A DNA stretch of 64,000 nt. Origin: Armatimonadota bacterium. GTDB taxonomy: Bacteria; Armatimonadota; HRBIN16. The DNA is taken from the NCBI GenBank assembly GCA_963677485.1, contig OY781964.1:4960001-5024000 (forward strand). The letters run 5' to 3'. Shown in pieces: positions 1-64,000 of this stretch (positions within the stretch are counted from its first letter, which is position 1; the number at the start of each line of letters is the position of its first letter). Both the position numbers and the translations under genes were made by a program. A model generated the notes under the pieces. That model ran no database searches. It saw only the letters and a program-made list of their open reading frames with translations, and was not told the origin of the DNA.

Positions 1-966
1 CTTTGCTTTAGCGGTCAAAGGGTCCTGAATTTCAAGCCACGGGTAATACATCGCCGCATAAGACGAGTTGAACGCCGAATGGGTGTAGGCCCCCTGCCCC
101 CTTCGAAACTCAATCACCTCAAGCGGCTCCAGATGAAGGGGTGCTTCGGTGATATATAGAAGGTCCTTTCTGGATTCGGCGTAGCTGCAGCCCGACTGGA
201 TCACAGAAGCCGAAGTCACTCCAGGCACCAGCAGGATATTTAGCCCATCAATCTCATCAAAGGCGTAGAGCCCGGTATGAAGCGCCGGGTCACCCGTATA
301 ATCTGCATCTGCCATGCCCGTGACACCGTCTTCACCCGTAGCCAGCGAGAACGTGCCCACCAGGGGCCTGTCCTGCGCAGTATTCAAGGTGGGTGAGAGA
401 TCTTCGGCAGTAATATACTCAGACACACCGTTCACGGCCATCTCGATATGGTTTAAATCTGCACTGCTCATCGTGAGGTCACGGAATACCTCGACGAGTT
501 CCCCCTTGCAGCTCACAAGCAGATCAAACTCACTCTCGGCGTCTTCGCGACCATCCGTGATCTCTACAGACAGACCGTTACCCCACTTTCCTTCAGTTAG
601 TGCAGCAAACTTCAGTGTGTCCAGTGCGGCCTCACCGGCATTACGGTTCTTAACGGTAACGCCCGCACATGTGGCTGTGAGAGTTGCTCTGTCAGTCGGG
701 TCAGTCATATGCGCCGTTCTGTTTACGTAAAGCACGCTGCCCCCGTTATCATAGAACAGCCGCGCAGCATACGCGAGATAGCCGCCCGAAGTATAGCTGC
801 CAAACTTCCGGGTGAACTGCTCCCAGCTTGTGACAAGTGTTGGCTGATTGATAGGCCCCTTCTCAGCTACGCCGACAATGCCGCATACGGACGTCGATAT
901 CTGCTTAATGTAGAAGCTGAAATCTGTCTCCCGGGTATAAACGCCCGGTGAAAGTGCTGTGCTCAC
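1..966 (-). CDS. Phage tail sheath protein (N-terminal part, runs off the window)
   Basis: Not in the ORF track. GTG at 966 after GGAGG reads MSTALSPGVYTRETDFSFYIKQISTSVCGIVGVAEKGPINQPTLVTSWEQFTRKFG, the typical sheath start (PGVY..E, G.A.KGP...P.LVTSW..F...FG). Confidence 0.9.
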   Translation of the reverse strand, partial: MSTALSPGVYTRETDFSFYIKQISTSVCGIVGVAEKGPINQPTLVTSWEQFTRKFGSYTSGGYLAYAARLFYDNGGSVLYVNRTAHMTDPTDRATLTATCAGVTVKNRNAGEAALDTLKFAALTEGKWGNGLSVEITDGREDAESEFDLLVSCKGELVEVFRDLTMSSADLNHIEMAVNGVSEYITAEDLSPTLNTAQDRPLVGTFSLATGEDGVTGMADADYTGDPALHTGLYAFDEIDGLNILLVPGVTSASVIQSGCSYAESRKDLLYITEAPLHLEPLEVIEFRRGQGAYTHSAFNSSYAAMYYPWLEIQDPLTAKAK

Positions 967-969
967 CTG

Positions 970-1248
970 TTACCTCCGTTTCTTTGTAATGGGGTCAGTC
1001 GCCTGTTCGACCACTTCCGTCTGCGGCGTTTCAGATTCGTCACCTGCTGTGACCGCTGTGACCGAATGCTTCACCTCAGACATATTGGCAAGTGCCACGA
1101 ATCCCCGGCTAGCTGCGGTGCGCATCTCCGCGGTGACTTCATCACGCCTAAGTATCTGGCGTTCCCTGGGAGAGAGATGCAAACTTGCGCTCTGCCTGGC
1201 TAACTGAAAAGTTAGCGGCTGGTTAAGTAGGTTGCGTATTTCTATCAC
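970..1248 (-). CDS. Small phage hypothetical protein
   Basis: 92-aa ORF tightly packed in the structural operon with a GGAG Shine-Dalgarno. Confidence 0.7.
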   Translation of the reverse strand: MIEIRNLLNQPLTFQLARQSASLHLSPRERQILRRDEVTAEMRTAASRGFVALANMSEVKHSVTAVTAGDESETPQTEVVEQATDPITKKRR

Positions 1249-1257
1249 TTTTGTCTC

Positions 1258-1782
1258 CTATAGACTCGTTTCTATCTTCACTCCGGTAGCCAGCTTCCCT
1301 GAGATCACCAGCCCGTCATACACGGGGCAGTCCTCAATGCGGCACTTGCCGGATGCCTGCCGCATGTTTGAGAGGTTCACTCTCTTTAGTCCGCCGAGTG
1401 GCACAAGCTCCGTGAGATGAAGTGCGCTCTGCTCACCGAGCGAAAGCGCCGGGTGTAACTGGTAGAACCGTGCCACCTTCTCCAGCATCTCCAGAAGCTC
1501 AGATTCGAGGCCGGTGGTGACCACGATGTCAAAGTCCAGATGATATAGCCTCGGATGCCGGCACCCCTCGAAGCTCAGGTTTACTTCATCACGCCTCGTG
1601 AGCATAGCAGGTGTCCGTCTGCCACCGTCTTCTGTGAGCACCGGGCCCTGTATGACCACACTTGGCACTTTGGGCACTTCGAACGCGTCATCTGAAGCCA
1701 CCAGCACCGCACCTGAATGCAGCTCCGTCTTCACGAGTCGAATGAACGACTCGACTACGCTACGTAGAACGCTCATATTCAC
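1258..1782 (-). CDS. Putative tail terminator/completion protein
   Basis: Position just before the sheath gene; P.vvi motif and YHLDFDIVV beta-strand pattern. Confidence 0.55.
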   Translation of the reverse strand: MNMSVLRSVVESFIRLVKTELHSGAVLVASDDAFEVPKVPSVVIQGPVLTEDGGRRTPAMLTRRDEVNLSFEGCRHPRLYHLDFDIVVTTGLESELLEMLEKVARFYQLHPALSLGEQSALHLTELVPLGGLKRVNLSNMRQASGKCRIEDCPVYDGLVISGKLATGVKIETSL

Positions 1783-1785
1783 CCC

Positions 1786-2274
1786 TCATTCCATCACCGA
1801 CAGCAAAGCATCCCTGTAGTTCCTGATAACCTCATCTCGGTATTTGTTCATAGTAGGATGCAGAAACGGTCTTGGCGGGATGACGATCACGGCACCACTG
1901 GGATGGTTGATCGTTGCGCCAAACTCCATCACTGCCCCGATATTTGCTATACTCTCTCCGTCCTTCGATATGCTTGTACGTAGCAGACCCACAAACGCGC
2001 CATCTGAGAGTATCTTCTGAGTGATGCTACTGACTAGAAACCCCGTATCAATCAGCGCTTTGCTTGATCCTTTACGCTTTGTTGTTATCTCGGCCAGCGG
2101 AGTAAACTGCTGGCCGCCTGGTGCCTGGCTCTTGATTCCGCGTTTGATTTCCCGAACGAGCAGAAGCGCGTTCTTTATCGTCGCTTTCCTAACAGCTAGT
2201 GCCAGGCGCTGACTATAGCCGTTTGTCAAAAGCCGCTTGGCCTTCTCCCAGTCACCGAACCGGCTAATCTCCAC
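1786..2274 (-). CDS. Phage virion morphogenesis/neck protein (HK97 gp10 / Mu gpG-like)
   Basis: Motifs PLAE.T..RKGSSKALIDTG.L..SI, EFGATI and IPPRPFL.P. Confidence 0.8.
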   Translation of the reverse strand: MEISRFGDWEKAKRLLTNGYSQRLALAVRKATIKNALLLVREIKRGIKSQAPGGQQFTPLAEITTKRKGSSKALIDTGFLVSSITQKILSDGAFVGLLRTSISKDGESIANIGAVMEFGATINHPSGAVIVIPPRPFLHPTMNKYRDEVIRNYRDALLSVME

Positions 2275-2299
2275 GGCTAATCTCCACGGCTAATCTCCA
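2261..2299 (+). repeat. Perfect 13-bp tandem repeat (CGGCTAATCTCCA) x3
   Basis: Copies at 2261, 2274 and 2287, spanning the junction of two neck genes. Confidence 0.95.
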
Positions 2300-2652
2300 T
2301 GTATCTCCACGAGTCTCAGCGTCTTGTGCGTGGTCACCCCGAAATGCTGCTCCGGGGTCACGCTCTGCACGCGGTAGGTTTGGTTACCTACCTGGATCCG
2401 GTCCTGCGCGCAGACATCCTGTTCAGGAAGCACACACGCCGTGGCGTCAATTTTGTTTACCATGTCCTCCCTGGTGGTCAGCTGGAACTCAAGCTTAAAC
2501 ATGCCAAGCTCCGTAAACGCTGCATCATCCGAGCCGTAGAGCCTTTCACCGCTACCAGCTCGAAACAGCAGTGCCTCCTGGCCAGAACTAATCAGCAGCG
2601 CCCGCACGTCATTCGCTGCTGCCTGCTTATCTGTATCCGTCAGCAGGCTCAT
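2290..2652 (-). CDS. Putative head closure (stopper) protein
   Basis: 120 aa with D.I.V....Y.V..V pattern; lies after the adaptor gene. Confidence 0.6.
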   Translation of the reverse strand: MSLLTDTDKQAAANDVRALLISSGQEALLFRAGSGERLYGSDDAAFTELGMFKLEFQLTTREDMVNKIDATACVLPEQDVCAQDRIQVGNQTYRVQSVTPEQHFGVTTHKTLRLVEIHGD

Positions 2653-3104
2653 ATCTCTGAACCCTGTTCGTAGACCGCGATCGGTATTGACCTGGGTGTC
2701 ATGACGAAATCGTCTACCCCGCTTACGGCCTTTATCTCACCAAGCCGCTGCTGATAAGTAGCCGTCAGGTCCGATTCGAGTTTCGCCCAGTGTTCGGGCT
2801 GGCTCGTTTTGTCTACGCGTTTATCACCAGATGAGAAGGAGAAGGCATTAGCGGTAGCCGCCCTCATGAACTGGCACGCAGCGATCTGAGCTTGCAGTAG
2901 GAGTATCTCTAGCACCTCCCCCTGCGGTGCAGGGATTATCTCGCTGCTTACCACACTCATCTGCGTGCCGGTATCTCGCCCGACCGCAAACGTGCTTCTT
3001 AGGATGCAGCGTTTGAGCACCTCATCTGCGAAGCGCTCAGAACTGGGGTCGGCCAGATCGGTCCTGAGCATGGTGATGAGTTCACTAAGAGCCAACGTTC
3101 TCAC
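2649..3104 (-). CDS. Putative head-tail adaptor protein
   Basis: LR..L.D....F.DE.L start and FSFSSGDKRVD hairpin; synteny. Confidence 0.6.
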   Translation of the reverse strand: MRTLALSELITMLRTDLADPSSERFADEVLKRCILRSTFAVGRDTGTQMSVVSSEIIPAPQGEVLEILLLQAQIAACQFMRAATANAFSFSSGDKRVDKTSQPEHWAKLESDLTATYQQRLGEIKAVSGVDDFVMTPRSIPIAVYEQGSEI

Positions 3105-3426
3105 CCGGAGTATCTATGGGCCTCGCTGCCTGCTTGGCGCCATCTGCGATAGCAGCGCTTTCAGTTACGTTCCCTTTGGCCGCAGATGGGGCCTTTGCCG
3201 CTACTGCCTTGCCAGAGCTGCGCGGAGGCGCCTTCACTCCCGGTTTTGGCTCTGACTCCGGCTCTGGCCCAGTCAACGGCTCTATACGTGTTAACAGCCC
3301 GTCTTCTATGCACCGGTTCATCTGGGGGGTGAGCGTCTCCACGCTCGCAGTCCCACCTGGGGTTAGCTTGAGCCCGGCATCAGCAATGAGCAGCAAGCCG
3401 GGTCTCACGTTCTTTACCTTGATCAC
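3085..3426 (-). CDS. Phage hypothetical protein following major capsid gene
   Basis: GGAGG SD; Pro/Ala/Lys-rich tail; synteny. Confidence 0.65.
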   Translation of the reverse strand: MIKVKNVRPGLLLIADAGLKLTPGGTASVETLTPQMNRCIEDGLLTRIEPLTGPEPESEPKPGVKAPPRSSGKAVAAKAPSAAKGNVTESAAIADGAKQAARPIDTPGENVGS

Positions 3427-3438
3427 TTATAGGCCTCC

Positions 3439-4302
3439 TTAGGGCAGAATCTTAATCTTAGCGAGAATCTCTGGGCGGGTGATGCCCTGCCCCAGTTCCG
3501 ACCACACTAGCCAGCCCGTCTTGAAGCGGGTCTTCTGCTCAATGGCCTCGGTCTTCAGCGCCTCGCGGATGGGCATCTTACCGATCTCCTCATCGGGAAT
3601 AATCAGGATCTCATCCATGTCGGCAGACGCGGTCAGCATGATGCCGCCGGTGCCGTAGTTCTTGATCACACCCTTAGTGCGAAACTCAGCCCTGGTTTCG
3701 GGATCAAGGTCCCAGTCACGCATGTCGTTAAACCGGCGGCCACGCATCACGATAAACTTCACCGCTAGCTCCAGGTCCTCAATGATGGAGATCGCCTCGT
3801 TCAAGGCGTCATCGGTGAGCTTGCCGCCGGTGACCTCTATCGTGTTCGCGGCAGGCACCGCCTTCGAAATCACAGAGATGGTGCGCTTATCCATCTCCTT
3901 ACGGATCTCTTTTGCCGCGGATGTCTGGATATCCATAAGCGTGCCGATATTGCCGTGCTTGAGCACAGAGATGTCGACCATGGGCTCTGCGTGAATACGG
4001 TGTGTCGGGAACTCCACTTCGTCCTGACCTACCTCCTGTTCACGTGCCTCACCCTCGGTGCTAATCCAGTAGGCCTTCACCGTGGGCCGCTTCTGGTAGA
4101 CAGGACGCTCACCCGTAGGCAGCGTATGCTGGGTCAGTAGGAGCGAAGATTTCTCCTTACGATCTATCTCCTGAGCGATGGGGCCAGCGATGGCCGCGGC
4201 CAGTGCACGCATACCTTCTGGAGATTCAAGCGCCTCGCTCATAAGCCGCGCCATCGCCTCCATATACTCCTGGCTGTGAATGCTAGTCTGAGATGTGTTC
4301 AT
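3439..4302 (-). CDS. Major capsid protein (HK97 fold)
   Basis: 287 aa, strong GGAGG SD, follows protease and decoration genes, ends GITRPEILAKIKI as capsid proteins typically do. Confidence 0.8.
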   Translation of the reverse strand: MNTSQTSIHSQEYMEAMARLMSEALESPEGMRALAAAIAGPIAQEIDRKEKSSLLLTQHTLPTGERPVYQKRPTVKAYWISTEGEAREQEVGQDEVEFPTHRIHAEPMVDISVLKHGNIGTLMDIQTSAAKEIRKEMDKRTISVISKAVPAANTIEVTGGKLTDDALNEAISIIEDLELAVKFIVMRGRRFNDMRDWDLDPETRAEFRTKGVIKNYGTGGIMLTASADMDEILIIPDEEIGKMPIREALKTEAIEQKTRFKTGWLVWSELGQGITRPEILAKIKILP

Positions 4303-4323
4303 CTGTTCGTCTATTCCTCCGTC

Positions 4324-4686
4324 CTAAATAAGCAAGCGGTACTTAAGCGTCCCGCTCGAAATAGAGAGCGCTTGAGCGACCACTTTGTCATCCACTCCGG
4401 CGCTAGCGGCGAGCTTACCGCTCACAGCGACCTTGAGACTATCGCCTGCTGTGATGTTGCCCTCGTACACGTCGGTCTCATACACCCCGCCCATGCAGAA
4501 GATGCCGGGCATCTCGCCGTTACTGTAGTCTTTGATGAGCACTCCGAAGCTGCTGACGCTCGGGTCTGTGTTCACTGCAAACAGGTCGTTACCTACGATC
4601 TTCACGAACTGACCGCAAGAACCTGCGCCCTGCATATATCCGTGGCCATATGCTAGCCCTCGATGAGCTGCGTTAAGATATGCCAT
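4324..4686 (-). CDS. Putative capsid decoration (cement) protein
   Basis: 120 aa Gly-rich beta protein (GVYETD..EG.I.AGD.L....GKL) between protease and capsid genes. Confidence 0.65.
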   Translation of the reverse strand: MAYLNAAHRGLAYGHGYMQGAGSCGQFVKIVGNDLFAVNTDPSVSSFGVLIKDYSNGEMPGIFCMGGVYETDVYEGNITAGDSLKVAVSGKLAASAGVDDKVVAQALSISSGTLKYRLLI

Positions 4687-4698
4687 GTTTACTCCTCC

Positions 4699-7095
4699 TT
4701 AGTTGCCTTCGCTAGCGAGACCAACCCGCTCACGATAGGCGGCCATGAATCCGTCCCGGAGCTTATCTTCCAGGGAGGACTTCTTGTCGTCTACACTTAG
4801 GGCACGCACACCTGCGTCTGTCCTGAGTGAATGGGAAGCAGTTGCCGACGACACCGGTGGTGTCAACGCTGCCGTCTTTTCGGCCTGATCTGCTTTGTTC
4901 TCACCAGCCTGCTTTGCCGCGTTCTGGCAATCAGACCTCGACTGGATCACCCTTTCAAACGCGGCTTCGGTAGCCGCAAACGCCTCGTCGGAAAGCGCAG
5001 CCAGCCGGCTAAGTTCCTGCTCCTTATCCTCCTCAGAGCTAAACGGCATGCCGCTTCGTTCGAGCTTCTTTAGTAGCTTCTGTGCTCGTGCTTTGTTCGC
5101 CGCGGCCTTGCTCTGCGCTTCTAGGTCCTGCACCTGCTTTTGAAGCTCAAGAATCTGGTTCTTTAGCGCCTTGTTTTCGGTCTCAAGCTCCTTCACTCGG
5201 GCTTTGTCGTCAACTGGGGGCACGCCGGCGCCGGCTGGGGCCTGTTGCTTCTTTGCAGCCTCAAGCTGCTCCTCGGTGTCTTTGTGAATCTCCTCCACTA
5301 GGTTGCCTCCTGTGTTTTTGCAACTGCACTGATGCGCCTCATCTGAGGCGACTTGTGTGATTCGCGCATTTTCATCTGCTCCTTTACGGTCGAGAAGTCC
5401 GAGTCCGGTGAATGTCACTCCGTGAAGGATCTCAAACACCGGCTTACCTTGATACTCCGCACCTTTGAACTTGCGCAGGTGCGTGCAGTAGTCATTCTTT
5501 GAGCTGACCTTCGCGGCGCAGATTGAGCACTCGCCGCTCTCGTAGTCACACTCCATCGAGACCTGCGTAATGATGCCGCGTTTCATAAGCTTGTGAGCAA
5601 GCGAAGCCGTGGGTGTGTCCGCAGTAAATAACTCGCCCACGCACTCGATACGCCCGCCTGCCTCGTCATCCACGAACTCAGCGCCGATGATGCCGCCCAC
5701 GATATCAGTCAGGTCCTGCGAGTGCTTGAGGTCGATCTTCTTGTTGATAGCTGTCGAGTAGCGGGTCGATAGCTCTTCTGGCAGAAAGTGGTCCCCGTTC
5801 TTGTTGGTGCCAGCCCTGCACATCACGAAGCTAAACTGCGGGTCGCCTGCATTGGGGTTCAGGTCGATTGCTGAAGCCGACATACCAGCACCCATGGCCA
5901 TATCCACTGGGATGATGGTGTGACAGTTAGCTGCCTTAGCTAAAGGTAAACTCTGCGCCTGGGCCGACTTAACCCCCTTAGTGCAGATGAATAGCCGCTC
6001 CATGGCCACCGAGTTTTCGGAGTGCTTGGCGGAGATGCTATACTTGTGCTGACGCGACTGCATCCGGCTCTCTTTACCACTCTCCGAGATGATCTGCTTC
6101 ATCTCTACCTCGTTTGGGTAGGCATGGTCACGGTAGGAGATCAGCCAGTTCGCGATATGCTTTGCGCTCCCAAGGAACGTGCTGAAGAACTCATTGGCAC
6201 TCGCTTTGGTGACCGTCTTGTGCTCTGTGGCGTAATGGTGGGTCTTTGAATCTTCGTTAATGACCAGTCCGTCCCAGTAAGTCATAAGGCCCTCTACGAA
6301 GTGGTAACTCTTCTCATAGTTAGTCGTAGAGAACTCAGTCGCATAAGGCGGATCGAAATAGGCCAGGTCGACCTTCGCTTCCGGCAGCACCTCATTGATG
6401 TCTTTGTTAAGCGCCTTACACTCCTTTCCGTTGTCGAAGATGAGGGCGTTGATGCGTGCAATATTGTCAGAGAAGCGCTGTATGAACTCCTCTGGTGTGT
6501 CTTGCCGCTTGCCGTAGTCTGTCGAAGAAGAAAAGTGACCGAAGCCGCCCTTGCCAGACAGGCAAGTCTTACCGAGTGCAAACAGCGCGATGTCCTTCTT
6601 ATACCCTTCCAGTTTGTCTGCATTTGCTCTGATGTCATCTATAACCCCGTGCACTCCGCCTGCGAAGAATAACCCCTTGAAGTTGTCCTGGACAAAGGTC
6701 CCTGCCTTTGGGTTCTTCGCAAGCAGAGCGGCGAGTTCGTCTTCACTAATCCGCACCGCTGTGTTCTCGACGATAGCGCGAGCAGCGTGGTATGAGTAGC
6801 GCAGACGGTCGTTGGCGGTGACCTTAAGACCCTTGGTCTTGTACATGTAGGCCACCACGCCAGATCCGGAAAACGCGTCAATGACTGAGTTCACACCCTC
6901 TGGGGTATGTCTCCATATCCAGTCGATAAGCTTCTGCTTGGAGCCTATGTAGTTGGTGATGTATTTCGGTCGATCTTCGGCGGGCTGCTCCTCAGTGACT
7001 AGCTCCCCCGCTTCAGAAAGAAGCTCAAGTTGACAGGATGCATCAGCCTCAAGTAGGAAGGCCAGCCGGTCACGATCTGTTGCAAATAACTCCAT
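4699..7095 (-). CDS. Fusion: N6-adenine DNA methyltransferase (D12/Dam-like) + prohead protease + coiled-coil scaffold
   Basis: NYIGSK, DAFSGSG (motif I) and FDPPY (motif IV) in residues ~45-375; NKNGD, LKH, VSMEC and C..C..C.H in ~420-585; heptad coiled coil at the C-terminus. Confidence 0.85.
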   Translation of the reverse strand: MELFATDRDRLAFLLEADASCQLELLSEAGELVTEEQPAEDRPKYITNYIGSKQKLIDWIWRHTPEGVNSVIDAFSGSGVVAYMYKTKGLKVTANDRLRYSYHAARAIVENTAVRISEDELAALLAKNPKAGTFVQDNFKGLFFAGGVHGVIDDIRANADKLEGYKKDIALFALGKTCLSGKGGFGHFSSSTDYGKRQDTPEEFIQRFSDNIARINALIFDNGKECKALNKDINEVLPEAKVDLAYFDPPYATEFSTTNYEKSYHFVEGLMTYWDGLVINEDSKTHHYATEHKTVTKASANEFFSTFLGSAKHIANWLISYRDHAYPNEVEMKQIISESGKESRMQSRQHKYSISAKHSENSVAMERLFICTKGVKSAQAQSLPLAKAANCHTIIPVDMAMGAGMSASAIDLNPNAGDPQFSFVMCRAGTNKNGDHFLPEELSTRYSTAINKKIDLKHSQDLTDIVGGIIGAEFVDDEAGGRIECVGELFTADTPTASLAHKLMKRGIITQVSMECDYESGECSICAAKVSSKNDYCTHLRKFKGAEYQGKPVFEILHGVTFTGLGLLDRKGADENARITQVASDEAHQCSCKNTGGNLVEEIHKDTEEQLEAAKKQQAPAGAGVPPVDDKARVKELETENKALKNQILELQKQVQDLEAQSKAAANKARAQKLLKKLERSGMPFSSEEDKEQELSRLAALSDEAFAATEAAFERVIQSRSDCQNAAKQAGENKADQAEKTAALTPPVSSATASHSLRTDAGVRALSVDDKKSSLEDKLRDGFMAAYRERVGLASEGN

Positions 7096-7131
7096 TTATC
7101 TCTCCCCTGCAGATTGAGGGTGATTATCATA

Positions 7132-7177
7132 CCCCTCCACTTGATATTTACGCGCGAAAAATGGAAAGTGTCGGAAA
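7132..7177 (-). promoter_or_regulatory. Phage promoter motif I (TCCGACACTTT-N~9-TCGCGCGTAAATAT..TGGAGGG) upstream of the head operon
   Basis: One of five near-identical copies, each oriented toward a downstream gene. Confidence 0.7.
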
Positions 7178-7517
7178 TGGGCTTTTGAGGGGTTTTCGGG
7201 CCGATATTGCTGCCATTTCGAGTGATTGAAGCGGTATTATGGTATCAGTGACGTGACCATGTGGCGTCTGAATGGGGCATTTTGACACTAATTAATTAGT
7301 GTATGATGGATTTCAACACAGCCGGATCACCTCTCTTAGAGAGCAGGTTCAGGGTCATAGATTACTCCCCATATTACGATGGACAGAGTAATCAGGTAAA
7401 CTGTGAACATAAAGGCAAAACATTTAAATGAACATATGCAGGTACCGGGCTAACACCGAGCCAAACGTCCGGGCCAAACGTCCGGTGAGCAGTGTTCAGA
7501 ATGGAGTGAATTCATAT

Positions 7518-7838
7518 ATGGATGCAAGTTCATTACCAGAGGGTGGACGGTGGTCTTGTCGCCGTAAGCTGGAGATCGTGCAGCGCATTATTGCTGGCGA
7601 ACCTATAGAAGACGTATCGATGCATATAGGCGTGCCGATTAGTCAGCTTGAAGACTGGCGAGACAAAGCGCTTGCCGGCATGGAAGCGGCTCTGAAGACA
7701 CCTGTTGAGAGCTTAGTAGATCATCAGCTCAAAGTGGCACAGAGGCGTATCAGCGCGCTGTCTATGGAGAATGAACTGCTTTACGAACGCTGCCGCCTGA
7801 TCGACCGCCCTTTTCCCCAGGGGAGGTCGCGAAAATGA
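7518..7838 (+). CDS. IS3-family transposase OrfA-like HTH protein
   Basis: RWS..RKLEIV.RI..GE....VS...GV....L..WR followed by a leucine-zipper-like L..ENELL. Confidence 0.75.
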   Translation: MDASSLPEGGRWSCRRKLEIVQRIIAGEPIEDVSMHIGVPISQLEDWRDKALAGMEAALKTPVESLVDHQLKVAQRRISALSMENELLYERCRLIDRPFPQGRSRK

Positions 7839-8209
7839 GCGCTGCAATCTCCCCTTCAACAAATGCTCGCTACGGGGTAGAACGGGTGTGCCGAGTATGG
7901 GAACAACCCCGCTCCACTTACTATTTAAAGACCACAAGAGTGGTTAAGGTTGCTTCCACCACACCAAAACTGAAGCGTGGGCCAAAGACCGTAATTTCCG
8001 ATGAGGAACTATTAGGTGCCATCCAGAAGGAGATTGAAAGCTCACCCTCAAAGGGTAATAGCTACATGAGAATATACGATTCACTTCACTTCGGCCCGCA
8101 GAAATTACGAGTGGGCAAGAGCCGTGTGCTTCGTCTGATGCGTAAATATGAGTTATTTACCACTTCGCAGGTAACGGGCAGAGTGTATACTGATGCAGAT
8201 ACAGATTAA
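7835..8209 (+). pseudogene. Truncated IS3-family OrfB (N-terminal HTH only, no DDE core)
   Basis: YGVERVCRVW..PRSTYY, KRGPK..SDEELL..I and RVLRLMR, then ends. Confidence 0.75.
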
Positions 8210-9062
8210 GAACACGAACGATGTAGTTATTGTTTCAGGGGAATACCCAAATATGAAGGCTGCCGTGCATGCGAGTAGGGACAGTTTACAAGCTGCCAAC
8301 CTGACGGGTGCCGACTTGTCACATACGGATCTGGACGAGGCCAATCTACGTGGTGCCAAACTGGAACACGCTAATCTTGAAGCTGCTCAGCTATGGGGCG
8401 CTAGTCTTCAAGGGGCCGACCTGACAAAGGCGAATCTTAAAGGTGCCAAGCTAATCAGAGCCAATCTGACCGGGGTTAATCTGAGCAGTGCCAATCTGCA
8501 CAAAGCCAATCTGAGTAATACAGATCTAGTGAATGTCTGTCTGCAAGACGCCAATCTGAGTGAGACAAACCTAACAGGGTCTAACCTAAGTGGTGCTAAT
8601 CTGGCGGGGGCAAACCTGAGCGGCACGTGGATGAATTTCACCACACTGTCCGGTGCTGATTTACACGGTGCTAATCTGAGTGGTGCCCAACTCGAAGATG
8701 CCAAACTCACTGGTGCCAATCTTACTGACGCAAACCTGGAAGGTGCCCATCTGTCTAGCACTGATCTACAAGACGCCAATCTGAGCAGATGCAGTCTCAA
8801 ACATGCCATACTAAATGGAGCTAATCTTACCAAAGCCAATCTAACTCATGCTAATCTGAGCAGTGCCGACCTTACTAGTGCCAAGCTTACTGATGCCAAT
8901 CTAGACGGCGCTAATCTGGAAGGTGTAAATTTGTATCGGGCTCATCTAGACCGCGCCAATACGATCTTAATCAAGCGGTTAACACAGGCTGCTGAGAAGG
9001 AAGCTGAGAAGCAAGCTGAGAAGCAAACTGAGAAGGAAACCAATGTCACGCCCACTTTTTGA
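8193..9062 (+). CDS. Pentapeptide repeat protein
   Basis: Long run of A(N/D)Lxx repeats. Confidence 0.95.
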   Translation: MQIQIKNTNDVVIVSGEYPNMKAAVHASRDSLQAANLTGADLSHTDLDEANLRGAKLEHANLEAAQLWGASLQGADLTKANLKGAKLIRANLTGVNLSSANLHKANLSNTDLVNVCLQDANLSETNLTGSNLSGANLAGANLSGTWMNFTTLSGADLHGANLSGAQLEDAKLTGANLTDANLEGAHLSSTDLQDANLSRCSLKHAILNGANLTKANLTHANLSSADLTSAKLTDANLDGANLEGVNLYRAHLDRANTILIKRLTQAAEKEAEKQAEKQTEKETNVTPTF

Positions 9063-9107
9063 CGTGATAAAGTGCAGTCCATATAAAGGAAGACAGGCAA
9101 TGATCTT

Positions 9108-9584
9108 ATGCAGGTAGAAATTCGGATTATAAGCGGGGCGGTTATAGTTTCAGGAGACTACCCGGATATGAAGGCCGCGGTGCAAGCTAACAAAGACAAG
9201 CTACGCACCGCTAGTCTAGCAGGTGTCGACCTGTCCCATGCAGATCTGAAAGGCGCATTTTTGCGTGATGCCTGTCTGAAGGGTGCCAATCTGCAACATG
9301 CCGATCTTCAGACCGCGGTTCTTTGCAGATCAAGCCTGGATGGTGCTAATCTGACAGGGGCCAACCTACAAGGTGCCGATCTGAAGGGTGCGGATTTAAC
9401 TCATGCGGATCTGAAAGGTGCCAATTTGTGTTATGCGGATCTGCGAGATGCGGACCTGACAGGTGTCAAACTAAGTGGTGCCGTTCTAAAGGATGTGAAG
9501 CTGCGCGGTGCGAAGTCGCATAAAGTCAGGTTTTGCTATTATTGGTTTGCCATCACGTCATTCCTGCGCCTTATGAGGTCATAA
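9108..9584 (+). CDS. Pentapeptide repeat protein (paralog of 8193-9062)
   Basis: A(D/N)Lxx repeats; N-terminus MQ..I....VIVSG.YP.MKAAV.A shared with the upstream gene. Confidence 0.95.
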   Translation: MQVEIRIISGAVIVSGDYPDMKAAVQANKDKLRTASLAGVDLSHADLKGAFLRDACLKGANLQHADLQTAVLCRSSLDGANLTGANLQGADLKGADLTHADLKGANLCYADLRDADLTGVKLSGAVLKDVKLRGAKSHKVRFCYYWFAITSFLRLMRS

Positions 9585-9710
9585 GGGTGAGACACTTTCG
9601 ACACGCCTAACTCTATATGGCGGATATGCATCAACGCTGTTCATGTAGAGGCAGATATGCTTAAGACCAAGACGCTGCTTACCGCCACGACCATGTAATA
9701 GTCACCGTGC

Positions 9711-10052
9711 TCATAGCCTCGATAACCCACCAAGCACACGCGCGGCACATTCCTCAGCTGTCGCGTATTCATCTGTAATAGTGATCTCCCCACGCATGCC
9801 CCGGTACGGTGACATCGTCGCGCGGTGATACGCCAGGAAGCCTTCTGGCAGCGTCTTCACCCCGTTCTCAACAAGTCTATTGAGCACCCAGTCCGCATCC
9901 TCCTGCGCCTCCGCGTTACCAGGCAGATACTCCATCACGATATCAAGCCCAGCGCCATACCCCTGCACCCACACACCTATGGGCTCATAATGGGGGCTGG
10001 TGTCCCGGTCGCGTAGCGTAAATTCCGTCATATAACTCAGTCTCATTGCCAC
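9711..10052 (-). CDS. Hypothetical protein, candidate immunity protein
   Basis: Small acidic ORF overlapping the preceding gene, second gene after the MuF toxin-like gene. Confidence 0.6.
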   Translation of the reverse strand: MAMRLSYMTEFTLRDRDTSPHYEPIGVWVQGYGAGLDIVMEYLPGNAEAQEDADWVLNRLVENGVKTLPEGFLAYHRATMSPYRGMRGEITITDEYATAEECAARVLGGLSRL

Positions 10053-10513
10053 CCCTCCGCCATAGCGATATGCTCCTCAAGAAGCTGTGCATCTATTTGT
10101 TCAAACAGTATTGCATTAGCCGCTTTGTATTTCTGCCAGTTTTTCCAGTCTGCAAGCAGAGCCAGGTCCTGGTTCGGGCAAAGCAGCTCGATATGATACC
10201 TGCGGCTCCGGTCGTCGGTGACGTCCAGCATGTAGGTATCGTCCTGGTGCCAAGCTATTACCTTGATCGTGTGCGCATATTGCCAGCCGTTATTGTAGCC
10301 AGCCGACTTAAACAGCAGCCAGAAGTCGGTGCTTGTGATGTTTCCCGCCGCATCAAAGTGAGGTGCCACACGTGTGACGGTGTAGCTGTCGATTAGGCCA
10401 AAGCCCAGCGCCTCGTGCTTGTCCTCATTCATCTCCGTCCAGGAGCCTTGACTATTGAACTTCTCGAAGAGCCCCTGGAGCCGCGCCTTCAGCTCCGTGA
10501 TGATCTCATTCAT
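10043..10513 (-). CDS. Hypothetical protein, candidate immunity protein
   Basis: Starts 11 bp after the MuF stop with a GGAG SD. Confidence 0.65.
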   Translation of the reverse strand: MNEIITELKARLQGLFEKFNSQGSWTEMNEDKHEALGFGLIDSYTVTRVAPHFDAAGNITSTDFWLLFKSAGYNNGWQYAHTIKVIAWHQDDTYMLDVTDDRSRRYHIELLCPNQDLALLADWKNWQKYKAANAILFEQIDAQLLEEHIAMAEGWQ

Positions 10514-10524
10514 ATTTTGTCTCC

Positions 10525-13500
10525 CTACCTCTCTAACACGATCTGTTCTATTTTGCGGCCGTCGGGCAGCACAGAAATGCCGTGCTTCCTAAATACGTCA
10601 AGCACTCTCGTTCTCTCCTGGGAGCCGCGCACTACGATGCTTTCTAGGTTATCAAGCAGCGTGACCGAGTATTTCAGTATAGTCTCGTTGCCTGACTTAC
10701 TTGAGAAGCTCTTCCATGCCTGTGGATCCGAGCCGCGGTTCTTTGCGACGTAGTCGTCCTTCACTTTACCGAAGGCATCATGGCTGTAGCTTATCGCGTC
10801 CATACGCCTCAGCAGCTGCTTCTTAAAATAGAGCCCCGTCTCCCCTGTTGATGCCGTTGGGGTCTTCTTAATACGCGTGAAGACGTAGCTGGCTCCCCCG
10901 CTATTCATGTCCGATTCGGGGGACATCCCACCAGGAGCTATCCCCGCTCGTAGTTTTTCGACAGTGCTAATCATGGCTCCGTTGTTTTCCAGAACGGTGT
11001 CAAGAAACGAGCTGATGTTCTCACCGTTTGTGAGGCTGTGATGTAAACTGTAGCCCTTCATTTCACGTTCCATATCTGTGTCCGAGATGTCGAAGCGGTA
11101 CTGCTGCCTGTAACCGCCACGCGTGGCACTATCTTTGAATCCAAGCTGATACCGCCCTACCGGGTCATAACCAGGTAGCTTTGTAATATCTGGAGCGCCA
11201 AGCCTGTGCTCCCAGTAGCCGCGCATCGCCTGCACGCGCTCAGTCTTTGTGGCGTTACGACCGTCAAGATCAGAGAGTAGCTGGACATACGCAGGCTCCG
11301 TGTCTGCCTTAGTGACATAAGCCTGCTTTGCTAGATACAGGGCTTCAGAATCCTCGGCAGTGGCAATGTTAGCCTTTACTCCGAGCTTCTCCATGTGCCC
11401 CAGTGCCTTCTCTAAACTTCTCGAATCGGCGTTATTAGGCAGCACAATCTCAAACTCGCCCTGCTGAGCGTAGTGGTTCTTATCTGACCACGGGCGATAT
11501 ATCGCGTGAGTGCCGTCACCGAAGTCTATCTCATACTGCTCACCGTCTAGCATCGAGCGGTTACGAAAGAGCGATGAGTTATCTGCTCCGTCTTGATCAA
11601 CCGAAAGCTCCCCCCGGCTGAGTGTTCGCTTTGTGAGCAGCACCTTTGTTTTCTTCACAGTGTAACCCAGCTCTTCTACCCGCTTCCTAGAAGCAGTATG
11701 CTGCCTTGTATAAGCAGAGAACACGTCGGGGATCTTTTCCCGCTGCTCTACCGACTGCTTTACTCTCTTAAGCCAGGTGATATAACCTTCGGCCATGGCC
11801 TTCACGTCCGGGTCATCTGACTTCGATAGCATTCTCAGAGCATCAAGATGCTTGACTGCCTTATCTATACTCGCCTGGTTATAGGCACCGTCCTGGGCAT
11901 GGTGGTTTACGCTCTTCACCGCAGCGAGGATGTCGGAGGAGAAGCTGTCCTCCTCAAGTAGTTCACCTAGTTTTGGAGCGGTAGTCTGACGATCTGCCTT
12001 CTTTAGAGCCGGCAGTATCTTCAGCTCTGCCTCCGGTCTCAGTTTCATCTTCACCACAGTGCGCGTTTGAGAGTTCACCGTCTCCGTAAAGATAAGAGCG
12101 TTCTGGTCCTCTATGTCACTCTCATCAATGGGTAGTGCTTTACCTTGCCAGCCAAGCTTTCGCGCATCCTCAATCATCTGCTCCTCAGCTTTACCTATGC
12201 GGCCAGCTTTTGGTAGTGACGGCCCGTCTTCAAACCGGAAGCCAGGTTTAGAAAGAACATCTGAATAGAATCCCTCGAAGTTGCTGCGCAGACTATGCTT
12301 TCGCTCGATTGCCAGCTTACTAAACGCCTTCTTCTGGGCGTCAGTGGCAAAGCGTCCCTCCACGTAGGGACGCAGCAGCTCCAGGTAGTCATCATCTGAG
12401 ATGCGCTCTACTTCGCGAATATACCTTAGTGTGACGGAGGGATCAACTGCAACCTTCCCCTGTTTGGCTGCTCTGAACAGCGTGTTATAAAACGGCTCCT
12501 GTTCTCCGCAGGCACCGTTAGGGTGGTAGTCAACAGAGAGTGTGTCTGAGCCGAGGAACTTGGATAGCTGCCCCTTGTCGATGCCGTATACCTTACCGGA
12601 TTTCGCTCTCAGAAACTGCTTGGAGTGGCCGTCATGATTTGAGATGAGCCAGTCAATCACATGCTCACGCTGCACCTGCGATATTTCGTCTGGGGTGAGA
12701 TCACGCGCGTCAAAGCCGGAGAAGTCATACTTTGCAGCTAGATCACTGCGCCATTTCTGGATCGAACCTATGCGCCCGTTGAGACGGATTGTCCGCACCT
12801 CAACGCAGTCGGGGTCTATTAATCTCGCAAGCTTGTAAGCAGCCTCTTCGCCGCGAGCAATGAAGTCGTCTGAAGTGCTGCCTACTGGCTTGAATAGCCA
12901 CTTTTCACCGTTCTGGTCGGTCCAAAACTCCTTCTCATGCGCGCCACCGACCTTAGCTTTACCCTCATACTTGAACTTCTCGGGCTTCCCCATCTCTGAC
13001 CACGCGGAGTCAACATCGAAGAACTCCGAACCCTTCTTAGAAAACGCTGAGGGTGACGCGGTGGTGACGGTCTGCGTGATGGGGTCTGGCTCCGTCTTCG
13101 TTTTTGCAGCTGGGGTTATCGGCTTAGAGGCCTTAACGGAAGCGGACTTGTTCTTTTCGGCCCACTTGGCATGTTTAGCTGCTATGCTATTTTTCGCAGC
13201 ATCTATTTTAGTTTGATCGGTCTCCGTAAACAGCGTGGTCAACTCATCTTTATTAGCCCACTGCCAGTGCGTAAGCTTTGCCTGCTTCGCTGTCTCCTTT
13301 AGGTCACTGGACTTCATGGCAGAAATCTGCTGAGCGAATGTGTGCTTCTTGAGTGCGATTTCCTTTGCGTGCTGCTCTATCACCGCCGCAGGTAGCCCAG
13401 AATCTTTAGCAAGCTGCGTTTCGGCGGCGGACACCGAACTTAGGAAAGATTGATACCCCGCAGGAGAGGACGGCATCACTACCTGCGCCGTGGCTTCCGT

Positions 13501-15150
13501 TAGCGACTGCTCCGCCTTTTTCAGAGCCTCTGCCTTTGCTCCGCTTAGTGCCTGCTGCTTGGCCTGCTCCGCCATCTGCTGACCCGCCGCCTTCTCCAGC
13601 GCTTTTGCTAGCTGCTGCTTGTTCTTAAGCGGAGGGATACCATATTTCTGCTTGGCGGCCAAAAGCATTTGGCCGGATAACCCGCTGTGGTCGATATTTG
13701 GTTCAAGGGTGTCGAGTATCTCGATCACTTCAGACTTTGTGAGGTTGAGTGAGACGCTGTGTTGTTTTGCCATCTCCTTAAGCTGCACTGTCGTTAGTCC
13801 TGACAGGTCTGAGCTTGGCGCCACAAGTTTAGCGGCCTCCTCAAGTGCCTTCGCCTGCTTGAGCGCGGCCTGCTTAGCAGCGAGCAGTTTTACGAGGTCA
13901 TCTTTGCTGCGAAGCGCAGCGATGTTGTATTGCTTGATTTTCGCCTGCAGCGCAGCACCGGAGAGGTCCCCGTGATCCACGCCAGGTTCAGCTACTCCAA
14001 GCAGATGAATGAAGTCAGCCTTAGTGCGGGCCACGCCAATGCCGTTTGCCTTGGCGAGTGTCTGAAGCTGCTTTATAGTAAGCGCGGAGAGATCCGCAAC
14101 CTGACCAGAATCAAAAGCGGACTTAAGCTTCTTCTCTTCTTCCACCTGCTTCTTAGCCTGCTCCTCTATCGCCTGTGGTGGGAGTATGCAGGCAGTCGGC
14201 TCTTCTGCGGCACTCGCTCCAAGTTCACCCCCGCAGACCACAAGCGGCCATGCAGGCAGTGTTGAGCACCGGCAGTTTGGATGCGCAGGTTGACTGGGAA
14301 AGCGGTCCGTATCAAACTGCTTGCCGTCAAGCGCCCCGCAGACAGGGCACATTCGCTCATCTTCCATCGTCATCCACTCTGTCTTTGTCACACCGACCTG
14401 CTGGTGAAACTTAATACGCCCCTGGTTATGCGCGCGCAGCAGTTCTGTGCGAGCGATCATCTCCATGCGGTACTGCGCTTTAGAGAACACCTTACTCCCC
14501 GCGTGGCGGAAAGATTGTTTGTCATCTATCACGCTGCCCATGTCACGGACGATCTCACTTGCACTCTTTCCAGTAGCTATCCCGGCGAAGATGGTCTTCT
14601 TAATGCCGTCTGAAAGCTCCCGGTGCACGTCCCCCGCGAGCACCAAGTTGTAGTTCGCCATAAAGCCAAGCGCATCGGTGTCGATGAGCGTGAACACTGA
14701 GGTAGTGAGTTTGTCAATGCCGCTCGGTGTGAGCTCTTTATAAATCGGCATCTGAGCGGAAGCGAACTCCTCTATCCCGTGATACACCCCTGAGCGAAAG
14801 GATGCGTTACTAGCGCTTTTGAACATAAGGGTCTGCTCACGCTCCAGAGATTTTAGCAGTCCCCCTATCTCGCCGCTTAGCTTCTCAAGACCCAATTTGG
14901 CTGCCAGCTTATTACCGGGTAGCGTCCCGAGTTGCCCGAAGCCTAAGATAGCACTAGATACCAACTTCTGAGCCGATGCGAGTGACTGCTTAAGCCCCAT
15001 CACCACCTGGCTCACATATAGATCGCGGCTAAGCAGGCTTTTATCAGTCGCTTTACGAATGGCCTGGGATTGCGAATTCACATCCGCGATAGCACACAGT
15101 GAAGGCGGTGGAGTATTCATCAGGCCTCCTTCATGCGCAGAAATCGGCAC
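10525..15150 (-). CDS. MuF (SPP1 gp7-like) head protein with HeH/SAP-like repeats, HipA/PI3K-like kinase domain and C-terminal ADP-ribosyltransferase-like domain
   Basis: IARTE, D.R.CP.C..LDG and HPNCRC (MuF); L..LT..QL...AK repeats; WLFKP, EEAAY, DWLISNHDGH and IDKG (kinase); HSL, YVFTR and NET (ART-like, weaker). Confidence 0.8.
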   Translation of the reverse strand: MPISAHEGGLMNTPPPSLCAIADVNSQSQAIRKATDKSLLSRDLYVSQVVMGLKQSLASAQKLVSSAILGFGQLGTLPGNKLAAKLGLEKLSGEIGGLLKSLEREQTLMFKSASNASFRSGVYHGIEEFASAQMPIYKELTPSGIDKLTTSVFTLIDTDALGFMANYNLVLAGDVHRELSDGIKKTIFAGIATGKSASEIVRDMGSVIDDKQSFRHAGSKVFSKAQYRMEMIARTELLRAHNQGRIKFHQQVGVTKTEWMTMEDERMCPVCGALDGKQFDTDRFPSQPAHPNCRCSTLPAWPLVVCGGELGASAAEEPTACILPPQAIEEQAKKQVEEEKKLKSAFDSGQVADLSALTIKQLQTLAKANGIGVARTKADFIHLLGVAEPGVDHGDLSGAALQAKIKQYNIAALRSKDDLVKLLAAKQAALKQAKALEEAAKLVAPSSDLSGLTTVQLKEMAKQHSVSLNLTKSEVIEILDTLEPNIDHSGLSGQMLLAAKQKYGIPPLKNKQQLAKALEKAAGQQMAEQAKQQALSGAKAEALKKAEQSLTEATAQVVMPSSPAGYQSFLSSVSAAETQLAKDSGLPAAVIEQHAKEIALKKHTFAQQISAMKSSDLKETAKQAKLTHWQWANKDELTTLFTETDQTKIDAAKNSIAAKHAKWAEKNKSASVKASKPITPAAKTKTEPDPITQTVTTASPSAFSKKGSEFFDVDSAWSEMGKPEKFKYEGKAKVGGAHEKEFWTDQNGEKWLFKPVGSTSDDFIARGEEAAYKLARLIDPDCVEVRTIRLNGRIGSIQKWRSDLAAKYDFSGFDARDLTPDEISQVQREHVIDWLISNHDGHSKQFLRAKSGKVYGIDKGQLSKFLGSDTLSVDYHPNGACGEQEPFYNTLFRAAKQGKVAVDPSVTLRYIREVERISDDDYLELLRPYVEGRFATDAQKKAFSKLAIERKHSLRSNFEGFYSDVLSKPGFRFEDGPSLPKAGRIGKAEEQMIEDARKLGWQGKALPIDESDIEDQNALIFTETVNSQTRTVVKMKLRPEAELKILPALKKADRQTTAPKLGELLEEDSFSSDILAAVKSVNHHAQDGAYNQASIDKAVKHLDALRMLSKSDDPDVKAMAEGYITWLKRVKQSVEQREKIPDVFSAYTRQHTASRKRVEELGYTVKKTKVLLTKRTLSRGELSVDQDGADNSSLFRNRSMLDGEQYEIDFGDGTHAIYRPWSDKNHYAQQGEFEIVLPNNADSRSLEKALGHMEKLGVKANIATAEDSEALYLAKQAYVTKADTEPAYVQLLSDLDGRNATKTERVQAMRGYWEHRLGAPDITKLPGYDPVGRYQLGFKDSATRGGYRQQYRFDISDTDMEREMKGYSLHHSLTNGENISSFLDTVLENNGAMISTVEKLRAGIAPGGMSPESDMNSGGASYVFTRIKKTPTASTGETGLYFKKQLLRRMDAISYSHDAFGKVKDDYVAKNRGSDPQAWKSFSSKSGNETILKYSVTLLDNLESIVVRGSQERTRVLDVFRKHGISVLPDGRKIEQIVLER

Positions 15151-16658
15151 GCTGGGGTATCAAAGCTCACATCTGCCGACGACACACTACACATGCTGCT
15201 GGGTTCATAGAAGTAACCACACTCGTCGCAGAGTTTGCCGGCATATGACGCCTTCGTAAGCAGGCCGTCCCAGTTCGCAGTGGCCCCGGAGCCAACAGGG
15301 TTCTTCGCCGGGTCTAGTCCAAGCATCTGCTGAGCGGTCTCTATGCTCATAATCCCGGCTACCACCATATCCACAATGGGCTTCACCTGCTTCTCGTCTA
15401 GCAGATCCGCGGACTTTCGTTCGTTCTGGCGATTACCTTCCTCTATCTCAGGGTTCAGATCCATCTTCATCTGCAAAGACGAACGGCTGATGAGCTTTCG
15501 GTCATACAGTTCTATGAGCAGCTTTTTGAAATCCACGGCGTCCGTGGGGTCAAGATCATTAAACAGATACTGGATGCTCTTGCCAGAATGGCCCGCAAGT
15601 TCCAGCCAGTCGGAGTAGATCCAGTCGAGTATCTCGCGGGCCGAATGGGTGATCTCCCTAATCATGACAAGCATCTTCTGCATACTCACAGAGGCTGTCG
15701 CAAAGTTAGGCCCGTCACCTGACACGAGCGAACGAGAAAGTCCCTGGGCGACAACGATGTCTTCCTTCACCTCCTTGACCTTGTCTTCCACGTTTAGCAC
15801 CTGACCCTCGGTGCCGTGCGTTTCGACAGATACATAAAATGGCACAATCATGCCGCTTTTCATGTCCATGTTGTTCATCAAGTCACGCACCTGCTCAAGC
15901 ATCTTCTGATCTGGCATGATCATGCGCTGCTTGAACTCACCGCCCACCTTGATAAACCGGAGCGGCGTGGCCCAGCGCTTAGCGATAGCCTGTTCGGCGC
16001 GCCGGTAGTCACGCAGCAGCTCAATGGACTGGAAGGCCGGAAGCACAAGCGAATTACCTCGCGGTGAGAACTCCGGTGCGTCCCATTTTAGATGTATCGT
16101 CTGCTCCACCGGCAAGGTGATGCCCTCTGCCCCGTTTTGAGCATCATCGGCGTACTGCTTGACTTCTATTAGCTCACCCTGCGAATACTTCACTTTCACA
16201 GATACCGGGTTCACGCAGGTAATCTGTTCGATATCCCGTCCGTCTTTGCTGTAGCGCTTAAAGCCGACCGCGTCCCCCTTAACAAGAAGCTGCAAGATCA
16301 TATCTTTCACAAACCGCGGGATGCGCAGCTGCTTGGCCAGCTCATTTGCTTCAAGTTTCACATGTTCGTCGTCGCTTGTTATCTTCACCTCATCACCCAC
16401 AGAGAAGGTGCGCCATGAGTTCACGCAGTTCTTCACAAGCGGTTCCTCTGTGTAGTATTCCCAGGCCTTCCTTGCCCGGTCTTCCCACGATGCGGGTATG
16501 GCGTCATTCGCACTCACGGCACCAAACGCAGAGGAGCCGAGTGCAGCCATGGTCGCCAGCGGCGTCACTACCTGGCCATATGCCGAGGTGTCCCCCGCCT
16601 CAACTGCGCTGGTATCAGTTATTACCGTGTCATTAATCATCGTGTCGTTATTCACCAT
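15120..16658 (-). CDS. Phage portal protein
   Basis: 512 aa between terminase and MuF; LLVKGDA, IHLK...PRG.S.V..A and NFATA motifs. Confidence 0.85.
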   Translation of the reverse strand: MVNNDTMINDTVITDTSAVEAGDTSAYGQVVTPLATMAALGSSAFGAVSANDAIPASWEDRARKAWEYYTEEPLVKNCVNSWRTFSVGDEVKITSDDEHVKLEANELAKQLRIPRFVKDMILQLLVKGDAVGFKRYSKDGRDIEQITCVNPVSVKVKYSQGELIEVKQYADDAQNGAEGITLPVEQTIHLKWDAPEFSPRGNSLVLPAFQSIELLRDYRRAEQAIAKRWATPLRFIKVGGEFKQRMIMPDQKMLEQVRDLMNNMDMKSGMIVPFYVSVETHGTEGQVLNVEDKVKEVKEDIVVAQGLSRSLVSGDGPNFATASVSMQKMLVMIREITHSAREILDWIYSDWLELAGHSGKSIQYLFNDLDPTDAVDFKKLLIELYDRKLISRSSLQMKMDLNPEIEEGNRQNERKSADLLDEKQVKPIVDMVVAGIMSIETAQQMLGLDPAKNPVGSGATANWDGLLTKASYAGKLCDECGYFYEPSSMCSVSSADVSFDTPACRFLRMKEA

Positions 16659-16939
16659 GTCCTTCGTGATATGTCGTGTCAGTTAGCGCTGCTTCGCTCC
16701 AGATTGCCCGCCCATCCGCGAGTGAGCAAACTCTGGGTAAACGGGCCAAGCGTGCATTTACCTTGCTATTGCGAGCCCCTGGTGGCACACTGTTATCGGC
16801 AATATATCGGCAATACAACGGCAATTATCTCGGCCGTTATCGGCAGTTATGGTGAGCATATGACAACCATTGGTATGCTCTCAGGAGTGATCTCCAGAGC
16901 TACATCAACTCGCATGACTAATACACTCTCCATTCATCT

Positions 16940-18466
16940 CTAGTAAAATATCGGGTTAGTCAGCACAGGCATTAGACACACCATCTGCTCATTCGCTGCC
17001 TCAAGTGAGCCGTGCTCATGCATAAGCACCGCGCATCGCACCGCATCGATGATATGGTCATTACCCTTGGAGTAGATGATATTGCCGTTTGAGAGTGTGT
17101 AAGTATGGGTAGTAAACTGGTCCTCTATCTCGGGGTCATTTACAGGCAGGATAAGCTGCCGTCTTTGCAGGGCACCGGTAATGAGTGTGGTCATCAGCTC
17201 CTTGGTGCGCTTTCGCATCTCACGTCCGTCCCTCACAGAGAGTGTAGTCACACCTCCAAAATCATAGCCGCGTAACCGGCCCTCAAGCTGCATCGGTTTG
17301 TATTTATCAAGTGTCAGCAGCTCTTGAACTACCGCAAGGCCGTTGCCTCCGTTGTCGAGGCCTATCCCGACAGGGGTGAAGTAGCGCTCGAGTAGCGAGA
17401 TAACCTGAGAGATATGCGGATACGTCACATGCTCAAGATGCACGCGCAGAACCATTGAGAGCACGGACCGCTCACCCTGCGGCACCTCCTGAAACACCAC
17501 AATCTCCGTGGGGTCATTTGTATATCCAAGGTCACCGCCCATCCAGAACACCCCGGTCTGCGGCATAAGATTAAGAAGCATCTCAAGCCGGTCATACGAC
17601 TCCTCTTCGGTTTGGCAGCTCCTGATGTCTTCGCCCATGATAGATATCTTCTGGTATTCGATGATTTCCTGTCTGCATAGGGTTAGAACGTCTATGTTAA
17701 ACACACCGTATGACGGCTTACCGTGCTCCCCGGCTACCTCATGCTGCCAGCCAGCGGTCTGCTTACCTCCATAGAACTCAATCAGCTCTGCCTCGCGTTC
17801 GGCGTTCCAGGCAGGGTTAAGCCAGGACGGCCAGCGGAACACTTTGAACTGATCTGAGCTGGTCAGCCTGTAGTAAGTGGTGTCCCTTAAGCCGTTAGGT
17901 GTCGAATAGATACGCAGCGTGCCACCAGCCTTGAGGCACTGTCGAAGCGCCTTCCATGCTTTTTCGGTTAGCCAGGCACCCTCATCAACCCAGACCCGCT
18001 CAACGTGCAGCGAACGAAACGCGTCGCCATATGTACCGGCAGGCCGGAAGTAGAGAATAGAGCCGTTAGAAAACTCAATTCGGAAGTATGGCTTACGGAA
18101 AATTTTGGGTTTTCCATATTTTGTGATGCCAATACTCGCTGAAAGCTCTGGGCTCGAATCTATCTGAAACTCGATCTCCTCGGCGAGAGCGTCGAGATGC
18201 CCCTGGTGGGGGGTGGCAATAAGCCCCTGGCCGCCTCGTTTGGTGAATGCGAAATGCAGCGCATCTGTAGTCAGCGAAATAGACTTACCGGAATCACGGC
18301 CATCTAGGTGGATGATGTTGCGATCCTTACAGTTCATATCCTCAATCTGGTGAGGCCAGTATCCCCGCGCAGAACCGTCCCGGTTTTTAAGGTAATGCTC
18401 ACCAAATGACACAGGATCCCGTAATCGCTTTACAATTTCATCTTCGGAGGAATTTGTATTAGTCAT
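16940..18466 (-). CDS. terL: Terminase large subunit
   Basis: GRDSGKS Walker A, VWVDEG Walker B, STP motif III, GGDLG and DHIIDA nuclease motifs. Confidence 0.92.
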   Translation of the reverse strand: MTNTNSSEDEIVKRLRDPVSFGEHYLKNRDGSARGYWPHQIEDMNCKDRNIIHLDGRDSGKSISLTTDALHFAFTKRGGQGLIATPHQGHLDALAEEIEFQIDSSPELSASIGITKYGKPKIFRKPYFRIEFSNGSILYFRPAGTYGDAFRSLHVERVWVDEGAWLTEKAWKALRQCLKAGGTLRIYSTPNGLRDTTYYRLTSSDQFKVFRWPSWLNPAWNAEREAELIEFYGGKQTAGWQHEVAGEHGKPSYGVFNIDVLTLCRQEIIEYQKISIMGEDIRSCQTEEESYDRLEMLLNLMPQTGVFWMGGDLGYTNDPTEIVVFQEVPQGERSVLSMVLRVHLEHVTYPHISQVISLLERYFTPVGIGLDNGGNGLAVVQELLTLDKYKPMQLEGRLRGYDFGGVTTLSVRDGREMRKRTKELMTTLITGALQRRQLILPVNDPEIEDQFTTHTYTLSNGNIIYSKGNDHIIDAVRCAVLMHEHGSLEAANEQMVCLMPVLTNPIFY

Positions 18467-19113
18467 CTATCTCCTTGCACGGCTTCGGTCTGCCCGGCAT
18501 CTGCTATTTCGGCTTCAGCTTTTTGAGCTTCCCGTTTATCGGCCTCCAGCTTATCGGCTTCCAGCTTATCGGATTCCAGTTTGGCAACTCTTTCTGACTC
18601 CGTGACCCGCTCAAGAAGCGCGGTTGCCCACTCAGCGGGGGTCGTCTGCAGACCTCTAGGCTCATCCCCCTCGCGGGAAATCTTGGTGGCCTTGAGATCT
18701 TTCAGGTGACAGCGGATCATTCGGTCCAGCCGCTCCGCCCCGTCCCAGTCTTCGGCTTCCTGAGCACGGCCAAGTTTCAGGAAGTAGACCGCCACTAACT
18801 CTACCTGCATGAAGTCAGAGCTCTTGTTGAACACGAAATCCTCTTGCAGCTGGGCTGTGATGGAATCAAAGATCACCCTCTCATCTGCCGAAAGAAAGCG
18901 GTCGGCGTAGATGCCGTGCTTCATCGCGTTGTGACTACCAAGTGGCGCTCCTCCGGCACTCCTGTCTGCACCGCTTCGCCTCCAGCGTTCTACTCGTGCC
19001 GTGTCCTGGGCACCAACGGGATTCGCGTTGCCTTCAGCTATGCAATCTTCGCTCACTACCGGTGCCGGTATAGATTCTGCTTTGCCCTTTGCTGGGCCAT
19101 TTCGGTTGCTCAT
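18463..19113 (-). CDS. Terminase small subunit (probable)
   Basis: GGAP.G..NA.KHG.Y motif; overlaps the terL start. Confidence 0.75.
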   Translation of the reverse strand: MSNRNGPAKGKAESIPAPVVSEDCIAEGNANPVGAQDTARVERWRRSGADRSAGGAPLGSHNAMKHGIYADRFLSADERVIFDSITAQLQEDFVFNKSSDFMQVELVAVYFLKLGRAQEAEDWDGAERLDRMIRCHLKDLKATKISREGDEPRGLQTTPAEWATALLERVTESERVAKLESDKLEADKLEADKREAQKAEAEIADAGQTEAVQGDR

Positions 19114-19190
19114 TGTTTATCTCCCCAAGGGGGTATCCCTATCTGTATCGACAAGATGCGCGTATCGCTAGCTGCCCATCCATCCGTTGC

Positions 19191-21764
19191 CTAATTCCTA
19201 TAATTCTGATAGTCAGCCATGTCCATACTGTCGTTTACCTGCACAAAGATGCCTGCACTGTCGAAATGACCCACTGACTGCACATCCTGTGCACCTTGCG
19301 AACCTTGTGCTCCCTCCGTCGCCAATTTACCGCCTTGTAACGGCACCGTGATGCTGTGCTCACGGGATGCACAACTGGATTCATCTGGGCTTGTTACCAG
19401 AGTTGAACCAAGACTACTACCAAGCGAGAGAGTAATGCCACGCCAGAACCTTGTATACATAGTTCTGTAACTCTCAATATTTCCTCGTTCTGACAGACGT
19501 AACCCGAACCAGCGCTGGGAAAGCGGCTTCTCACCATTTGTATCAGCCCACTGACAGTAAGCCGAGTAGAGTTCCTTAGCTGTAGTCTGCGCACTTTTAT
19601 CAAATACACAACACTCCCCAAGAAACCCACCCAGCACGTCCATATCCTGCTGCAACTTTCCTGTAGCGGCGCGTACTGCTTTTGGTGTTGACAAACCATC
19701 CTTCTGCCAGTCGAGGCACCCCCGAACGAGCCAAGCCAATACCCCTTCGTATTCACCTCTCAGTTTGTCAGAGAGCGACTTGTCCTTATACGGGCCTGTA
19801 GGATGCTCAGGATCTTGAAACTGCACATTGAATGGGATCAACCTTATCCGCCGCCAGATGCCATAATCCTGCCCCTGAACAACCGGCACATGGTTACATG
19901 CCAGCCACAGTTTGAAGACCGGAACGAACGTGAAGAACTCCTGGTAGAGAAACCGAGCTGTTACCGCGTCTTGACCGGTCAGTTCCTTAACAAGCGATTC
20001 TGCCAGCCGCTTACCCGCACTGGTCTCGATCGCACAGACAAGACGGGCACCGCGCAGAGCCGCCAGATCGTTAGTGTTGCTTGAGTTGTTCTTCTCCACA
20101 AGCGTGTCGGTGGAAGTCTTTGTCTCATAGTCGCCCCATATATCACGTAGTGCGGTAATGAACGTCGACTTGCCATTAGAGCCGCACCCATGCAAGATGA
20201 AGAACAACTGCTCGCGTGTATCCCCAGTCAGCGTATAGCCACAGGCCTGCTGCACAAAGCGAATGAGATCTTCGTCATTTTCGAATATCTCCGCGATGAA
20301 CTTCTCCCATGTAGGACACTTCGCCTCTGGGTCATACGCAATAGGGCTCACCTTAGAAATAAGCTCAGCCCGGTCATGCGCATGCATGACACCGGAACGC
20401 AGATCCACTGTCCCGTTAGCGCAGTTCAATGCCCATTTGTCTGAATCGAGCTGTTTAGCGAGAATGCTAATGTTTAGCTCAGATTCAGCCTGTGAGACCT
20501 TTGCCAGTATTCGCCTGTGGTTGCCAGAAGACAGAGCGTGGCGCTCAAAACTCTTTGCTAACTCTTCGCCCTCTGTGTCATTCTCCGCCTCAGCGATTTG
20601 ACGCATGGACACAGCCTGCTTAAGCATATCCTCCACAACGGACTTGGCCTTACGAACGACATCGCTGCTTTCATCCTTGTCCCAGCGTCTTCCATCCCAG
20701 CAGTACCATCTACCCGCATCATGACAGTAGCGAAGTGTTTCGCCGTGTTTACTAACCAGGCGCCTGGCGTTACCCATATCGTTCAACGGCTCGCCGTCTG
20801 GGCCATGAAGACTGATGCCGCCACCTGACGATTCGCAGCTGCGCCTGCCCGCACGCGCACCATAGGTCTCTTTAGTCATCCCAATAGCCGCGTCTATCGT
20901 AATCTGCGCGTAGGTCTGCGTACCTCTTAACTCGTCCCATTTTTCGCGCATTAGCCCCGACATTCGAAAGAGCTTGTCCATCCGCCCGGGATCTTTATCC
21001 GTATAGAACGCAAGCATACAGGCCAGCGCCATATCTGCAGAACTTGCATCGCCGTTGTAATCGCCGACATTCCCGTTCCAGAGCTTGCTGAATTTGATTC
21101 CGTTGGACGCCGACATGGCCTTTTGTATCAGTTGTGAATCAGAAAGATTCCCGCCTGAGGGTTTCTTCCTTTTTCCTTTTGAACCCGCGTGGCTGTCACC
21201 CTTCTCTTCGCTGATGATGTCCCCGAACATCTCCTTATAGATCTCATCGGTCACCTGCTGAGCACCGGTGACTTGTGTCAGATCGTCGTGCCACACCCGG
21301 CCGGTAAACACAACGAGCCGCGTTTCATCGTATATCTCGAACTTCGGTTTGCTGCTTACACGGCATCTGCTACCCGGCTTTTTCGCTCGCGCAATGATAT
21401 GTATCCCTGATCCTGAGCGGCTATATTCCGTATAGGAACCTACCCGCTCAATCATCTCCTGCGCCCATGGTTCTATTTCGCCGTCTTTGATCACGTGATC
21501 GAGATCGATGAAGACGTAAGGATCATCCTTACTTATCACAAACCCAATGCCGTCGAACCTATTCTTTGGCCTGCTTAACGCGTCCACAACCTCATCGAAG
21601 GTGTGCCAGGTTGAAGGGTCATTGGGCCTGGCATGCCCGCGGCCCACCATATCTGTGCGGTAAGGAACCTTTGTCGGATTACCATCCCGTTCTTCAATCC
21701 GGTAGCATACCCACTGCCTTAGCTCTTTTAACTCCTGGGGAATACAATTCATGTTGCTATCCAT
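19191..21764 (-). CDS. Primase-polymerase (AEP) fused to D5/P4-like SF3 helicase
   Basis: QWV, KVP, FIDLDH, E.S.SG.GIH (prim-pol); primase C-terminal S.AD...LAF; G.GSNGKS Walker A; KELTG.D...ARFLY; WRRI..IPF. Confidence 0.92.
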   Translation of the reverse strand: MDSNMNCIPQELKELRQWVCYRIEERDGNPTKVPYRTDMVGRGHARPNDPSTWHTFDEVVDALSRPKNRFDGIGFVISKDDPYVFIDLDHVIKDGEIEPWAQEMIERVGSYTEYSRSGSGIHIIARAKKPGSRCRVSSKPKFEIYDETRLVVFTGRVWHDDLTQVTGAQQVTDEIYKEMFGDIISEEKGDSHAGSKGKRKKPSGGNLSDSQLIQKAMSASNGIKFSKLWNGNVGDYNGDASSADMALACMLAFYTDKDPGRMDKLFRMSGLMREKWDELRGTQTYAQITIDAAIGMTKETYGARAGRRSCESSGGGISLHGPDGEPLNDMGNARRLVSKHGETLRYCHDAGRWYCWDGRRWDKDESSDVVRKAKSVVEDMLKQAVSMRQIAEAENDTEGEELAKSFERHALSSGNHRRILAKVSQAESELNISILAKQLDSDKWALNCANGTVDLRSGVMHAHDRAELISKVSPIAYDPEAKCPTWEKFIAEIFENDEDLIRFVQQACGYTLTGDTREQLFFILHGCGSNGKSTFITALRDIWGDYETKTSTDTLVEKNNSSNTNDLAALRGARLVCAIETSAGKRLAESLVKELTGQDAVTARFLYQEFFTFVPVFKLWLACNHVPVVQGQDYGIWRRIRLIPFNVQFQDPEHPTGPYKDKSLSDKLRGEYEGVLAWLVRGCLDWQKDGLSTPKAVRAATGKLQQDMDVLGGFLGECCVFDKSAQTTAKELYSAYCQWADTNGEKPLSQRWFGLRLSERGNIESYRTMYTRFWRGITLSLGSSLGSTLVTSPDESSCASREHSITVPLQGGKLATEGAQGSQGAQDVQSVGHFDSAGIFVQVNDSMDMADYQNYRN

Positions 21765-21768
21765 GCTG

Positions 21769-23940
21769 CTATTCCTTATCCAGCATATGAGGCATTAGTG
21801 TCCGGCGCTCATCTACGTGTCTTACATGGGCGCAGTTGGCGATCCCTCCTGTGTCACCGATAATAATCGCCGTCTTTGACGCTCGTGTCACACCGGTGTA
21901 GAGAAGATTACGGTGATGCATGAACGAATGCGCACTGTGTATGACCACCATGGAGCACGGATACTCGCTGCCCTGGGCTCTGTGAATCGTCAGGGCATAT
22001 GCCAGCTGGATATCATTACGTTCAGGTGACCCCGCTTCAATCTCGACCAGACCCGATTCAAACTCAATGGAGAGAGAGCCATCACTCCCTGCAGACTTCA
22101 CTATCCCGATCGATCCGTTCATGATATCGAGATTGTAGTTATTCCTGGTCTGTATCACCTTGTCGCTCTTGTATAGCTTCGGTCGCCTTTCTGGCGGGGT
22201 GGGCGTGATTTCGTTACCCCAGAGCTTACTCTGTATGAGCTTTTGCAGCAGCGAGTTGAGCTCAACCGTCCCGAGCGGCCCTTTGTGTGTGGGAGTGAGC
22301 AGCTGCACATCACGCAGAATGTCAAAGCCCAGCCGCTGGTTTAGCACATGCGTAAAGATATCTCTGATATTGTTCTGAACATCCATTACGTTTGAATACT
22401 GATCTACCACGTACCATGCACCAAACTCTGGGTGCTCCCTTGGTGGTGTCTTAGGCACTATACCGGTAAGGACGGCGATGCTGTTCTCTTTGAGGATTCC
22501 AGCCTGCCTGACCACCTGGTCAAGGATCGTCGTAGGCAGCACTTTTGTGCTAATGAGATCCCGCAATATATTCCCCGGTCCAACTGGTGGGAGCTGCGAA
22601 TGATCTCCGACAAGAACTACAGCGGTTCGAGAAAGACAAATTGCCTGGAATAGGCGCGATGCCAGCAGCACATCGACCATGGAGCACTCGTCGACGACAA
22701 GCACATCAGTAACGAGCGGGGTTTCGGCACTATGCTCAAAGCCCTGGCCAGAGTAACCCAGGAGGCGGTGAATGGTCTGGGCAGGTCTACCGGTCGATTC
22801 CTCCATCCGCCTTGCCGCCTTGCCGGTAGGTGCGCAGAGTGCAAAGCTCAAATGATTGGCCTCACAGATATCTGTGATAGCGCGGATGGTGAAGGTCTTG
22901 CCGACACCGGCACCACCGCATATGAGCGATATGGAATGACCAAAGGCCGCATCGACCGCTTGCCGCTGCTTGTTGTTGAGCATGGCGCATTGTTTACTGA
23001 AGTCTTTGATCTTGTGAGGACTAGCACCTCTTCCACCACTAAAGATCTCCACCAGGTCCGCTTCCATCTGCAGGATAGCTGGCTTAACCACCACCAGCAG
23101 GCTGTCTGTTGAGTAGCAGGCAAGATTGTTGTGGTCTATAAGGTAGTCCAGATGCGACTCAATTAGTTCCTTACTTTGAAGACAGTCCATCACAAGCAGA
23201 GAATTCGCTTTCGTGAGCAGATCCTCTAATTCTATCCAGCAATCTCCTCTCTCAAGAGCTTCGTCAACGCAGTACATAATGCATGCACGTATGCGGTTCG
23301 GATCATTCTTGGCAGTTCCCACTTGTCTGGCTATCTTGTCGATCCTCTTAAAGCCAAACCCTTCTATCTCACCGATGAGCACGTAAGGGTTGTGCTCCAT
23401 GATGCCAACAGCGTTGTCACCCAGCTTACTTACAAGCCTGGTGACCTGGTTATGCGTGAGCCCATATGCCGAGAGTGCAGTCATAGCGGCATTGATGTGC
23501 GACGACTGAGTCCACCTGTCGCGCATCCCCACGACCACGCTGAGAGGCACATGGGCCGTCTCGGCAATGAGCTCAGGGGTATCGATGAGCACGCGTTCAA
23601 AGTTACTGGCGAACTTTTCTGCAACCGCCTTAGCCTTTACAGGGCCGATACCTTTAATGTCTGGGTTATTCGAAAGGTAGTTAGCCAGCCCGGTGGCATC
23701 AAGCTGCTTATCATGTTCCATACTGGCCACTTCAAACTGCTGACCATATTTCGGATGGTTCACGAACTTACCGTGCAACACGATCGGTTCATGTTCCCTT
23801 GGGACAGTGATTCCAGCAAACGACACACTTTCACCGCTCTTTGTTATGAACCTCCCCGCGCAGAAGCTTGCGGAAGAGAAGAAGATGTGCTCGACATGTC
23901 CCCGGAGACTGGTATGTGAAACGGAAGCTGTGCTTTGCAA
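21769..23940 (-). CDS. recD2: RecD2-like SF1 helicase
   Basis: HPKYGQQF, GIGP HhH, GGAGVGKT, APTGKAA, VVDECSM, GD..QLPPVG, AYA.TIH..QGSE and YT..TRA. TTG start near 23940 after GGAG is likelier than the track start. Confidence 0.9.
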   Translation of the reverse strand: MQSTASVSHTSLRGHVEHIFFSSASFCAGRFITKSGESVSFAGITVPREHEPIVLHGKFVNHPKYGQQFEVASMEHDKQLDATGLANYLSNNPDIKGIGPVKAKAVAEKFASNFERVLIDTPELIAETAHVPLSVVVGMRDRWTQSSHINAAMTALSAYGLTHNQVTRLVSKLGDNAVGIMEHNPYVLIGEIEGFGFKRIDKIARQVGTAKNDPNRIRACIMYCVDEALERGDCWIELEDLLTKANSLLVMDCLQSKELIESHLDYLIDHNNLACYSTDSLLVVVKPAILQMEADLVEIFSGGRGASPHKIKDFSKQCAMLNNKQRQAVDAAFGHSISLICGGAGVGKTFTIRAITDICEANHLSFALCAPTGKAARRMEESTGRPAQTIHRLLGYSGQGFEHSAETPLVTDVLVVDECSMVDVLLASRLFQAICLSRTAVVLVGDHSQLPPVGPGNILRDLISTKVLPTTILDQVVRQAGILKENSIAVLTGIVPKTPPREHPEFGAWYVVDQYSNVMDVQNNIRDIFTHVLNQRLGFDILRDVQLLTPTHKGPLGTVELNSLLQKLIQSKLWGNEITPTPPERRPKLYKSDKVIQTRNNYNLDIMNGSIGIVKSAGSDGSLSIEFESGLVEIEAGSPERNDIQLAYALTIHRAQGSEYPCSMVVIHSAHSFMHHRNLLYTGVTRASKTAIIIGDTGGIANCAHVRHVDERRTLMPHMLDKE

Positions 23941-24359
23941 GAATCTATCTCCATTTGTTGGCTGCGTAATAGGAACTCCGTGACAAACCGGCAAGCGATC
24001 TGCCTGCTAGTGCAGAAGTATACCGGGACACCGTAATCTACAATGATGGACATGGTCGCACCAAAAACTGAGTTTGGGTGAGCTCTGGAGCGATACGTGC
24101 TCGTGAGCAGATCCCCGAGACTCGCTTCGACGACTACGCAGGCGCGGGGGTATGTCTGAAGTATCTTCAGTTCGCGGCTGAACCTCTCGCGTTCATGTAT
24201 AACTGTGTGGACAAAGTCGTTTAATGTCTTTCTCTCCACAGCTACTTGGTCTTCCATTGTTTCAATGGAGTAGTCACCTGCCGCAAGCTTCTTCCGCACG
24301 GTGGGCTCTATAAATGTATAGGCCTCTTGTTCACGGGTGTCGACTACTATCTGCAACAT
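23844..24359 (-). CDS. ERCC4/XPF-domain nuclease
   Basis: VDTREQ, GDY and VERKT..DF motifs. Confidence 0.9.
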   Translation of the reverse strand: MLQIVVDTREQEAYTFIEPTVRKKLAAGDYSIETMEDQVAVERKTLNDFVHTVIHERERFSRELKILQTYPRACVVVEASLGDLLTSTYRSRAHPNSVFGATMSIIVDYGVPVYFCTSRQIACRFVTEFLLRSQQMEIDSCKAQLPFHIPVSGDMSSTSSSLPQASARGGS

Positions 24360-24453
24360 GAAGTCATCTCATTTATCTCCGTAACCTGCGTAATATATAA
24401 CGTGCCAGAACCGGCTAAGCAGACAGCCCCGGCACGACGTGTAACCTAGTTTT

Positions 24454-24930
24454 TTAGAAGCGGCTCAAACTGGCAGGAGCTTCCACTGCGAAGGGATCCG
24501 CAGTGACGATGCGGCGATTGATATAGATCTGGTCATTTCCTCCCTTGATGCGTTTGTTTATCTCAAGCGTCATGTCGAGTAGCTCGTGAAGCCGACCAGG
24601 AAGATCAGTAAGGTTGACCAGGTCAAGTCCGCATGTGTGCAGGTCGGTCTTGAGGTATTTCATGTTGTCGTGGCTGATCACGGTGTTTTTCCACAGTAGT
24701 CGGCCTACACAGCTGGGAGCAAGCACTTTGAACGTCCACTTGAGCATGGGTTCGTGCTTTGCTTTCGTTCTGACAAGCTCCACCATCTCCACCTTTACTT
24801 GGTATTTACCTTCAGGCAGATCGTCAAAGCCCTGCTCCTGAGCAGCGGCCACTGCATATGTGCTCTGATAGTTCACGAGATCGAAGACGTCGTTACCGGT
24901 ATCCGAACTGGGGGCATAGTCCTGGCTCAT
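24454..24930 (-). CDS. DUF669-like single-stranded DNA-binding protein
   Basis: LPEGKY.V.V..VE....K...PML.W.F pattern; lies next to a Sak4-like gene. Confidence 0.75.
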   Translation of the reverse strand: MSQDYAPSSDTGNDVFDLVNYQSTYAVAAAQEQGFDDLPEGKYQVKVEMVELVRTKAKHEPMLKWTFKVLAPSCVGRLLWKNTVISHDNMKYLKTDLHTCGLDLVNLTDLPGRLHELLDMTLEINKRIKGGNDQIYINRRIVTADPFAVEAPASLSRF

Positions 24931-24949
24931 TTGGTATCTCCTTTGTCAG

Positions 24950-25723
24950 TTACTTACTGGTTTTGGGGCTGCTGATTGCAGCTGCTTGATTGGTGCTAAT
25001 ACTGGGGCCGCTAATTGCGGCCACCTGATTTGCGCTAAATGCCTCAATGAACTTAGCGAAATCCAGATCGATGACCTCGGGAATGCGTCCGGTTCTGTCA
25101 CCGGCCTCGTAGTTAGCACTAGGCTTTGTGCGCATCACGCGGTGAACAGTGCTCCGGCCAAGGGTATCGGTTGCGACCTCTATATCGCAGAACAGGATCA
25201 TATCGACCATGCCCAGCACGATCTTACGTGCCTTGTCGGGGAGCGTCGGCACGATGCGCGTATGCTTACCGGTGCGTGTGTCAATCTCCTTCTCCGTGGA
25301 GTGAGATACTAGAAATAGCCCATAGGGCAGGAACGCAAGCTTATTGATCACACGCTGGAACTCGTTGTTAATGAGTGCGTACCCTTTGCCGTAGCCCAGA
25401 TCCGATTCGTGTTCCACCTTGAACTTGCGGCAGACGTGATCTGAGCACATTCGATAGGCGTTATCCACGGTATCGATGATGATCGTCTTATATGGGTGAT
25501 TACCCTCAGCGATCTCACCGCATACCGTCAGCAGATCATCCCAGTTGTTTATGGGCACCTGGAACACCTCAAGCGAGTTAAGACCCGGCTCGGTCGATAG
25601 GAACAGCGCATTATCGGCATGGGAGCACCACTGACTCTTTCCAATCTTCGTGGCTCCGTATACAAGCACAGTCAGGTCAGCAAGGCTGGGTCTGGGCGGC
25701 GTCTTGGTAGTTGGTAGCAACAT
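24950..25723 (-). CDS. Sak4-like AAA_24 ATPase (single-strand annealing)
   Basis: LVYG..KIGKS, TIIIDTVD, GYGKGY, SH and EAGDR motifs. Confidence 0.85.
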   Translation of the reverse strand: MLLPTTKTPPRPSLADLTVLVYGATKIGKSQWCSHADNALFLSTEPGLNSLEVFQVPINNWDDLLTVCGEIAEGNHPYKTIIIDTVDNAYRMCSDHVCRKFKVEHESDLGYGKGYALINNEFQRVINKLAFLPYGLFLVSHSTEKEIDTRTGKHTRIVPTLPDKARKIVLGMVDMILFCDIEVATDTLGRSTVHRVMRTKPSANYEAGDRTGRIPEVIDLDFAKFIEAFSANQVAAISGPSISTNQAAAISSPKTSK

Positions 25724-25742
25724 GCATTAGTCTCCTTGCAGT

Positions 25743-26792
25743 TTAGAATGCTGCCATGGCAGCGGACACGGACTCACTGGTTACCGGGTCGCCTAAAAGC
25801 TCCTCATGTGCGGGGGCCTTCTCGTAGAAGCAGTCAATCACGTTCTGACTGTCCCCTGATTTACACAGTGCAAAATAGGCGCATGGCCTGTGGTAGTTAA
25901 AGCAAAACGCGGTGTTACGATAGTAGACACCCCGTCGCCGGCAGTCCAGAAACTGCTGTGTCAGCTCCCAGAGATCTGCTTCCAGTGCGTCATACTGGTC
26001 TCTTGAGATGTAGAGCATTTCACGGTGAAACATGCCGGGTTCATCGAACTTCGCAAGCAGCCGGTTCTGGAAATCATCATCTGGCTCCGGTTCCTTACGG
26101 GTGGCTGTGGTCTTACCGGTCTTTGACTTAGCCAGAAGATCCGCCTTTCGAGATTCGAACTCCCGTTCGTTCTCACCCTTTCCCTGCTGCAGCCTGGCTT
26201 TCACGAGCACGTTGTAGATGATTCCGGTAATCTTAATCCCCTGCGTCTGCTTTATATAGTGGGCATACAAGGTGATCTGGAAGTCGGACCACAGCTTCTC
26301 CAGGTAGTCACCGTCTATCTGCGACGCGGTCTTGTGCTCAAGCAGGTAATATCCGTCTTTCATACGGACCACGCCGTCTACTTTCCCGGCCAGTTCAAAC
26401 GTGCGTGAGGCAAAGCGAGTGACAGGGTTCTTGATCTTACCCGCGAACGTCTTTTCAAGAAACACCACTTCGAACTCCTCGGTTTCATAACGCTTCGCAT
26501 AGCTCTTCATCATCGCGGTGGCCAGATGCCAGTCCGCCATCTGCGATTCGTCCTGCGCTCTACAGGCAAGTGACCGGTCGATGTGCTCAAGCACCTGGGT
26601 AATATCTCTGCACGTGTGCCACTTCTCCAGGCACTCGTGAATGAGCGAGCCGAACATCAGGTTATGGTCCCGCTGGATAGGCACCAGCTCCTTCACGTAA
26701 CGCCAGTCGCAGGCTTTCCGGCAGTTGCGGAACATATTCCACATCGTGTATGTGGTGACCTCGTAGCTCTTTGGATCTCTGCTGTCTGTCAC
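25743..26792 (-). CDS. PD-(D/E)XK exonuclease (Cas4/AddB-like, probable Fe-S cysteines)
   Basis: NCRK, FGSLIH, GKVDGV, EHKTA, QITLY and C-terminal C....C.Y..LC. GTG start at 26792 overlaps the upstream stop. Confidence 0.85.
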   Translation of the reverse strand: MTDSRDPKSYEVTTYTMWNMFRNCRKACDWRYVKELVPIQRDHNLMFGSLIHECLEKWHTCRDITQVLEHIDRSLACRAQDESQMADWHLATAMMKSYAKRYETEEFEVVFLEKTFAGKIKNPVTRFASRTFELAGKVDGVVRMKDGYYLLEHKTASQIDGDYLEKLWSDFQITLYAHYIKQTQGIKITGIIYNVLVKARLQQGKGENEREFESRKADLLAKSKTGKTTATRKEPEPDDDFQNRLLAKFDEPGMFHREMLYISRDQYDALEADLWELTQQFLDCRRRGVYYRNTAFCFNYHRPCAYFALCKSGDSQNVIDCFYEKAPAHEELLGDPVTSESVSAAMAAF

Positions 26793-27121
26793 GCGCCCGC
26801 CCCTGCAGTGCGCATTTGGCCTTCTGGGCTGCGTTTGCCCGGCTCCGTGCGTTCGACATGGAAGCACTGTTCACCAAAACCGTCTGTAATGAACCCCGTG
26901 AAGATGCGGGCGATGTGAATACCCACCTCAGTCCCTGCATCTATCTCACATTTTCGTGTCTTGCGGTTAAGCCAAAACTTCGCGCTTAACCTAAGTTCAG
27001 ACCGTCCGTGCAGGCTCTCCACAGCCAGAGCTGCGAGCATGAGTGCATCTTCCACGTCTTGCATGGGTATCGACTTCGAGAAGCGGTATCTGAAAACCGA
27101 CTTAGTCATATGTTCCTCCAC
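26789..27121 (-). CDS. Phage hypothetical protein, first gene of the replication operon
   Basis: 110-aa ORF with GGAGG SD, coupled to the nuclease gene. Confidence 0.7.
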   Translation of the reverse strand: MEEHMTKSVFRYRFSKSIPMQDVEDALMLAALAVESLHGRSELRLSAKFWLNRKTRKCEIDAGTEVGIHIARIFTGFITDGFGEQCFHVERTEPGKRSPEGQMRTAGAGA

Positions 27122-27221
27122 AGGAATGTTTAGTTGGTATCTTACGCGACCCCCAAAGAACCCGAAAAAAGCCCGAAAATCGTCTATTTCTAGCCTTCAT
27201 ATACCGGCCCAAAAATCATAT

Positions 27222-27265
27222 CCCCCCAATTAATATTTACGCGCGATTTTTAGAAAGTGTCGGAA
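27222..27265 (-). promoter_or_regulatory. Phage promoter motif I, copy upstream of the replication operon
   Basis: Reverse complement reads TTCCGACACTTTctaaaaaTCGCGCGTAAATATtaaTTGGGGGG. Confidence 0.7.
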
Positions 27266-27378
27266 TCACGCTCAGACTGGAACTGGTCCAGGTGGTTTCG
27301 TGCAGGTGGTTTACGACTTACTTGAGCCTGAAACAACACCCGAAATCTTCGCGACATTTCTGTGCTCCAAAATCACAT

Positions 27379-27423
27379 CCCCCCAATTGATATTTACGTG
27401 CGATTTTTAGAAAGTGTCGGAAA
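27379..27423 (-). promoter_or_regulatory. Phage promoter motif I, second tandem copy
   Basis: Reverse complement reads TTCCGACACTTTctaaaaaTCGCACGTAAATATcaaTTGGGGG. Confidence 0.7.
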
Positions 27424-27818
27424 TGGGGATTTCGCACAGTCTTTCTGATCCATCTGAGCACAAACTCGACAGCATCTCCATTTGGGCATTTTCCCAACTG
27501 TTGCCCATTTGAGCTGATATTTCAGGTAAATACGACTTAGTTAATTAGTGGATGGTCATGTCGCGTAGACCTAATGCTGTTTTCTGACACTGCCATAGAG
27601 CAGTTATTCACTAACCCAATCTCTACGAACCTGTTATTTATTGTATATTATTTATAGTGTATATTTATACACCTGTTCTGCAATCTAGATAAACACCTAA
27701 TAACCCATCGATTAGTCAAAGTCACCCTAACCTTGACCCGTAAAAACTGTTAGGAAAGCAGCGGCTATATAACACAGCACCCATTAACCGCATATGAGCC
27801 TTCCAGCTAAAGGAAGGC

Positions 27819-29009
27819 GTGAAAGGACACCAACAATTGGCCAACTTTAACCTTCACCGTTTCTCAAATCCCGGCGCGCTAAAGTCCATCTCCAGCGAGC
27901 ATCTCATCGCTTTTCTATCTCCCTACGAAGACTTCCTGCGTTCTAGAGGTCTTGAGATTCCGAGTGACACCTCTGTAGTGGACAGCTTCCCATATGCCGC
28001 GCTGCTGCAAATTCTCATGACCCCTGACGCGGGTATGCCCAAAGAGCTAATTGAAGCCCTCTACTTCGTGCACGAAATGGCCACAACAGAGGGCATGGAT
28101 ACACTTCTTGCCGCTGCACAGCTCGCAGGTATTACACTTGACAACAGTCCTGATGCCACGCCGATCGATGTGGCTATACAGGTCTGGCTCTGCGCAAGAG
28201 AGATACTCGAATCAAAACATGCTGAGCAGCTACTTGTAAAGGCAAGAACATTCGAGTATTACCAGGCCACAAGAGGGACAGTTGCGGTATTCCCTACTCC
28301 AAATGCTGAGGCCATCACCCAGCTGCAGAATGACCTGGATTCATGGTTTGTCGTAAAGAAGCGTGGACCTGGCACCCGGGTGTTCTGTTTCCCGCGTGAT
28401 GATGCTATCTGGTTCATCGTGAGACATGGTGAGCCGTATAAGCGTGAAGGCAGCATGGAGGCAGGCGAATCCTCGAGCGTGTTCTACCGCCCCGAAAAGC
28501 ATGACGTGATTGTCTACCAGTCGGAAGCGGCGGAGCTGCGGATAAACGCCGGTACAAAAGGCGAGAAGGAGCTATACCGCAGACTAATTGGTTCGCACCT
28601 GTTTGGTAGTGAAGACCACTTCCCAGGGAAGGGCAAATACAGCCTTGATCCGCTAAAGTATGACGGTGAGGCTTCTACGGTCTGCTCGGACGTGGCTGGT
28701 ATCGAGTGGGTGAAACTCAAAGAGGTGCAGTTCCTATGGGGTGGTGCTTACGAGTATGTCGAAGTCTGGAAAGCCGCGGACATCTTCGCGGTGCTGCGTA
28801 GCAGGGGAAAGTCAATTCCCCAGGCTGCACGGATAATAAAGGCCAGTTTCTATGTGAAGTTCGAAGATTCTAAGACGCCTCGCACGGTGTCAGTCCGGCC
28901 ATCTAATATCGCCCAGTTCCAACGAGACGGTGATGGTGAACTCGTGGAAGCATGGCTGCGTGTGCGTGGTTTTGTAATAACGCCTGGGAATGATGATGAG
29001 ACAGAATAG
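27819..29009 (+). CDS. Hypothetical protein
   Basis: 396-aa ORF with SD, divergent from the replication operon; no family recognised. Confidence 0.8.
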   Translation: MKGHQQLANFNLHRFSNPGALKSISSEHLIAFLSPYEDFLRSRGLEIPSDTSVVDSFPYAALLQILMTPDAGMPKELIEALYFVHEMATTEGMDTLLAAAQLAGITLDNSPDATPIDVAIQVWLCAREILESKHAEQLLVKARTFEYYQATRGTVAVFPTPNAEAITQLQNDLDSWFVVKKRGPGTRVFCFPRDDAIWFIVRHGEPYKREGSMEAGESSSVFYRPEKHDVIVYQSEAAELRINAGTKGEKELYRRLIGSHLFGSEDHFPGKGKYSLDPLKYDGEASTVCSDVAGIEWVKLKEVQFLWGGAYEYVEVWKAADIFAVLRSRGKSIPQAARIIKASFYVKFEDSKTPRTVSVRPSNIAQFQRDGDGELVEAWLRVRGFVITPGNDDETE

Positions 29010-30072
29010 CTTCTGGTCGGCGTGTGAGGAGATACCAGGCGCTACGGCGGTTGAGGCAGAATGGCGGATAAAGGCAGGATCCGGTTATGAAACGGCCAAG
29101 GCATTTCTAAAACCAAGGCAGGAACTTGCTTGCTGCTATCCCTGCACATCAAGGCCGCCATGCACGTGTCATCACCGGGTTGTTGACCACGGTGGGGGTA
29201 GCATTGTGGCGGTCTGTGTCTGCGAGGGTCAGGGATGCCGGAATGAACAACTCACAAAGACAGACCTCGTAATCTATGAACTGAACACCCGCAAACTCTG
29301 TGACGCAATTGGCCAAGCACTTTCGCTGGCGGTGATTTCGGCAGTGATTACTCAAGGCGTCGTGGATTTCTCGCCCATTATAAATACAACGCATGTGGGA
29401 TATGATCAGCCAACTATGGGTTACAGCTTCCCTGTCTATCTCACCGTGCAAAATGACAGCGACGCATTCTACTCGGTAGTGACCACACTCGTGGCGACGA
29501 ACGAGACACCCTTCGTCCTAGTCACTCCTACGCCTGACTGGATCACACCTGGTATTCGCTCGCTGGTCGCTTTGAGGAAATCGCTGCTTCTCACAGTTCC
29601 TGATGTGCTTCTGTTTTCTGAGACTGGGCTAGTCATTGCTAGTCCTGCCGTCCAGATGATGCTGGAGAGATTCCACACAGGAGCCCTTCCATCCGCAAGT
29701 GAACAGTCATCGATGCGGTTCTTCCTCACTCCGGCTGGCTCCTCGTGGGCCGACGTGAAGATTAGCTTTATATATGGTGATAAGGTGGCTATCAAGGTGA
29801 AGCATATAACCGGCACATTCAACTGGGGCGAAATGGGCATGTCGAACAAGAAGAATGGCGATCCAACAGCGCAGTGGGAGCTCCTTACTGCTTTTGCTCG
29901 CGGGCACGGGACGCTGGACTGGACAAGCTCTAATGCACACCTAAACAACCAGAAGCGAAAAGAGATACTGGCAAAGAACCTGCAGGCATTCTTCCGCATT
30001 GAAGGTGATCCCTTCACTTACGACAAACAGATAAAAGGCTGGGAGACCAAGTTCGCTATCGAGCCGGATTAG
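28990..30072 (+). CDS. Hypothetical protein with Cys cluster and probable C-terminal winged HTH
   Basis: CYPC....C.C and C.C...C near the N-terminus; WELL..FA...G.L...L.K.L..FF.I...GW at the C-terminus. Confidence 0.7.
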   Translation: MMMRQNSFWSACEEIPGATAVEAEWRIKAGSGYETAKAFLKPRQELACCYPCTSRPPCTCHHRVVDHGGGSIVAVCVCEGQGCRNEQLTKTDLVIYELNTRKLCDAIGQALSLAVISAVITQGVVDFSPIINTTHVGYDQPTMGYSFPVYLTVQNDSDAFYSVVTTLVATNETPFVLVTPTPDWITPGIRSLVALRKSLLLTVPDVLLFSETGLVIASPAVQMMLERFHTGALPSASEQSSMRFFLTPAGSSWADVKISFIYGDKVAIKVKHITGTFNWGEMGMSNKKNGDPTAQWELLTAFARGHGTLDWTSSNAHLNNQKRKEILAKNLQAFFRIEGDPFTYDKQIKGWETKFAIEPD

Positions 30073-30192
30073 CACGAAGTGCATCCGCATCCACGTAGCT
30101 CCAGCAAAATAAGGTTGGAGCTACGTGGTAGATATGTTCTAGATAATCATTCTGGCCATCTGTCATATCTTGCACTCATTATTGCAATACCT

Positions 30193-30333
30193 GTGGCGCT
30201 TAGGGCGCTTGTGGCACTATTTCCCTATAACCCCCTATGGTATTTCTATTTGTACATCATACACCCCCTGTACCCCATCCCTCGCGCGTAACGACTCCTT
30301 AGGAAATAGCGCCACAAGAGCAACAAGCGCCAC
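30193..30333 (-). repeat. Origin-like cassette: inverted sets of three 9-bp repeats (GTGGCGCTT type) around a CGCGCG-containing core
   Basis: GTGGCGCTT AGGGCGCTT GTGGCACTATTTCC ... GGAAATAG CGCCACAAG AGCAACAAG CGCCAC; the core is a diverged inverted copy of the 30540 unit. Confidence 0.8.
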
Positions 30334-30512
30334 TAAGGCAGTGGGTGAATAATAGATTTCGGGGTAGATACTGTCCATCCCCCCATTGTGGTCACATGGT
30401 GAGATGTTGTTCAACAGGTCGCCGTTCTTTTCGATACAAAGACTCGCCCCTATTATAACCACACGGTGGTTGAGGGGGAGATCTTATGTCTGCTTGTCCG
30501 CTAATAGCCATC

Positions 30513-31388
30513 GTCACGACATGTCTGCAACTCGATACCTATGACACTATGATGGATATGTCACTATACTCTAGGAAGTCGTAATGCGCGCGAGAGTGGG
30601 GTAAAGGAGGTGCTGATATTAGTACCATAGGGACTTATAGGGAAATAGTGACAGATACGTCACTGCGTCATGTTTGATGAATGCTACTTATGCCTAGATC
30701 AATGAGTGCTGACATCCCGATAATGCGGCGGACCTCCCTGATATGCGACGATGTTCGGCCACACACCAGCATTTGAACCCACAATCGGCGTCACATGATT
30801 TGAATACCTGTCGCACGTTTGTGCTACTGACAGTTGACTGTCACGATCATGTTGTATCTCAAGACATATGACACTATGATGGATATGTCACTATACTCTA
30901 GGAAGTCGTAATGCGCGCGAGAGTGGGGGTAAAGGAGGTGTTAATATTAGTACCATAAGGACTTATAGGGAAATAGTGACAGATACGTCACTGCGTCATG
31001 TTTCATGAAAGCTACTTTTGTCTGGATCAACGAGGTCTGACATCCCCCTAATGCGGCTGACCTCCCTGATATGATGCGACGGTGTTCGGCCACACACCAG
31101 CCTTTAAACCCACAATCGGCGTCACTTGATTTAAATTACAGCTTTTAACATGTCGCACGTTTGTGCTACTGACAGTTGACTGTCACGATCATGTTGTAGC
31201 TCAAGACATATGACACTATGATGGATATGTCACTATACTCTAGAAAGTCGTAATGCGCGCGAGAGTGGGGGTAAAGGAGGTGTTAATATTAGTACCATAG
31301 GGACTTATAGGGAAATAGTGACAGATACGTCACTGCGTCATGTTTGATGAATGCTACTTATGCCTAGATCAATGAGTGCTGACATCCC
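30513..31388 (+). repeat. Tandem repeat of ~330-340 bp non-coding unit (2.5-3 copies)
   Basis: TATGACACTATGATGGATATGTCACTATACTCTAG starts at 30540, 30867 and 31209 (spacing 327 and 342); cores nearly identical. Confidence 0.95.
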
Positions 31389-31729
31389 GTTGTTGCAGCA
31401 GAATTCTCTGATCTAATGCGAAGATGCCGCCAAGCGCACCCCATCTTCTGTGGCCATAGTCAGATGATAAGAGTTAACCTTGTGACCCTATATCCCAGCT
31501 ATTTACCGATCCCACTAGGCATATGTGGGTTATACTACCAGCGCCAGGGTAGCCATCTCGAACAGCACAGAAACAGCTCCATGAGGTTCTCAACACGAAT
31601 GTCCACTAATTAATTAGGCCCGATTTCTCCCCAAAATCCGCTCAATATCCAAGATTCCGCTAAGCGACCAAATGGAGCCTCCGTCTGTTTCGTGCTCAGA
31701 GATACCTACCATCTACCCAAATATCACCA

Positions 31730-31773
31730 TTTCCGACACTTTTCATTATTCACGCGTAAATATAAATTGGGGG
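31730..31773 (+). promoter_or_regulatory. Phage promoter motif I upstream of the 31793 gene
   Basis: TTTCCGACACTTTtcattatTCACGCGTAAATATaaaTTGGGGG. Confidence 0.7.
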
Positions 31774-31792
31774 ACATGATTAATCACCCCTT

Positions 31793-32728
31793 TTGGAGAT
31801 GACACCAATGTGTTTGCTGGATATGATACCAAGACAGGAGCCGCGAACCGAGATGATGAGTGGTGGAAGAACAGGTTGCGTCACTATGCCTGATGAAGGG
31901 GGATTGCCAATTGACGCATCTATGCCAAGTTCATTCGACACAGCATCTGTCACATATCCAGGCAGTGAACCAGGCTGCACAGTCCAAACGCCGTATCCCT
32001 GCGACCTGCTGTATGTCTCTACAAATATGGAGTTCATTGAAGCGGACGACATCCGCTGTGGATATGAGGTGATGCTCGGTAACTGCTTTAGGCTTCTTGA
32101 CGCGAATTACTACGCATGGCTGCGTGACGGAATGAACGGTGCGAAGAAGACATACGAGGCCGGGCAAACGAGCGAGGCAACATACAACGCCATTCGCAGC
32201 AGATTCAACGTGATCCACGAATGGGCTGCAGAGCATATCGGGCAGAAGCAACTGCTTGATGCCACCAAGAATTTGAAGCCAGGTCGCTATCTACCCCCAT
32301 CGAAGGGCTCTTTGAAGGCGTCAAGAATGCGTGAACACATGTCCTGTGTGCCTTCCGAGATTGAGAATGCTTTGCAACTTGAGCTCCCGATGCAGAGCGG
32401 ACCAGAATACCTATTCCCGAAGGCAAGCAATCTGCCCTGCACGGCAAATGTGACACAGCAGGCATATGCCCAGGTGAATGCGATCCGCAGTAGAGCCATA
32501 TCACTTGGTTGGACAGAGGCCAGCCTATTTCAGAACCGTGGTCAGTACCGCTTCCCTTACAGTCAGGACTACGGCCTGGTCTGTTTCCTAAGCTGCGGAG
32601 GAGTGAAGCGAACCATAGGGGAGGTAAGCGCACAGGTGATCCAGATTGTTGAGAAGCAGCAGAACAGGAGCCACTGCTTCTACAACATGAACGTGCCTCA
32701 GCCGTGGAACTCGAGGATAACGGAGTGA
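31793..32728 (+). CDS. Hypothetical protein
   Basis: 311-aa ORF directly after promoter motif I with GGAG SD; C-terminal A..LGW....LF...GLV segment. Confidence 0.7.
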   Translation: MEMTPMCLLDMIPRQEPRTEMMSGGRTGCVTMPDEGGLPIDASMPSSFDTASVTYPGSEPGCTVQTPYPCDLLYVSTNMEFIEADDIRCGYEVMLGNCFRLLDANYYAWLRDGMNGAKKTYEAGQTSEATYNAIRSRFNVIHEWAAEHIGQKQLLDATKNLKPGRYLPPSKGSLKASRMREHMSCVPSEIENALQLELPMQSGPEYLFPKASNLPCTANVTQQAYAQVNAIRSRAISLGWTEASLFQNRGQYRFPYSQDYGLVCFLSCGGVKRTIGEVSAQVIQIVEKQQNRSHCFYNMNVPQPWNSRITE

Positions 32729-33085
32729 GCGGGTGCACAGGGAAGGTCAGGCTGCGCATGTTTCATCTGGAAGAAGCAATGATGATCAAGGCCTTTTGTG
32801 TGGTTAGTGGAAGATCCAAGCACGGACGCTGGGCACCCACCGTATTCCGGCACTGTTTCGCTCACGTTACGAAACCTGCGCGGTTGTTGCATGGGTGGGG
32901 TTAGTTTACGCATCGGTGGCATGGGCGGCAAGCTAGCCGAAGCGAGCGATGCAAGTGGTCTAGGGTTTCAGATTCGGTGCAGTCAGTGCATCAACCATGC
33001 ACACAAAGCGAAGGGAGGAACAAAGCAGCCTGCAAGCCACGCCTTGCTCCCCCACTCAGCCGGTTAGAGTCGTGCCAATATCCGT

Positions 33086-33487
33086 TCAGTCAGTCTGGCA
33101 AGCGGCATCCACCGGCTCCGCATGATCAGTAGTGGAAACAGAATTACCACCACTCCTCCCGATGGGCACGTCTTTGGGAAGCGGTAGCTTTGCAATGTGG
33201 CCCTGATCTACGCACCACACAAGAAACATGCGCAGCACACGAATGGTCTTCGTCACGGTTGGCACGGCGCGATCACGTCCGCTGGGCAGTTTCAGGAGCG
33301 CGTCCGACTTCAGGAACTTGCCTACGTGCAGGGCCAGGATGGACGTCAGTTTACGCTCATCACCAAAGAAGGCTGTGATCTGCTTTGCGTCCTGCGAGTA
33401 AGTGTAAAGTGTCCGCTCGCTCTTGCCCTCTGTTTTCAGGTGCTCCAGGTAGCAGTTCATCGCCTGGCTTAGAATCATCTCCGACAT
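33086..33487 (-). CDS. Stand-alone tyrosine-integrase N-terminal (SAM-like, core-binding) domain protein
   Basis: YL.HL...GKS.RT...Y..D and T....IR.LR.FL.W....G.I; no catalytic R-H-R-Y domain; GGAGG SD. Confidence 0.75.
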   Translation of the reverse strand: MSEMILSQAMNCYLEHLKTEGKSERTLYTYSQDAKQITAFFGDERKLTSILALHVGKFLKSDALLKLPSGRDRAVPTVTKTIRVLRMFLVWCVDQGHIAKLPLPKDVPIGRSGGNSVSTTDHAEPVDAACQTD

Positions 33488-33671
33488 GTGGTGCCTCCAG
33501 TTATCTGTTTATGGTGCAGTCTGTTAATCCGCTGCGCATCACATTCATAGCTTCGTTCGAGGGATGAAAGCAAGTCGCGATGTAAGAATTTGTGGTATCA
33601 ACGCAATAACCACGCAAAACTACCTGGATGTCAAAAGAACTCGATAACTCTCCAAGGAACCGCCTCACAGC

Positions 33672-33702
33672 ACTTGATGTTCGCACGCAATAATGCGTTC
33701 AT
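33672..33702 (+). promoter_or_regulatory. Promoter motif II (ACTTGATGTT-N11-ATGCGT-(G/T)(A/C)AT)
   Basis: Also at 41138-41168 and 53732-53762, with a weaker divergent copy at 33543-33575 (minus strand). Confidence 0.55.
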
Positions 33703-33750
33703 TCATGATGAGCACAGCACATACTGTTCAGCGTGCTCAGGAGGCGACCC

Positions 33751-34689
33751 TTGATAGACTTTCGAACCTTACGATTTGGAATCGAGATAGAGACAGTAGG
33801 TGCCACGCGCAGCTGTGTGGCCAGAGCTATACAGTCGGTAGTAGGCGGTGACGTGAAGCATGTAGGAGTGCCCACTGGCTACGACCCCTATGAGGTCACA
33901 GACTTCAAAAACCGCATCTGGAAAGTGGTGGCAGACAGCTCCCTCTCAGATACAGAATACGAAAAGCGGGCTGAGGTAGTGAGCCCGATCCTCTGCTACT
34001 GCGATCTGCCTGAACTCCAGGAAGTGATCCGTGCCGTTAGGCATTCAGGTGCAAAGTCCAGTGTGCAGTGTGGAGTCCACGTTCACCTTGACTGCAGTGA
34101 GTTCGACGGAAACAGCCTGATCAATCTCGCGAAGCTGTATCACAAACAGGAAGCGCTCATTGTGAAGGCGTTTAGCGTCAGCGAGCAGCGCATGATCCGA
34201 TACGCCAAACCCATGGATCCAAGGTTTATTGCCCGCATAGAGAAGTGCAAGAAACGCGACGTCAGCGCAATCAACTCGCTATGGTATGGCTATGAGAAGC
34301 CAAACCCAGGACGATATGACGTTGAACGCTACGCTGCAGTCAACTTTACATCTTACCTGGTTCGGCGTAGTGTGGAGTTCCGGCTGTTTGGATTTCCCAC
34401 CGAGAAGCTGCATGCAGGCATGGTAAAGGCCTGGGTGACCTTTATACTGGCACTCGGGGCACGAGCACTTAACTGCCGGTGCACATCGAGTCGCAGAAGG
34501 GAGTTTGATCCAGAGACGGCGCGCTATGATTTCAGGGTGTTTGCGGTGATTAACCTGGGCATCATGGGGCCTGAGTTTAGCAGTGTGCGACGTCATTTAC
34601 TGGCTAACCTGAGCGGTGACTGTGCATACAAGCATACAAGACCAAGCGTGGACACCTCGAAGAAGGAGGTGGTCGCATGTGCGGACTAA
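33751..34689 (+). CDS. Putative amidoligase (Amidoligase_2, COOH-NH2 ligase fold)
   Basis: FGIEIE, WKVV.DSSL, EVVSPIL, CGVHVH, RY.AVN and VEFR motifs; TTG start after AGGAGG. Confidence 0.9.
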   Translation: MIDFRTLRFGIEIETVGATRSCVARAIQSVVGGDVKHVGVPTGYDPYEVTDFKNRIWKVVADSSLSDTEYEKRAEVVSPILCYCDLPELQEVIRAVRHSGAKSSVQCGVHVHLDCSEFDGNSLINLAKLYHKQEALIVKAFSVSEQRMIRYAKPMDPRFIARIEKCKKRDVSAINSLWYGYEKPNPGRYDVERYAAVNFTSYLVRRSVEFRLFGFPTEKLHAGMVKAWVTFILALGARALNCRCTSSRRREFDPETARYDFRVFAVINLGIMGPEFSSVRRHLLANLSGDCAYKHTRPSVDTSKKEVVACAD

Positions 34690-35486
34690 CGGGGATTCTA
34701 AAGACGAGTGAGCGTAGAAGCCGGAGGGAGATCAATACGATCTCCAGTCTATTCACTCAGCTGCTCATTGGAAGTGAACACCGCGGCCCACATGCCACGG
34801 GTGCCGCGGTTGTCAGTGAGAGCGGTGAGTATGTTTTGTGCAAAGCTCCCCTGCCGGCATCCGAGTTTGTGTTAAGCGAGGGGTATTGCCAGCTCATATA
34901 CCAAGTGGCATGTGACACCACGCTACTCATGGGGCACACGCGCTGGCCTACTCGCGGAAGTCATCTGGATAACCGGTGTAACCATCCGCTGGTTGGTGAC
35001 GGCCACGGTAGTCACCAATGCATCGCCACGCACAACGGAGACATACCTAACCACATGGTGCTGTCTCGCCAGATGGATCTAAGGCGTGAACTGGAAGTAG
35101 ACAGTGAAGTCATTCTGCGGCTGGCCGAAAAGAATCTATGCAGCTCAGAGATAGACCCGGTGGGCCTCGCGGATGACATATCTCGCTGTCAAGGTCGGCT
35201 CTCCGCTGTGGTCATCGCGACGAGTGATCCAACGAAGACACTGCTTGTCAAAGGCAACCAGCCGCTCGAGCTGCGGTTTCACAAGAGACGTGGCCTGATC
35301 GCCTATGCTTCTGAAGCCGAGATACTTGACGAGGCGATCGGTAATGCCAGAGGCTGGACGGATATCGAGATCCCGGCATGGCACATCGCGGTGGTGGACA
35401 CGAGGTCACTCGTAATGCCGTTAACGCTCTACCCCATCCCGTCATTATGGGATGACATTGACTGGCGGCCAAGGCCATGTCGATGA
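34677..35486 (+). CDS. Class II (Ntn) glutamine amidotransferase
   Basis: N-terminal MCG, HRG.HATG, GHTR..T.G, NHP, HNG.I and DSE motifs. Confidence 0.92.
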   Translation: MCGLTGILKTSERRSRREINTISSLFTQLLIGSEHRGPHATGAAVVSESGEYVLCKAPLPASEFVLSEGYCQLIYQVACDTTLLMGHTRWPTRGSHLDNRCNHPLVGDGHGSHQCIATHNGDIPNHMVLSRQMDLRRELEVDSEVILRLAEKNLCSSEIDPVGLADDISRCQGRLSAVVIATSDPTKTLLVKGNQPLELRFHKRRGLIAYASEAEILDEAIGNARGWTDIEIPAWHIAVVDTRSLVMPLTLYPIPSLWDDIDWRPRPCR

Positions 35487-36112
35487 CACTTGTTCTTGAA
35501 ACGGACGGCGGCATCTCTGAGTTTGTGATGAAACCCATTGACAGGAAGAGCCGCCAGGCGACCACGAAGAGAGTGGCTGTGGACGCTCAAGGCCGGGAAT
35601 GCAGCCGGGCGCTACTCACACGCGATGAACTTCTCTTAGGATCTGGATCAGTGACAGACAACTATGAAGACAAAGACGGCAACAGTGTAGAGCACGGCGA
35701 GGTGATGCAGGTCGACGCGTGTGGTCATACGCTTCTAAACTTGCCAGCGACAATCGGTAGAACGCAGAGACCGGTGGGGCCTGTCGAGGTAGAGCTGCTG
35801 CTTGAGCACACGGTCATGAAAGCATATGTGCTCTTGTCGGCGGTGATTGCTAATGACCTGCGCGATTCGCTTGCGGCCTTAGACGTCTATCAAGTGGCAT
35901 TCAGACCCAGGGCGTCTGTCATAGACCACCCGGCATTCATGCTGGCGAATTCATCTGGCATATTCCTGCTTCAGTGTAGGCCCTGCCTCACACAGTTTAT
36001 ACGCCTTGACCAACCTGTGATACAGGACAGCGAGCTGGACGACGAAGAGGAACTCTGGGACGACTGGCAGATGAGTAGCCAAGCAGATTCCATCGGAGGT
36101 GACGCGTGGTAA
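35477..36112 (+). CDS. Hypothetical protein, divergent Ku-like (by-eye similarity)
   Basis: DG..VE..EV, V....L......AYVL, L...L.......F..R.....AF.L....G.FLL follows the order of Ku core elements; acidic tail. Confidence 0.5.
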   Translation: MSMTLVLETDGGISEFVMKPIDRKSRQATTKRVAVDAQGRECSRALLTRDELLLGSGSVTDNYEDKDGNSVEHGEVMQVDACGHTLLNLPATIGRTQRPVGPVEVELLLEHTVMKAYVLLSAVIANDLRDSLAALDVYQVAFRPRASVIDHPAFMLANSSGIFLLQCRPCLTQFIRLDQPVIQDSELDDEEELWDDWQMSSQADSIGGDAW

Positions 36113-36819
36113 AGATGCGAAGGATCCGGCTTGCTGACCACAAGGGACGTGACGCCACAGTGCTACTCGTGCCAGTTGGTGAGAGTGTGAAATACAAGCA
36201 TCAGGATACTAGCGGTAATCCCGTGCACTCCGTAAGGCGGGTTCGTGCAACGAGTAACACGTGTTCGGATGCGCTGTTTGCCAAATACTCAGACCCCGAC
36301 GAACTGTCGCGGGCGCTTATCGCGGGTGACCCAGATGTTGACTTTGAAATGACGGGGCGAGTGACTGGCCCCTGCGACAGAGTTCACATAGACGGTGACG
36401 GGCAGGTTCTTTACGCACCCTCAGTCATGCAGGTGCGCTGTGCCCCAGACGGGTTGGAATGTGAGCGAAGGCCAATCACCATCCGTGCATCTAACTTGGT
36501 CACCCCCACTGCTCCGGTTTGGTCAGGTGTGTTACTGCCGCGAGCTGAACTTGTCAGGAAATACGCACTCACTCGGGGCTATCAAGTGGTGCATTCTAAC
36601 GCCTTGGAGTTTGACTTCCTGTTTGGTATCGCGTCCTTTCTGGATGAACGAAAAGCTGCAGTCCAGGTCGGATCCGGCAGACGTGGTAACGGGCCATTAA
36701 TCTTTGAGCGTAACGGTCTATCCTTCCGCGGTTTCCTGGACGGCCGGGTACAGGCTGACGCGATGCGGCTGGTTCTGTATCTGGCGGCCTTCGATCTATC
36801 TGCGCAGGAGCAGCGATGA
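36106..36819 (+). CDS. Hypothetical protein, divergent Ku-like (by-eye similarity)
   Basis: LPRAELVRKY...GYQV, FDFLF.IA.FLDE.KAAV, LIFERNG..F.G.L.G......M.LVL resembles the Ku beta-barrel region. Confidence 0.5.
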   Translation: MVKMRRIRLADHKGRDATVLLVPVGESVKYKHQDTSGNPVHSVRRVRATSNTCSDALFAKYSDPDELSRALIAGDPDVDFEMTGRVTGPCDRVHIDGDGQVLYAPSVMQVRCAPDGLECERRPITIRASNLVTPTAPVWSGVLLPRAELVRKYALTRGYQVVHSNALEFDFLFGIASFLDERKAAVQVGSGRRGNGPLIFERNGLSFRGFLDGRVQADAMRLVLYLAAFDLSAQEQR

Positions 36820-39800
36820 TGGAGAACAATGCATTCGTCGTAGCCGCTGTTTCTAAACAAGGAGCTGCACTTGGCACTGGACGCATCTATCCGGCTGGCT
36901 CACTTCGTGATGCAGATCTGGCCACACTACTCTCACTATATAAATGTAATGTAGCCGGGGCATACACAAGCGTATCGCCAGACGCCATCGCCACGACTAT
37001 TCCGAGCGGGTGCCACATGGCATCCACCAAGATTGACGGTGAGCAGTGGTTTCTGTGCAGGAGTGATGCCTACACCTATCTGGCGTCCCCCGGTGGCAAG
37101 ATCATTACCGGTGTGCCCATCACGGCGGAAGCAGACATACTGCTTTCAGATTGGAACGGAGTGCTCGCTGGGGAGCTCTACGCCACTGTGGACACAGGCA
37201 GGCCAAGCGTATTCAGTCTGCATTCGGCTCTGGGTGGAGGGACTGATGCGCAGATAGAGCGGCTCAGATTTGCCGCGTTTGATATTCTGCGAGGCGGTGA
37301 CGGAGATTGTCAGCTGCTGCCATTTACGAATCGGGCACGACACATACAGGAAATGCTAACTGGCTCTGAGCTGCTTCATTCGGTTGACTTTACCGAAATA
37401 GATGGACCCCTCGAAACTCAGCGGTTCTTCGAAAGCAGAGTTCAGTCAGGCGCGGAAGGGATTGTTGTTCGCTGCGGTGATGGACGTATATTCAAACTGA
37501 AGCCGAGGATTATGATCGATGCGGTGGTGGTGGCCTACACAGAAACATCTCAGGGTGTCAGCGAACTGCTGCTTGCCTTGATGCCTGAAATGCAGCCCAG
37601 CGAAATGAAGCCCGGCGAAATACAGACCATGCAAATCATTGGCCGCGTGGATATTGGCTTCCGCACAAATGAAAGGCGCGAGCTTGCGGATCGCCTGAGC
37701 CAACTGAAATGCGAGTCTGCCATTAACTTGTCAAGCCGAAGTTCACATCCATATGTATGGGTGCGCCCGCAGATTGTTGTAGAGGTATGCTGCCACGAGA
37801 TTTTGTCTACCAGCAGTGACGGCGAACCAATCCGACGCTGGCGCGTGACTCACAACAACGATGGCTGGAAGTCCACCGGCAAGGCAGCAAGTATCAGCAT
37901 GCGCGATGCCGTCTTCATTCGTGTTCGAGAAGATAAGGTAGCGAAACTGCCGGATGTCCGCTGGTTACAGGTTGCTGACATTGTTGATATATCTGCTGCG
38001 AATATAGATCTCACAGATCTACCGAAATCCGAAGTGATCCGCCGCGAGGTCTACACGAAGGCCATCCGCCACTACGGGGTAGCCGTGCGGAAGGTCGCCG
38101 TCTGGAAAACTAACAAGGAAGATGCTGACCCGCGCTACCCGGCATACGCAGCCCTGTTCACAGACTACTCCCCTGCTCGTCAGGAACCCGTGCGGACTGA
38201 ACTGCGAGTGGCCTGTAGCGTGGAACGGATAATGGTAACTGCCGACAACTGGCTTGCAGTAAATGTGAAGCGCGGATGGCAGTGCGTGGCCACGATGAGT
38301 AATGTGGTTGCAACAGATATTGCGACAAGTAGTGAAGACACGATTCCTCCCCTTCATACCACTGCTAGCTCACATTCACTTTCTATTAGCTTTGCACGAA
38401 GCACGTCTCCCACATTCGCAGTCGTGCGTAGGAGGCTTGATGCACTCTCTGAACTGGGTGAGCTAAGCATCACAAAGGACGATGCAGGCAGGGAAGTCTG
38501 GTTTGAACTTCATGTTCGTGCTGGGCTTGTGGAGCATTACAGACGCATCACTAATCTGCTTACGCTGGTCAAACGCTGGAAGAGCATCGAAGTTGTGCTA
38601 GACGGTGAGACACTCGACCGGCATACACTCGATGATGTGCTAAACCGCATTGAAGAGATCCGGCAGTGCTGGAGCAGGCGTAAAGCCGCAGGCCCTGCAG
38701 GTTGCCGTCGTGACTGCACGCTCGGTTGCCGGAGCCTGCGTATTACGGCGTCTCACAGGTTCCTCGAGGGGGCGTTCATCACAGAGCCGCAGTGGTATAC
38801 CGTGGGTAAGTTCGAAAGCGGACAAGTGGTAGTTGACAAAGCAGGGCTAGTGGCTCAGTTAGACTGGCGTCGAAACAAGCTGGTTGACTGCTGTCCATGC
38901 TTTGATCAGGGCAGCGTGCTATCCGCTGTTGAATCATTACCGGAAGTCTTGTCGCCAGAAAACCCTAGCTACCAACTGGTATACAAGCGCGATGATGGAC
39001 TTGCAGCCTGGGTGTGGCCAGAACATGCACCGATGCCGTCGAGACTTGATGCTCACGGCGTGCAGATGCGCAGTCCACAATCGGGTGAGCAAAACTTCGG
39101 CGTCACAACATTAGCGTCGCCATCTACTCACTCGTCTCCATCTCGCCTAATTCCTGCGGCCAGCTACGCCGATGTATGCGGACAGGACGATGCAGTCCAA
39201 ACCGTGCGCGACCTAATAGAGCTACCAATGAGACATGCACATATGTTCGAAGCGGTTGGTGTATCGGCTAAACCCAGCGGTGTGATTCTCGCAGGCCCTC
39301 CTGGCACGGGTAAGACACTTCTAGCTCGTGCAGTTGCAGGTCAGTGCGGTGCTCACCTCGAGATAGTGTCAGGGCCAGAGTTATTGAGCCCGTATGTCGG
39401 TGCAACGGAGCAGGCACTACGCGAAGTATTCGAACGCGCCAGTCGTAACACGCCATCGCTTATTCTGTTTGATGAACTGGACAGCATTGCTCCGTCACGT
39501 GCAACTGCCGATGCTCATCACCAGCAAACGCTCGTGGCACAACTACTCACCCTACTCGACGGCATTGAAGGACGAAGTGGGATATCGGTGCTGGCGACAA
39601 CTAACCGTCCGAAATCCATAGATGCCGCACTGCGCAGACCGGGTCGGTTCGACCAAGTTGTCATGATGAAACTGCCCGACCTTCATGGCAGGTCTGGGAT
39701 ACTTCGGCATTACCTGAAGCCGCTCAAGCTGGATCCGTGTATTGATTTGGATCTACTCATCGGCGATCTCGCCACATTGATGGACGGCGCATCCGGTGCT

Positions 39801-39944
39801 GACCTGGAATATCTATGCCAGTCAGCAGCCCGTGCTTGTGTGAAAGAGGCAGTTGTTGCCGGACAGAGCGATTCAGAAACTATGATAGCGGAGCGTCATC
39901 TTCGCGTGGCTACTCTGGAATATGCATCGTCGCATAGTGTGTAG
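36816..39944 (+). CDS. ATP-dependent DNA ligase fused to a WGR-like segment, a Cys-rich segment and a CDC48/p97-like AAA+ ATPase
   Basis: KIDG, GELY, FAAFD, EGIV, KLKP, OB-fold VWVRP..VVEV and F.R.R.DK ligase motifs; GPPGTGKT, FDELD and TTNRP..ID.ALRRPGRFD AAA motifs. Confidence 0.9.
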   Translation: MMENNAFVVAAVSKQGAALGTGRIYPAGSLRDADLATLLSLYKCNVAGAYTSVSPDAIATTIPSGCHMASTKIDGEQWFLCRSDAYTYLASPGGKIITGVPITAEADILLSDWNGVLAGELYATVDTGRPSVFSLHSALGGGTDAQIERLRFAAFDILRGGDGDCQLLPFTNRARHIQEMLTGSELLHSVDFTEIDGPLETQRFFESRVQSGAEGIVVRCGDGRIFKLKPRIMIDAVVVAYTETSQGVSELLLALMPEMQPSEMKPGEIQTMQIIGRVDIGFRTNERRELADRLSQLKCESAINLSSRSSHPYVWVRPQIVVEVCCHEILSTSSDGEPIRRWRVTHNNDGWKSTGKAASISMRDAVFIRVREDKVAKLPDVRWLQVADIVDISAANIDLTDLPKSEVIRREVYTKAIRHYGVAVRKVAVWKTNKEDADPRYPAYAALFTDYSPARQEPVRTELRVACSVERIMVTADNWLAVNVKRGWQCVATMSNVVATDIATSSEDTIPPLHTTASSHSLSISFARSTSPTFAVVRRRLDALSELGELSITKDDAGREVWFELHVRAGLVEHYRRITNLLTLVKRWKSIEVVLDGETLDRHTLDDVLNRIEEIRQCWSRRKAAGPAGCRRDCTLGCRSLRITASHRFLEGAFITEPQWYTVGKFESGQVVVDKAGLVAQLDWRRNKLVDCCPCFDQGSVLSAVESLPEVLSPENPSYQLVYKRDDGLAAWVWPEHAPMPSRLDAHGVQMRSPQSGEQNFGVTTLASPSTHSSPSRLIPAASYADVCGQDDAVQTVRDLIELPMRHAHMFEAVGVSAKPSGVILAGPPGTGKTLLARAVAGQCGAHLEIVSGPELLSPYVGATEQALREVFERASRNTPSLILFDELDSIAPSRATADAHHQQTLVAQLLTLLDGIEGRSGISVLATTNRPKSIDAALRRPGRFDQVVMMKLPDLHGRSGILRHYLKPLKLDPCIDLDLLIGDLATLMDGASGADLEYLCQSAARACVKEAVVAGQSDSETMIAERHLRVATLEYASSHSV

Positions 39945-40154
39945 GGGCAGTGTGTATCCTGGATTTACTATGCCCCCCTGTATCCACGGCGGTGGTGAGA
40001 GAAATAACTAACGTAACGAAATACATGCTCTAACACAACCTATTCCTTGAGTGATGTTGAACCGCAACACATTACCATCTACACTTAGTGGATACACCAA
40101 GCTATGGTTGCCATAATCTATCATCCCCCCTAATTAGCCGTCCTCAAAGTCCTC

Positions 40155-40170
40155 CATCGAAATTTCGATG
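40155..40170. promoter_or_regulatory. Perfect 16-bp palindrome CATCGAAATTTCGATG, candidate operator
   Basis: Second copy at 40286-40300; the pair is also kept at 53403-53420 and 53536-53550. Confidence 0.6.
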
Positions 40171-40311
40171 AACATTTTCCAGATATCAAAGCAATTTAGA
40201 ACGAATTTCAGACCCATGATTCTTACCATTCCACGCTCAGTCAACACACATATTACGCAAATCAGTGGTCATCCCCGTTAGTCTCCATCGAAATTTCGAC
40301 ATTCAGGTTGT

Positions 40312-40965
40312 ATGGTTCGGCGAGAGCAACCCACAAGTTTTTGGGACACTCGAGAGCTGAACCGAGCAGGAGAACAAATGCATACAACCAACTGTTTCGA
40401 AGCTCTGGATAGCTACTGTGTATCGCTCATACATCTGAAGGCCTGCCGCCTTATAGGCAACTACGGGTATACCAAATCCGACAAAGATGACATCGAGCAA
40501 GAGCTCGCCCTGCACCTGCGCCAAAGCCTTCCGAGATATAACCAAGCCCGTGGCACCCTGAAGACCTTCGTCAACTGCGTGCTGGGTAACAAGATCCGAA
40601 GCATGATCAGGGAACACGTAACCGATCAGTATGACAGCCGTAAGAATGGCCCATCACTAAGTGATCCCGTTGCGCAGGAATCGGGGGAACGCCTTAACCG
40701 GGTGGACATCATCGACTCAGATGACTACTTGATTCGCATGGGCAAGATATCGCGCAGGGAGTGCGAGTTAGTCGAACTGCGCATCGATGTGGAGCGTGTG
40801 GTATCGAGGCTGCCGGTGAATCTACAGGAACTCTGCGAACAGCTTAGCCGGCAGAGCATCGCTGATGTAGCTCGTGAGACCGGATGGAGCCGCGGCAAAA
40901 TCTATGACATGAAGCAGGTAATTCTTGACGCATTCATCGAAGGCGGACTGGACGAATGGGTATGA
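40312..40965 (+). CDS. ECF-type sigma-70-like factor
   Basis: D.DDIEQEL...L......Y....G...TF (region 2) and LP.......L....SIADVARETG.SR..IY (region 4). Confidence 0.85.
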   Translation: MVRREQPTSFWDTRELNRAGEQMHTTNCFEALDSYCVSLIHLKACRLIGNYGYTKSDKDDIEQELALHLRQSLPRYNQARGTLKTFVNCVLGNKIRSMIREHVTDQYDSRKNGPSLSDPVAQESGERLNRVDIIDSDDYLIRMGKISRRECELVELRIDVERVVSRLPVNLQELCEQLSRQSIADVARETGWSRGKIYDMKQVILDAFIEGGLDEWV

Positions 40966-41204
40966 AGATGAAGCTAAGAGATACAAGGTGTAGCACAAAA
41001 CCTAACTCTCACACCAACTGGATAGCCCTATCACAACGCATCTGCACGGCGACAGAGATACTCGCCACTGGCATGATGCGCCATAAACTCCGGTGTCAGG
41101 CTGTGAAGAGAGGTGAATCACGCCACTCAGTAGAAAAACTTGATGTTTTCGCAAATTCATGCGTGAATGCAACAAACCGGATCCGAAGGGAGAGAAAACA
41201 ATGA
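40956..41204 (+). CDS. Small hypothetical protein
   Basis: Overlaps the sigma stop; EILATG..R helix; sits between the sigma and DUF2924 genes. Confidence 0.45.
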   Translation: MGMKMKLRDTRCSTKPNSHTNWIALSQRICTATEILATGMMRHKLRCQAVKRGESRHSVEKLDVFANSCVNATNRIRRERKQ

Positions 41205-41350
41205 GTGCTTTTAGGAGAGGTCTGAAGGGCCAGTTTGAAACAGGGCTGGCTCAGCACGGCACTACAGTGTCCATGTCCTCCGGCTGCCCGTGTCCATCAA
41301 CATCAATATCACGAATGACGCATTTACAAACAACGGAGAAAAGATAACCT

Positions 41351-41857
41351 ATGAATCGCTCCACACTCAGACAGATCGCAGACCTACCCAATCTGACTAC
41401 CCCCGAACTCCAGGAACTCTGGAAGACCCTGAACGGCAAAGATGCACCGAGCTGCTCACGCGGCTACCTCATTAGAAGACTGGCTTACCGCATACAGGAG
41501 ATCGCCTTCGGTGGGCTGTCCACTCAGACCATGAAGCTCATGGGCAAGGTTCTCGAAACCTACGGCTACGATGAGAACGGATGCAGGATCAACAAGTCGA
41601 AGAAGGCAGGAAAGCGTGCCAACGGAATGCCGATCATCGGCACGCGTCTGCTTCGTGAATGGAAAGGCACCTCGTACGAAGTGGTGATTGTGAACGGCGG
41701 CTGTGAATATAAGGGCGTGAAGTTCAACTCCCTCACCGCTGTGGCCACATCAATCACAGGCACACACTGGAACGGACGTTCCTTCTTCGGGTTACAGAAG
41801 CTGTTTCGAAAGAAGGCTACCAAGAAGGTGAGTGCCGTTCAGAGTGACGACAATTGA
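41351..41857 (+). CDS. DUF2924 family protein
   Basis: L...W..L, LAYRIQE.AFGGL, GT.L.REW.G..Y.V and SL.AVA..ITGTHWNG..FFGL motifs. Confidence 0.9.
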   Translation: MNRSTLRQIADLPNLTTPELQELWKTLNGKDAPSCSRGYLIRRLAYRIQEIAFGGLSTQTMKLMGKVLETYGYDENGCRINKSKKAGKRANGMPIIGTRLLREWKGTSYEVVIVNGGCEYKGVKFNSLTAVATSITGTHWNGRSFFGLQKLFRKKATKKVSAVQSDDN

Positions 41858-43515
41858 GCGGTAAGCCAGTCGATAAAAGAACAGCGAGTAGCAATACCTC
41901 TGTGGCCACACTGGGAAGAAGCAGCAAGAGCACAAGCAGCAAAACATCCATCAGGCCACCAGGCCCAGCACCTAAAGTGCGCTGCGCTGTCTACACCCGT
42001 AAGTCCACAGAGGAAGGCCTCGAGCAGGAGTTCAACAGCCTGGACGCCCAGCGCGAAGCGGGCACATCATACATCGCCAGTCAGAAACATGAAGGCTGGT
42101 ATTGCCTCGATCAGCTGTACGACGATGGTGGATTCTCAGGTGGTACCATGGACCGACCAGGGCTCGAACAGCTTCTGCGTGACATCGAGAACAACCGCAT
42201 CGACTGCGTGGTGGTCTACAAGGTAGACAGACTCTCACGCTCCCTACTCGACTTCTCAAAGATCATGGATGTGTTCGACCGGAACGGCGTCTCCTTTGTC
42301 TCAGTCACCCAGATGTTCAACACCAGCACATCCATGGGTAGACTGGTGCTTAACGTGCTGCTCAGCTTCGCGCAGTTCGAACGTGAGATCATCGGCGAAC
42401 GCATTCGTGACAAGATCGCGTCCTCCAAACAAAAAGGCCAGTATACGGGAGGCACTCCCCCACTTGGCTACAACGTCCATCCCGAAAAGACACAGCTCAT
42501 CGTAAACCCTGATGAGGCGATCACCGTGCAGACCATCTTCACACGCTACTGCGATACGAGTTCACCGCTTAGAGTAGCACTAGAGTTAAACGCGGCTGGC
42601 ATCACCACCAAAAGATGGGTCACCAAAGGTGGTATCCTGCATACCGGCCGGCCATGGGACAGAGGCCACATCTACCGCATCCTGCACAACCCGGTCTATG
42701 TCGGAAGAGTAAAGCACAGGGAGAACATATACCCCGGGGAGCATGAGGCGATCATCGAGGTTGATCTCTGGGACAGAGTGGTCGCCATGCTTAAAGAGAA
42801 TGCTCTACATGAAGAGGCGCAGAAGCGCTCTCTTGTTCCCTCTCTACTTAAGGGTATCATCAGCTGTGGTTACTGTAACAGGTCTATGTGCATGATCTCC
42901 ACAACGAAAGATGGAGCGAGGTTCAGATACTACAAATGTATCAAGGCGGTGAAGAGCGGATGCCAGGCCTGCAGCGTAGGAGCTGTTCCTGCCGGTGACA
43001 TCGAGGGGGCGGTGATCGCGCAGCTTCGTGCCGTCTTCAAGTCGCCAGAGATCGTGGCGAAGACCTTCCGATCGACCAGGGTGATTGAGACGAGTGAGAT
43101 AACCCGACTTGAAAGCGAGAAGGCGTGTCTGGAGCGGGGCATGAAGAGGCTGCAGGACAGTGCTGCCAAACTGATCAACGGTGACCTGTCCAGTAACGCA
43201 ACCAGCACGGAGGTGCTGCGTATCAACAGCGAGTTCATCCAGACGCAGCGCAGGCTTCAGGACACGAGCGAGGAGTTGTCCGAGATGCTGCTGGAGATGA
43301 CCACGGAGCAGAATGTGGCGAAGGCGCTTAGTGACCTTCACCCGATCTGGGATGAGCTCTACCCCTCTGAGCAGCACCGCATCATTCAGCTTCTTATTGA
43401 GCAGGTCACCATTAAGCTAGGTGGTATGGAGATACGCATGCGCACCGAGGGGGTTCACTCGCTGATCAGTGAGCTTCAGGAGACTGTAGACGCCAAGACA
43501 GAACGAAGTAGATAG
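41854..43515 (+). CDS. Large serine recombinase (integrase)
   Basis: CAVYTRKST catalytic Ser, YDDGGFSGG..DRPGL, DRLSRS, FAQFERE, recombinase domain, zinc ribbon C..C...YY.C and coiled coil. Confidence 0.95.
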   Translation: MSGKPVDKRTASSNTSVATLGRSSKSTSSKTSIRPPGPAPKVRCAVYTRKSTEEGLEQEFNSLDAQREAGTSYIASQKHEGWYCLDQLYDDGGFSGGTMDRPGLEQLLRDIENNRIDCVVVYKVDRLSRSLLDFSKIMDVFDRNGVSFVSVTQMFNTSTSMGRLVLNVLLSFAQFEREIIGERIRDKIASSKQKGQYTGGTPPLGYNVHPEKTQLIVNPDEAITVQTIFTRYCDTSSPLRVALELNAAGITTKRWVTKGGILHTGRPWDRGHIYRILHNPVYVGRVKHRENIYPGEHEAIIEVDLWDRVVAMLKENALHEEAQKRSLVPSLLKGIISCGYCNRSMCMISTTKDGARFRYYKCIKAVKSGCQACSVGAVPAGDIEGAVIAQLRAVFKSPEIVAKTFRSTRVIETSEITRLESEKACLERGMKRLQDSAAKLINGDLSSNATSTEVLRINSEFIQTQRRLQDTSEELSEMLLEMTTEQNVAKALSDLHPIWDELYPSEQHRIIQLLIEQVTIKLGGMEIRMRTEGVHSLISELQETVDAKTERSR

Positions 43516-43547
43516 GAGTAGATAGATATGAATAGGAGTAAACAGAT

Positions 43548-43961
43548 ATGAACAACGACGCATCTTATGACATCGATGATATCGGCATTGTGTTTACCGT
43601 ACCACTGGCGATAAAGCGCAGATCCGGTCGGAGGCAGGTGATCACGCCGCCTACCGGTGCCGGTGGTAAGGAGATCGTGCTGGCACACCAGGAGGCGATC
43701 GTGATCGCGATCGCCCGGGCGCACCGGTGGCGTAACCAGCTTGAGGACGGCACATATGAGTCTCTCACCGATCTGGCCACGCACATAAACCAGGATATCT
43801 CTTTCACCGCGAGGCTATTGCGACTCACGCAGCTTTCACCGCGAGTGATCGAGTCGATCTTCGCCGGCGAGGAGCCAGACGGTCTGTCACTCAATACGCT
43901 CACGAAGCTGTTACCTGTGATCTGGGAGGAGCAGGAGGCGGAGCTGGGGTTTCCGATGTAG
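43548..43961 (+). CDS. Small HTH protein typically following DUF2924/serine recombinase pairs
   Basis: AIARAHRW...LE.G.Y.S...LA.......S...R.LRL..L.P...E.I..G and LP..W.EQ. Confidence 0.8.
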   Translation: MNNDASYDIDDIGIVFTVPLAIKRRSGRRQVITPPTGAGGKEIVLAHQEAIVIAIARAHRWRNQLEDGTYESLTDLATHINQDISFTARLLRLTQLSPRVIESIFAGEEPDGLSLNTLTKLLPVIWEEQEAELGFPM

Positions 43962-44212
43962 GGTGCTGGTTCATTTTACTCTGGCTACAGGCCCGATCAT
44001 TGCAGGTATGTGCTGGTCGGGCCTTGTTGCGCGGATGTATGGCGAGTGGTCTGCATCGCTTGCGCACTCAGTGTGGCCACGGTGATGACTGCATGATTCC
44101 GCATTGACCCAGCATCGGTAAATGGCAAGATGATAGAACTCGTCATCATACGTCGCTTTCGTCCTCATACAATATATCACCACAGGTCTCAGATCAACTT
44201 GCCCAACTGGCT

Positions 44213-44248
44213 AATTGCGCACTCGGAGATGGGCGGAGAAGGCTCTAC
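44213..44248 (+). repeat. 36-bp att-like terminal motif AATTGCGCACTCGGAGATGGGSGGAGAWGGCTSTAC, copy 1 of 4
   Basis: Other copies at 48580-48615, 49504-49539 and 54748-54783; the sequence after each copy is unrelated. Confidence 0.75.
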
Positions 44249-44297
44249 TGGGTGGGGCTGCAACTATGTCAGCCAGTGCAACACACCCATCGTCACA

Positions 44298-46031
44298 CTA
44301 CCCGTGCAGCCGCAAGCGCCAGTCGCCCTGCCAGGTTCTAGTAACCCCAAGCTGGTCGGTAAACCGCACATGCACATGCTTGCCGTCTGCCTTTGCGAAC
44401 TCCGCAGGAAGCTGCCAGGCATCCAGATAGTAGCTCCGGCCGTTTCGCAGTTTGATTTTCCAATCTGGCGACTTTTTGCCCTCCATCTCAATCCACACAG
44501 TAAGAGTGACGGGCTGATCATCAATGGCGGGCCAGGCGGCCCACAGCTCCAGCCAAGGCTTGCCCTTGAAGCTACGTAGTTTGCCCATGATGATAGGCTT
44601 CTGCTCGTATCGGTCGCCATCAGACTTATTCATTGCGATCACAGGCAGGTCGAACCAGCACCACTTGAATGGCCCTTCATGGATAGGATCTAAAGCACCA
44701 TATCGATGAGCGGATTTTACTATGTATTCAAGCACACCATGAGCGTTATATTTCCAATCTTTGGTGTAGTCTGCTCCTGGGGCTCCCGGTCTAGTATTCA
44801 GTTCAGAGGCCCACATCACATAGTTGTCGGCAGCGAATAGTGACATGCCTGTAAACAGTTCTATCTGCCAGCCAGGAAGCGGCCGGTCATTCTGTTGAAT
44901 ACCCTGAGTACCTTCATTGCAGATTCGCGTCCAGGCACCCACCTTTACATTGGATAGATAAGGCCGCCTGATGGTGCTGTCCGCGGGGTACTGGCCAGCG
45001 ATGCGGTGATGCATCAGGTAGAGCCTGATCGCCTGAACGTAGATGTCCTGCAGGCAATGCTCTGCCTCTCCAGGTTCCAGCGTCAGTGTATGGCCGTAGC
45101 ATTTCGTGGTGGTGAGATCACTAAACTCAGGAACACCTTGCTTTAGGATCAAGCGGCCATCTGAACCCCGTTTATAAAGCGGTTCGTTGCCCCATATAGC
45201 ACGCATATAACCATCGGTAGAAAGCACACCGTGGAACTCATTACATATCTTTAGGGTGGGGTCATTATCTCTCAAATAGTCTTTTTCAGGCAGCAGATAT
45301 TCGGGTAAACCCGACCCTCCCCAGCGTAAGGATGTGTAGAAGGCACCGACTTCAAAGGTGTATTGTCCATAGGTAATAGGGCAAACCCTGATGCCCGTCT
45401 CTTTCAACGCGGCTCTGGCGTAACCCTCATACAACCAACCGAAGCAGTCCCGCTGGTGCTCCCATCCGCCGGTGGCTTCGATGTCAAAGCACGGGTAGAG
45501 CACCCCTTTGCGTTTGTAGTCGGTGGGTTCCCTCTCGGCGTTCCAGGACAGTTCACCCAAGGTCAAGAAGGCCTCGCGGTTGTTGGAAAAGAGATGCTCT
45601 TTATGAAAAAGACGCAGGGCCGCAATACGGTCGTCTTTGGGGTTTTTCTGTTCCAGCTCATTGGCCAGCCTTTCAGCGTGTCCCCAGAAGAACGGGTCGC
45701 CCATCAGTTGGTGCTTCTGGGTATACGGCAGGTTCCGCACATCGGTGGGGGCAGTGCCAATGCGAAAGTTAGGCACCGCTTCCACGGAGGTGATGCCGCG
45801 CGTGAAATGCTGGTTATCGGCCCAAGTGTTATACCATGGCCCGGAGACATGAATATGGCGGTCACGCATACTAAACTTCGGGAATCTGGTGAATAATGCC
45901 ACACCCTGTGCGGTTTGCTCAGCGAAGGGATAGTCAATGCCGTATGGTGACGGCACTGTGCGGGTGGCAAACTTCAAATCGGGTGCCGATTGCGTCACCC
46001 ACGGTTGTCCTAAGTAATCTTTGCGAATCAT
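44298..46031 (-). CDS. Hypothetical protein (aromatic-rich, possibly glycoside-hydrolase-like; N-terminus may be truncated)
   Basis: 577-aa ORF; no certain motif. Confidence 0.65.
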   Translation of the reverse strand: MIRKDYLGQPWVTQSAPDLKFATRTVPSPYGIDYPFAEQTAQGVALFTRFPKFSMRDRHIHVSGPWYNTWADNQHFTRGITSVEAVPNFRIGTAPTDVRNLPYTQKHQLMGDPFFWGHAERLANELEQKNPKDDRIAALRLFHKEHLFSNNREAFLTLGELSWNAEREPTDYKRKGVLYPCFDIEATGGWEHQRDCFGWLYEGYARAALKETGIRVCPITYGQYTFEVGAFYTSLRWGGSGLPEYLLPEKDYLRDNDPTLKICNEFHGVLSTDGYMRAIWGNEPLYKRGSDGRLILKQGVPEFSDLTTTKCYGHTLTLEPGEAEHCLQDIYVQAIRLYLMHHRIAGQYPADSTIRRPYLSNVKVGAWTRICNEGTQGIQQNDRPLPGWQIELFTGMSLFAADNYVMWASELNTRPGAPGADYTKDWKYNAHGVLEYIVKSAHRYGALDPIHEGPFKWCWFDLPVIAMNKSDGDRYEQKPIIMGKLRSFKGKPWLELWAAWPAIDDQPVTLTVWIEMEGKKSPDWKIKLRNGRSYYLDAWQLPAEFAKADGKHVHVRFTDQLGVTRTWQGDWRLRLHG

Positions 46032-46241
46032 ATCTCTGCTTCAACTCCCGTTTCTTTGTATTTAATGCAAGTAAACTGTGGTATCTGTAGCAATACGTAT
46101 TGCCGCTACCCTGAACCCTATAACGGCCTGACCAGAAATACACATACGATGAGTAGGACGAGTTAGGCGAGTAGGATGTTCCGGAGTGTCCTGTGACGAG
46201 TCTGGCGCCTACTGCTCTCCTGCTCTTCTATCTCCTCCCGC

Positions 46242-46493
46242 CTAACGCACCGTGATGCTGAGACCCCCAAGGTATAGGAAGTCACCACGGGTGATGTTGA
46301 CCCGATATACGCCTCGGCCATACTCCAGCTTCAAGCTGAACCGGTAGTTGCCGCCGCCCAGTGACTGCGGCTTTATCTTCGCACTGCCCACATAGTAGTT
46401 GCGAGAGTCAATGTAGTATTTCGCCTCAGCATCTGCAAACTGCACAGATACAAACAGCTCCGATGCGGGTATCGCACCCGGTTGCACAGACAC
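46242..46493 (-). pseudogene. C-terminal gene fragment abutting an IS remnant
   Basis: Short beta-rich ORF whose apparent start lies inside the IS end. Confidence 0.35.
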
Positions 46494-46870
46494 GGGTTAG
46501 TGTTAAGCAGCATTTGATGTGGAGTGCTCTTCAACAAAGCTCTGGCGGGTTTCAAGCGGCGTTTTGAATCCCATCTTCTCCAATCGCCATGAACGATTGT
46601 AAACTTGTTTGAAGTATATCACTGCTTCCCTCACGTCGTCAACGTTCTGAATCACATGTCTGCAAATGACCTGTTCATTTAGTGTCCGGTTGAACCGCTC
46701 CACCACTCCATTTGTCTGGGGCTGTTGCACGTAGCTGAATCTAGATGTGATCCCAGCCGCTTGATTTCATACTGGGATTGATCGTGTATCGGAGCAATTT
46801 GCGAATCCGTTGCTGCGCACTCAGTGTGGCCACGGTGATGACTGCATGATCCCGCATTGACCCACACTCG
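46468..46870 (-). mobile_element. IS3-family transposase C-terminal remnant with degenerate inverted repeat
   Basis: PQTNGVVERFNRTL.EQ...YN..W..EK.G.K.P at 46503-46730; frameshifted upstream; IR-like ATCGCACCCGGTT..CAGACAC near 46471. Confidence 0.75.
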
Positions 46871-46926
46871 GTAGATGATATTCAGATAGCACCTGTCAAC
46901 TGATACACAGACTGGTCGGTATGCTG

Positions 46927-46969
46927 TCCGACACTTTTCAGATTTCGCCCGTATATATTAAGTGGAGGG
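46927..46969 (+). promoter_or_regulatory. Phage promoter motif I upstream of the 47118 gene
   Basis: TCCGACACTTTtcagattTCGCCCGTATATATtaaGTGGAGGG. Confidence 0.6.
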
Positions 46970-47117
46970 TGTCACTATGCGACCTTGTATTTCTACTGAT
47001 GTCGCATGCACCGCGAACAGATGTGGACACTACATGCCACCACCATATTCAGTCCCGATATGATGCAACAAGAAGTCACTACTCAAACAATATGCGCAAC
47101 AACACAGGAGACAGTCC

Positions 47118-47858
47118 ATGATGTCACGAAATGAAACAGCACCAAACGCCAGCGAGGTTCTTCCTAAAGATTTGCTCAAGATTCTTCAAGGCTTCTGTTC
47201 TGGGGTTGTATACATTCCACCGAAACTGCTGCAGTCTCAAATCAGCAGAGAACAGATACGCGAATTACACGATAAAGGTATCACTCCTTCAGAGATCTCA
47301 CGCGAAACCACAATCTCCGTGAAGCATGTCCGGAGGATCATCAAACAAATAAGTGACGGTGTCATGCAAGAGCCGATCGACCGTCAGAAGATATATGGGG
47401 TGGTACCTGAAGATATTGTAGCGATGGTGCAGAGTTACGTGGAAGGTGTTTTGTATGTGCCACCAACTACGTCTTCAGTGGTACGGCGGTATTCGCGTGT
47501 AAAGAGGCTCCTTCGAGCAGGACACACCATTTTATCAGTCGCCAGTCTGACAGGGATGTCGACTCGTCGTGTCAGACAACTAAGGGACGAGTATGCGAGG
47601 GATGTCGCGCCTCCAAAGAAGGTAGTGGTACATAAGGATGTGCAGAATGGATCCTTCCAAAATATCGCCAATGAGGCTATGGGTCAAAGTCAGGATCCTG
47701 ATGAGATACCGCCAAGGCTCTGTCCGCTGTGTGGAACCCCGGTGGAACCGCATGAGAACACCTGCGTAGTATGCAGCAGACCAACCAAAGTTAAGGATGA
47801 TCCCGATGTCCTCGTTCTTAGCCATTTCCCATTCGCATACCTCGACCGTAAATTCTGA
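47118..47858 (+). CDS. Tandem CD3324/Mor-like HTH protein with C-terminal zinc ribbon
   Basis: Two repeats of (V/L)P..(L/I)...Q....G.(V/L)Y(I/V)PP each followed by an HTH; CPLC...CVVC. Confidence 0.7.
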   Translation: MMSRNETAPNASEVLPKDLLKILQGFCSGVVYIPPKLLQSQISREQIRELHDKGITPSEISRETTISVKHVRRIIKQISDGVMQEPIDRQKIYGVVPEDIVAMVQSYVEGVLYVPPTTSSVVRRYSRVKRLLRAGHTILSVASLTGMSTRRVRQLRDEYARDVAPPKKVVVHKDVQNGSFQNIANEAMGQSQDPDEIPPRLCPLCGTPVEPHENTCVVCSRPTKVKDDPDVLVLSHFPFAYLDRKF

Positions 47859-48621
47859 CATGATGCTAATCCCCAGTTGCTAATCTCCGCAACACGGCTG
47901 CATCAACTGCACATCCGTGTGCACAATTTCAATACCCTGCAAATCATGATTCAGAAAGTGAAATTTTAAGTAAACAAATGTCCCTGTTTTTGGCATGTAG
48001 GATGCCAGATTGCATTTAGGCTGCAGGCCCGATTATCACAGACGCACGGTGGTCGGGTCTTGTTGCGCAGATGTGGGCGAGTAGTATGCAACGTCGCATC
48101 GTGTCTAGATGCAGAATTGATTCTGAATGCATCGCTTGTGCACTCCGTGTGGTCACAGTGATCGCGAAGGCAACACGAGGTAACTCATAACCTCCGTAAT
48201 CCGCAAGATTTCATCACTGAACTCACGTAGACGTCAGTAACAACTGAGGCTTGCGCTCTTGTTGCGAACTTGAATCGCATCTTTACGCATGTTGCAAATC
48301 CACGTACAAATCCGCGCAACACTGTTGCATAAACTGTGCATCAACTACACATCATGTACACATCCGTGTACACAAATTCAAAACACTGCAAAAACACGAT
48401 TCAGAAAGTGAAATTTTAAGTAAACAAATGTCCTTGTTTTTGACAGGCTTTTGCGGGTTTTAGGCAGAAATCCGCATCACTCTTTCCAAGATATGGGTGG
48501 TCTTCATGGTAGTGAAATGACCCATTTCGTGCTCAGAACGGTGTTTTTGGAGTCTTTTTGGGACAGAAACGGGGAGGTTAATTGCGCACTCGGAGATGGG
48601 GGGAGAAGGCTGTACATCCCT

Positions 48622-49338
48622 ATGGACACCTCGATAATCCGCCAGATCATTGGCCTGCCAGACCTGACTACCCCTGAGCTCCAGGAACTCTGGAAGACCT
48701 TAAACGGTAAAGAGCCGCCAGCCTTCTCACGCCTCTACCTCATCAAGAGGTTGGCCTACCGAATGCAGGAGATCGCTTTCGGCGGCTTGTCTACTTGCTC
48801 TATACAGCTCATGGATGAGATACTCGAATCATACGGATTCGACCGATACGGTCGTCTTGGTCCTAGACCGGTGAAGACTAGGAAGCGCACAGACGAAATA
48901 CATGACAGGCCGAACAAGACAATCATAAACAGCGATGCATCCACCATTACCGATGATATCGGCATCGTGGTTCATGTGCCCCTTACACTTAAACGCCGTT
49001 CCGGTCATACGCAGTTGGTGAGGCCAGCTACCGATGCCGATGATATAAACTTCCGACTGGCGCACCAGGAAGCGATCGTGATCGCCATCTCTCGTGCACA
49101 CCGGTGGCGTGACCAGCTTGAAGACGGAACCTACGACACCCTTTCTGCATTGGCCAAGCAGATATTTCAGGATATCTCCTTCACCTCAAGGCTGCTTAGG
49201 CTATCGCTGCTCTCGCCTCGGGTTATCGAGTCGATCCTTACAAGCCGGGAGCCGGACGGTCTGTCGCTACATGCGCTCACGAAGCTGCTACCAATGATAT
49301 GGGTGGATCAGGAGGCAGAGCTGGGATTCCCTATGTAG
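48622..49338 (+). CDS. In-frame fusion of DUF2924 N-terminus to the post-recombinase HTH protein (copy 1)
   Basis: N-half matches 41351 (LPDLTTPELQELWK), C-half matches 43548 (AHQEAIVIAI.RAHRW...EAELGFPM). Confidence 0.8.
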   Translation: MDTSIIRQIIGLPDLTTPELQELWKTLNGKEPPAFSRLYLIKRLAYRMQEIAFGGLSTCSIQLMDEILESYGFDRYGRLGPRPVKTRKRTDEIHDRPNKTIINSDASTITDDIGIVVHVPLTLKRRSGHTQLVRPATDADDINFRLAHQEAIVIAISRAHRWRDQLEDGTYDTLSALAKQIFQDISFTSRLLRLSLLSPRVIESILTSREPDGLSLHALTKLLPMIWVDQEAELGFPM

Positions 49339-49619
49339 GGAGGCACACGAGCCCGGTATTTAGGCTACAGGCCCGATCGATCGCTGGTATGTGATGGTCG
49401 GGCTTGCTTGCGCGAATGTGGGGCGAGTGGCGGCATCGTTCGGGCACTCCGCCTTCAAATCACAATTACATCACATGTCTACATATCATCTTGCATACCC
49501 GTCAATTGTGCACTCGGAGATGGGGGGAGATGGCTGTACTGCCACCATGAATGCATTCTGGACCAGCTTGCCTTCGCTGTTTATATCCTTGATCTTTATC
49601 CGCTTAACCCGATCTTCGA

Positions 49620-49886
49620 TCAGTCATAGATTTTGCTTCTGTGGCCTACAGCAAGAACCAGCACTACCACCTTATCGTCTTCTATGCGGCACAAAATCCG
49701 GTAGTCCCCGACGCGATAACGCCAGAGTCCCGACAAATCCGCAAGCAAAGGCTTTCCAAAGCGGCGAGGGTCTTCTTCAGTGTTAATACGCTCACGCAGA
49801 TAGCTGATGATGTTCTTTCGGGCCTGCGGATCAAGCTTGCGCGCATCACGTATGGCCCGCTCATCCCACTCAATCGTCCACGCCAA
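49620..49886 (-). CDS. relE: RelE/StbE-family type II toxin
   Basis: PRRFGKPL...LSGLWRYRVGDYRI.C.I.D..V.VLV..VGHR..IY. Confidence 0.92.
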   Translation of the reverse strand: MAWTIEWDERAIRDARKLDPQARKNIISYLRERINTEEDPRRFGKPLLADLSGLWRYRVGDYRILCRIEDDKVVVLVLAVGHRSKIYD

Positions 49887-50091
49887 GCTCTATCTCCGCT
49901 TCATTCATTGTCAGTCTTTTTCCGGGCTTTTCCAGCCGTTCTATCGCAATGTAGGTATCTTCCATATCGTCTATCAGCCGCAGGATCGCTTCTCTGGCGT
50001 AATAAGTCTTTGTCCGCCCTGTGCGTTTGGCTAGAGCTGTAAGTCTGTCGTCAATTTCGGCAGGGAGCCTAATGGCCATCATACTTTTCAT
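49870..50091 (-). CDS. RHH antitoxin (RelB-like)
   Basis: AIRLP.EI..RL..LA..TGRTKTYY.REAI; overlaps the toxin start. Confidence 0.9.
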   Translation of the reverse strand: MKSMMAIRLPAEIDDRLTALAKRTGRTKTYYAREAILRLIDDMEDTYIAIERLEKPGKRLTMNEAEIELGVDD

Positions 50092-50605
50092 TTTGGTTGA
50101 ACCTCCTGTTTGATATACATGTATATCATACCGCGAATACTACATAAGTCAATCCCGAAGATCATTTGATCGTCTTATTAAAATGATCTGTTAAATCGAC
50201 CGACCGTTGATTCTCGCCATTCGGCCTTGCCTGATTGGGAGCTATCGTGAAGTTAGAACACTCAAAAACCTAAATTGCCGGCATAATTCGACATTTACGG
50301 CACATTAGGCTTCTCTCTGCAAGAATCGACTAGTAAGAAAACAGGTCAAAACACCCCGTTTCGTGCTCAAAGTGTCTGTTTGGACTTTTCTCTATTCGTC
50401 CATAGGAAACAGAGAATAACGTGCAATAAAGAGACAAAACAGCTGAAAACGAGCCACACATGCCAAATGGCTCGTCCAAAACTATAGAGGCCGTAAATCG
50501 GCCGATAATGGGGATTGTGAGCACGTTATTAGTGCGTAAATGAGGAAAAGCCTAGAGCATACATTATCTAGGCTTTTCTCGAAGGTTGTAACGTTTATTA
50601 GTTAT

Positions 50606-50637
50606 TGGTGGAGCGTGAGGGATCTAAACTCTCATCC
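50606..50637 (-). repeat. Degenerate copy of the tmRNA 3' end (old attachment site)
   Basis: TGGTGGAGcgtGAGGGAtctAAaCtCTCaTCC versus TGGTGGAGgcgGAGGGActcGAAcCCTCgTCC at 55526, with shared flank. Confidence 0.75.
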
Positions 50638-50935
50638 ATGATCGATGCAATTCGCATATCTTCGTTATCATTCTTATTGTTATTGTTAATAATAAATTCT
50701 CTCGTAACCATGTTCACATCTTGACTGTGAATTTCAGTACCGTGACTGCCATAGTCACCTCAGTAAATATAGTATCAGATACATGGGAATACGGTGATGA
50801 TAGCATGAATCAGAGAACACGTGGTTCAGGTAACGTAGTGGTATGCCTCATATGGCACTTGCTTATACATTCATTCGGGATAATCCGTATTTATCGCGAT
50901 TCTACAGAAATGAAAGTACATCGCGTTCGAACAGC

Positions 50936-51916
50936 TCAGACTCCGATCCGTAGTAAGATCTGCTCTGTGATGTTCTTGAAGTCGATGAAGCATTTAGTTA
51001 CAGCCACTGCATGGGCACCGATCGCGCCATCAGCGGGTGTCAATTTAAAGATCGGCTTACGCGCATCTTCAGCTAGCGGCATCAGGCTCTGATAGTTCTT
51101 GATCAATCCAATTCGGTTTGGATCCTTGTCAGGGTCATCAGCATACTGCGTTTCTTGCAATACATCATTCGCGTATACTTTCGGTATTTTGGATATCCAT
51201 CGTTGATAGGCTTTGACCGGTCGGCTTCTACGTTCTACATGTTGCATAACTACATATCCTGCAGGCTTCATGTCCCCTGCAGGCATAGGAATATCCATAT
51301 CCGAAGGCTTAGCGAGTAGTCGCTTGTGCCAATTCTCTCGCCATGTGTGCAAAGTTGGGCCCAAATTCCGAAGGCCCTGTAATGAGAAAAGACCTGGCGA
51401 GAGCGGCATCACAACGTAATCGGCTGCAATAAGTGAAGCACGGTTAATCGCACCCAGATTGGGTCCCACGTCCATCAGTATGATGTCTGCGTTAATCGAT
51501 TCACTCGCATAATGGATGATGCGATGAAATGCAGTGATGACCCGGAAAGCGGATTTATCACCATCCAGGCAGCGTGGCCAACTATCTGAAAGTTTGTCTT
51601 CAAACTGCGATAAACCTAGATCCCCGGGTAAAAGATGGATCTGAGGTTGAATCTGTTGCAGGGGTGCATTCGCGATATCTCCCAATCCATCGATGATCGG
51701 AGAGATGCAGGAAAGGATACTCTGGTGATGGCCATCCTCTGGCCAAATCATTTCCAAGGTTTCCTCGTCAAGAAACATAGTGGTTAGGTTCGCCTGCGGA
51801 TCAAGGTCTACTGCTAACACGCGTAGGCCGAGTTCAGCGCACATCCATGCCACATGATACACCATTGTTGTTTTGCCAACACCACTTTTATTATTAAAGA
51901 ACGTGATAGTTTTCAT
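50936..51916 (-). CDS. ParA/Soj-family ATPase (orphan, long type)
   Basis: NNKSGVGKTT deviant Walker A, DLDPQANLT and DVGPNLG; no parB nearby. Confidence 0.9.
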   Translation of the reverse strand: MKTITFFNNKSGVGKTTMVYHVAWMCAELGLRVLAVDLDPQANLTTMFLDEETLEMIWPEDGHHQSILSCISPIIDGLGDIANAPLQQIQPQIHLLPGDLGLSQFEDKLSDSWPRCLDGDKSAFRVITAFHRIIHYASESINADIILMDVGPNLGAINRASLIAADYVVMPLSPGLFSLQGLRNLGPTLHTWRENWHKRLLAKPSDMDIPMPAGDMKPAGYVVMQHVERRSRPVKAYQRWISKIPKVYANDVLQETQYADDPDKDPNRIGLIKNYQSLMPLAEDARKPIFKLTPADGAIGAHAVAVTKCFIDFKNITEQILLRIGV

Positions 51917-53103
51917 GGAGCAACCTCCCTGATCGTGGCCAGGAAATACGCCGGTTCATCAATCGTGAACTCAGCAGGTGGGTTGCCGTTTTCGCGCAGA
52001 AATCGCTGGGTACGGGAAATACCGCGGCCAAAAGTATTCACATACCCGAGTATTTTCATGGCCTCGGCTATCTTGGGGTTCCGATAGTCGTTCTGATCGG
52101 GGAAAGTCGTCGAGGTCACTGCGCCGTAGAGTCCTCCTGCGTTTTGTATCTCGATGCGATCACGAAACCAGTAGAACCGAATAGGGGCATTGGACTGGTA
52201 GTCACGATGCATCACAGCGTTCATCAACAACTCTCGTATGCCCATCATGGGGTAAGGGGTGCGGCTAACTTCCGTAAGAGGAGAAATGGTCTCAGGTTGT
52301 GATGGAAATAGTGTTTTTAGGAAGTTATCGAGCTCACGGAGTACCGATATTAAATCCCCTTCAAAGCGCCTTTCATCCAGCACATCGGTGTCAAGAGCTT
52401 CCCCCTGGAACCGCACATATTGAATGGCTGCTCCCGGAAACCAGTTCGACGGTTCTTGCCCAAATAGTATAGCACCCGCATTAGTAGCGCACTCATCGGC
52501 AGAGCACCAGAACCCCAGCGACGCCATCTGTGTGAGCATATCCCGGTGGTTCTCTTGAAGGATCTCAGGTGCAATTGCTGCATTCCGATATGTGAGTTGG
52601 AATAGATCCAACACCAGATCATCACGCCCACATCCCCTGCACGGTCTGAGGTCAAACGTGCGTGCATGAGATGCTCTTTTTTCTGTCAGGATACGCTCTT
52701 CCTGTTCATTGGCGATCGCCTTTCGGGGGCCTCGGCGTATCCATACGCGTCCACGAAAACGTATGGGCGGCATATCGGAAGGAAGAACCTCTACTACAGC
52801 CACATCCCCTTCTGGCAATGATAGTTTATCAACCATGATGGTTGGTAGCGGAACTATCTGTCCTGAATCTGCGTAACTTGACAGCTGTTGCAACAATCTA
52901 TCGCTAACGTCCACACCCTCAATGGTGCCATTGTCTCGCGCGCCAATCACTAAAAACCCTGGAGAATTACTGCCCGGCATATCATTAGCGAACGCGCATA
53001 TGGCTTCACATATTTTGTCCGTATTTGATGTCGAAAGAGTTCGTTCCATCCGGGCCGATTCAACATCGGCTAGCAGTTGTCTCAGTTCCTGTTCGTTGAT
53101 CAT
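51913..53103 (-). CDS. AlbA_2 (Schlafen-like) domain + HATPase_c_4 (RecG C-terminal-like) protein
   Basis: ES...E, ICAFAN...G...IG..D.G...GV; RELLMNAVMHRDY, DRIEI.N.G, RNP.IA and G.GI motifs. Confidence 0.9.
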   Translation of the reverse strand: MINEQELRQLLADVESARMERTLSTSNTDKICEAICAFANDMPGSNSPGFLVIGARDNGTIEGVDVSDRLLQQLSSYADSGQIVPLPTIMVDKLSLPEGDVAVVEVLPSDMPPIRFRGRVWIRRGPRKAIANEQEERILTEKRASHARTFDLRPCRGCGRDDLVLDLFQLTYRNAAIAPEILQENHRDMLTQMASLGFWCSADECATNAGAILFGQEPSNWFPGAAIQYVRFQGEALDTDVLDERRFEGDLISVLRELDNFLKTLFPSQPETISPLTEVSRTPYPMMGIRELLMNAVMHRDYQSNAPIRFYWFRDRIEIQNAGGLYGAVTSTTFPDQNDYRNPKIAEAMKILGYVNTFGRGISRTQRFLRENGNPPAEFTIDEPAYFLATIREVAP

Positions 53104-53394
53104 CTTGGTTCCTCACCTTCAGCAATGAGCCAGTCGAAACACTAGTTTAGCTCACCGCACCCCGAATTGCTCAGAGCCTATTGTCCAATTATGGCCGTAT
53201 GCATACGCATTGATAACGATGAGCATCGTGTGCACTAAGCTCCGTCACGGCTGGCATATTACTGTGTGAGGTCTCTTATTGAACGGTTGCTCATCGGACA
53301 CCTCTACCTGGCAGTAAGTTGCCTGCTCTACATAGATTACTGTACTTTATATTCGCAATTTCCGCCGTAGTATAAGCACTCGTTTCGCCCTTTA

Positions 53395-53866
53395 TCCAGC
53401 CTCCATCGAATTTTCGATGGACACTTTCGGGATATTCCATCAATTTCTAACGAGTTTCAGATCCATGATTCCCATTGTTTCATGCTCACTACACCCCGCA
53501 TCTTACGCCATTCAGTGGTCAACCCTGCTAGTCTCCATCGAAATTTCGACATTCAGGTTTTGTGGTTCATCCAGAAAAGCTCGCATACGTTAAGAGACCA
53601 TTCATAGCTAAGCCGAGAAGGAGGACCAAAGCTCATCGTCAGCTGTTTCGAGGCTTTGAGTAGCTACCTGATATAGCTCATCCCACGGTGAACCAATGAG
53701 CAGAGGGTGATCCGCGCCACTCTTCTGAGACACTTGATGTTTCCGAGAATTCATGGGTGAATGCAACAAGCCGCCACCGAAGGGAGAAAAGATAATGAGC
53801 ACACCAGTATGTGAAAGGGTCGACACCGGAAATGCACAGTCTACGAACAAAGGAGAAAGATACCCT
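53395..53866 (+). pseudogene. Contracted relic of the 40150-41350 region (operators kept, sigma gene deleted)
   Basis: Shares CTCCATCGAAATTTCGACATTCAGGTT, CTGTTTCGA.GCT...TAGCTAC, CGCCACTC and promoter motif II with 40150-41200. Confidence 0.7.
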
Positions 53867-54583
53867 ATGGACACTTCGATAATCCGCCAGATCATTGGCC
53901 TGCCAGACCTGACTACCCCTGAGCTCCAGGAACTCTGGAAGACCATAAACGGTAAAGAGACGCCAGCCTTTTCACGTCTCTACCTCATCAAGAGGTTGGC
54001 CTACCGAATGCAGGAGATCGCTTTCGGCGGCTTGTCTACTTGCTCTATACAGCTCATGGATGAGATACTCGAATCATACGGATTCGACCGATACGGTCGT
54101 CTTGGCCCTAGACCGGTGAAGACTAGGAAGCGCACAGACGAAATACATGACAGGCCGAACAAGACAATCATAAACAGCGATGCATCCACCATTACCGATG
54201 ATATCGGCATCGTGGTTCATGTGCCCCTTACACTTAAACGCCGTTCCGGTCATACGCAGTTAGTGGGGCCAGCTACCGATGCCGATGATCTAAATTTCCG
54301 ACTGGCGCACCAGGAGGCGATCGTGATCGCCATCTCTCGTGCACACCGGTGGCGTGACCAGCTTGAAGACGGAACCTACGACACCCTTTCTGCATTGGCC
54401 AAGCAGATATTTCAGGATATCTCCTTCACCTCAAGGCTGCTAAGGTTATCGCTGCTATCGCCTCGGGTTATCGAGTCGATCCTTACAAGCCAGGAGCCGG
54501 ATGGTCTGTCGCTTCACGCTCTCACGAAGCTGCTACCAATGATATGGGTGGATCAGGAGGCAGAGCTGGGATTCCCTATGTAG
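53867..54583 (+). CDS. DUF2924::post-recombinase HTH fusion protein (copy 2)
   Basis: Near-identical to 48622-49338; AAGGAG SD. Confidence 0.8.
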   Translation: MDTSIIRQIIGLPDLTTPELQELWKTINGKETPAFSRLYLIKRLAYRMQEIAFGGLSTCSIQLMDEILESYGFDRYGRLGPRPVKTRKRTDEIHDRPNKTIINSDASTITDDIGIVVHVPLTLKRRSGHTQLVGPATDADDLNFRLAHQEAIVIAISRAHRWRDQLEDGTYDTLSALAKQIFQDISFTSRLLRLSLLSPRVIESILTSQEPDGLSLHALTKLLPMIWVDQEAELGFPM

Positions 54584-54787
54584 GAAGGCACACGAGCCCG
54601 GTATTCGAGCTAAAGGCCCGATCATCGCATATGCGTGATGGTCGGGCCTGCTTGCGCGAATGTGGGGTGATTGGCGGCATCGTTCGCGCACTCCGCCTTC
54701 AATCACAATTACATCATATGTCTACATATCATCTTGCACAGCCAGGCAATTGCGTACTCGGAGATGGGGGGAGATGGCTCTACTGGA

Positions 54788-55009
54788 TCAATCGTCCACG
54801 CCAAGCTCTATCTCCGCTTCATTCATTGTCAGTCTTTTTCCGGGCTTTTCCAGCCGTTCTATCGCAATGTAGGTATCTTCCATATCGTCTATCAGCCGCA
54901 GGATCGCCTCTCTGGCGTAATAGGTCTTTGTCCGCCCTGTGCGTTTGGCTAGAGCTGTAAGTCTGTCGTCTATTTCGGCAGGGAGCCTAATGGCCATCAT
55001 GCTTTTCAT
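54788..55009 (-). CDS. RHH antitoxin, orphan second copy
   Basis: Protein identical to 49870-50091; toxin gene deleted immediately after its stop codon. Confidence 0.9.
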   Translation of the reverse strand: MKSMMAIRLPAEIDDRLTALAKRTGRTKTYYAREAILRLIDDMEDTYIAIERLEKPGKRLTMNEAEIELGVDD

Positions 55010-55525
55010 TTTGGTTGAACCTCCTGTTTGATATACATGTATATCATATCACGAATACTACAAAGGTCAATCCCAAAGCTCATTTTAATCGTCTTTTCAA
55101 ATGATCTGTATAATCGACCGACCGTTGATTCTCGCCATTCAGCACTGACGGTTTGGGAACTATAATGAAGTTAGCACACTCAAAAACCTAAATTGCCGGC
55201 GGTTTTTGACATTTACGCCACATTAGGCTTCTTTCTCTGTCGAAATGGGCTAGTTAGAAAACAGGTCATAACACCCCATTTCGTGCTCAAATGGTCTGTT
55301 TGGACTTTTCTCTATTCGTCTATAGGAAACAGAGAATAACGTGCAACAAAGAGACATAATATCTGAAAACGAGCCGCACATGCCATATGGCTAGTCCAAA
55401 ACTACAGAGGGCATGAATCGGCCGATTATGGGGCTAGTGAGCACGTTTTTAGTGCGTAAATGAGGAAAAGCCCAGATCATACATTATCTAGGCTTTTCTC
55501 GAAAATTGCAACGTTTATTTGTTGC

Positions 55526-55877
55526 TGGTGGAGGCGGAGGGACTCGAACCCTCGTCCAAGATGGGTTATATTAGGAGTCTACGAGTGTATCCGACAATTA
55601 TCTCTTATGTCGCACATGCCCATCGGCAGGCTTATTACGACACCAGTCCACCCTGAATTTCGCCATCAACGCGGTGAGCACTCAATGAAGGCTATTCGGC
55701 ATAATACACGCCCGAGGATCCACACGGCCGAAAGGTGTGGCTCGGACGGCTGCCTATTTAGGCAGCGAGAGCGTAATTGTTATTGGCTCTTATTGTTTTT
55801 GCCGCTTTTAACGAGGCCAGCGGCACCTCGACTCGCATCCGTAACACGCCCGCACCCTGTCAACACCACTCGCCCCC
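55526..55877 (-). ncRNA. ssrA: tmRNA
   Basis: 5' GGGGGCGAGTGGTGTTGAC; 3' GGGTTCGAGTCCC.CGCCTCCACCA with Ala G-U acceptor stem; tag ANNNYALAA* at 55787-55758. Confidence 0.97.
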
Positions 55878-55990
55878 ATTTGGGAAAGCGGCACCAGTGC
55901 TTTGCTGTTGCCGGTATCTTATTATAGACGTTTGCGACCCTAAATAGCAAGGGGGCATCCAAGATACAACCGGCACCCCCAATCACTGAT

Positions 55991-58900
55991 CTATTCCATT
56001 CCGAAATCGAGCTTTAGATCGGTCACATTGCGCAGCTTCTCCACCCATATCCACCAGGCCTCCTTGCCGTTCCATGTGCCCGACCTATCGAGTCTCACGG
56101 TAGCGCCGTTCGGCTTCTTGCCTGTGTTCACGATGCGCTGAGCGGTTGATTGGTCGAACGGTCCAAGCCGAATGGCCAGTGACGGTATCGGACGGTCACT
56201 CGTCAGAGACAGTTGCCCCGGTCTCGCGAACTGGTACCCCACACGAGCCTTGGCCAGACCATCGGCACTGGGCACCAGCGTAAAGAAGTTTTGTATCTGA
56301 ATTCCCTTCAACGGCGCCGGCACCCTGGGCATGATCTTCACCAGTTTTGGATCAGCATCATCCACTCCCGCACACAGTTCCAAAGCATGCATGGCTGGAC
56401 CCTGGTTGGCTCCGTTAGACAGGTCACCGATTCTGTACCAGCGACCATCCGGCATGATGTTTGTTCCCTCAGGGATAATCCACAGGTTGGGCCGCCAATC
56501 TATCCCCCGCTTCGCATCCACATAGTCCATGTTCTTGTCATATGAGTATTTCGCCAGATTCGCCAGCAGACGCCCGGCGTTGTCCATATCGTCAAGTATC
56601 AATGCTGACTCGGTGATCCAACCCTGTCCGTAGCCCATACCCAACACAGGAGCATACCCGTATGGCTGGTTCAACTGACGCTTAAGAGTATTCCGCGTGA
56701 TCGGGGTCATCTCCGTATCCAGTTTGTTCGGGTCAAGACCGTCATAGTAGACCGAGAACCACGCCTGAACCAGTGAGTCCTGCAGACTGGGCAGCACACT
56801 GAAGGGACTGACCCGCCACATCAGATTGGTGCTGTCGCCCGTCTTCAATAACCGCAGCATACCCACACGGATGCGCTCAGCGTAAGCCAGCCACCTCTTG
56901 GCCGATGCTCGGTCACCTGCGGCTTCCGCCATTTGCGCGGAACACCTCAACGCGGTGAAGCAGGCGAAATTCGGATATGGTTCATACATATCAGCATTCG
57001 CATAGTTCTCTCGGATCTTTCCCATGTCGGTTTCGGCCATGATGTTCTTCCGAGTGAGCGTCTCCCCCCCACCCCAGCCGGTGGTCTCGCCTTCACTCCA
57101 TATCACGTCACGACCGGTGTAGTCCATAAACCAGCAGATAAACTCGGCACTGTCACGCGTGGCGTCCCAACGTGACTTGCAATAGACATCGGCACGAGGC
57201 TGCATCAGCCAGTCACCGGATGGCGCACCCATCAGCCGCCAGGCAATCCAGCGACCAACAATCGTCGCGCCGTGACCGTCCATCTCCTCGGTGCCCGAAA
57301 TCTCGTTCAGGTTGATGCTCATCGTGGCGTTGACCCCAAACGACCAATGAGGTGGCGCATCCTTCGGATACTTGGACACATCGAGTGCGGAGTTCTCAGG
57401 ACCCTTATCCGGGTCGTGATTCGGCCTATAGAAATACAGATATTTATCGCAGAAGTCCACGAAGTTCGCGGTCCGCATCGGGTCATTAATGCAGCGCATG
57501 GCCAATGTCGCATACGCTTCCGCACAGCGTCCATAGGCACCTCCGTAGTAGATGCCCAGCGGTCCCCAGGTGCCTACGCCGTTGTAGCCTCCATACCACG
57601 GAGATGTCTTGCTGGTTTCCATAAAGACGCCCGTGTTGCGGTCGAACTCTCCATCCATTTGTATCAGGTTTGCGACCCATATGTTCGAGAGCATGTCGCC
57701 GAGTATGCCACCCGTGAAGCGCACCCGGCTGGCATCTAGTGACTTGGGGAAGTCGATTAGCTCCACCTTCTTTGGGATATCAGCGTCACTGGTATAGAGC
57801 ACTTTGGATAGTGCCTTCAAATCAGCTGACCAGTTACCCGGGCTCGCGGATTTCACTCTGGGAGCCGCGTCATCCGCTGACAACACAACCTTGCCGAAGG
57901 GAATCAATTCCCCAGAAGGCTTATCGCTGGCTAATGTCACAGCTGATATAAGGGGTCGGCCTCGAAGATCGGGGTTGTCGTGGATTACGATAGACTTTAT
58001 CTTACCAGCCCGAGGCTTCACAGCGAGGTAGTAGTGGGAATGCCGGTTCTCTAGTGCCACACTCGGCTCATCGTCCTCACGTATTCGCAACGCCTTTCTC
58101 AAAACAGACATATATTCCGGCCGCGATGTAAACGGCTCCCTGACTGATGCGGCGACTCCATGGGTTGGACCGCCAGCCCATCCGGCGATGAACCATGCGG
58201 TGGCTCCAATAATGACTGGTATCCGGTCGCTCTTGCCGTCTGTGTAGCATATCTCGATCTCACCTATACGCGATCCGATCTGCACTTGATCATTGCGTTT
58301 AGTGCGCAGCTCAGGGTGTTCACCCCAGTGTGCCACTCCGTAATCCCAACCTTCATTAATCATTCCCAGAAAATAGATGGCAGATGCGGCGGATCCTACA
58401 GGGATACTCTCGTCAGATGCTGATATCAAACGGGTAGTTGATCCGCGGCTGTCTAGAGAAGCAGCTAGAAATGGCATCGAACGACTGAATATCACATCGG
58501 CATTCCTGTCAATCTTCAAGCCATACAGGTCGGAACGCGTGACCGCATGATCTACCACAGGCTGCACCTGGCTGTAGTCTGCAAAGGCTAACCAGGCAAA
58601 TCCACCGGCTCGAATGCCAGGGTTGTTGTCGACGACTTCCAGGTAGACCTTGCGGCCGATAATGTCTTGGGTAATCCACTTCATCGGAGCGAGCTTGTTC
58701 CCGCCGGGCGTATGGGCTTTGCGTAAAACTGCGCCATCAGGGTAGGATTTGAGATAAACGAAGTTGCGATCCCCTCCGTTGTTAGCCTCAGCATTGCCAT
58801 CCCAGCCCCCCAGGGTAAACTTTTGCAGCCGCGTCCTGATGGTAAACGGATCTGACCGCAATACTCCTAGATTTGCCTCACCCTTGTCAAGCGAGTTTAC

Positions 58901-59176
58901 TACATATCGCTTCGAGTCACCAGTGTTAGAGAACAGCTCCGGGTTGATGCCTATCGTCCAAGTAATCGCTCCCTCAACAGTCCAGCCTTCAAAAGTGCCT
59001 TTCGCAAATGAGAGGTTGACCTCCTCTGGAGGCAGAACCTGTGCTGGAGCCGGCTTAGCATCGCCAAGAGCCAATGCGTACCCACTAGCAAGAACCAATA
59101 CTGCGTACAGGTTTGAGATCACGCTTCTACCTAGGTTCAATTGTTGTCCCATCCTTCGCCGTAGCACAGCTACCAT
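55991..59176 (-). CDS. Large secreted protein, probable glycoside-hydrolase-like (alpha/alpha barrel) enzyme
   Basis: Signal-peptide-like N-terminus, carbohydrate-binding-like F..GT..GW segment, EEMDG, and NFAC..AL...AQMAEAAGD..SA.RW...A.RI helix pattern. Confidence 0.75.
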   Translation of the reverse strand: MVAVLRRRMGQQLNLGRSVISNLYAVLVLASGYALALGDAKPAPAQVLPPEEVNLSFAKGTFEGWTVEGAITWTIGINPELFSNTGDSKRYVVNSLDKGEANLGVLRSDPFTIRTRLQKFTLGGWDGNAEANNGGDRNFVYLKSYPDGAVLRKAHTPGGNKLAPMKWITQDIIGRKVYLEVVDNNPGIRAGGFAWLAFADYSQVQPVVDHAVTRSDLYGLKIDRNADVIFSRSMPFLAASLDSRGSTTRLISASDESIPVGSAASAIYFLGMINEGWDYGVAHWGEHPELRTKRNDQVQIGSRIGEIEICYTDGKSDRIPVIIGATAWFIAGWAGGPTHGVAASVREPFTSRPEYMSVLRKALRIREDDEPSVALENRHSHYYLAVKPRAGKIKSIVIHDNPDLRGRPLISAVTLASDKPSGELIPFGKVVLSADDAAPRVKSASPGNWSADLKALSKVLYTSDADIPKKVELIDFPKSLDASRVRFTGGILGDMLSNIWVANLIQMDGEFDRNTGVFMETSKTSPWYGGYNGVGTWGPLGIYYGGAYGRCAEAYATLAMRCINDPMRTANFVDFCDKYLYFYRPNHDPDKGPENSALDVSKYPKDAPPHWSFGVNATMSINLNEISGTEEMDGHGATIVGRWIAWRLMGAPSGDWLMQPRADVYCKSRWDATRDSAEFICWFMDYTGRDVIWSEGETTGWGGGETLTRKNIMAETDMGKIRENYANADMYEPYPNFACFTALRCSAQMAEAAGDRASAKRWLAYAERIRVGMLRLLKTGDSTNLMWRVSPFSVLPSLQDSLVQAWFSVYYDGLDPNKLDTEMTPITRNTLKRQLNQPYGYAPVLGMGYGQGWITESALILDDMDNAGRLLANLAKYSYDKNMDYVDAKRGIDWRPNLWIIPEGTNIMPDGRWYRIGDLSNGANQGPAMHALELCAGVDDADPKLVKIMPRVPAPLKGIQIQNFFTLVPSADGLAKARVGYQFARPGQLSLTSDRPIPSLAIRLGPFDQSTAQRIVNTGKKPNGATVRLDRSGTWNGKEAWWIWVEKLRNVTDLKLDFGME

Positions 59177-59326
59177 TATTTATTATGATTGCCTGCGGAT
59201 TTCGTGACTATATAGAAATATCGGCCACAGCATATTTACTGTAGCCGATTACTAATATCTCCGTATGCGACATCATATGACCGCCATTCGGTTAGGCATA
59301 TTTACCGTAAACGCAGTATTCACCGA

Positions 59327-62300
59327 TCACCTAGGCGCCAAACCAAATTCCAGCTTAAGCTCCGTCACATCACGCAGGCTCTCTACCCATATCCACCAGG
59401 CATCTTTGGACTTCCACGTACCCGACTTATCCAGCCTTACCGTAGCACCACTAGGCTTCATTCCCGCATCAACTATTCGCTCTGCGGTCGATTGATCGAA
59501 CGGTCCCAGCCGGACAGCCAACGCCGGAATCGGCCGATCACTCCGCAGAGACAAAACACCTGGACGATTGAACTCATATCCCACCCGAGCCTTGGCCAGA
59601 CCACCACCATCGGGTACTAGCGTGAAGAAATTCTGTATCTGGATTCCCTTCAATGGCTCCGGCACCCTGGGCATGATCTTGACCAGCTTCGGGTCCGAAT
59701 CATCAACGCCTGCACATATTTCCAATGCATGCATGGCTGGTCCCTGGTTGGCCCCATTGGTTAAATCGCCGATTCGATACCATCGGCCATCCGGCATGAT
59801 GTTTGTTCCCTCAGGAATCAGCCACAGGTTTGGCCGCCAGTCGATCCCTCGTTTGGCGTCTACATAGTCCATGTTCTTGTCATATGAGTATTTCGCGATG
59901 TTCGCAAGCAGAGGTCCTGCGCTGTCCATATCGTCAAGCATCAAAGCGGATTCGGTGATCCATCCTTGACCATAACCCATACCCAACACGGGAGCATAAC
60001 CGTAAGGTTGGCTCAACTGCCGTTTCAATGTATTCCGTGTGACCAGTGTCATCTCAGCATCCAACTTATTGGGGTCCAGCCCGTCTAGAAACATAGAGAA
60101 CCACGCCTGTACCAGTGAATCCTGCAAACTTGAAAATATACTGTATGAACTGACTCGCCACATAGGGTTGTTTCGATCACCCGTCTTTAACAGCCGCAGC
60201 ATCCCCGCGCGGATTCTCTCCGCATAACCAAGATACTTTTTCGCGGAGGCGCTATCACCTGCGGCTTCGGCCATCTGTGCCGAACACCTTAGCGCAGTGT
60301 AGCAGGCAAAGTTAGGATACACCTCGTACATATCAGCGTTTGCGTAGTTCGCCCTGATCTTCACCATATCTGTCTCATTAATGACATTCTTCCGAGTGAG
60401 CGTTTCTCCTGCACCCCAGCCGGTGGATTCGCCCTCACTCCATATCACATCGCGGTCGGTGTAGTCCATAAACCAGCAGATGAAATCAGCACTGTCGCGG
60501 GTAGAATCCCATCGGCTCTTTCCATAGACGCCACCGCGAGGCTTCATCAACCAGTCGCCAGACGGAGATCCCATCAGACGCCAGGCAATCCAGCGGCCAA
60601 CGCTTACCGAACCGTGGCCGTCCATTTCCTCAGTGCCAGATATTTCATTAAGATTTAAGCTCATTGAGCCGTCAATGCCAATGCCAAACGACCAATGTGG
60701 GGGAGCATCCTTGGGGTATTTGTTCAAATCCAAGCCGGAGTTCCACGGTCCCTTATCGGGGTCGTGGTTTGGCCTGTAGAAGTAGAGACACTTATCGCAA
60801 AAGTCTACGAAATTCGCAGTCCTCACAGGATCGTTGATACCACGCATTACTAGACTTGCAAAACCCTCAGCGCTGCGTCCGTATGCGCTTCCATAGTAGA
60901 TGCCAAACGGTCCCCAGGTTCCTATTCCGCTATATCCACCGTACCAGGGCATTGACTTGCCTGTTTACAAGAATTCACCAGTATCACGGTTAAACTTCCC
61001 TTCCATCTGGATCATGTTCGCCACCCAGATGTTGGAGAGCATATCACCAGTGATGCCACCCTTGAATGTATTGCGACTAGCATCTAGATTCTGAGGGAAG
61101 TCAATCAACTCCACCTTCTTGGGAAGGTCCGCTTCACTGGTATATAACACCTTGGAGAGGGCCTTGATATCTGCTGACCAGTTACCCGGGTTGGCCGAGT
61201 TCACCATGGGCTTGGCGTCAGCCGCCTCTACCGTCAAAGATCCGAACGAACGCAGCTTATCGAAAGGCTGTGCGCACGCCAAGGTCACAGCAGACAACAG
61301 CGGTCTGCCCCGAAGTTCGGGATTATCGCGGACTATTATCGACGTGATGACGCCAGCCCGTGGCTTGACTGCCAGATAGTATTGGGTATGTCTGTCATCC
61401 TGAGCCAACCCATCTTCGCTGTTTTCCCGAATCCTAAACGCCTTTCTCATCACCGCCATATACTCCGGCCTTGAGGCGAATGGCTCCCTGATCGTTGTCG
61501 ATATGCCGTTGGAAGGCCAGCCCACCCATTGCGTGACAAACCAGGCTGTGACGCCAATCACAATGGGGATCCGGTCGCTTTTCCCATCGGCATAGCGTAT
61601 CTCAACCTCGCCTATGCGGGAGCCAATCTGCACTTGATCGTCGCGTTTCGTGCGCAGCTCCGGGTGTTCAGCCCAGTGTGCCACACCATTATCCCAGCCT
61701 TCGTTGATCATACCCAGAAGGTAGAGAGCAGATGCGGAAACACCCACCGGTATCTGCTCTTCTGTAGCCGTGATTTTACGAGTGGTTTTCCCGCGATTGT
61801 CTGGCAAAGCAGCAAAAAATGGAAGTGAACGGCTGTAGACATTTTCGGCATTTTCGTCGATCTTTAGTCCATACAGATCCGTTCGCAACACCGGTTGCTT
61901 GATAACGGTCATTTCCTGGCGATAGTCCGAGAAGGCTATCCAGGCAAATCCGCCCGATTGAGATCCATCACTGTTGTCAACGACCTCCAAGTAGACTTTA
62001 CGGCCGATGATATCCTGCGTATTCCACCTGACAGGTGTCAGTTTAATTCCACCGGGTATATGGGTGTGACGCAGCACGGCCCCATCTGGGTATGACTTTA
62101 ATAACACGAAGTTGCCATAACCGGTAATGGAGGAATCCGCATTCCCGACCGAACCGGCTACGGCGAACTTCTGTAGACGCGTCCTAATGGTGAAAGGAAC
62201 AGACCGAAGCACGCTCGTGTTATTCTCGCCCTTGTCCAGTGAGTTCACTATGCAACGTTTCTGGTCTCCGGCGTACGTATAAAGTGTTGGATTGATACCA

Positions 62301-62485
62301 ATGGACCAGGCATTACTGCCCTCAACCGTCCACCCCTCAAAAGTGCCCTTGGAGAAGGAGAGATTCGCCTCCTCCTGAGGCAATATCTGCGTTGGCAATA
62401 GCTTGGCGTCATCTAGAGCATGGGCACATTGCGCTAACACCATCAGCAAAATGGACAGGCCTACCAGTCGGTTATGCAGGTTCAT
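59327..62485 (-). pseudogene. Paralog of 55991-59176 interrupted by one in-frame TAA at 60965-60967
   Basis: ...GEFL*TGKSMPWYGG aligns with ...GVFMETSKTSPWYGG; both track ORFs are in one frame. Confidence 0.8.
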
Positions 62486-62529
62486 TGTCTATCCTATTCC
62501 TTCACCAAGGTATTCACTAAATCCCGCTT

Positions 62530-63807
62530 CTACTTCCGGCTCATCGCTCTGGGCTGCGGCGCAGGCCACAGGAAAAGCTTTAGCGTGCTGCCCGCTTTGC
62601 CCGTATACTTGCTCACCATGCCGTTGGCGATATCCACCACACACAGCACAGGCTTCTCGGCACTCTGACCGGCGATCATCACATATCGGTAGCTGATCAT
62701 ATCGTAGTCGCCCAGCTTCATATTAGGAATGGTGGTCAGCATGTCGCGCGTACCAGTAAACCACAGGTTCGCCACCTCCACTGTGGGCACGCCGTTGTTG
62801 TCGGCTTGCTGCACGTCCAGGTTCTGGCTCTTGTTCAGCACCGTGCTCACGAACCCAGGGAAGTCATCCACATCCATAGACTTCCACACTGCGGGTGTTT
62901 GCGACGGATCCACGCTGTAGCCACGCCGCATCTCGCCAGCCCACACCAGAATGTTCAGGCTCTTGTCCTTAAATGCGATACGGTCAGGCTTCACGCCAGC
63001 CGGTAGATCGATCTTGACAACATCACTCTTTTTGCCGATCGCCCCCACAGCAACCTGCCATCCCATGCCGACCATTGGCCGTATGAACGCCGCCCATCGA
63101 CCAGCCTTGGGCTCAACCGCGGCCCCACCGAAAGCGAAAGCTCCCGTCAGCGGTTTGACCACCGATGGCTTCTTCATATCGAAATAGGCCAGATCAAACC
63201 CAGACCGCGAGGTGCGCATGGTGAAGGCCACGAGGCCGTCATTCTGCGGAAACACCTGCGACACATCGCTGTTAAGCTTCACTCGGTTGCCGCCAAACAG
63301 CGAGACCTGGTAGAGGTCACCGTTCATGTTCGCATCCGACATACGCGGCTCCACGCACAGCACAGACAGGCTCCAGAGGTTCACCGCACCGATAAACCTA
63401 ACCGCCGTCGCGCCGGTATGGTAAAGATACTGCTCGCGTTTCGCTTCAAGCACTACCTTATATCCGGGTGTGATCACCTGCGCATACATCATGCCGGGCT
63501 GGGCCATCCCCAGCGATGTATCGGGCCACTGGACGGCCTCCGCCTTCTTCAACGTGATGTCACCTACGCTCATGCTCAAGCGTTTCGCAAGATCCTGTCG
63601 GCAGGACAGCACGGTCGCCTGTTCCCCTGAGCTCTTCTTAGGGGCTGAGTATGATAGCTGACTCATGAATAGCACTGCCATCGTCAACATCAAAATGATA
63701 TATCTAGCCTTGGTAATACCCAGATGACGATTAGTTCGTAAAACCACTGCATTTGGTTGCTTCATAGACTTCTCTCCCTGGATTGATATTTGCATCACAA
63801 CGTGCAA
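62530..63807 (-). CDS. Secreted hypothetical protein with beta-propeller-like C-terminal part
   Basis: Hydrophobic signal segment; DLA.RL...W.DTSLG...PG.MYAQVITPGY...L motif. Confidence 0.8.
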   Translation of the reverse strand: MHVVMQISIQGEKSMKQPNAVVLRTNRHLGITKARYIILMLTMAVLFMSQLSYSAPKKSSGEQATVLSCRQDLAKRLSMSVGDITLKKAEAVQWPDTSLGMAQPGMMYAQVITPGYKVVLEAKREQYLYHTGATAVRFIGAVNLWSLSVLCVEPRMSDANMNGDLYQVSLFGGNRVKLNSDVSQVFPQNDGLVAFTMRTSRSGFDLAYFDMKKPSVVKPLTGAFAFGGAAVEPKAGRWAAFIRPMVGMGWQVAVGAIGKKSDVVKIDLPAGVKPDRIAFKDKSLNILVWAGEMRRGYSVDPSQTPAVWKSMDVDDFPGFVSTVLNKSQNLDVQQADNNGVPTVEVANLWFTGTRDMLTTIPNMKLGDYDMISYRYVMIAGQSAEKPVLCVVDIANGMVSKYTGKAGSTLKLFLWPAPQPRAMSRK

Positions 63808-63858
63808 TGCCTTCTCCTGCTCATTAAGAGCATCATATTACACATTATAGACTTGATG

Positions 63859-63906
63859 AACCGGCGAGAGGATATCAATGCCAGGCACAATATCCTCTCG
63901 CCGTTT
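63859..63906 (-). terminator. Inverted repeat, probable terminator
   Basis: CGGCGAGAGGATAT ... ATATCCTCTCGCCG right after the stop at 63911. Confidence 0.6.
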
Positions 63907-63910
63907 CGGA

Positions 63911-64000
63911 TTACTTCACATCAGCCACGAAACTGACGACTCCTTTGGGGTTCGTCCACTTCAGCCCGCTGCCGTCCTGAAGCACCACTGCTTTGGAATC
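63911..64000 (-). CDS. 3' end of a gene entering from beyond the window
   Basis: Open frame DSKAVVLQDGSGLKWTNPKGVVSFVADVK* followed by the hairpin. Confidence 0.5.
   Translation of the reverse strand, partial: DSKAVVLQDGSGLKWTNPKGVVSFVADVK

Follow-up and report, generated by a model that had tools for sequence, protein, structure and literature searches.

An adenine methyltransferase fused to the prohead protease and scaffold of a myovirus prophage, and its possible carriage into the prohead

Results

The fusion gene and its setting

The window analysed here, that is, the whole stretch of 64,000 nucleotides, contains a phage head module, and the myovirus prophage to which it belongs looks complete. 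The genes of this module follow one another in the order portal, giant MuF protein, two small ORFs, methyltransferase (MTase)-protease-scaffold gene, small ORF and major capsid protein (Table 1), and this order is kept by almost every related locus whose flanks are long enough. The small ORF of 120 aa is syntenic across the related loci and always lies between the fusion gene and the capsid protein gene, and the major capsid protein itself is 60-87% identical in these loci. The fusion gene is a single ORF on the minus strand, with an ATG start at 7095, in which a leader, a Dam-like MTase, a linker, a prohead protease and a helical scaffold succeed one another. An earlier, sequence-only reading of the same DNA had described this anatomy correctly in every part (ORF, leader, MTase, linker, protease-like domain and coiled-coil scaffold). 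The limits that it gave for the MTase (6960-5970) coincide with aa 46-375, the well-folded part of our model, and those for the protease (5835-5340) with aa 420-585, where the core of its model is folded with confidence.

Table 1. Features of the head module in the window, with the fusion gene divided into its parts.
Feature	Position	Strand	Basis or remark
Portal	15120-16658	-	phrog_2739 at 6.6e-60
MuF-domain protein, 1541 aa	10525-15150	-	PF04233 Phage_Mu_F at aa 182-297; phrog_6577
Promoter-like element CCGACAC ... GTAA(A/G)TA	7138..7176	-	alignment A5; putative function
MTase-protease-scaffold gene, 798 aa	4699..7095	-	single ORF
Leader, aa 1-45	6961..7095	-	conserved N-terminal helix (MELFATDRDRLAFLLE.DA), then variable acidic spacer
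D12-class (Dam-like) N6-adenine DNA MTase domain, aa 46-375	5971..6960	-	PF02086, motifs, fold
Linker, aa 376-419	5839..5970	-	conserved motif A-N-(C/F/I)-H-T-x-(I/F)-P-V-(D/E)
Prohead maturation protease domain, aa 420-585	5341..5838	-	model pLDDT 87.9, fold, conserved residues
Shine-Dalgarno AGGAGG of nested scaffold gene	5306..5311	-	7 nt ahead of GTG; read directly
Nested scaffold gene, 199 aa	4699..5298	-	in-frame GTG 5296-5298 (aa 600) to shared stop
Small head-module ORF, 120 aa	4324..4686	-	weak phrog_673 'head scaffolding protein' match, 8e-07
Major capsid protein, 287 aa	3439..4302	-	phrog_2522 major head protein at 2e-83

A long ORF of this kind could be an artefact, either because an error of sequencing or assembly has run two genes together or because an MTase gene is followed by a separately translated protease gene. 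Two assemblies made from runs of two different studies, one of which may be the source of the window, bear on this question. The first (X1) covers the region in two contigs whose letters all agree with those of the window, apart from a single one-base gap of unlocated position somewhere within 4490-10600; the second (X2) provides a contig of 33,336 nt that matches the window without difference over 3400-10600. In addition, the fused frame is likewise open in relatives whose genomes and viral contigs, dozens in number, come from unrelated samples, and no conserved start precedes the protease in the 70 sequences described below. The loss of a stop codon by assembly error, which the sequence-only reading had named as a danger, is contradicted by these data, and we give an artefact of either kind next to no credence.

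The same reading had placed the gene at the head of the capsid operon, which is plausible. About 70-90 nt upstream of the start there is a promoter-like element that is common to the window and to four divergent relatives (L002, L036, L052 and L062, in an alignment from which row L092 was left out), although a scan of 6900-9800 for sigma-70 promoters and terminators returned fewer sites than shuffled sequences and none ahead of the gene. In the Armatimonadota genome, a 2.6-kb insert directly upstream of the promoter-like element parts the gene from the upstream late genes, and normal expression of this copy is therefore not certain. From metatranscriptome run X20 came just two contigs, each 151 nt long and belonging to a relative, which lie over 6503-6786; they are no proof of transcription.

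The leader and the linker were both modelled with low confidence. In the leader, the start and the first 20 or so residues are kept among homologues, with L15 and A19 nearly invariant. The linker motif, perhaps a site of cleavage or docking, is present in nearly all of 70 sequences, and stand-alone proteases, too, carry its H-T core N-terminally. Both the linker and the scaffold contain repeated short x-V-(D/E) motifs.

A diverged member of the Dam family

The MTase domain matches the D12 family over aa 49-262 with an E-value of 1.3e-25 and a score of 91.1 bits, compared with the Pfam cut-off of 22. It contains FSGSG at aa 75 (6859-6873) and DPPY at aa 248 (6343-6354), which we take to be the SAM-binding motif I (FxGxG) and the catalytic motif IV (DPPY), respectively. 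In Foldseek searches of the PDB, the model (pLDDT 82) was most similar to Mcbe1 (2e-6) and E. coli Dam (8e-6), followed by T4 Dam (2.7e-4) and DpnM (3.7e-4). The TM score against Dam is about 0.5 by target length and a phmmer search of PDB sequences with the MTase sequence gave no match, as might be expected of a diverged, MTase-like domain that no longer catalyses methylation and has become structural, for instance an internal core protein that binds DNA or a spacer of the protease. Such a role is nevertheless improbable, given that motif IV, in the form [DNS]PP[YFWH], is intact in every MTase unit of all 120 homologues among the matches listed (two units in 99 of them, a single unit in 21), that D248, P249, P250, Y251, F75 and G77 are invariant across 34 sequences, and that the Pfam score exceeds its cut-off fourfold. 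By its motifs and predicted fold, the domain is a diverged member of the Dam (D12) family that has kept the catalytic motifs, and its activity is predicted. Homologues of 1180-1300 aa were also considered as fusions to the capsid protein, an explanation that was rejected when their sequences showed a second tandem MTase unit.

An assemblin-type protease

When the protease model was compared with known structures by VIA-align, the highest values were obtained with T4 gp21 (5jbl_A, Z 11.4, rmsd 3.2, 129 aligned residues) and the VZV protease (1vzv_A, Z 10.7, rmsd 3.0, 116 aligned residues); the HCMV and KSHV enzymes followed at 7.9 and 7.7, and the next unrelated family at Z 7.5. All of the Foldseek ranks 1-12 were likewise herpesvirus assemblins or T4 gp21, with E-values of 4e-3 to 3e-2. 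Judged from the model, the protease has the assemblin / T4 gp21 fold. Candidate catalytic residues are His458 (5722-5724) and Ser513 (5557-5559), and a zinc-knuckle insert, CxxC...CxH, occupies aa 523-539; H458, S513, C523, C526, C537 and H539 are each conserved in at least 90% of 63 sequences. No Pfam protease family, whether S77, S78, XkdF or any other, was found in the protein at E-values up to 0.01, and the protease-scaffold profile retrieved coiled-coil and zinc-finger noise only from the PDB sequences. The protease gave a sequence match to phrog_18299 'head maturation protease' (E 1.5e-4), and tblastn matches of the protein included Bacillus phage G gp19 and a Gordonia phage protease.

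A conserved start for the scaffold, but not for the protease

A second start lies in the same frame behind the protease. An ATG, GTG or TTG preceded by AGGAG(G) is located 22-28 codons past the protease end in 55 of the 56 sequences that hold the protease-end motif, the remaining one having a stop upstream. The glycine codon inside the Shine-Dalgarno sequence is GGA in all 56 relatives (24 distinct nucleotide versions), against a background of 10.8% GGA among the 3741 glycine codons in these same ORFs. Such conservation suggests that the nested start should yield a free scaffold in the manner of lambda C/Nu3, and two products are predicted from the gene. In contrast, when the 70 codons ahead of the protease core were examined, a strong Shine-Dalgarno sequence with a start appeared in only 2 of 70 sequences, the window not being one of them; any 4-mer Shine-Dalgarno sequence upstream of the core occurred in 25 of the 70, at no single conserved place, and again not in the window. 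The internal start that would make the protease by itself, which the sequence-only reading had set against its own proposal, is thus absent from the window and not conserved among the relatives. Because no separate protease start is conserved, the phage's only protease would be made fused to the MTase.

The scaffold part is helical with coiled-coil-type matches only, and its C-terminal end is conserved (LR.DAGVR..DVDD...SLED.L..GFMAAY..R, alignment A3). A complex predicted between scaffold aa 659-798 and the capsid protein scored 0.37 (runs 0.37, 0.29 and 0.38), compared with 0.00 for the best of three controls, with a contact agreement between runs of at least 49% and a partner pLDDT of at least 49. 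Of 157 solved complexes, 116 reach the docking mark, as do 2 of 215 mismatches; at values up to 0.60, only 18 of the 157 do so, together with both of those mismatches. The prediction thus lends weak support to docking of the scaffold C-terminus on the capsid protein, since a pair that passes at so low a value is wrong more often than right, except where the pairing was already likely.

Distribution of the fusion

A nearly identical head module is present in prophages of more than 10 bacterial phyla, and its cultured carriers include isolates of Desulfosarcina, Desulfofustis and Syntrophus. Whether homologous proteases occur both with and without the MTase, a point raised by the sequence-only reading, can be judged from the best 80 of 146 viral-contig relatives: 55 carry one MTase and 22 carry two, contig ends truncate 3, and the MTase is missing from none, so that all 77 readable N-termini are fused. 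Across 10 distant loci, identity ranges from 28 to 67% in the MTase part, the lowest value being that of a contig-end fragment, and from 49 to 67% in the protease part, which suggests that the two parts are about equally conserved. The fusion is kept down to approximately 45% identity, and it also survived the addition of a second MTase at the end that holds the first. Apparent true stand-alone forms are seen only at 43% identity or below (P0141, P0147, P0165, P0169, P0187 and P0202), and a scan with P0141 for methylase-less relatives found nothing. The 411-aa protein P0128 had also been taken as a candidate stand-alone protease and was rejected, as 10 of its 10 genomic relatives are MTase fusions and it is probably a partial gene call. 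Among the INPHARED phage records there were partial matches to the MTase or to the protease separately, with no record covering 80% of the query, and a full-text literature search returned no description of an MTase-protease-scaffold fusion.

Discussion

We propose, with a probability of roughly 0.6, that this gene is the only one for head maturation in a temperate myovirus, that it gives two products, and that its MTase is carried into the prohead and acts on packaged or ejected DNA. The first product would be the 798-aa polyprotein of MTase, protease and scaffold, translated from the ATG at 7095, and the second a 199-aa scaffold with the same C-terminus, translated from residue 600, where an in-frame GTG follows a strong ribosome-binding site. 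By virtue of the shared scaffold end, both would co-assemble with the capsid protein, placing a few full-length molecules beside many free scaffolds in each procapsid. The protease would thereby be loaded, as are lambda gpC and Mu gpI, and would bring with it the covalently attached MTase with intact catalytic motifs. After assembly, the protease would cut the scaffold and probably the linker, leaving a folded 38-kDa MTase inside the shell with the incoming genome. This MTase would either act on the phage DNA, methylating it as it is packaged or afterwards, or exit with the DNA at the next infection, and by either route the genome would be shielded from restriction in new hosts. The presumed entry of the MTase into the prohead, which was the core proposal of the sequence-only reading, gains indirect support from the lack of a conserved protease-only start, the nested start for the scaffold only, the universality of the fusion in the clade and the retention of the catalytic motifs. 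The cleavage, as well as the place and time of methylation, we infer, along with the ejection and the virion-specific methylation suggested by that reading; the protease could set the MTase free too early, ahead of assembly, or destroy it later, methylation in the capsid would require the entry of S-adenosylmethionine, and the enzyme may work poorly on densely packed DNA.

It is common for phage MTases to be expressed late and to act on DNA that is being replicated, and an intact, conserved enzyme fits any site of action. It is therefore conceivable, if considerably less probable, that the MTase acts in the cytoplasm before assembly, on replicated DNA, and that the fusion just couples its amount and timing to head synthesis, in which case entry into the capsid would be a by-product or a means of disposal, with the protease degrading the enzyme. 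For such co-regulation, however, an adjacent gene would be enough, yet a separate MTase gene is found in none of the 77 readable relatives among the best 80 of 146, and the fusion has persisted through the divergence and the second MTase gain described above. Moreover, if the scaffold C-terminus binds the capsid protein, the MTase would lie at the end that points into the shell.

In lambda (C/Nu3), Mu (I/Z) and the herpesviruses (UL26/UL26.5), a protease and then a scaffold are encoded in one frame, and an internal start gives an abundant co-terminal scaffold; in lambda and Mu, the protease is loaded through its scaffold end. The gene described here is alike in its nested layout, and both an assemblin-type fold and a conserved internal start were found. 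It differs in that one or two D12 MTases, sometimes together with an extra domain of 100 aa, precede the protease, in that the protease appears to be made in no other form, and in the presence of the CxxC...CxH insert. In engineered P22 capsids, enzymes become encapsulated when they are fused to the N-terminus of the scaffolding protein, whose C-terminus binds the coat protein. Those capsids are man-made and have no protease, and the prophage gene, if our proposal holds, would be a natural counterpart of such scaffold-fusion nanoreactors with a built-in release.

To our knowledge, phages carry a few anti-defence proteins in the head, and each known case has a dedicated loading route. If the proposed mechanism is true, the assembly machinery itself would be the loading device, and because the only protease would be made fused to the MTase, every maturing capsid must have held the enzyme. 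This would offer a simple and testable model that ties DNA modification to packaging, and a built-in, host-independent protection of the genome might help to explain why these prophages are so unusually widespread.

Other phages load their head enzymes by other means. The T4 internal proteins and Alt are separate proteins that a short N-terminal capsid-targeting peptide loads and that gp21 trims, and DarB-type MTases depend on separate loading proteins. In the present gene, the cargo is covalently joined to the N-terminus of the protease-scaffold, which would itself be the loading device, and the fusion protein contains no helicase family by Pfam. According to the available text of Iyer et al. 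(2017, PMC5512222), P1 DarB, T4 Alt and MuF fusions are precedents for head-packaged anti-restriction enzymes, and the DarB-type MTases, which belong to the 'polyvalent proteins', are fused to an SF2 helicase and LPD36. Both P1 DarB and the prophage MTase are DNA MTases among virion genes; DarB is apparently carried in the head and acts against restriction, whereas head entry of the prophage enzyme is predicted from its gene (compare PMC5512222). T4 shares the gp21 protease fold with the prophage, and its cargo is put into the prohead, freed by this protease and ejected with the DNA. MuF-domain proteins (the SPP1 gp7 and Mu gp30 family) bear effector domains in fusions, so that in both cases a head-assembly protein would be the carrier of an enzyme, and a 1541-aa MuF protein is encoded upstream in this very prophage. 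The carrier in those fusions is nevertheless a portal-associated minor head protein and not a protease-scaffold, and the available text of that article mentions no fusion of an MTase to a protease (PMC5512222).

Annotation would change as well, since hundreds of database entries that bear only the name 'DNA adenine methylase' are prophage head protease and scaffold genes. As a tentative extension, which we consider rather doubtful, the capsid may be a natural enzyme container, in which the scaffold loads one or more modification enzymes, the protease frees them, and the virion methylates DNA in the head or injects the methylases before or together with the DNA; the N-terminus would then be a general cargo slot, occupied by one MTase, two MTases or the extra 100-aa domain. 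This extra domain of some homologues has no Pfam match, and in a protein atlas it led to unnamed viral clusters only (best score 0.92), together with weak leads to protease-bearing clusters.

Results

A methyltransferase, a protease and a scaffold in one frame

The fusion ORF encodes 798 aa from an ATG that is preceded by a ribosome site of the GGGGAGAG type, and the limits that the sequence-only reading had drawn for its parts agree with those found here to within a few bases. In Pfam, the protein has no true domain other than a D12-class N6-adenine DNA methyltransferase (MTase; aa 49-262, E 1.3e-25, 91 bits, cut-off 22), with motif I (FSGSG) at aa 75 and motif IV (DPPY) at aa 248. In PHROGs, phrog_27806 spans the whole protein (residues 1-792, 1061 bits) with 'DNA methyltransferase' as its sole annotation, and a weak match links aa 444-547 to a family of head maturation proteases (E 1.5e-4). 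Few parts of the protein are as well conserved as its first 17-20 residues, MELFATDRDRLAFLLE.DA, which a variable acidic spacer follows; a helix resembling this leader stands before the second MTase unit of long homologues.

The MTase part has no match in the PDB by sequence alone. A model of residues 1-384 from a 34-row alignment (pLDDT 82.2, leader disordered) finds its best PDB folds in Mcbe1 (2e-6), E. coli Dam (8e-6), T4 Dam (2.7e-4) and DpnM (3.7e-4), at a TM of about 0.5 by target length. F75, G77, D248, P249, P250 and Y251 are invariant in the alignment. The domain is a diverged yet complete member of the Dam family. Two more D12 methyltransferase genes occur in the same genome (G000:C1:638307-638987 and 1807685-1808365; 307-aa frames with equal scores), a pair that possibly sits on a repeated element.

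The protease was modelled over residues 385-599 from alignment A1 of 63 rows (mean pLDDT 87.9; about 97 in the core, aa 420-585). In an all-against-all structural search it ranked first with T4 gp21 (5jbl_A; Z 11.4, rmsd 3.2, 129 residues aligned) and second with the varicella-zoster protease (Z 10.7, rmsd 3.0, 116 aligned), followed by the HCMV (Z 7.9) and KSHV (Z 7.7) proteases; MCE domains, the top unrelated family, reached Z 7.5 or less. The T4 gp21 and herpesvirus protease families also fill ranks 1-12 in Foldseek, where the E-values, 4e-3 to 3e-2, are weak. His458, Ser513 and the cluster Cys523/Cys526/Cys537/His539 are at least 90% conserved in A1, and by analogy we take His458 and Ser513 as the candidate catalytic pair.

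A conserved start for the scaffold

The gene contains a nested GTG behind a Shine-Dalgarno (SD) sequence. In a survey of the window and 64 related loci, the protease-end motif was present in 56 sequences, 55 of which have an ATG, GTG or TTG 22-28 codons past the motif, behind AGGAG(G). The 56th, L028 from a Deltaproteobacteria bin, has an in-frame stop between protease and nested start and a split tblastn match, and is probably a decayed copy. The nested SD site occurs in 24 distinct nucleotide versions, and the residues encoded over it vary (TGG, EGG, EGD, KGD, SGG, QGE). Because its Gly codon is nevertheless GGA in 56/56 sequences (background 10.8% among the 3741 Gly codons that these ORFs contain), the site is under selection at the RNA level and not at the protein level. 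Such selection implies that the gene should also yield a 199-aa scaffold sharing its C-terminus with the fusion protein. A co-terminal scaffold from an internal start is the arrangement of lambda C/Nu3 and Mu I/Z; the likeness lies in this start and the common C-terminus, here predicted from sequence.

The same search over the 70 codons that precede the core of the protease, in 70 sequences with the frame open there, found a strong SD with a start in 2; any four-base SD occurred in 25, most of them from a single clade whose sequences are nearly identical, and with no shared position. The window has no SD with a start in this stretch, so that the separate internal start for the protease, which the sequence-only reading had named as part of what would refute its proposal, has no counterpart here. 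The lack of a conserved start argues that the protease is made only as part of the fusion.

Distribution of the fusion

A word-indexed search returned 494 homologues; the best 120 comprise 21 with a single MTase unit and 99 with two, and the protease motif and motif IV of every MTase unit are retained in all 120. In species genomes, a scan detected 170 relatives; synteny is nearly constant across the 64 loci retained from them. Record titles of related loci name Armatimonadota, several Desulfobacterota, Gammaproteobacteria, Phycisphaerae, Zixibacteria, Anaerolinea, Nitrospiraceae, Acidobacteriota, Ignavibacteriales, Treponemataceae, Verrucomicrobiota, Hydrogenedentota, Kiritimatiellales and Dehalococcoidia; many are metagenome bins in which phage contigs may be misassigned, and closed Desulfosarcina, Syntrophus and Sulfidibacter genomes are included. 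Loci L002-L075 and L081-L160 carry the same head module (capsid protein 60-87% identical) in prophages assigned to more than ten bacterial phyla, closed genomes included, an unusually wide range for one phage group, with some assignments coming from metagenome bins.

Whether homologous proteases occur with and without the MTase was a check proposed earlier. Among the best 80 of 146 relatives in viral contigs, none lacks an MTase: 55 have one, 22 have two and 3 are cut by contig ends. When the protease-scaffold part (aa 385-798) served as query in an exhaustive, profile-free search, 858 hits were obtained at E up to 1e-3; PF02086 is present in 17/31 N-terminally extended representatives, some of the remainder being cut MTases, and protease-first forms, with no N-terminal extension, were found only at 43% identity or less. 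The fusion thus seems to be derived and to have gone to fixation within a single large clade.

A conserved domain of about 100 aa (W.ET.NE.R.RV.DP ... LQ.YRF ... W), with no match in Pfam, is placed between two MTases, behind a single MTase or by itself ahead of the protease in homologues P0051, P0048, P0126, P0123, P0143, P0144, P0159 and P0163; in the last five it stands alone, and 11 of the 22 two-MTase relatives in viral contigs have it in addition. The N-terminus of the protease thus seems to accept different modules.

Prophage context and soundness of the gene

The fusion gene belongs to the head module of a prophage. Tail sheath, tube, 1070-aa tape measure and baseplate genes to the left of the head module point to a virion of the contractile-tail kind, and replication and recombination genes lie to its right. 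The capsid gene has one copy in the genome, and the structural module looks complete. Several integrated elements possibly lie near ssrA.

Features of the prophage and its surroundings (window coordinates)
Feature	Position	Strand	Remarks
Terminase small and large subunits		-	first in minus-strand order of head module
Portal	15120-16658	-	after terminase
MuF-domain protein, 1541 aa	10525-15150	-	MuF aa 182-297; long C-terminal part, phrog_6577
Two small ORFs		-	between MuF protein and fusion gene
Insert in late operon, 2.6 kb	7096-9710	+	genes 7428-7838, 7835-8209, 8193-9062, 9108-9584
Fusion gene	4699-7095	-	start at 7095
Leader, aa 1-45, with conserved aa 1-20	6961-7095	-	
Nested GTG	5296-5298	-	residue 600; 28 codons past protease end; AGGAGG 7 nt before
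120-aa ORF		-	between fusion and capsid genes
Major capsid protein	3439-4302	-	phrog_2522, 2e-83
Neck genes		-	after capsid gene
Amidoligase_2, class-II glutamine amidotransferase, two unknown ORFs, ligase-AAA fusion	33733-39944	+	inside prophage; fusion 1042 aa, ATP-dependent DNA ligase + AAA ATPase
DUF2924 gene and large serine recombinase	41351-43515		prophage end; recombinase 41854-43515
Further DUF2924 gene	48451-49338		
Further DUF2924 gene	53753-54583		
tmRNA gene	55526-55877		tag ANNNYALAA

A 33,336-nt contig from sequencing run X2 is identical to the window over 3400-10600, and in run X1, from a different study, two contigs span the stretch with no other letters and one gap of unlocated position; either run may itself be the source of the genome. 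The preceding small ORF lies 110-210 nt from the fusion gene in relatives and 2.6 kb in the window. The insert carries, on the strand opposite the fusion gene, two remnant transposase genes (HTH_Tnp_1, HTH_21) as well as genes for pentapeptide-repeat proteins of 289 and 158 aa; its site is variable, since 7311-9108 is missing from the contig of a relative from lake water. A CCGACAC ... GTAA(A/G)TA element about 70-90 nt before the fusion gene start is common to the window and four divergent relatives. Its conservation, and its position on the gene's side of the insert, suggest a putative late promoter dedicated to the capsid genes and still in place.

Discussion

The fusion extends the known nested protease-scaffold gene type with an N-terminal MTase, and we found no description of such a fusion in the full-text literature searched, which covers part of PubMed Central. 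We consider a virion-borne MTase probable, at roughly 0.6: it would enter the prohead as part of the protease-scaffold polyprotein and serve the genome in the head or on ejection. A few full-length molecules would co-assemble into the procapsid through the scaffold end common to both products, and the MTase would consequently be inside every procapsid able to mature. A complex predicted between the capsid protein and scaffold aa 659-798 scored 0.37 (runs 0.37, 0.29 and 0.38; best of three controls 0.00), a verdict of weak support, with contact agreement of at least 49% and partner pLDDT of at least 49. The docking mark is reached by 116/157 solved complexes and 2/215 mismatches, and at a score of 0.60 or under by 18/157 solved complexes and both passing mismatches; the prediction thus raises a little the odds that the scaffold end docks on the capsid protein. 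The main rival, in which the MTase does its work in the cytoplasm ahead of assembly and being encapsidated serves no purpose, seems to us rather unlikely.

If the MTase is indeed carried into the prohead, the protease would cut it loose, and the freed enzyme could methylate the genome within the head or leave with it on ejection. P1 DarB and T4 Alt are said in PMC5512222 to be ejected with the genome; the likeness that we propose, inferred here from sequence, is that of a head-carried protein ejected with the DNA. The 1541-aa MuF protein, which relatives conserve at the syntenic position, is a possible second effector carried in the head.
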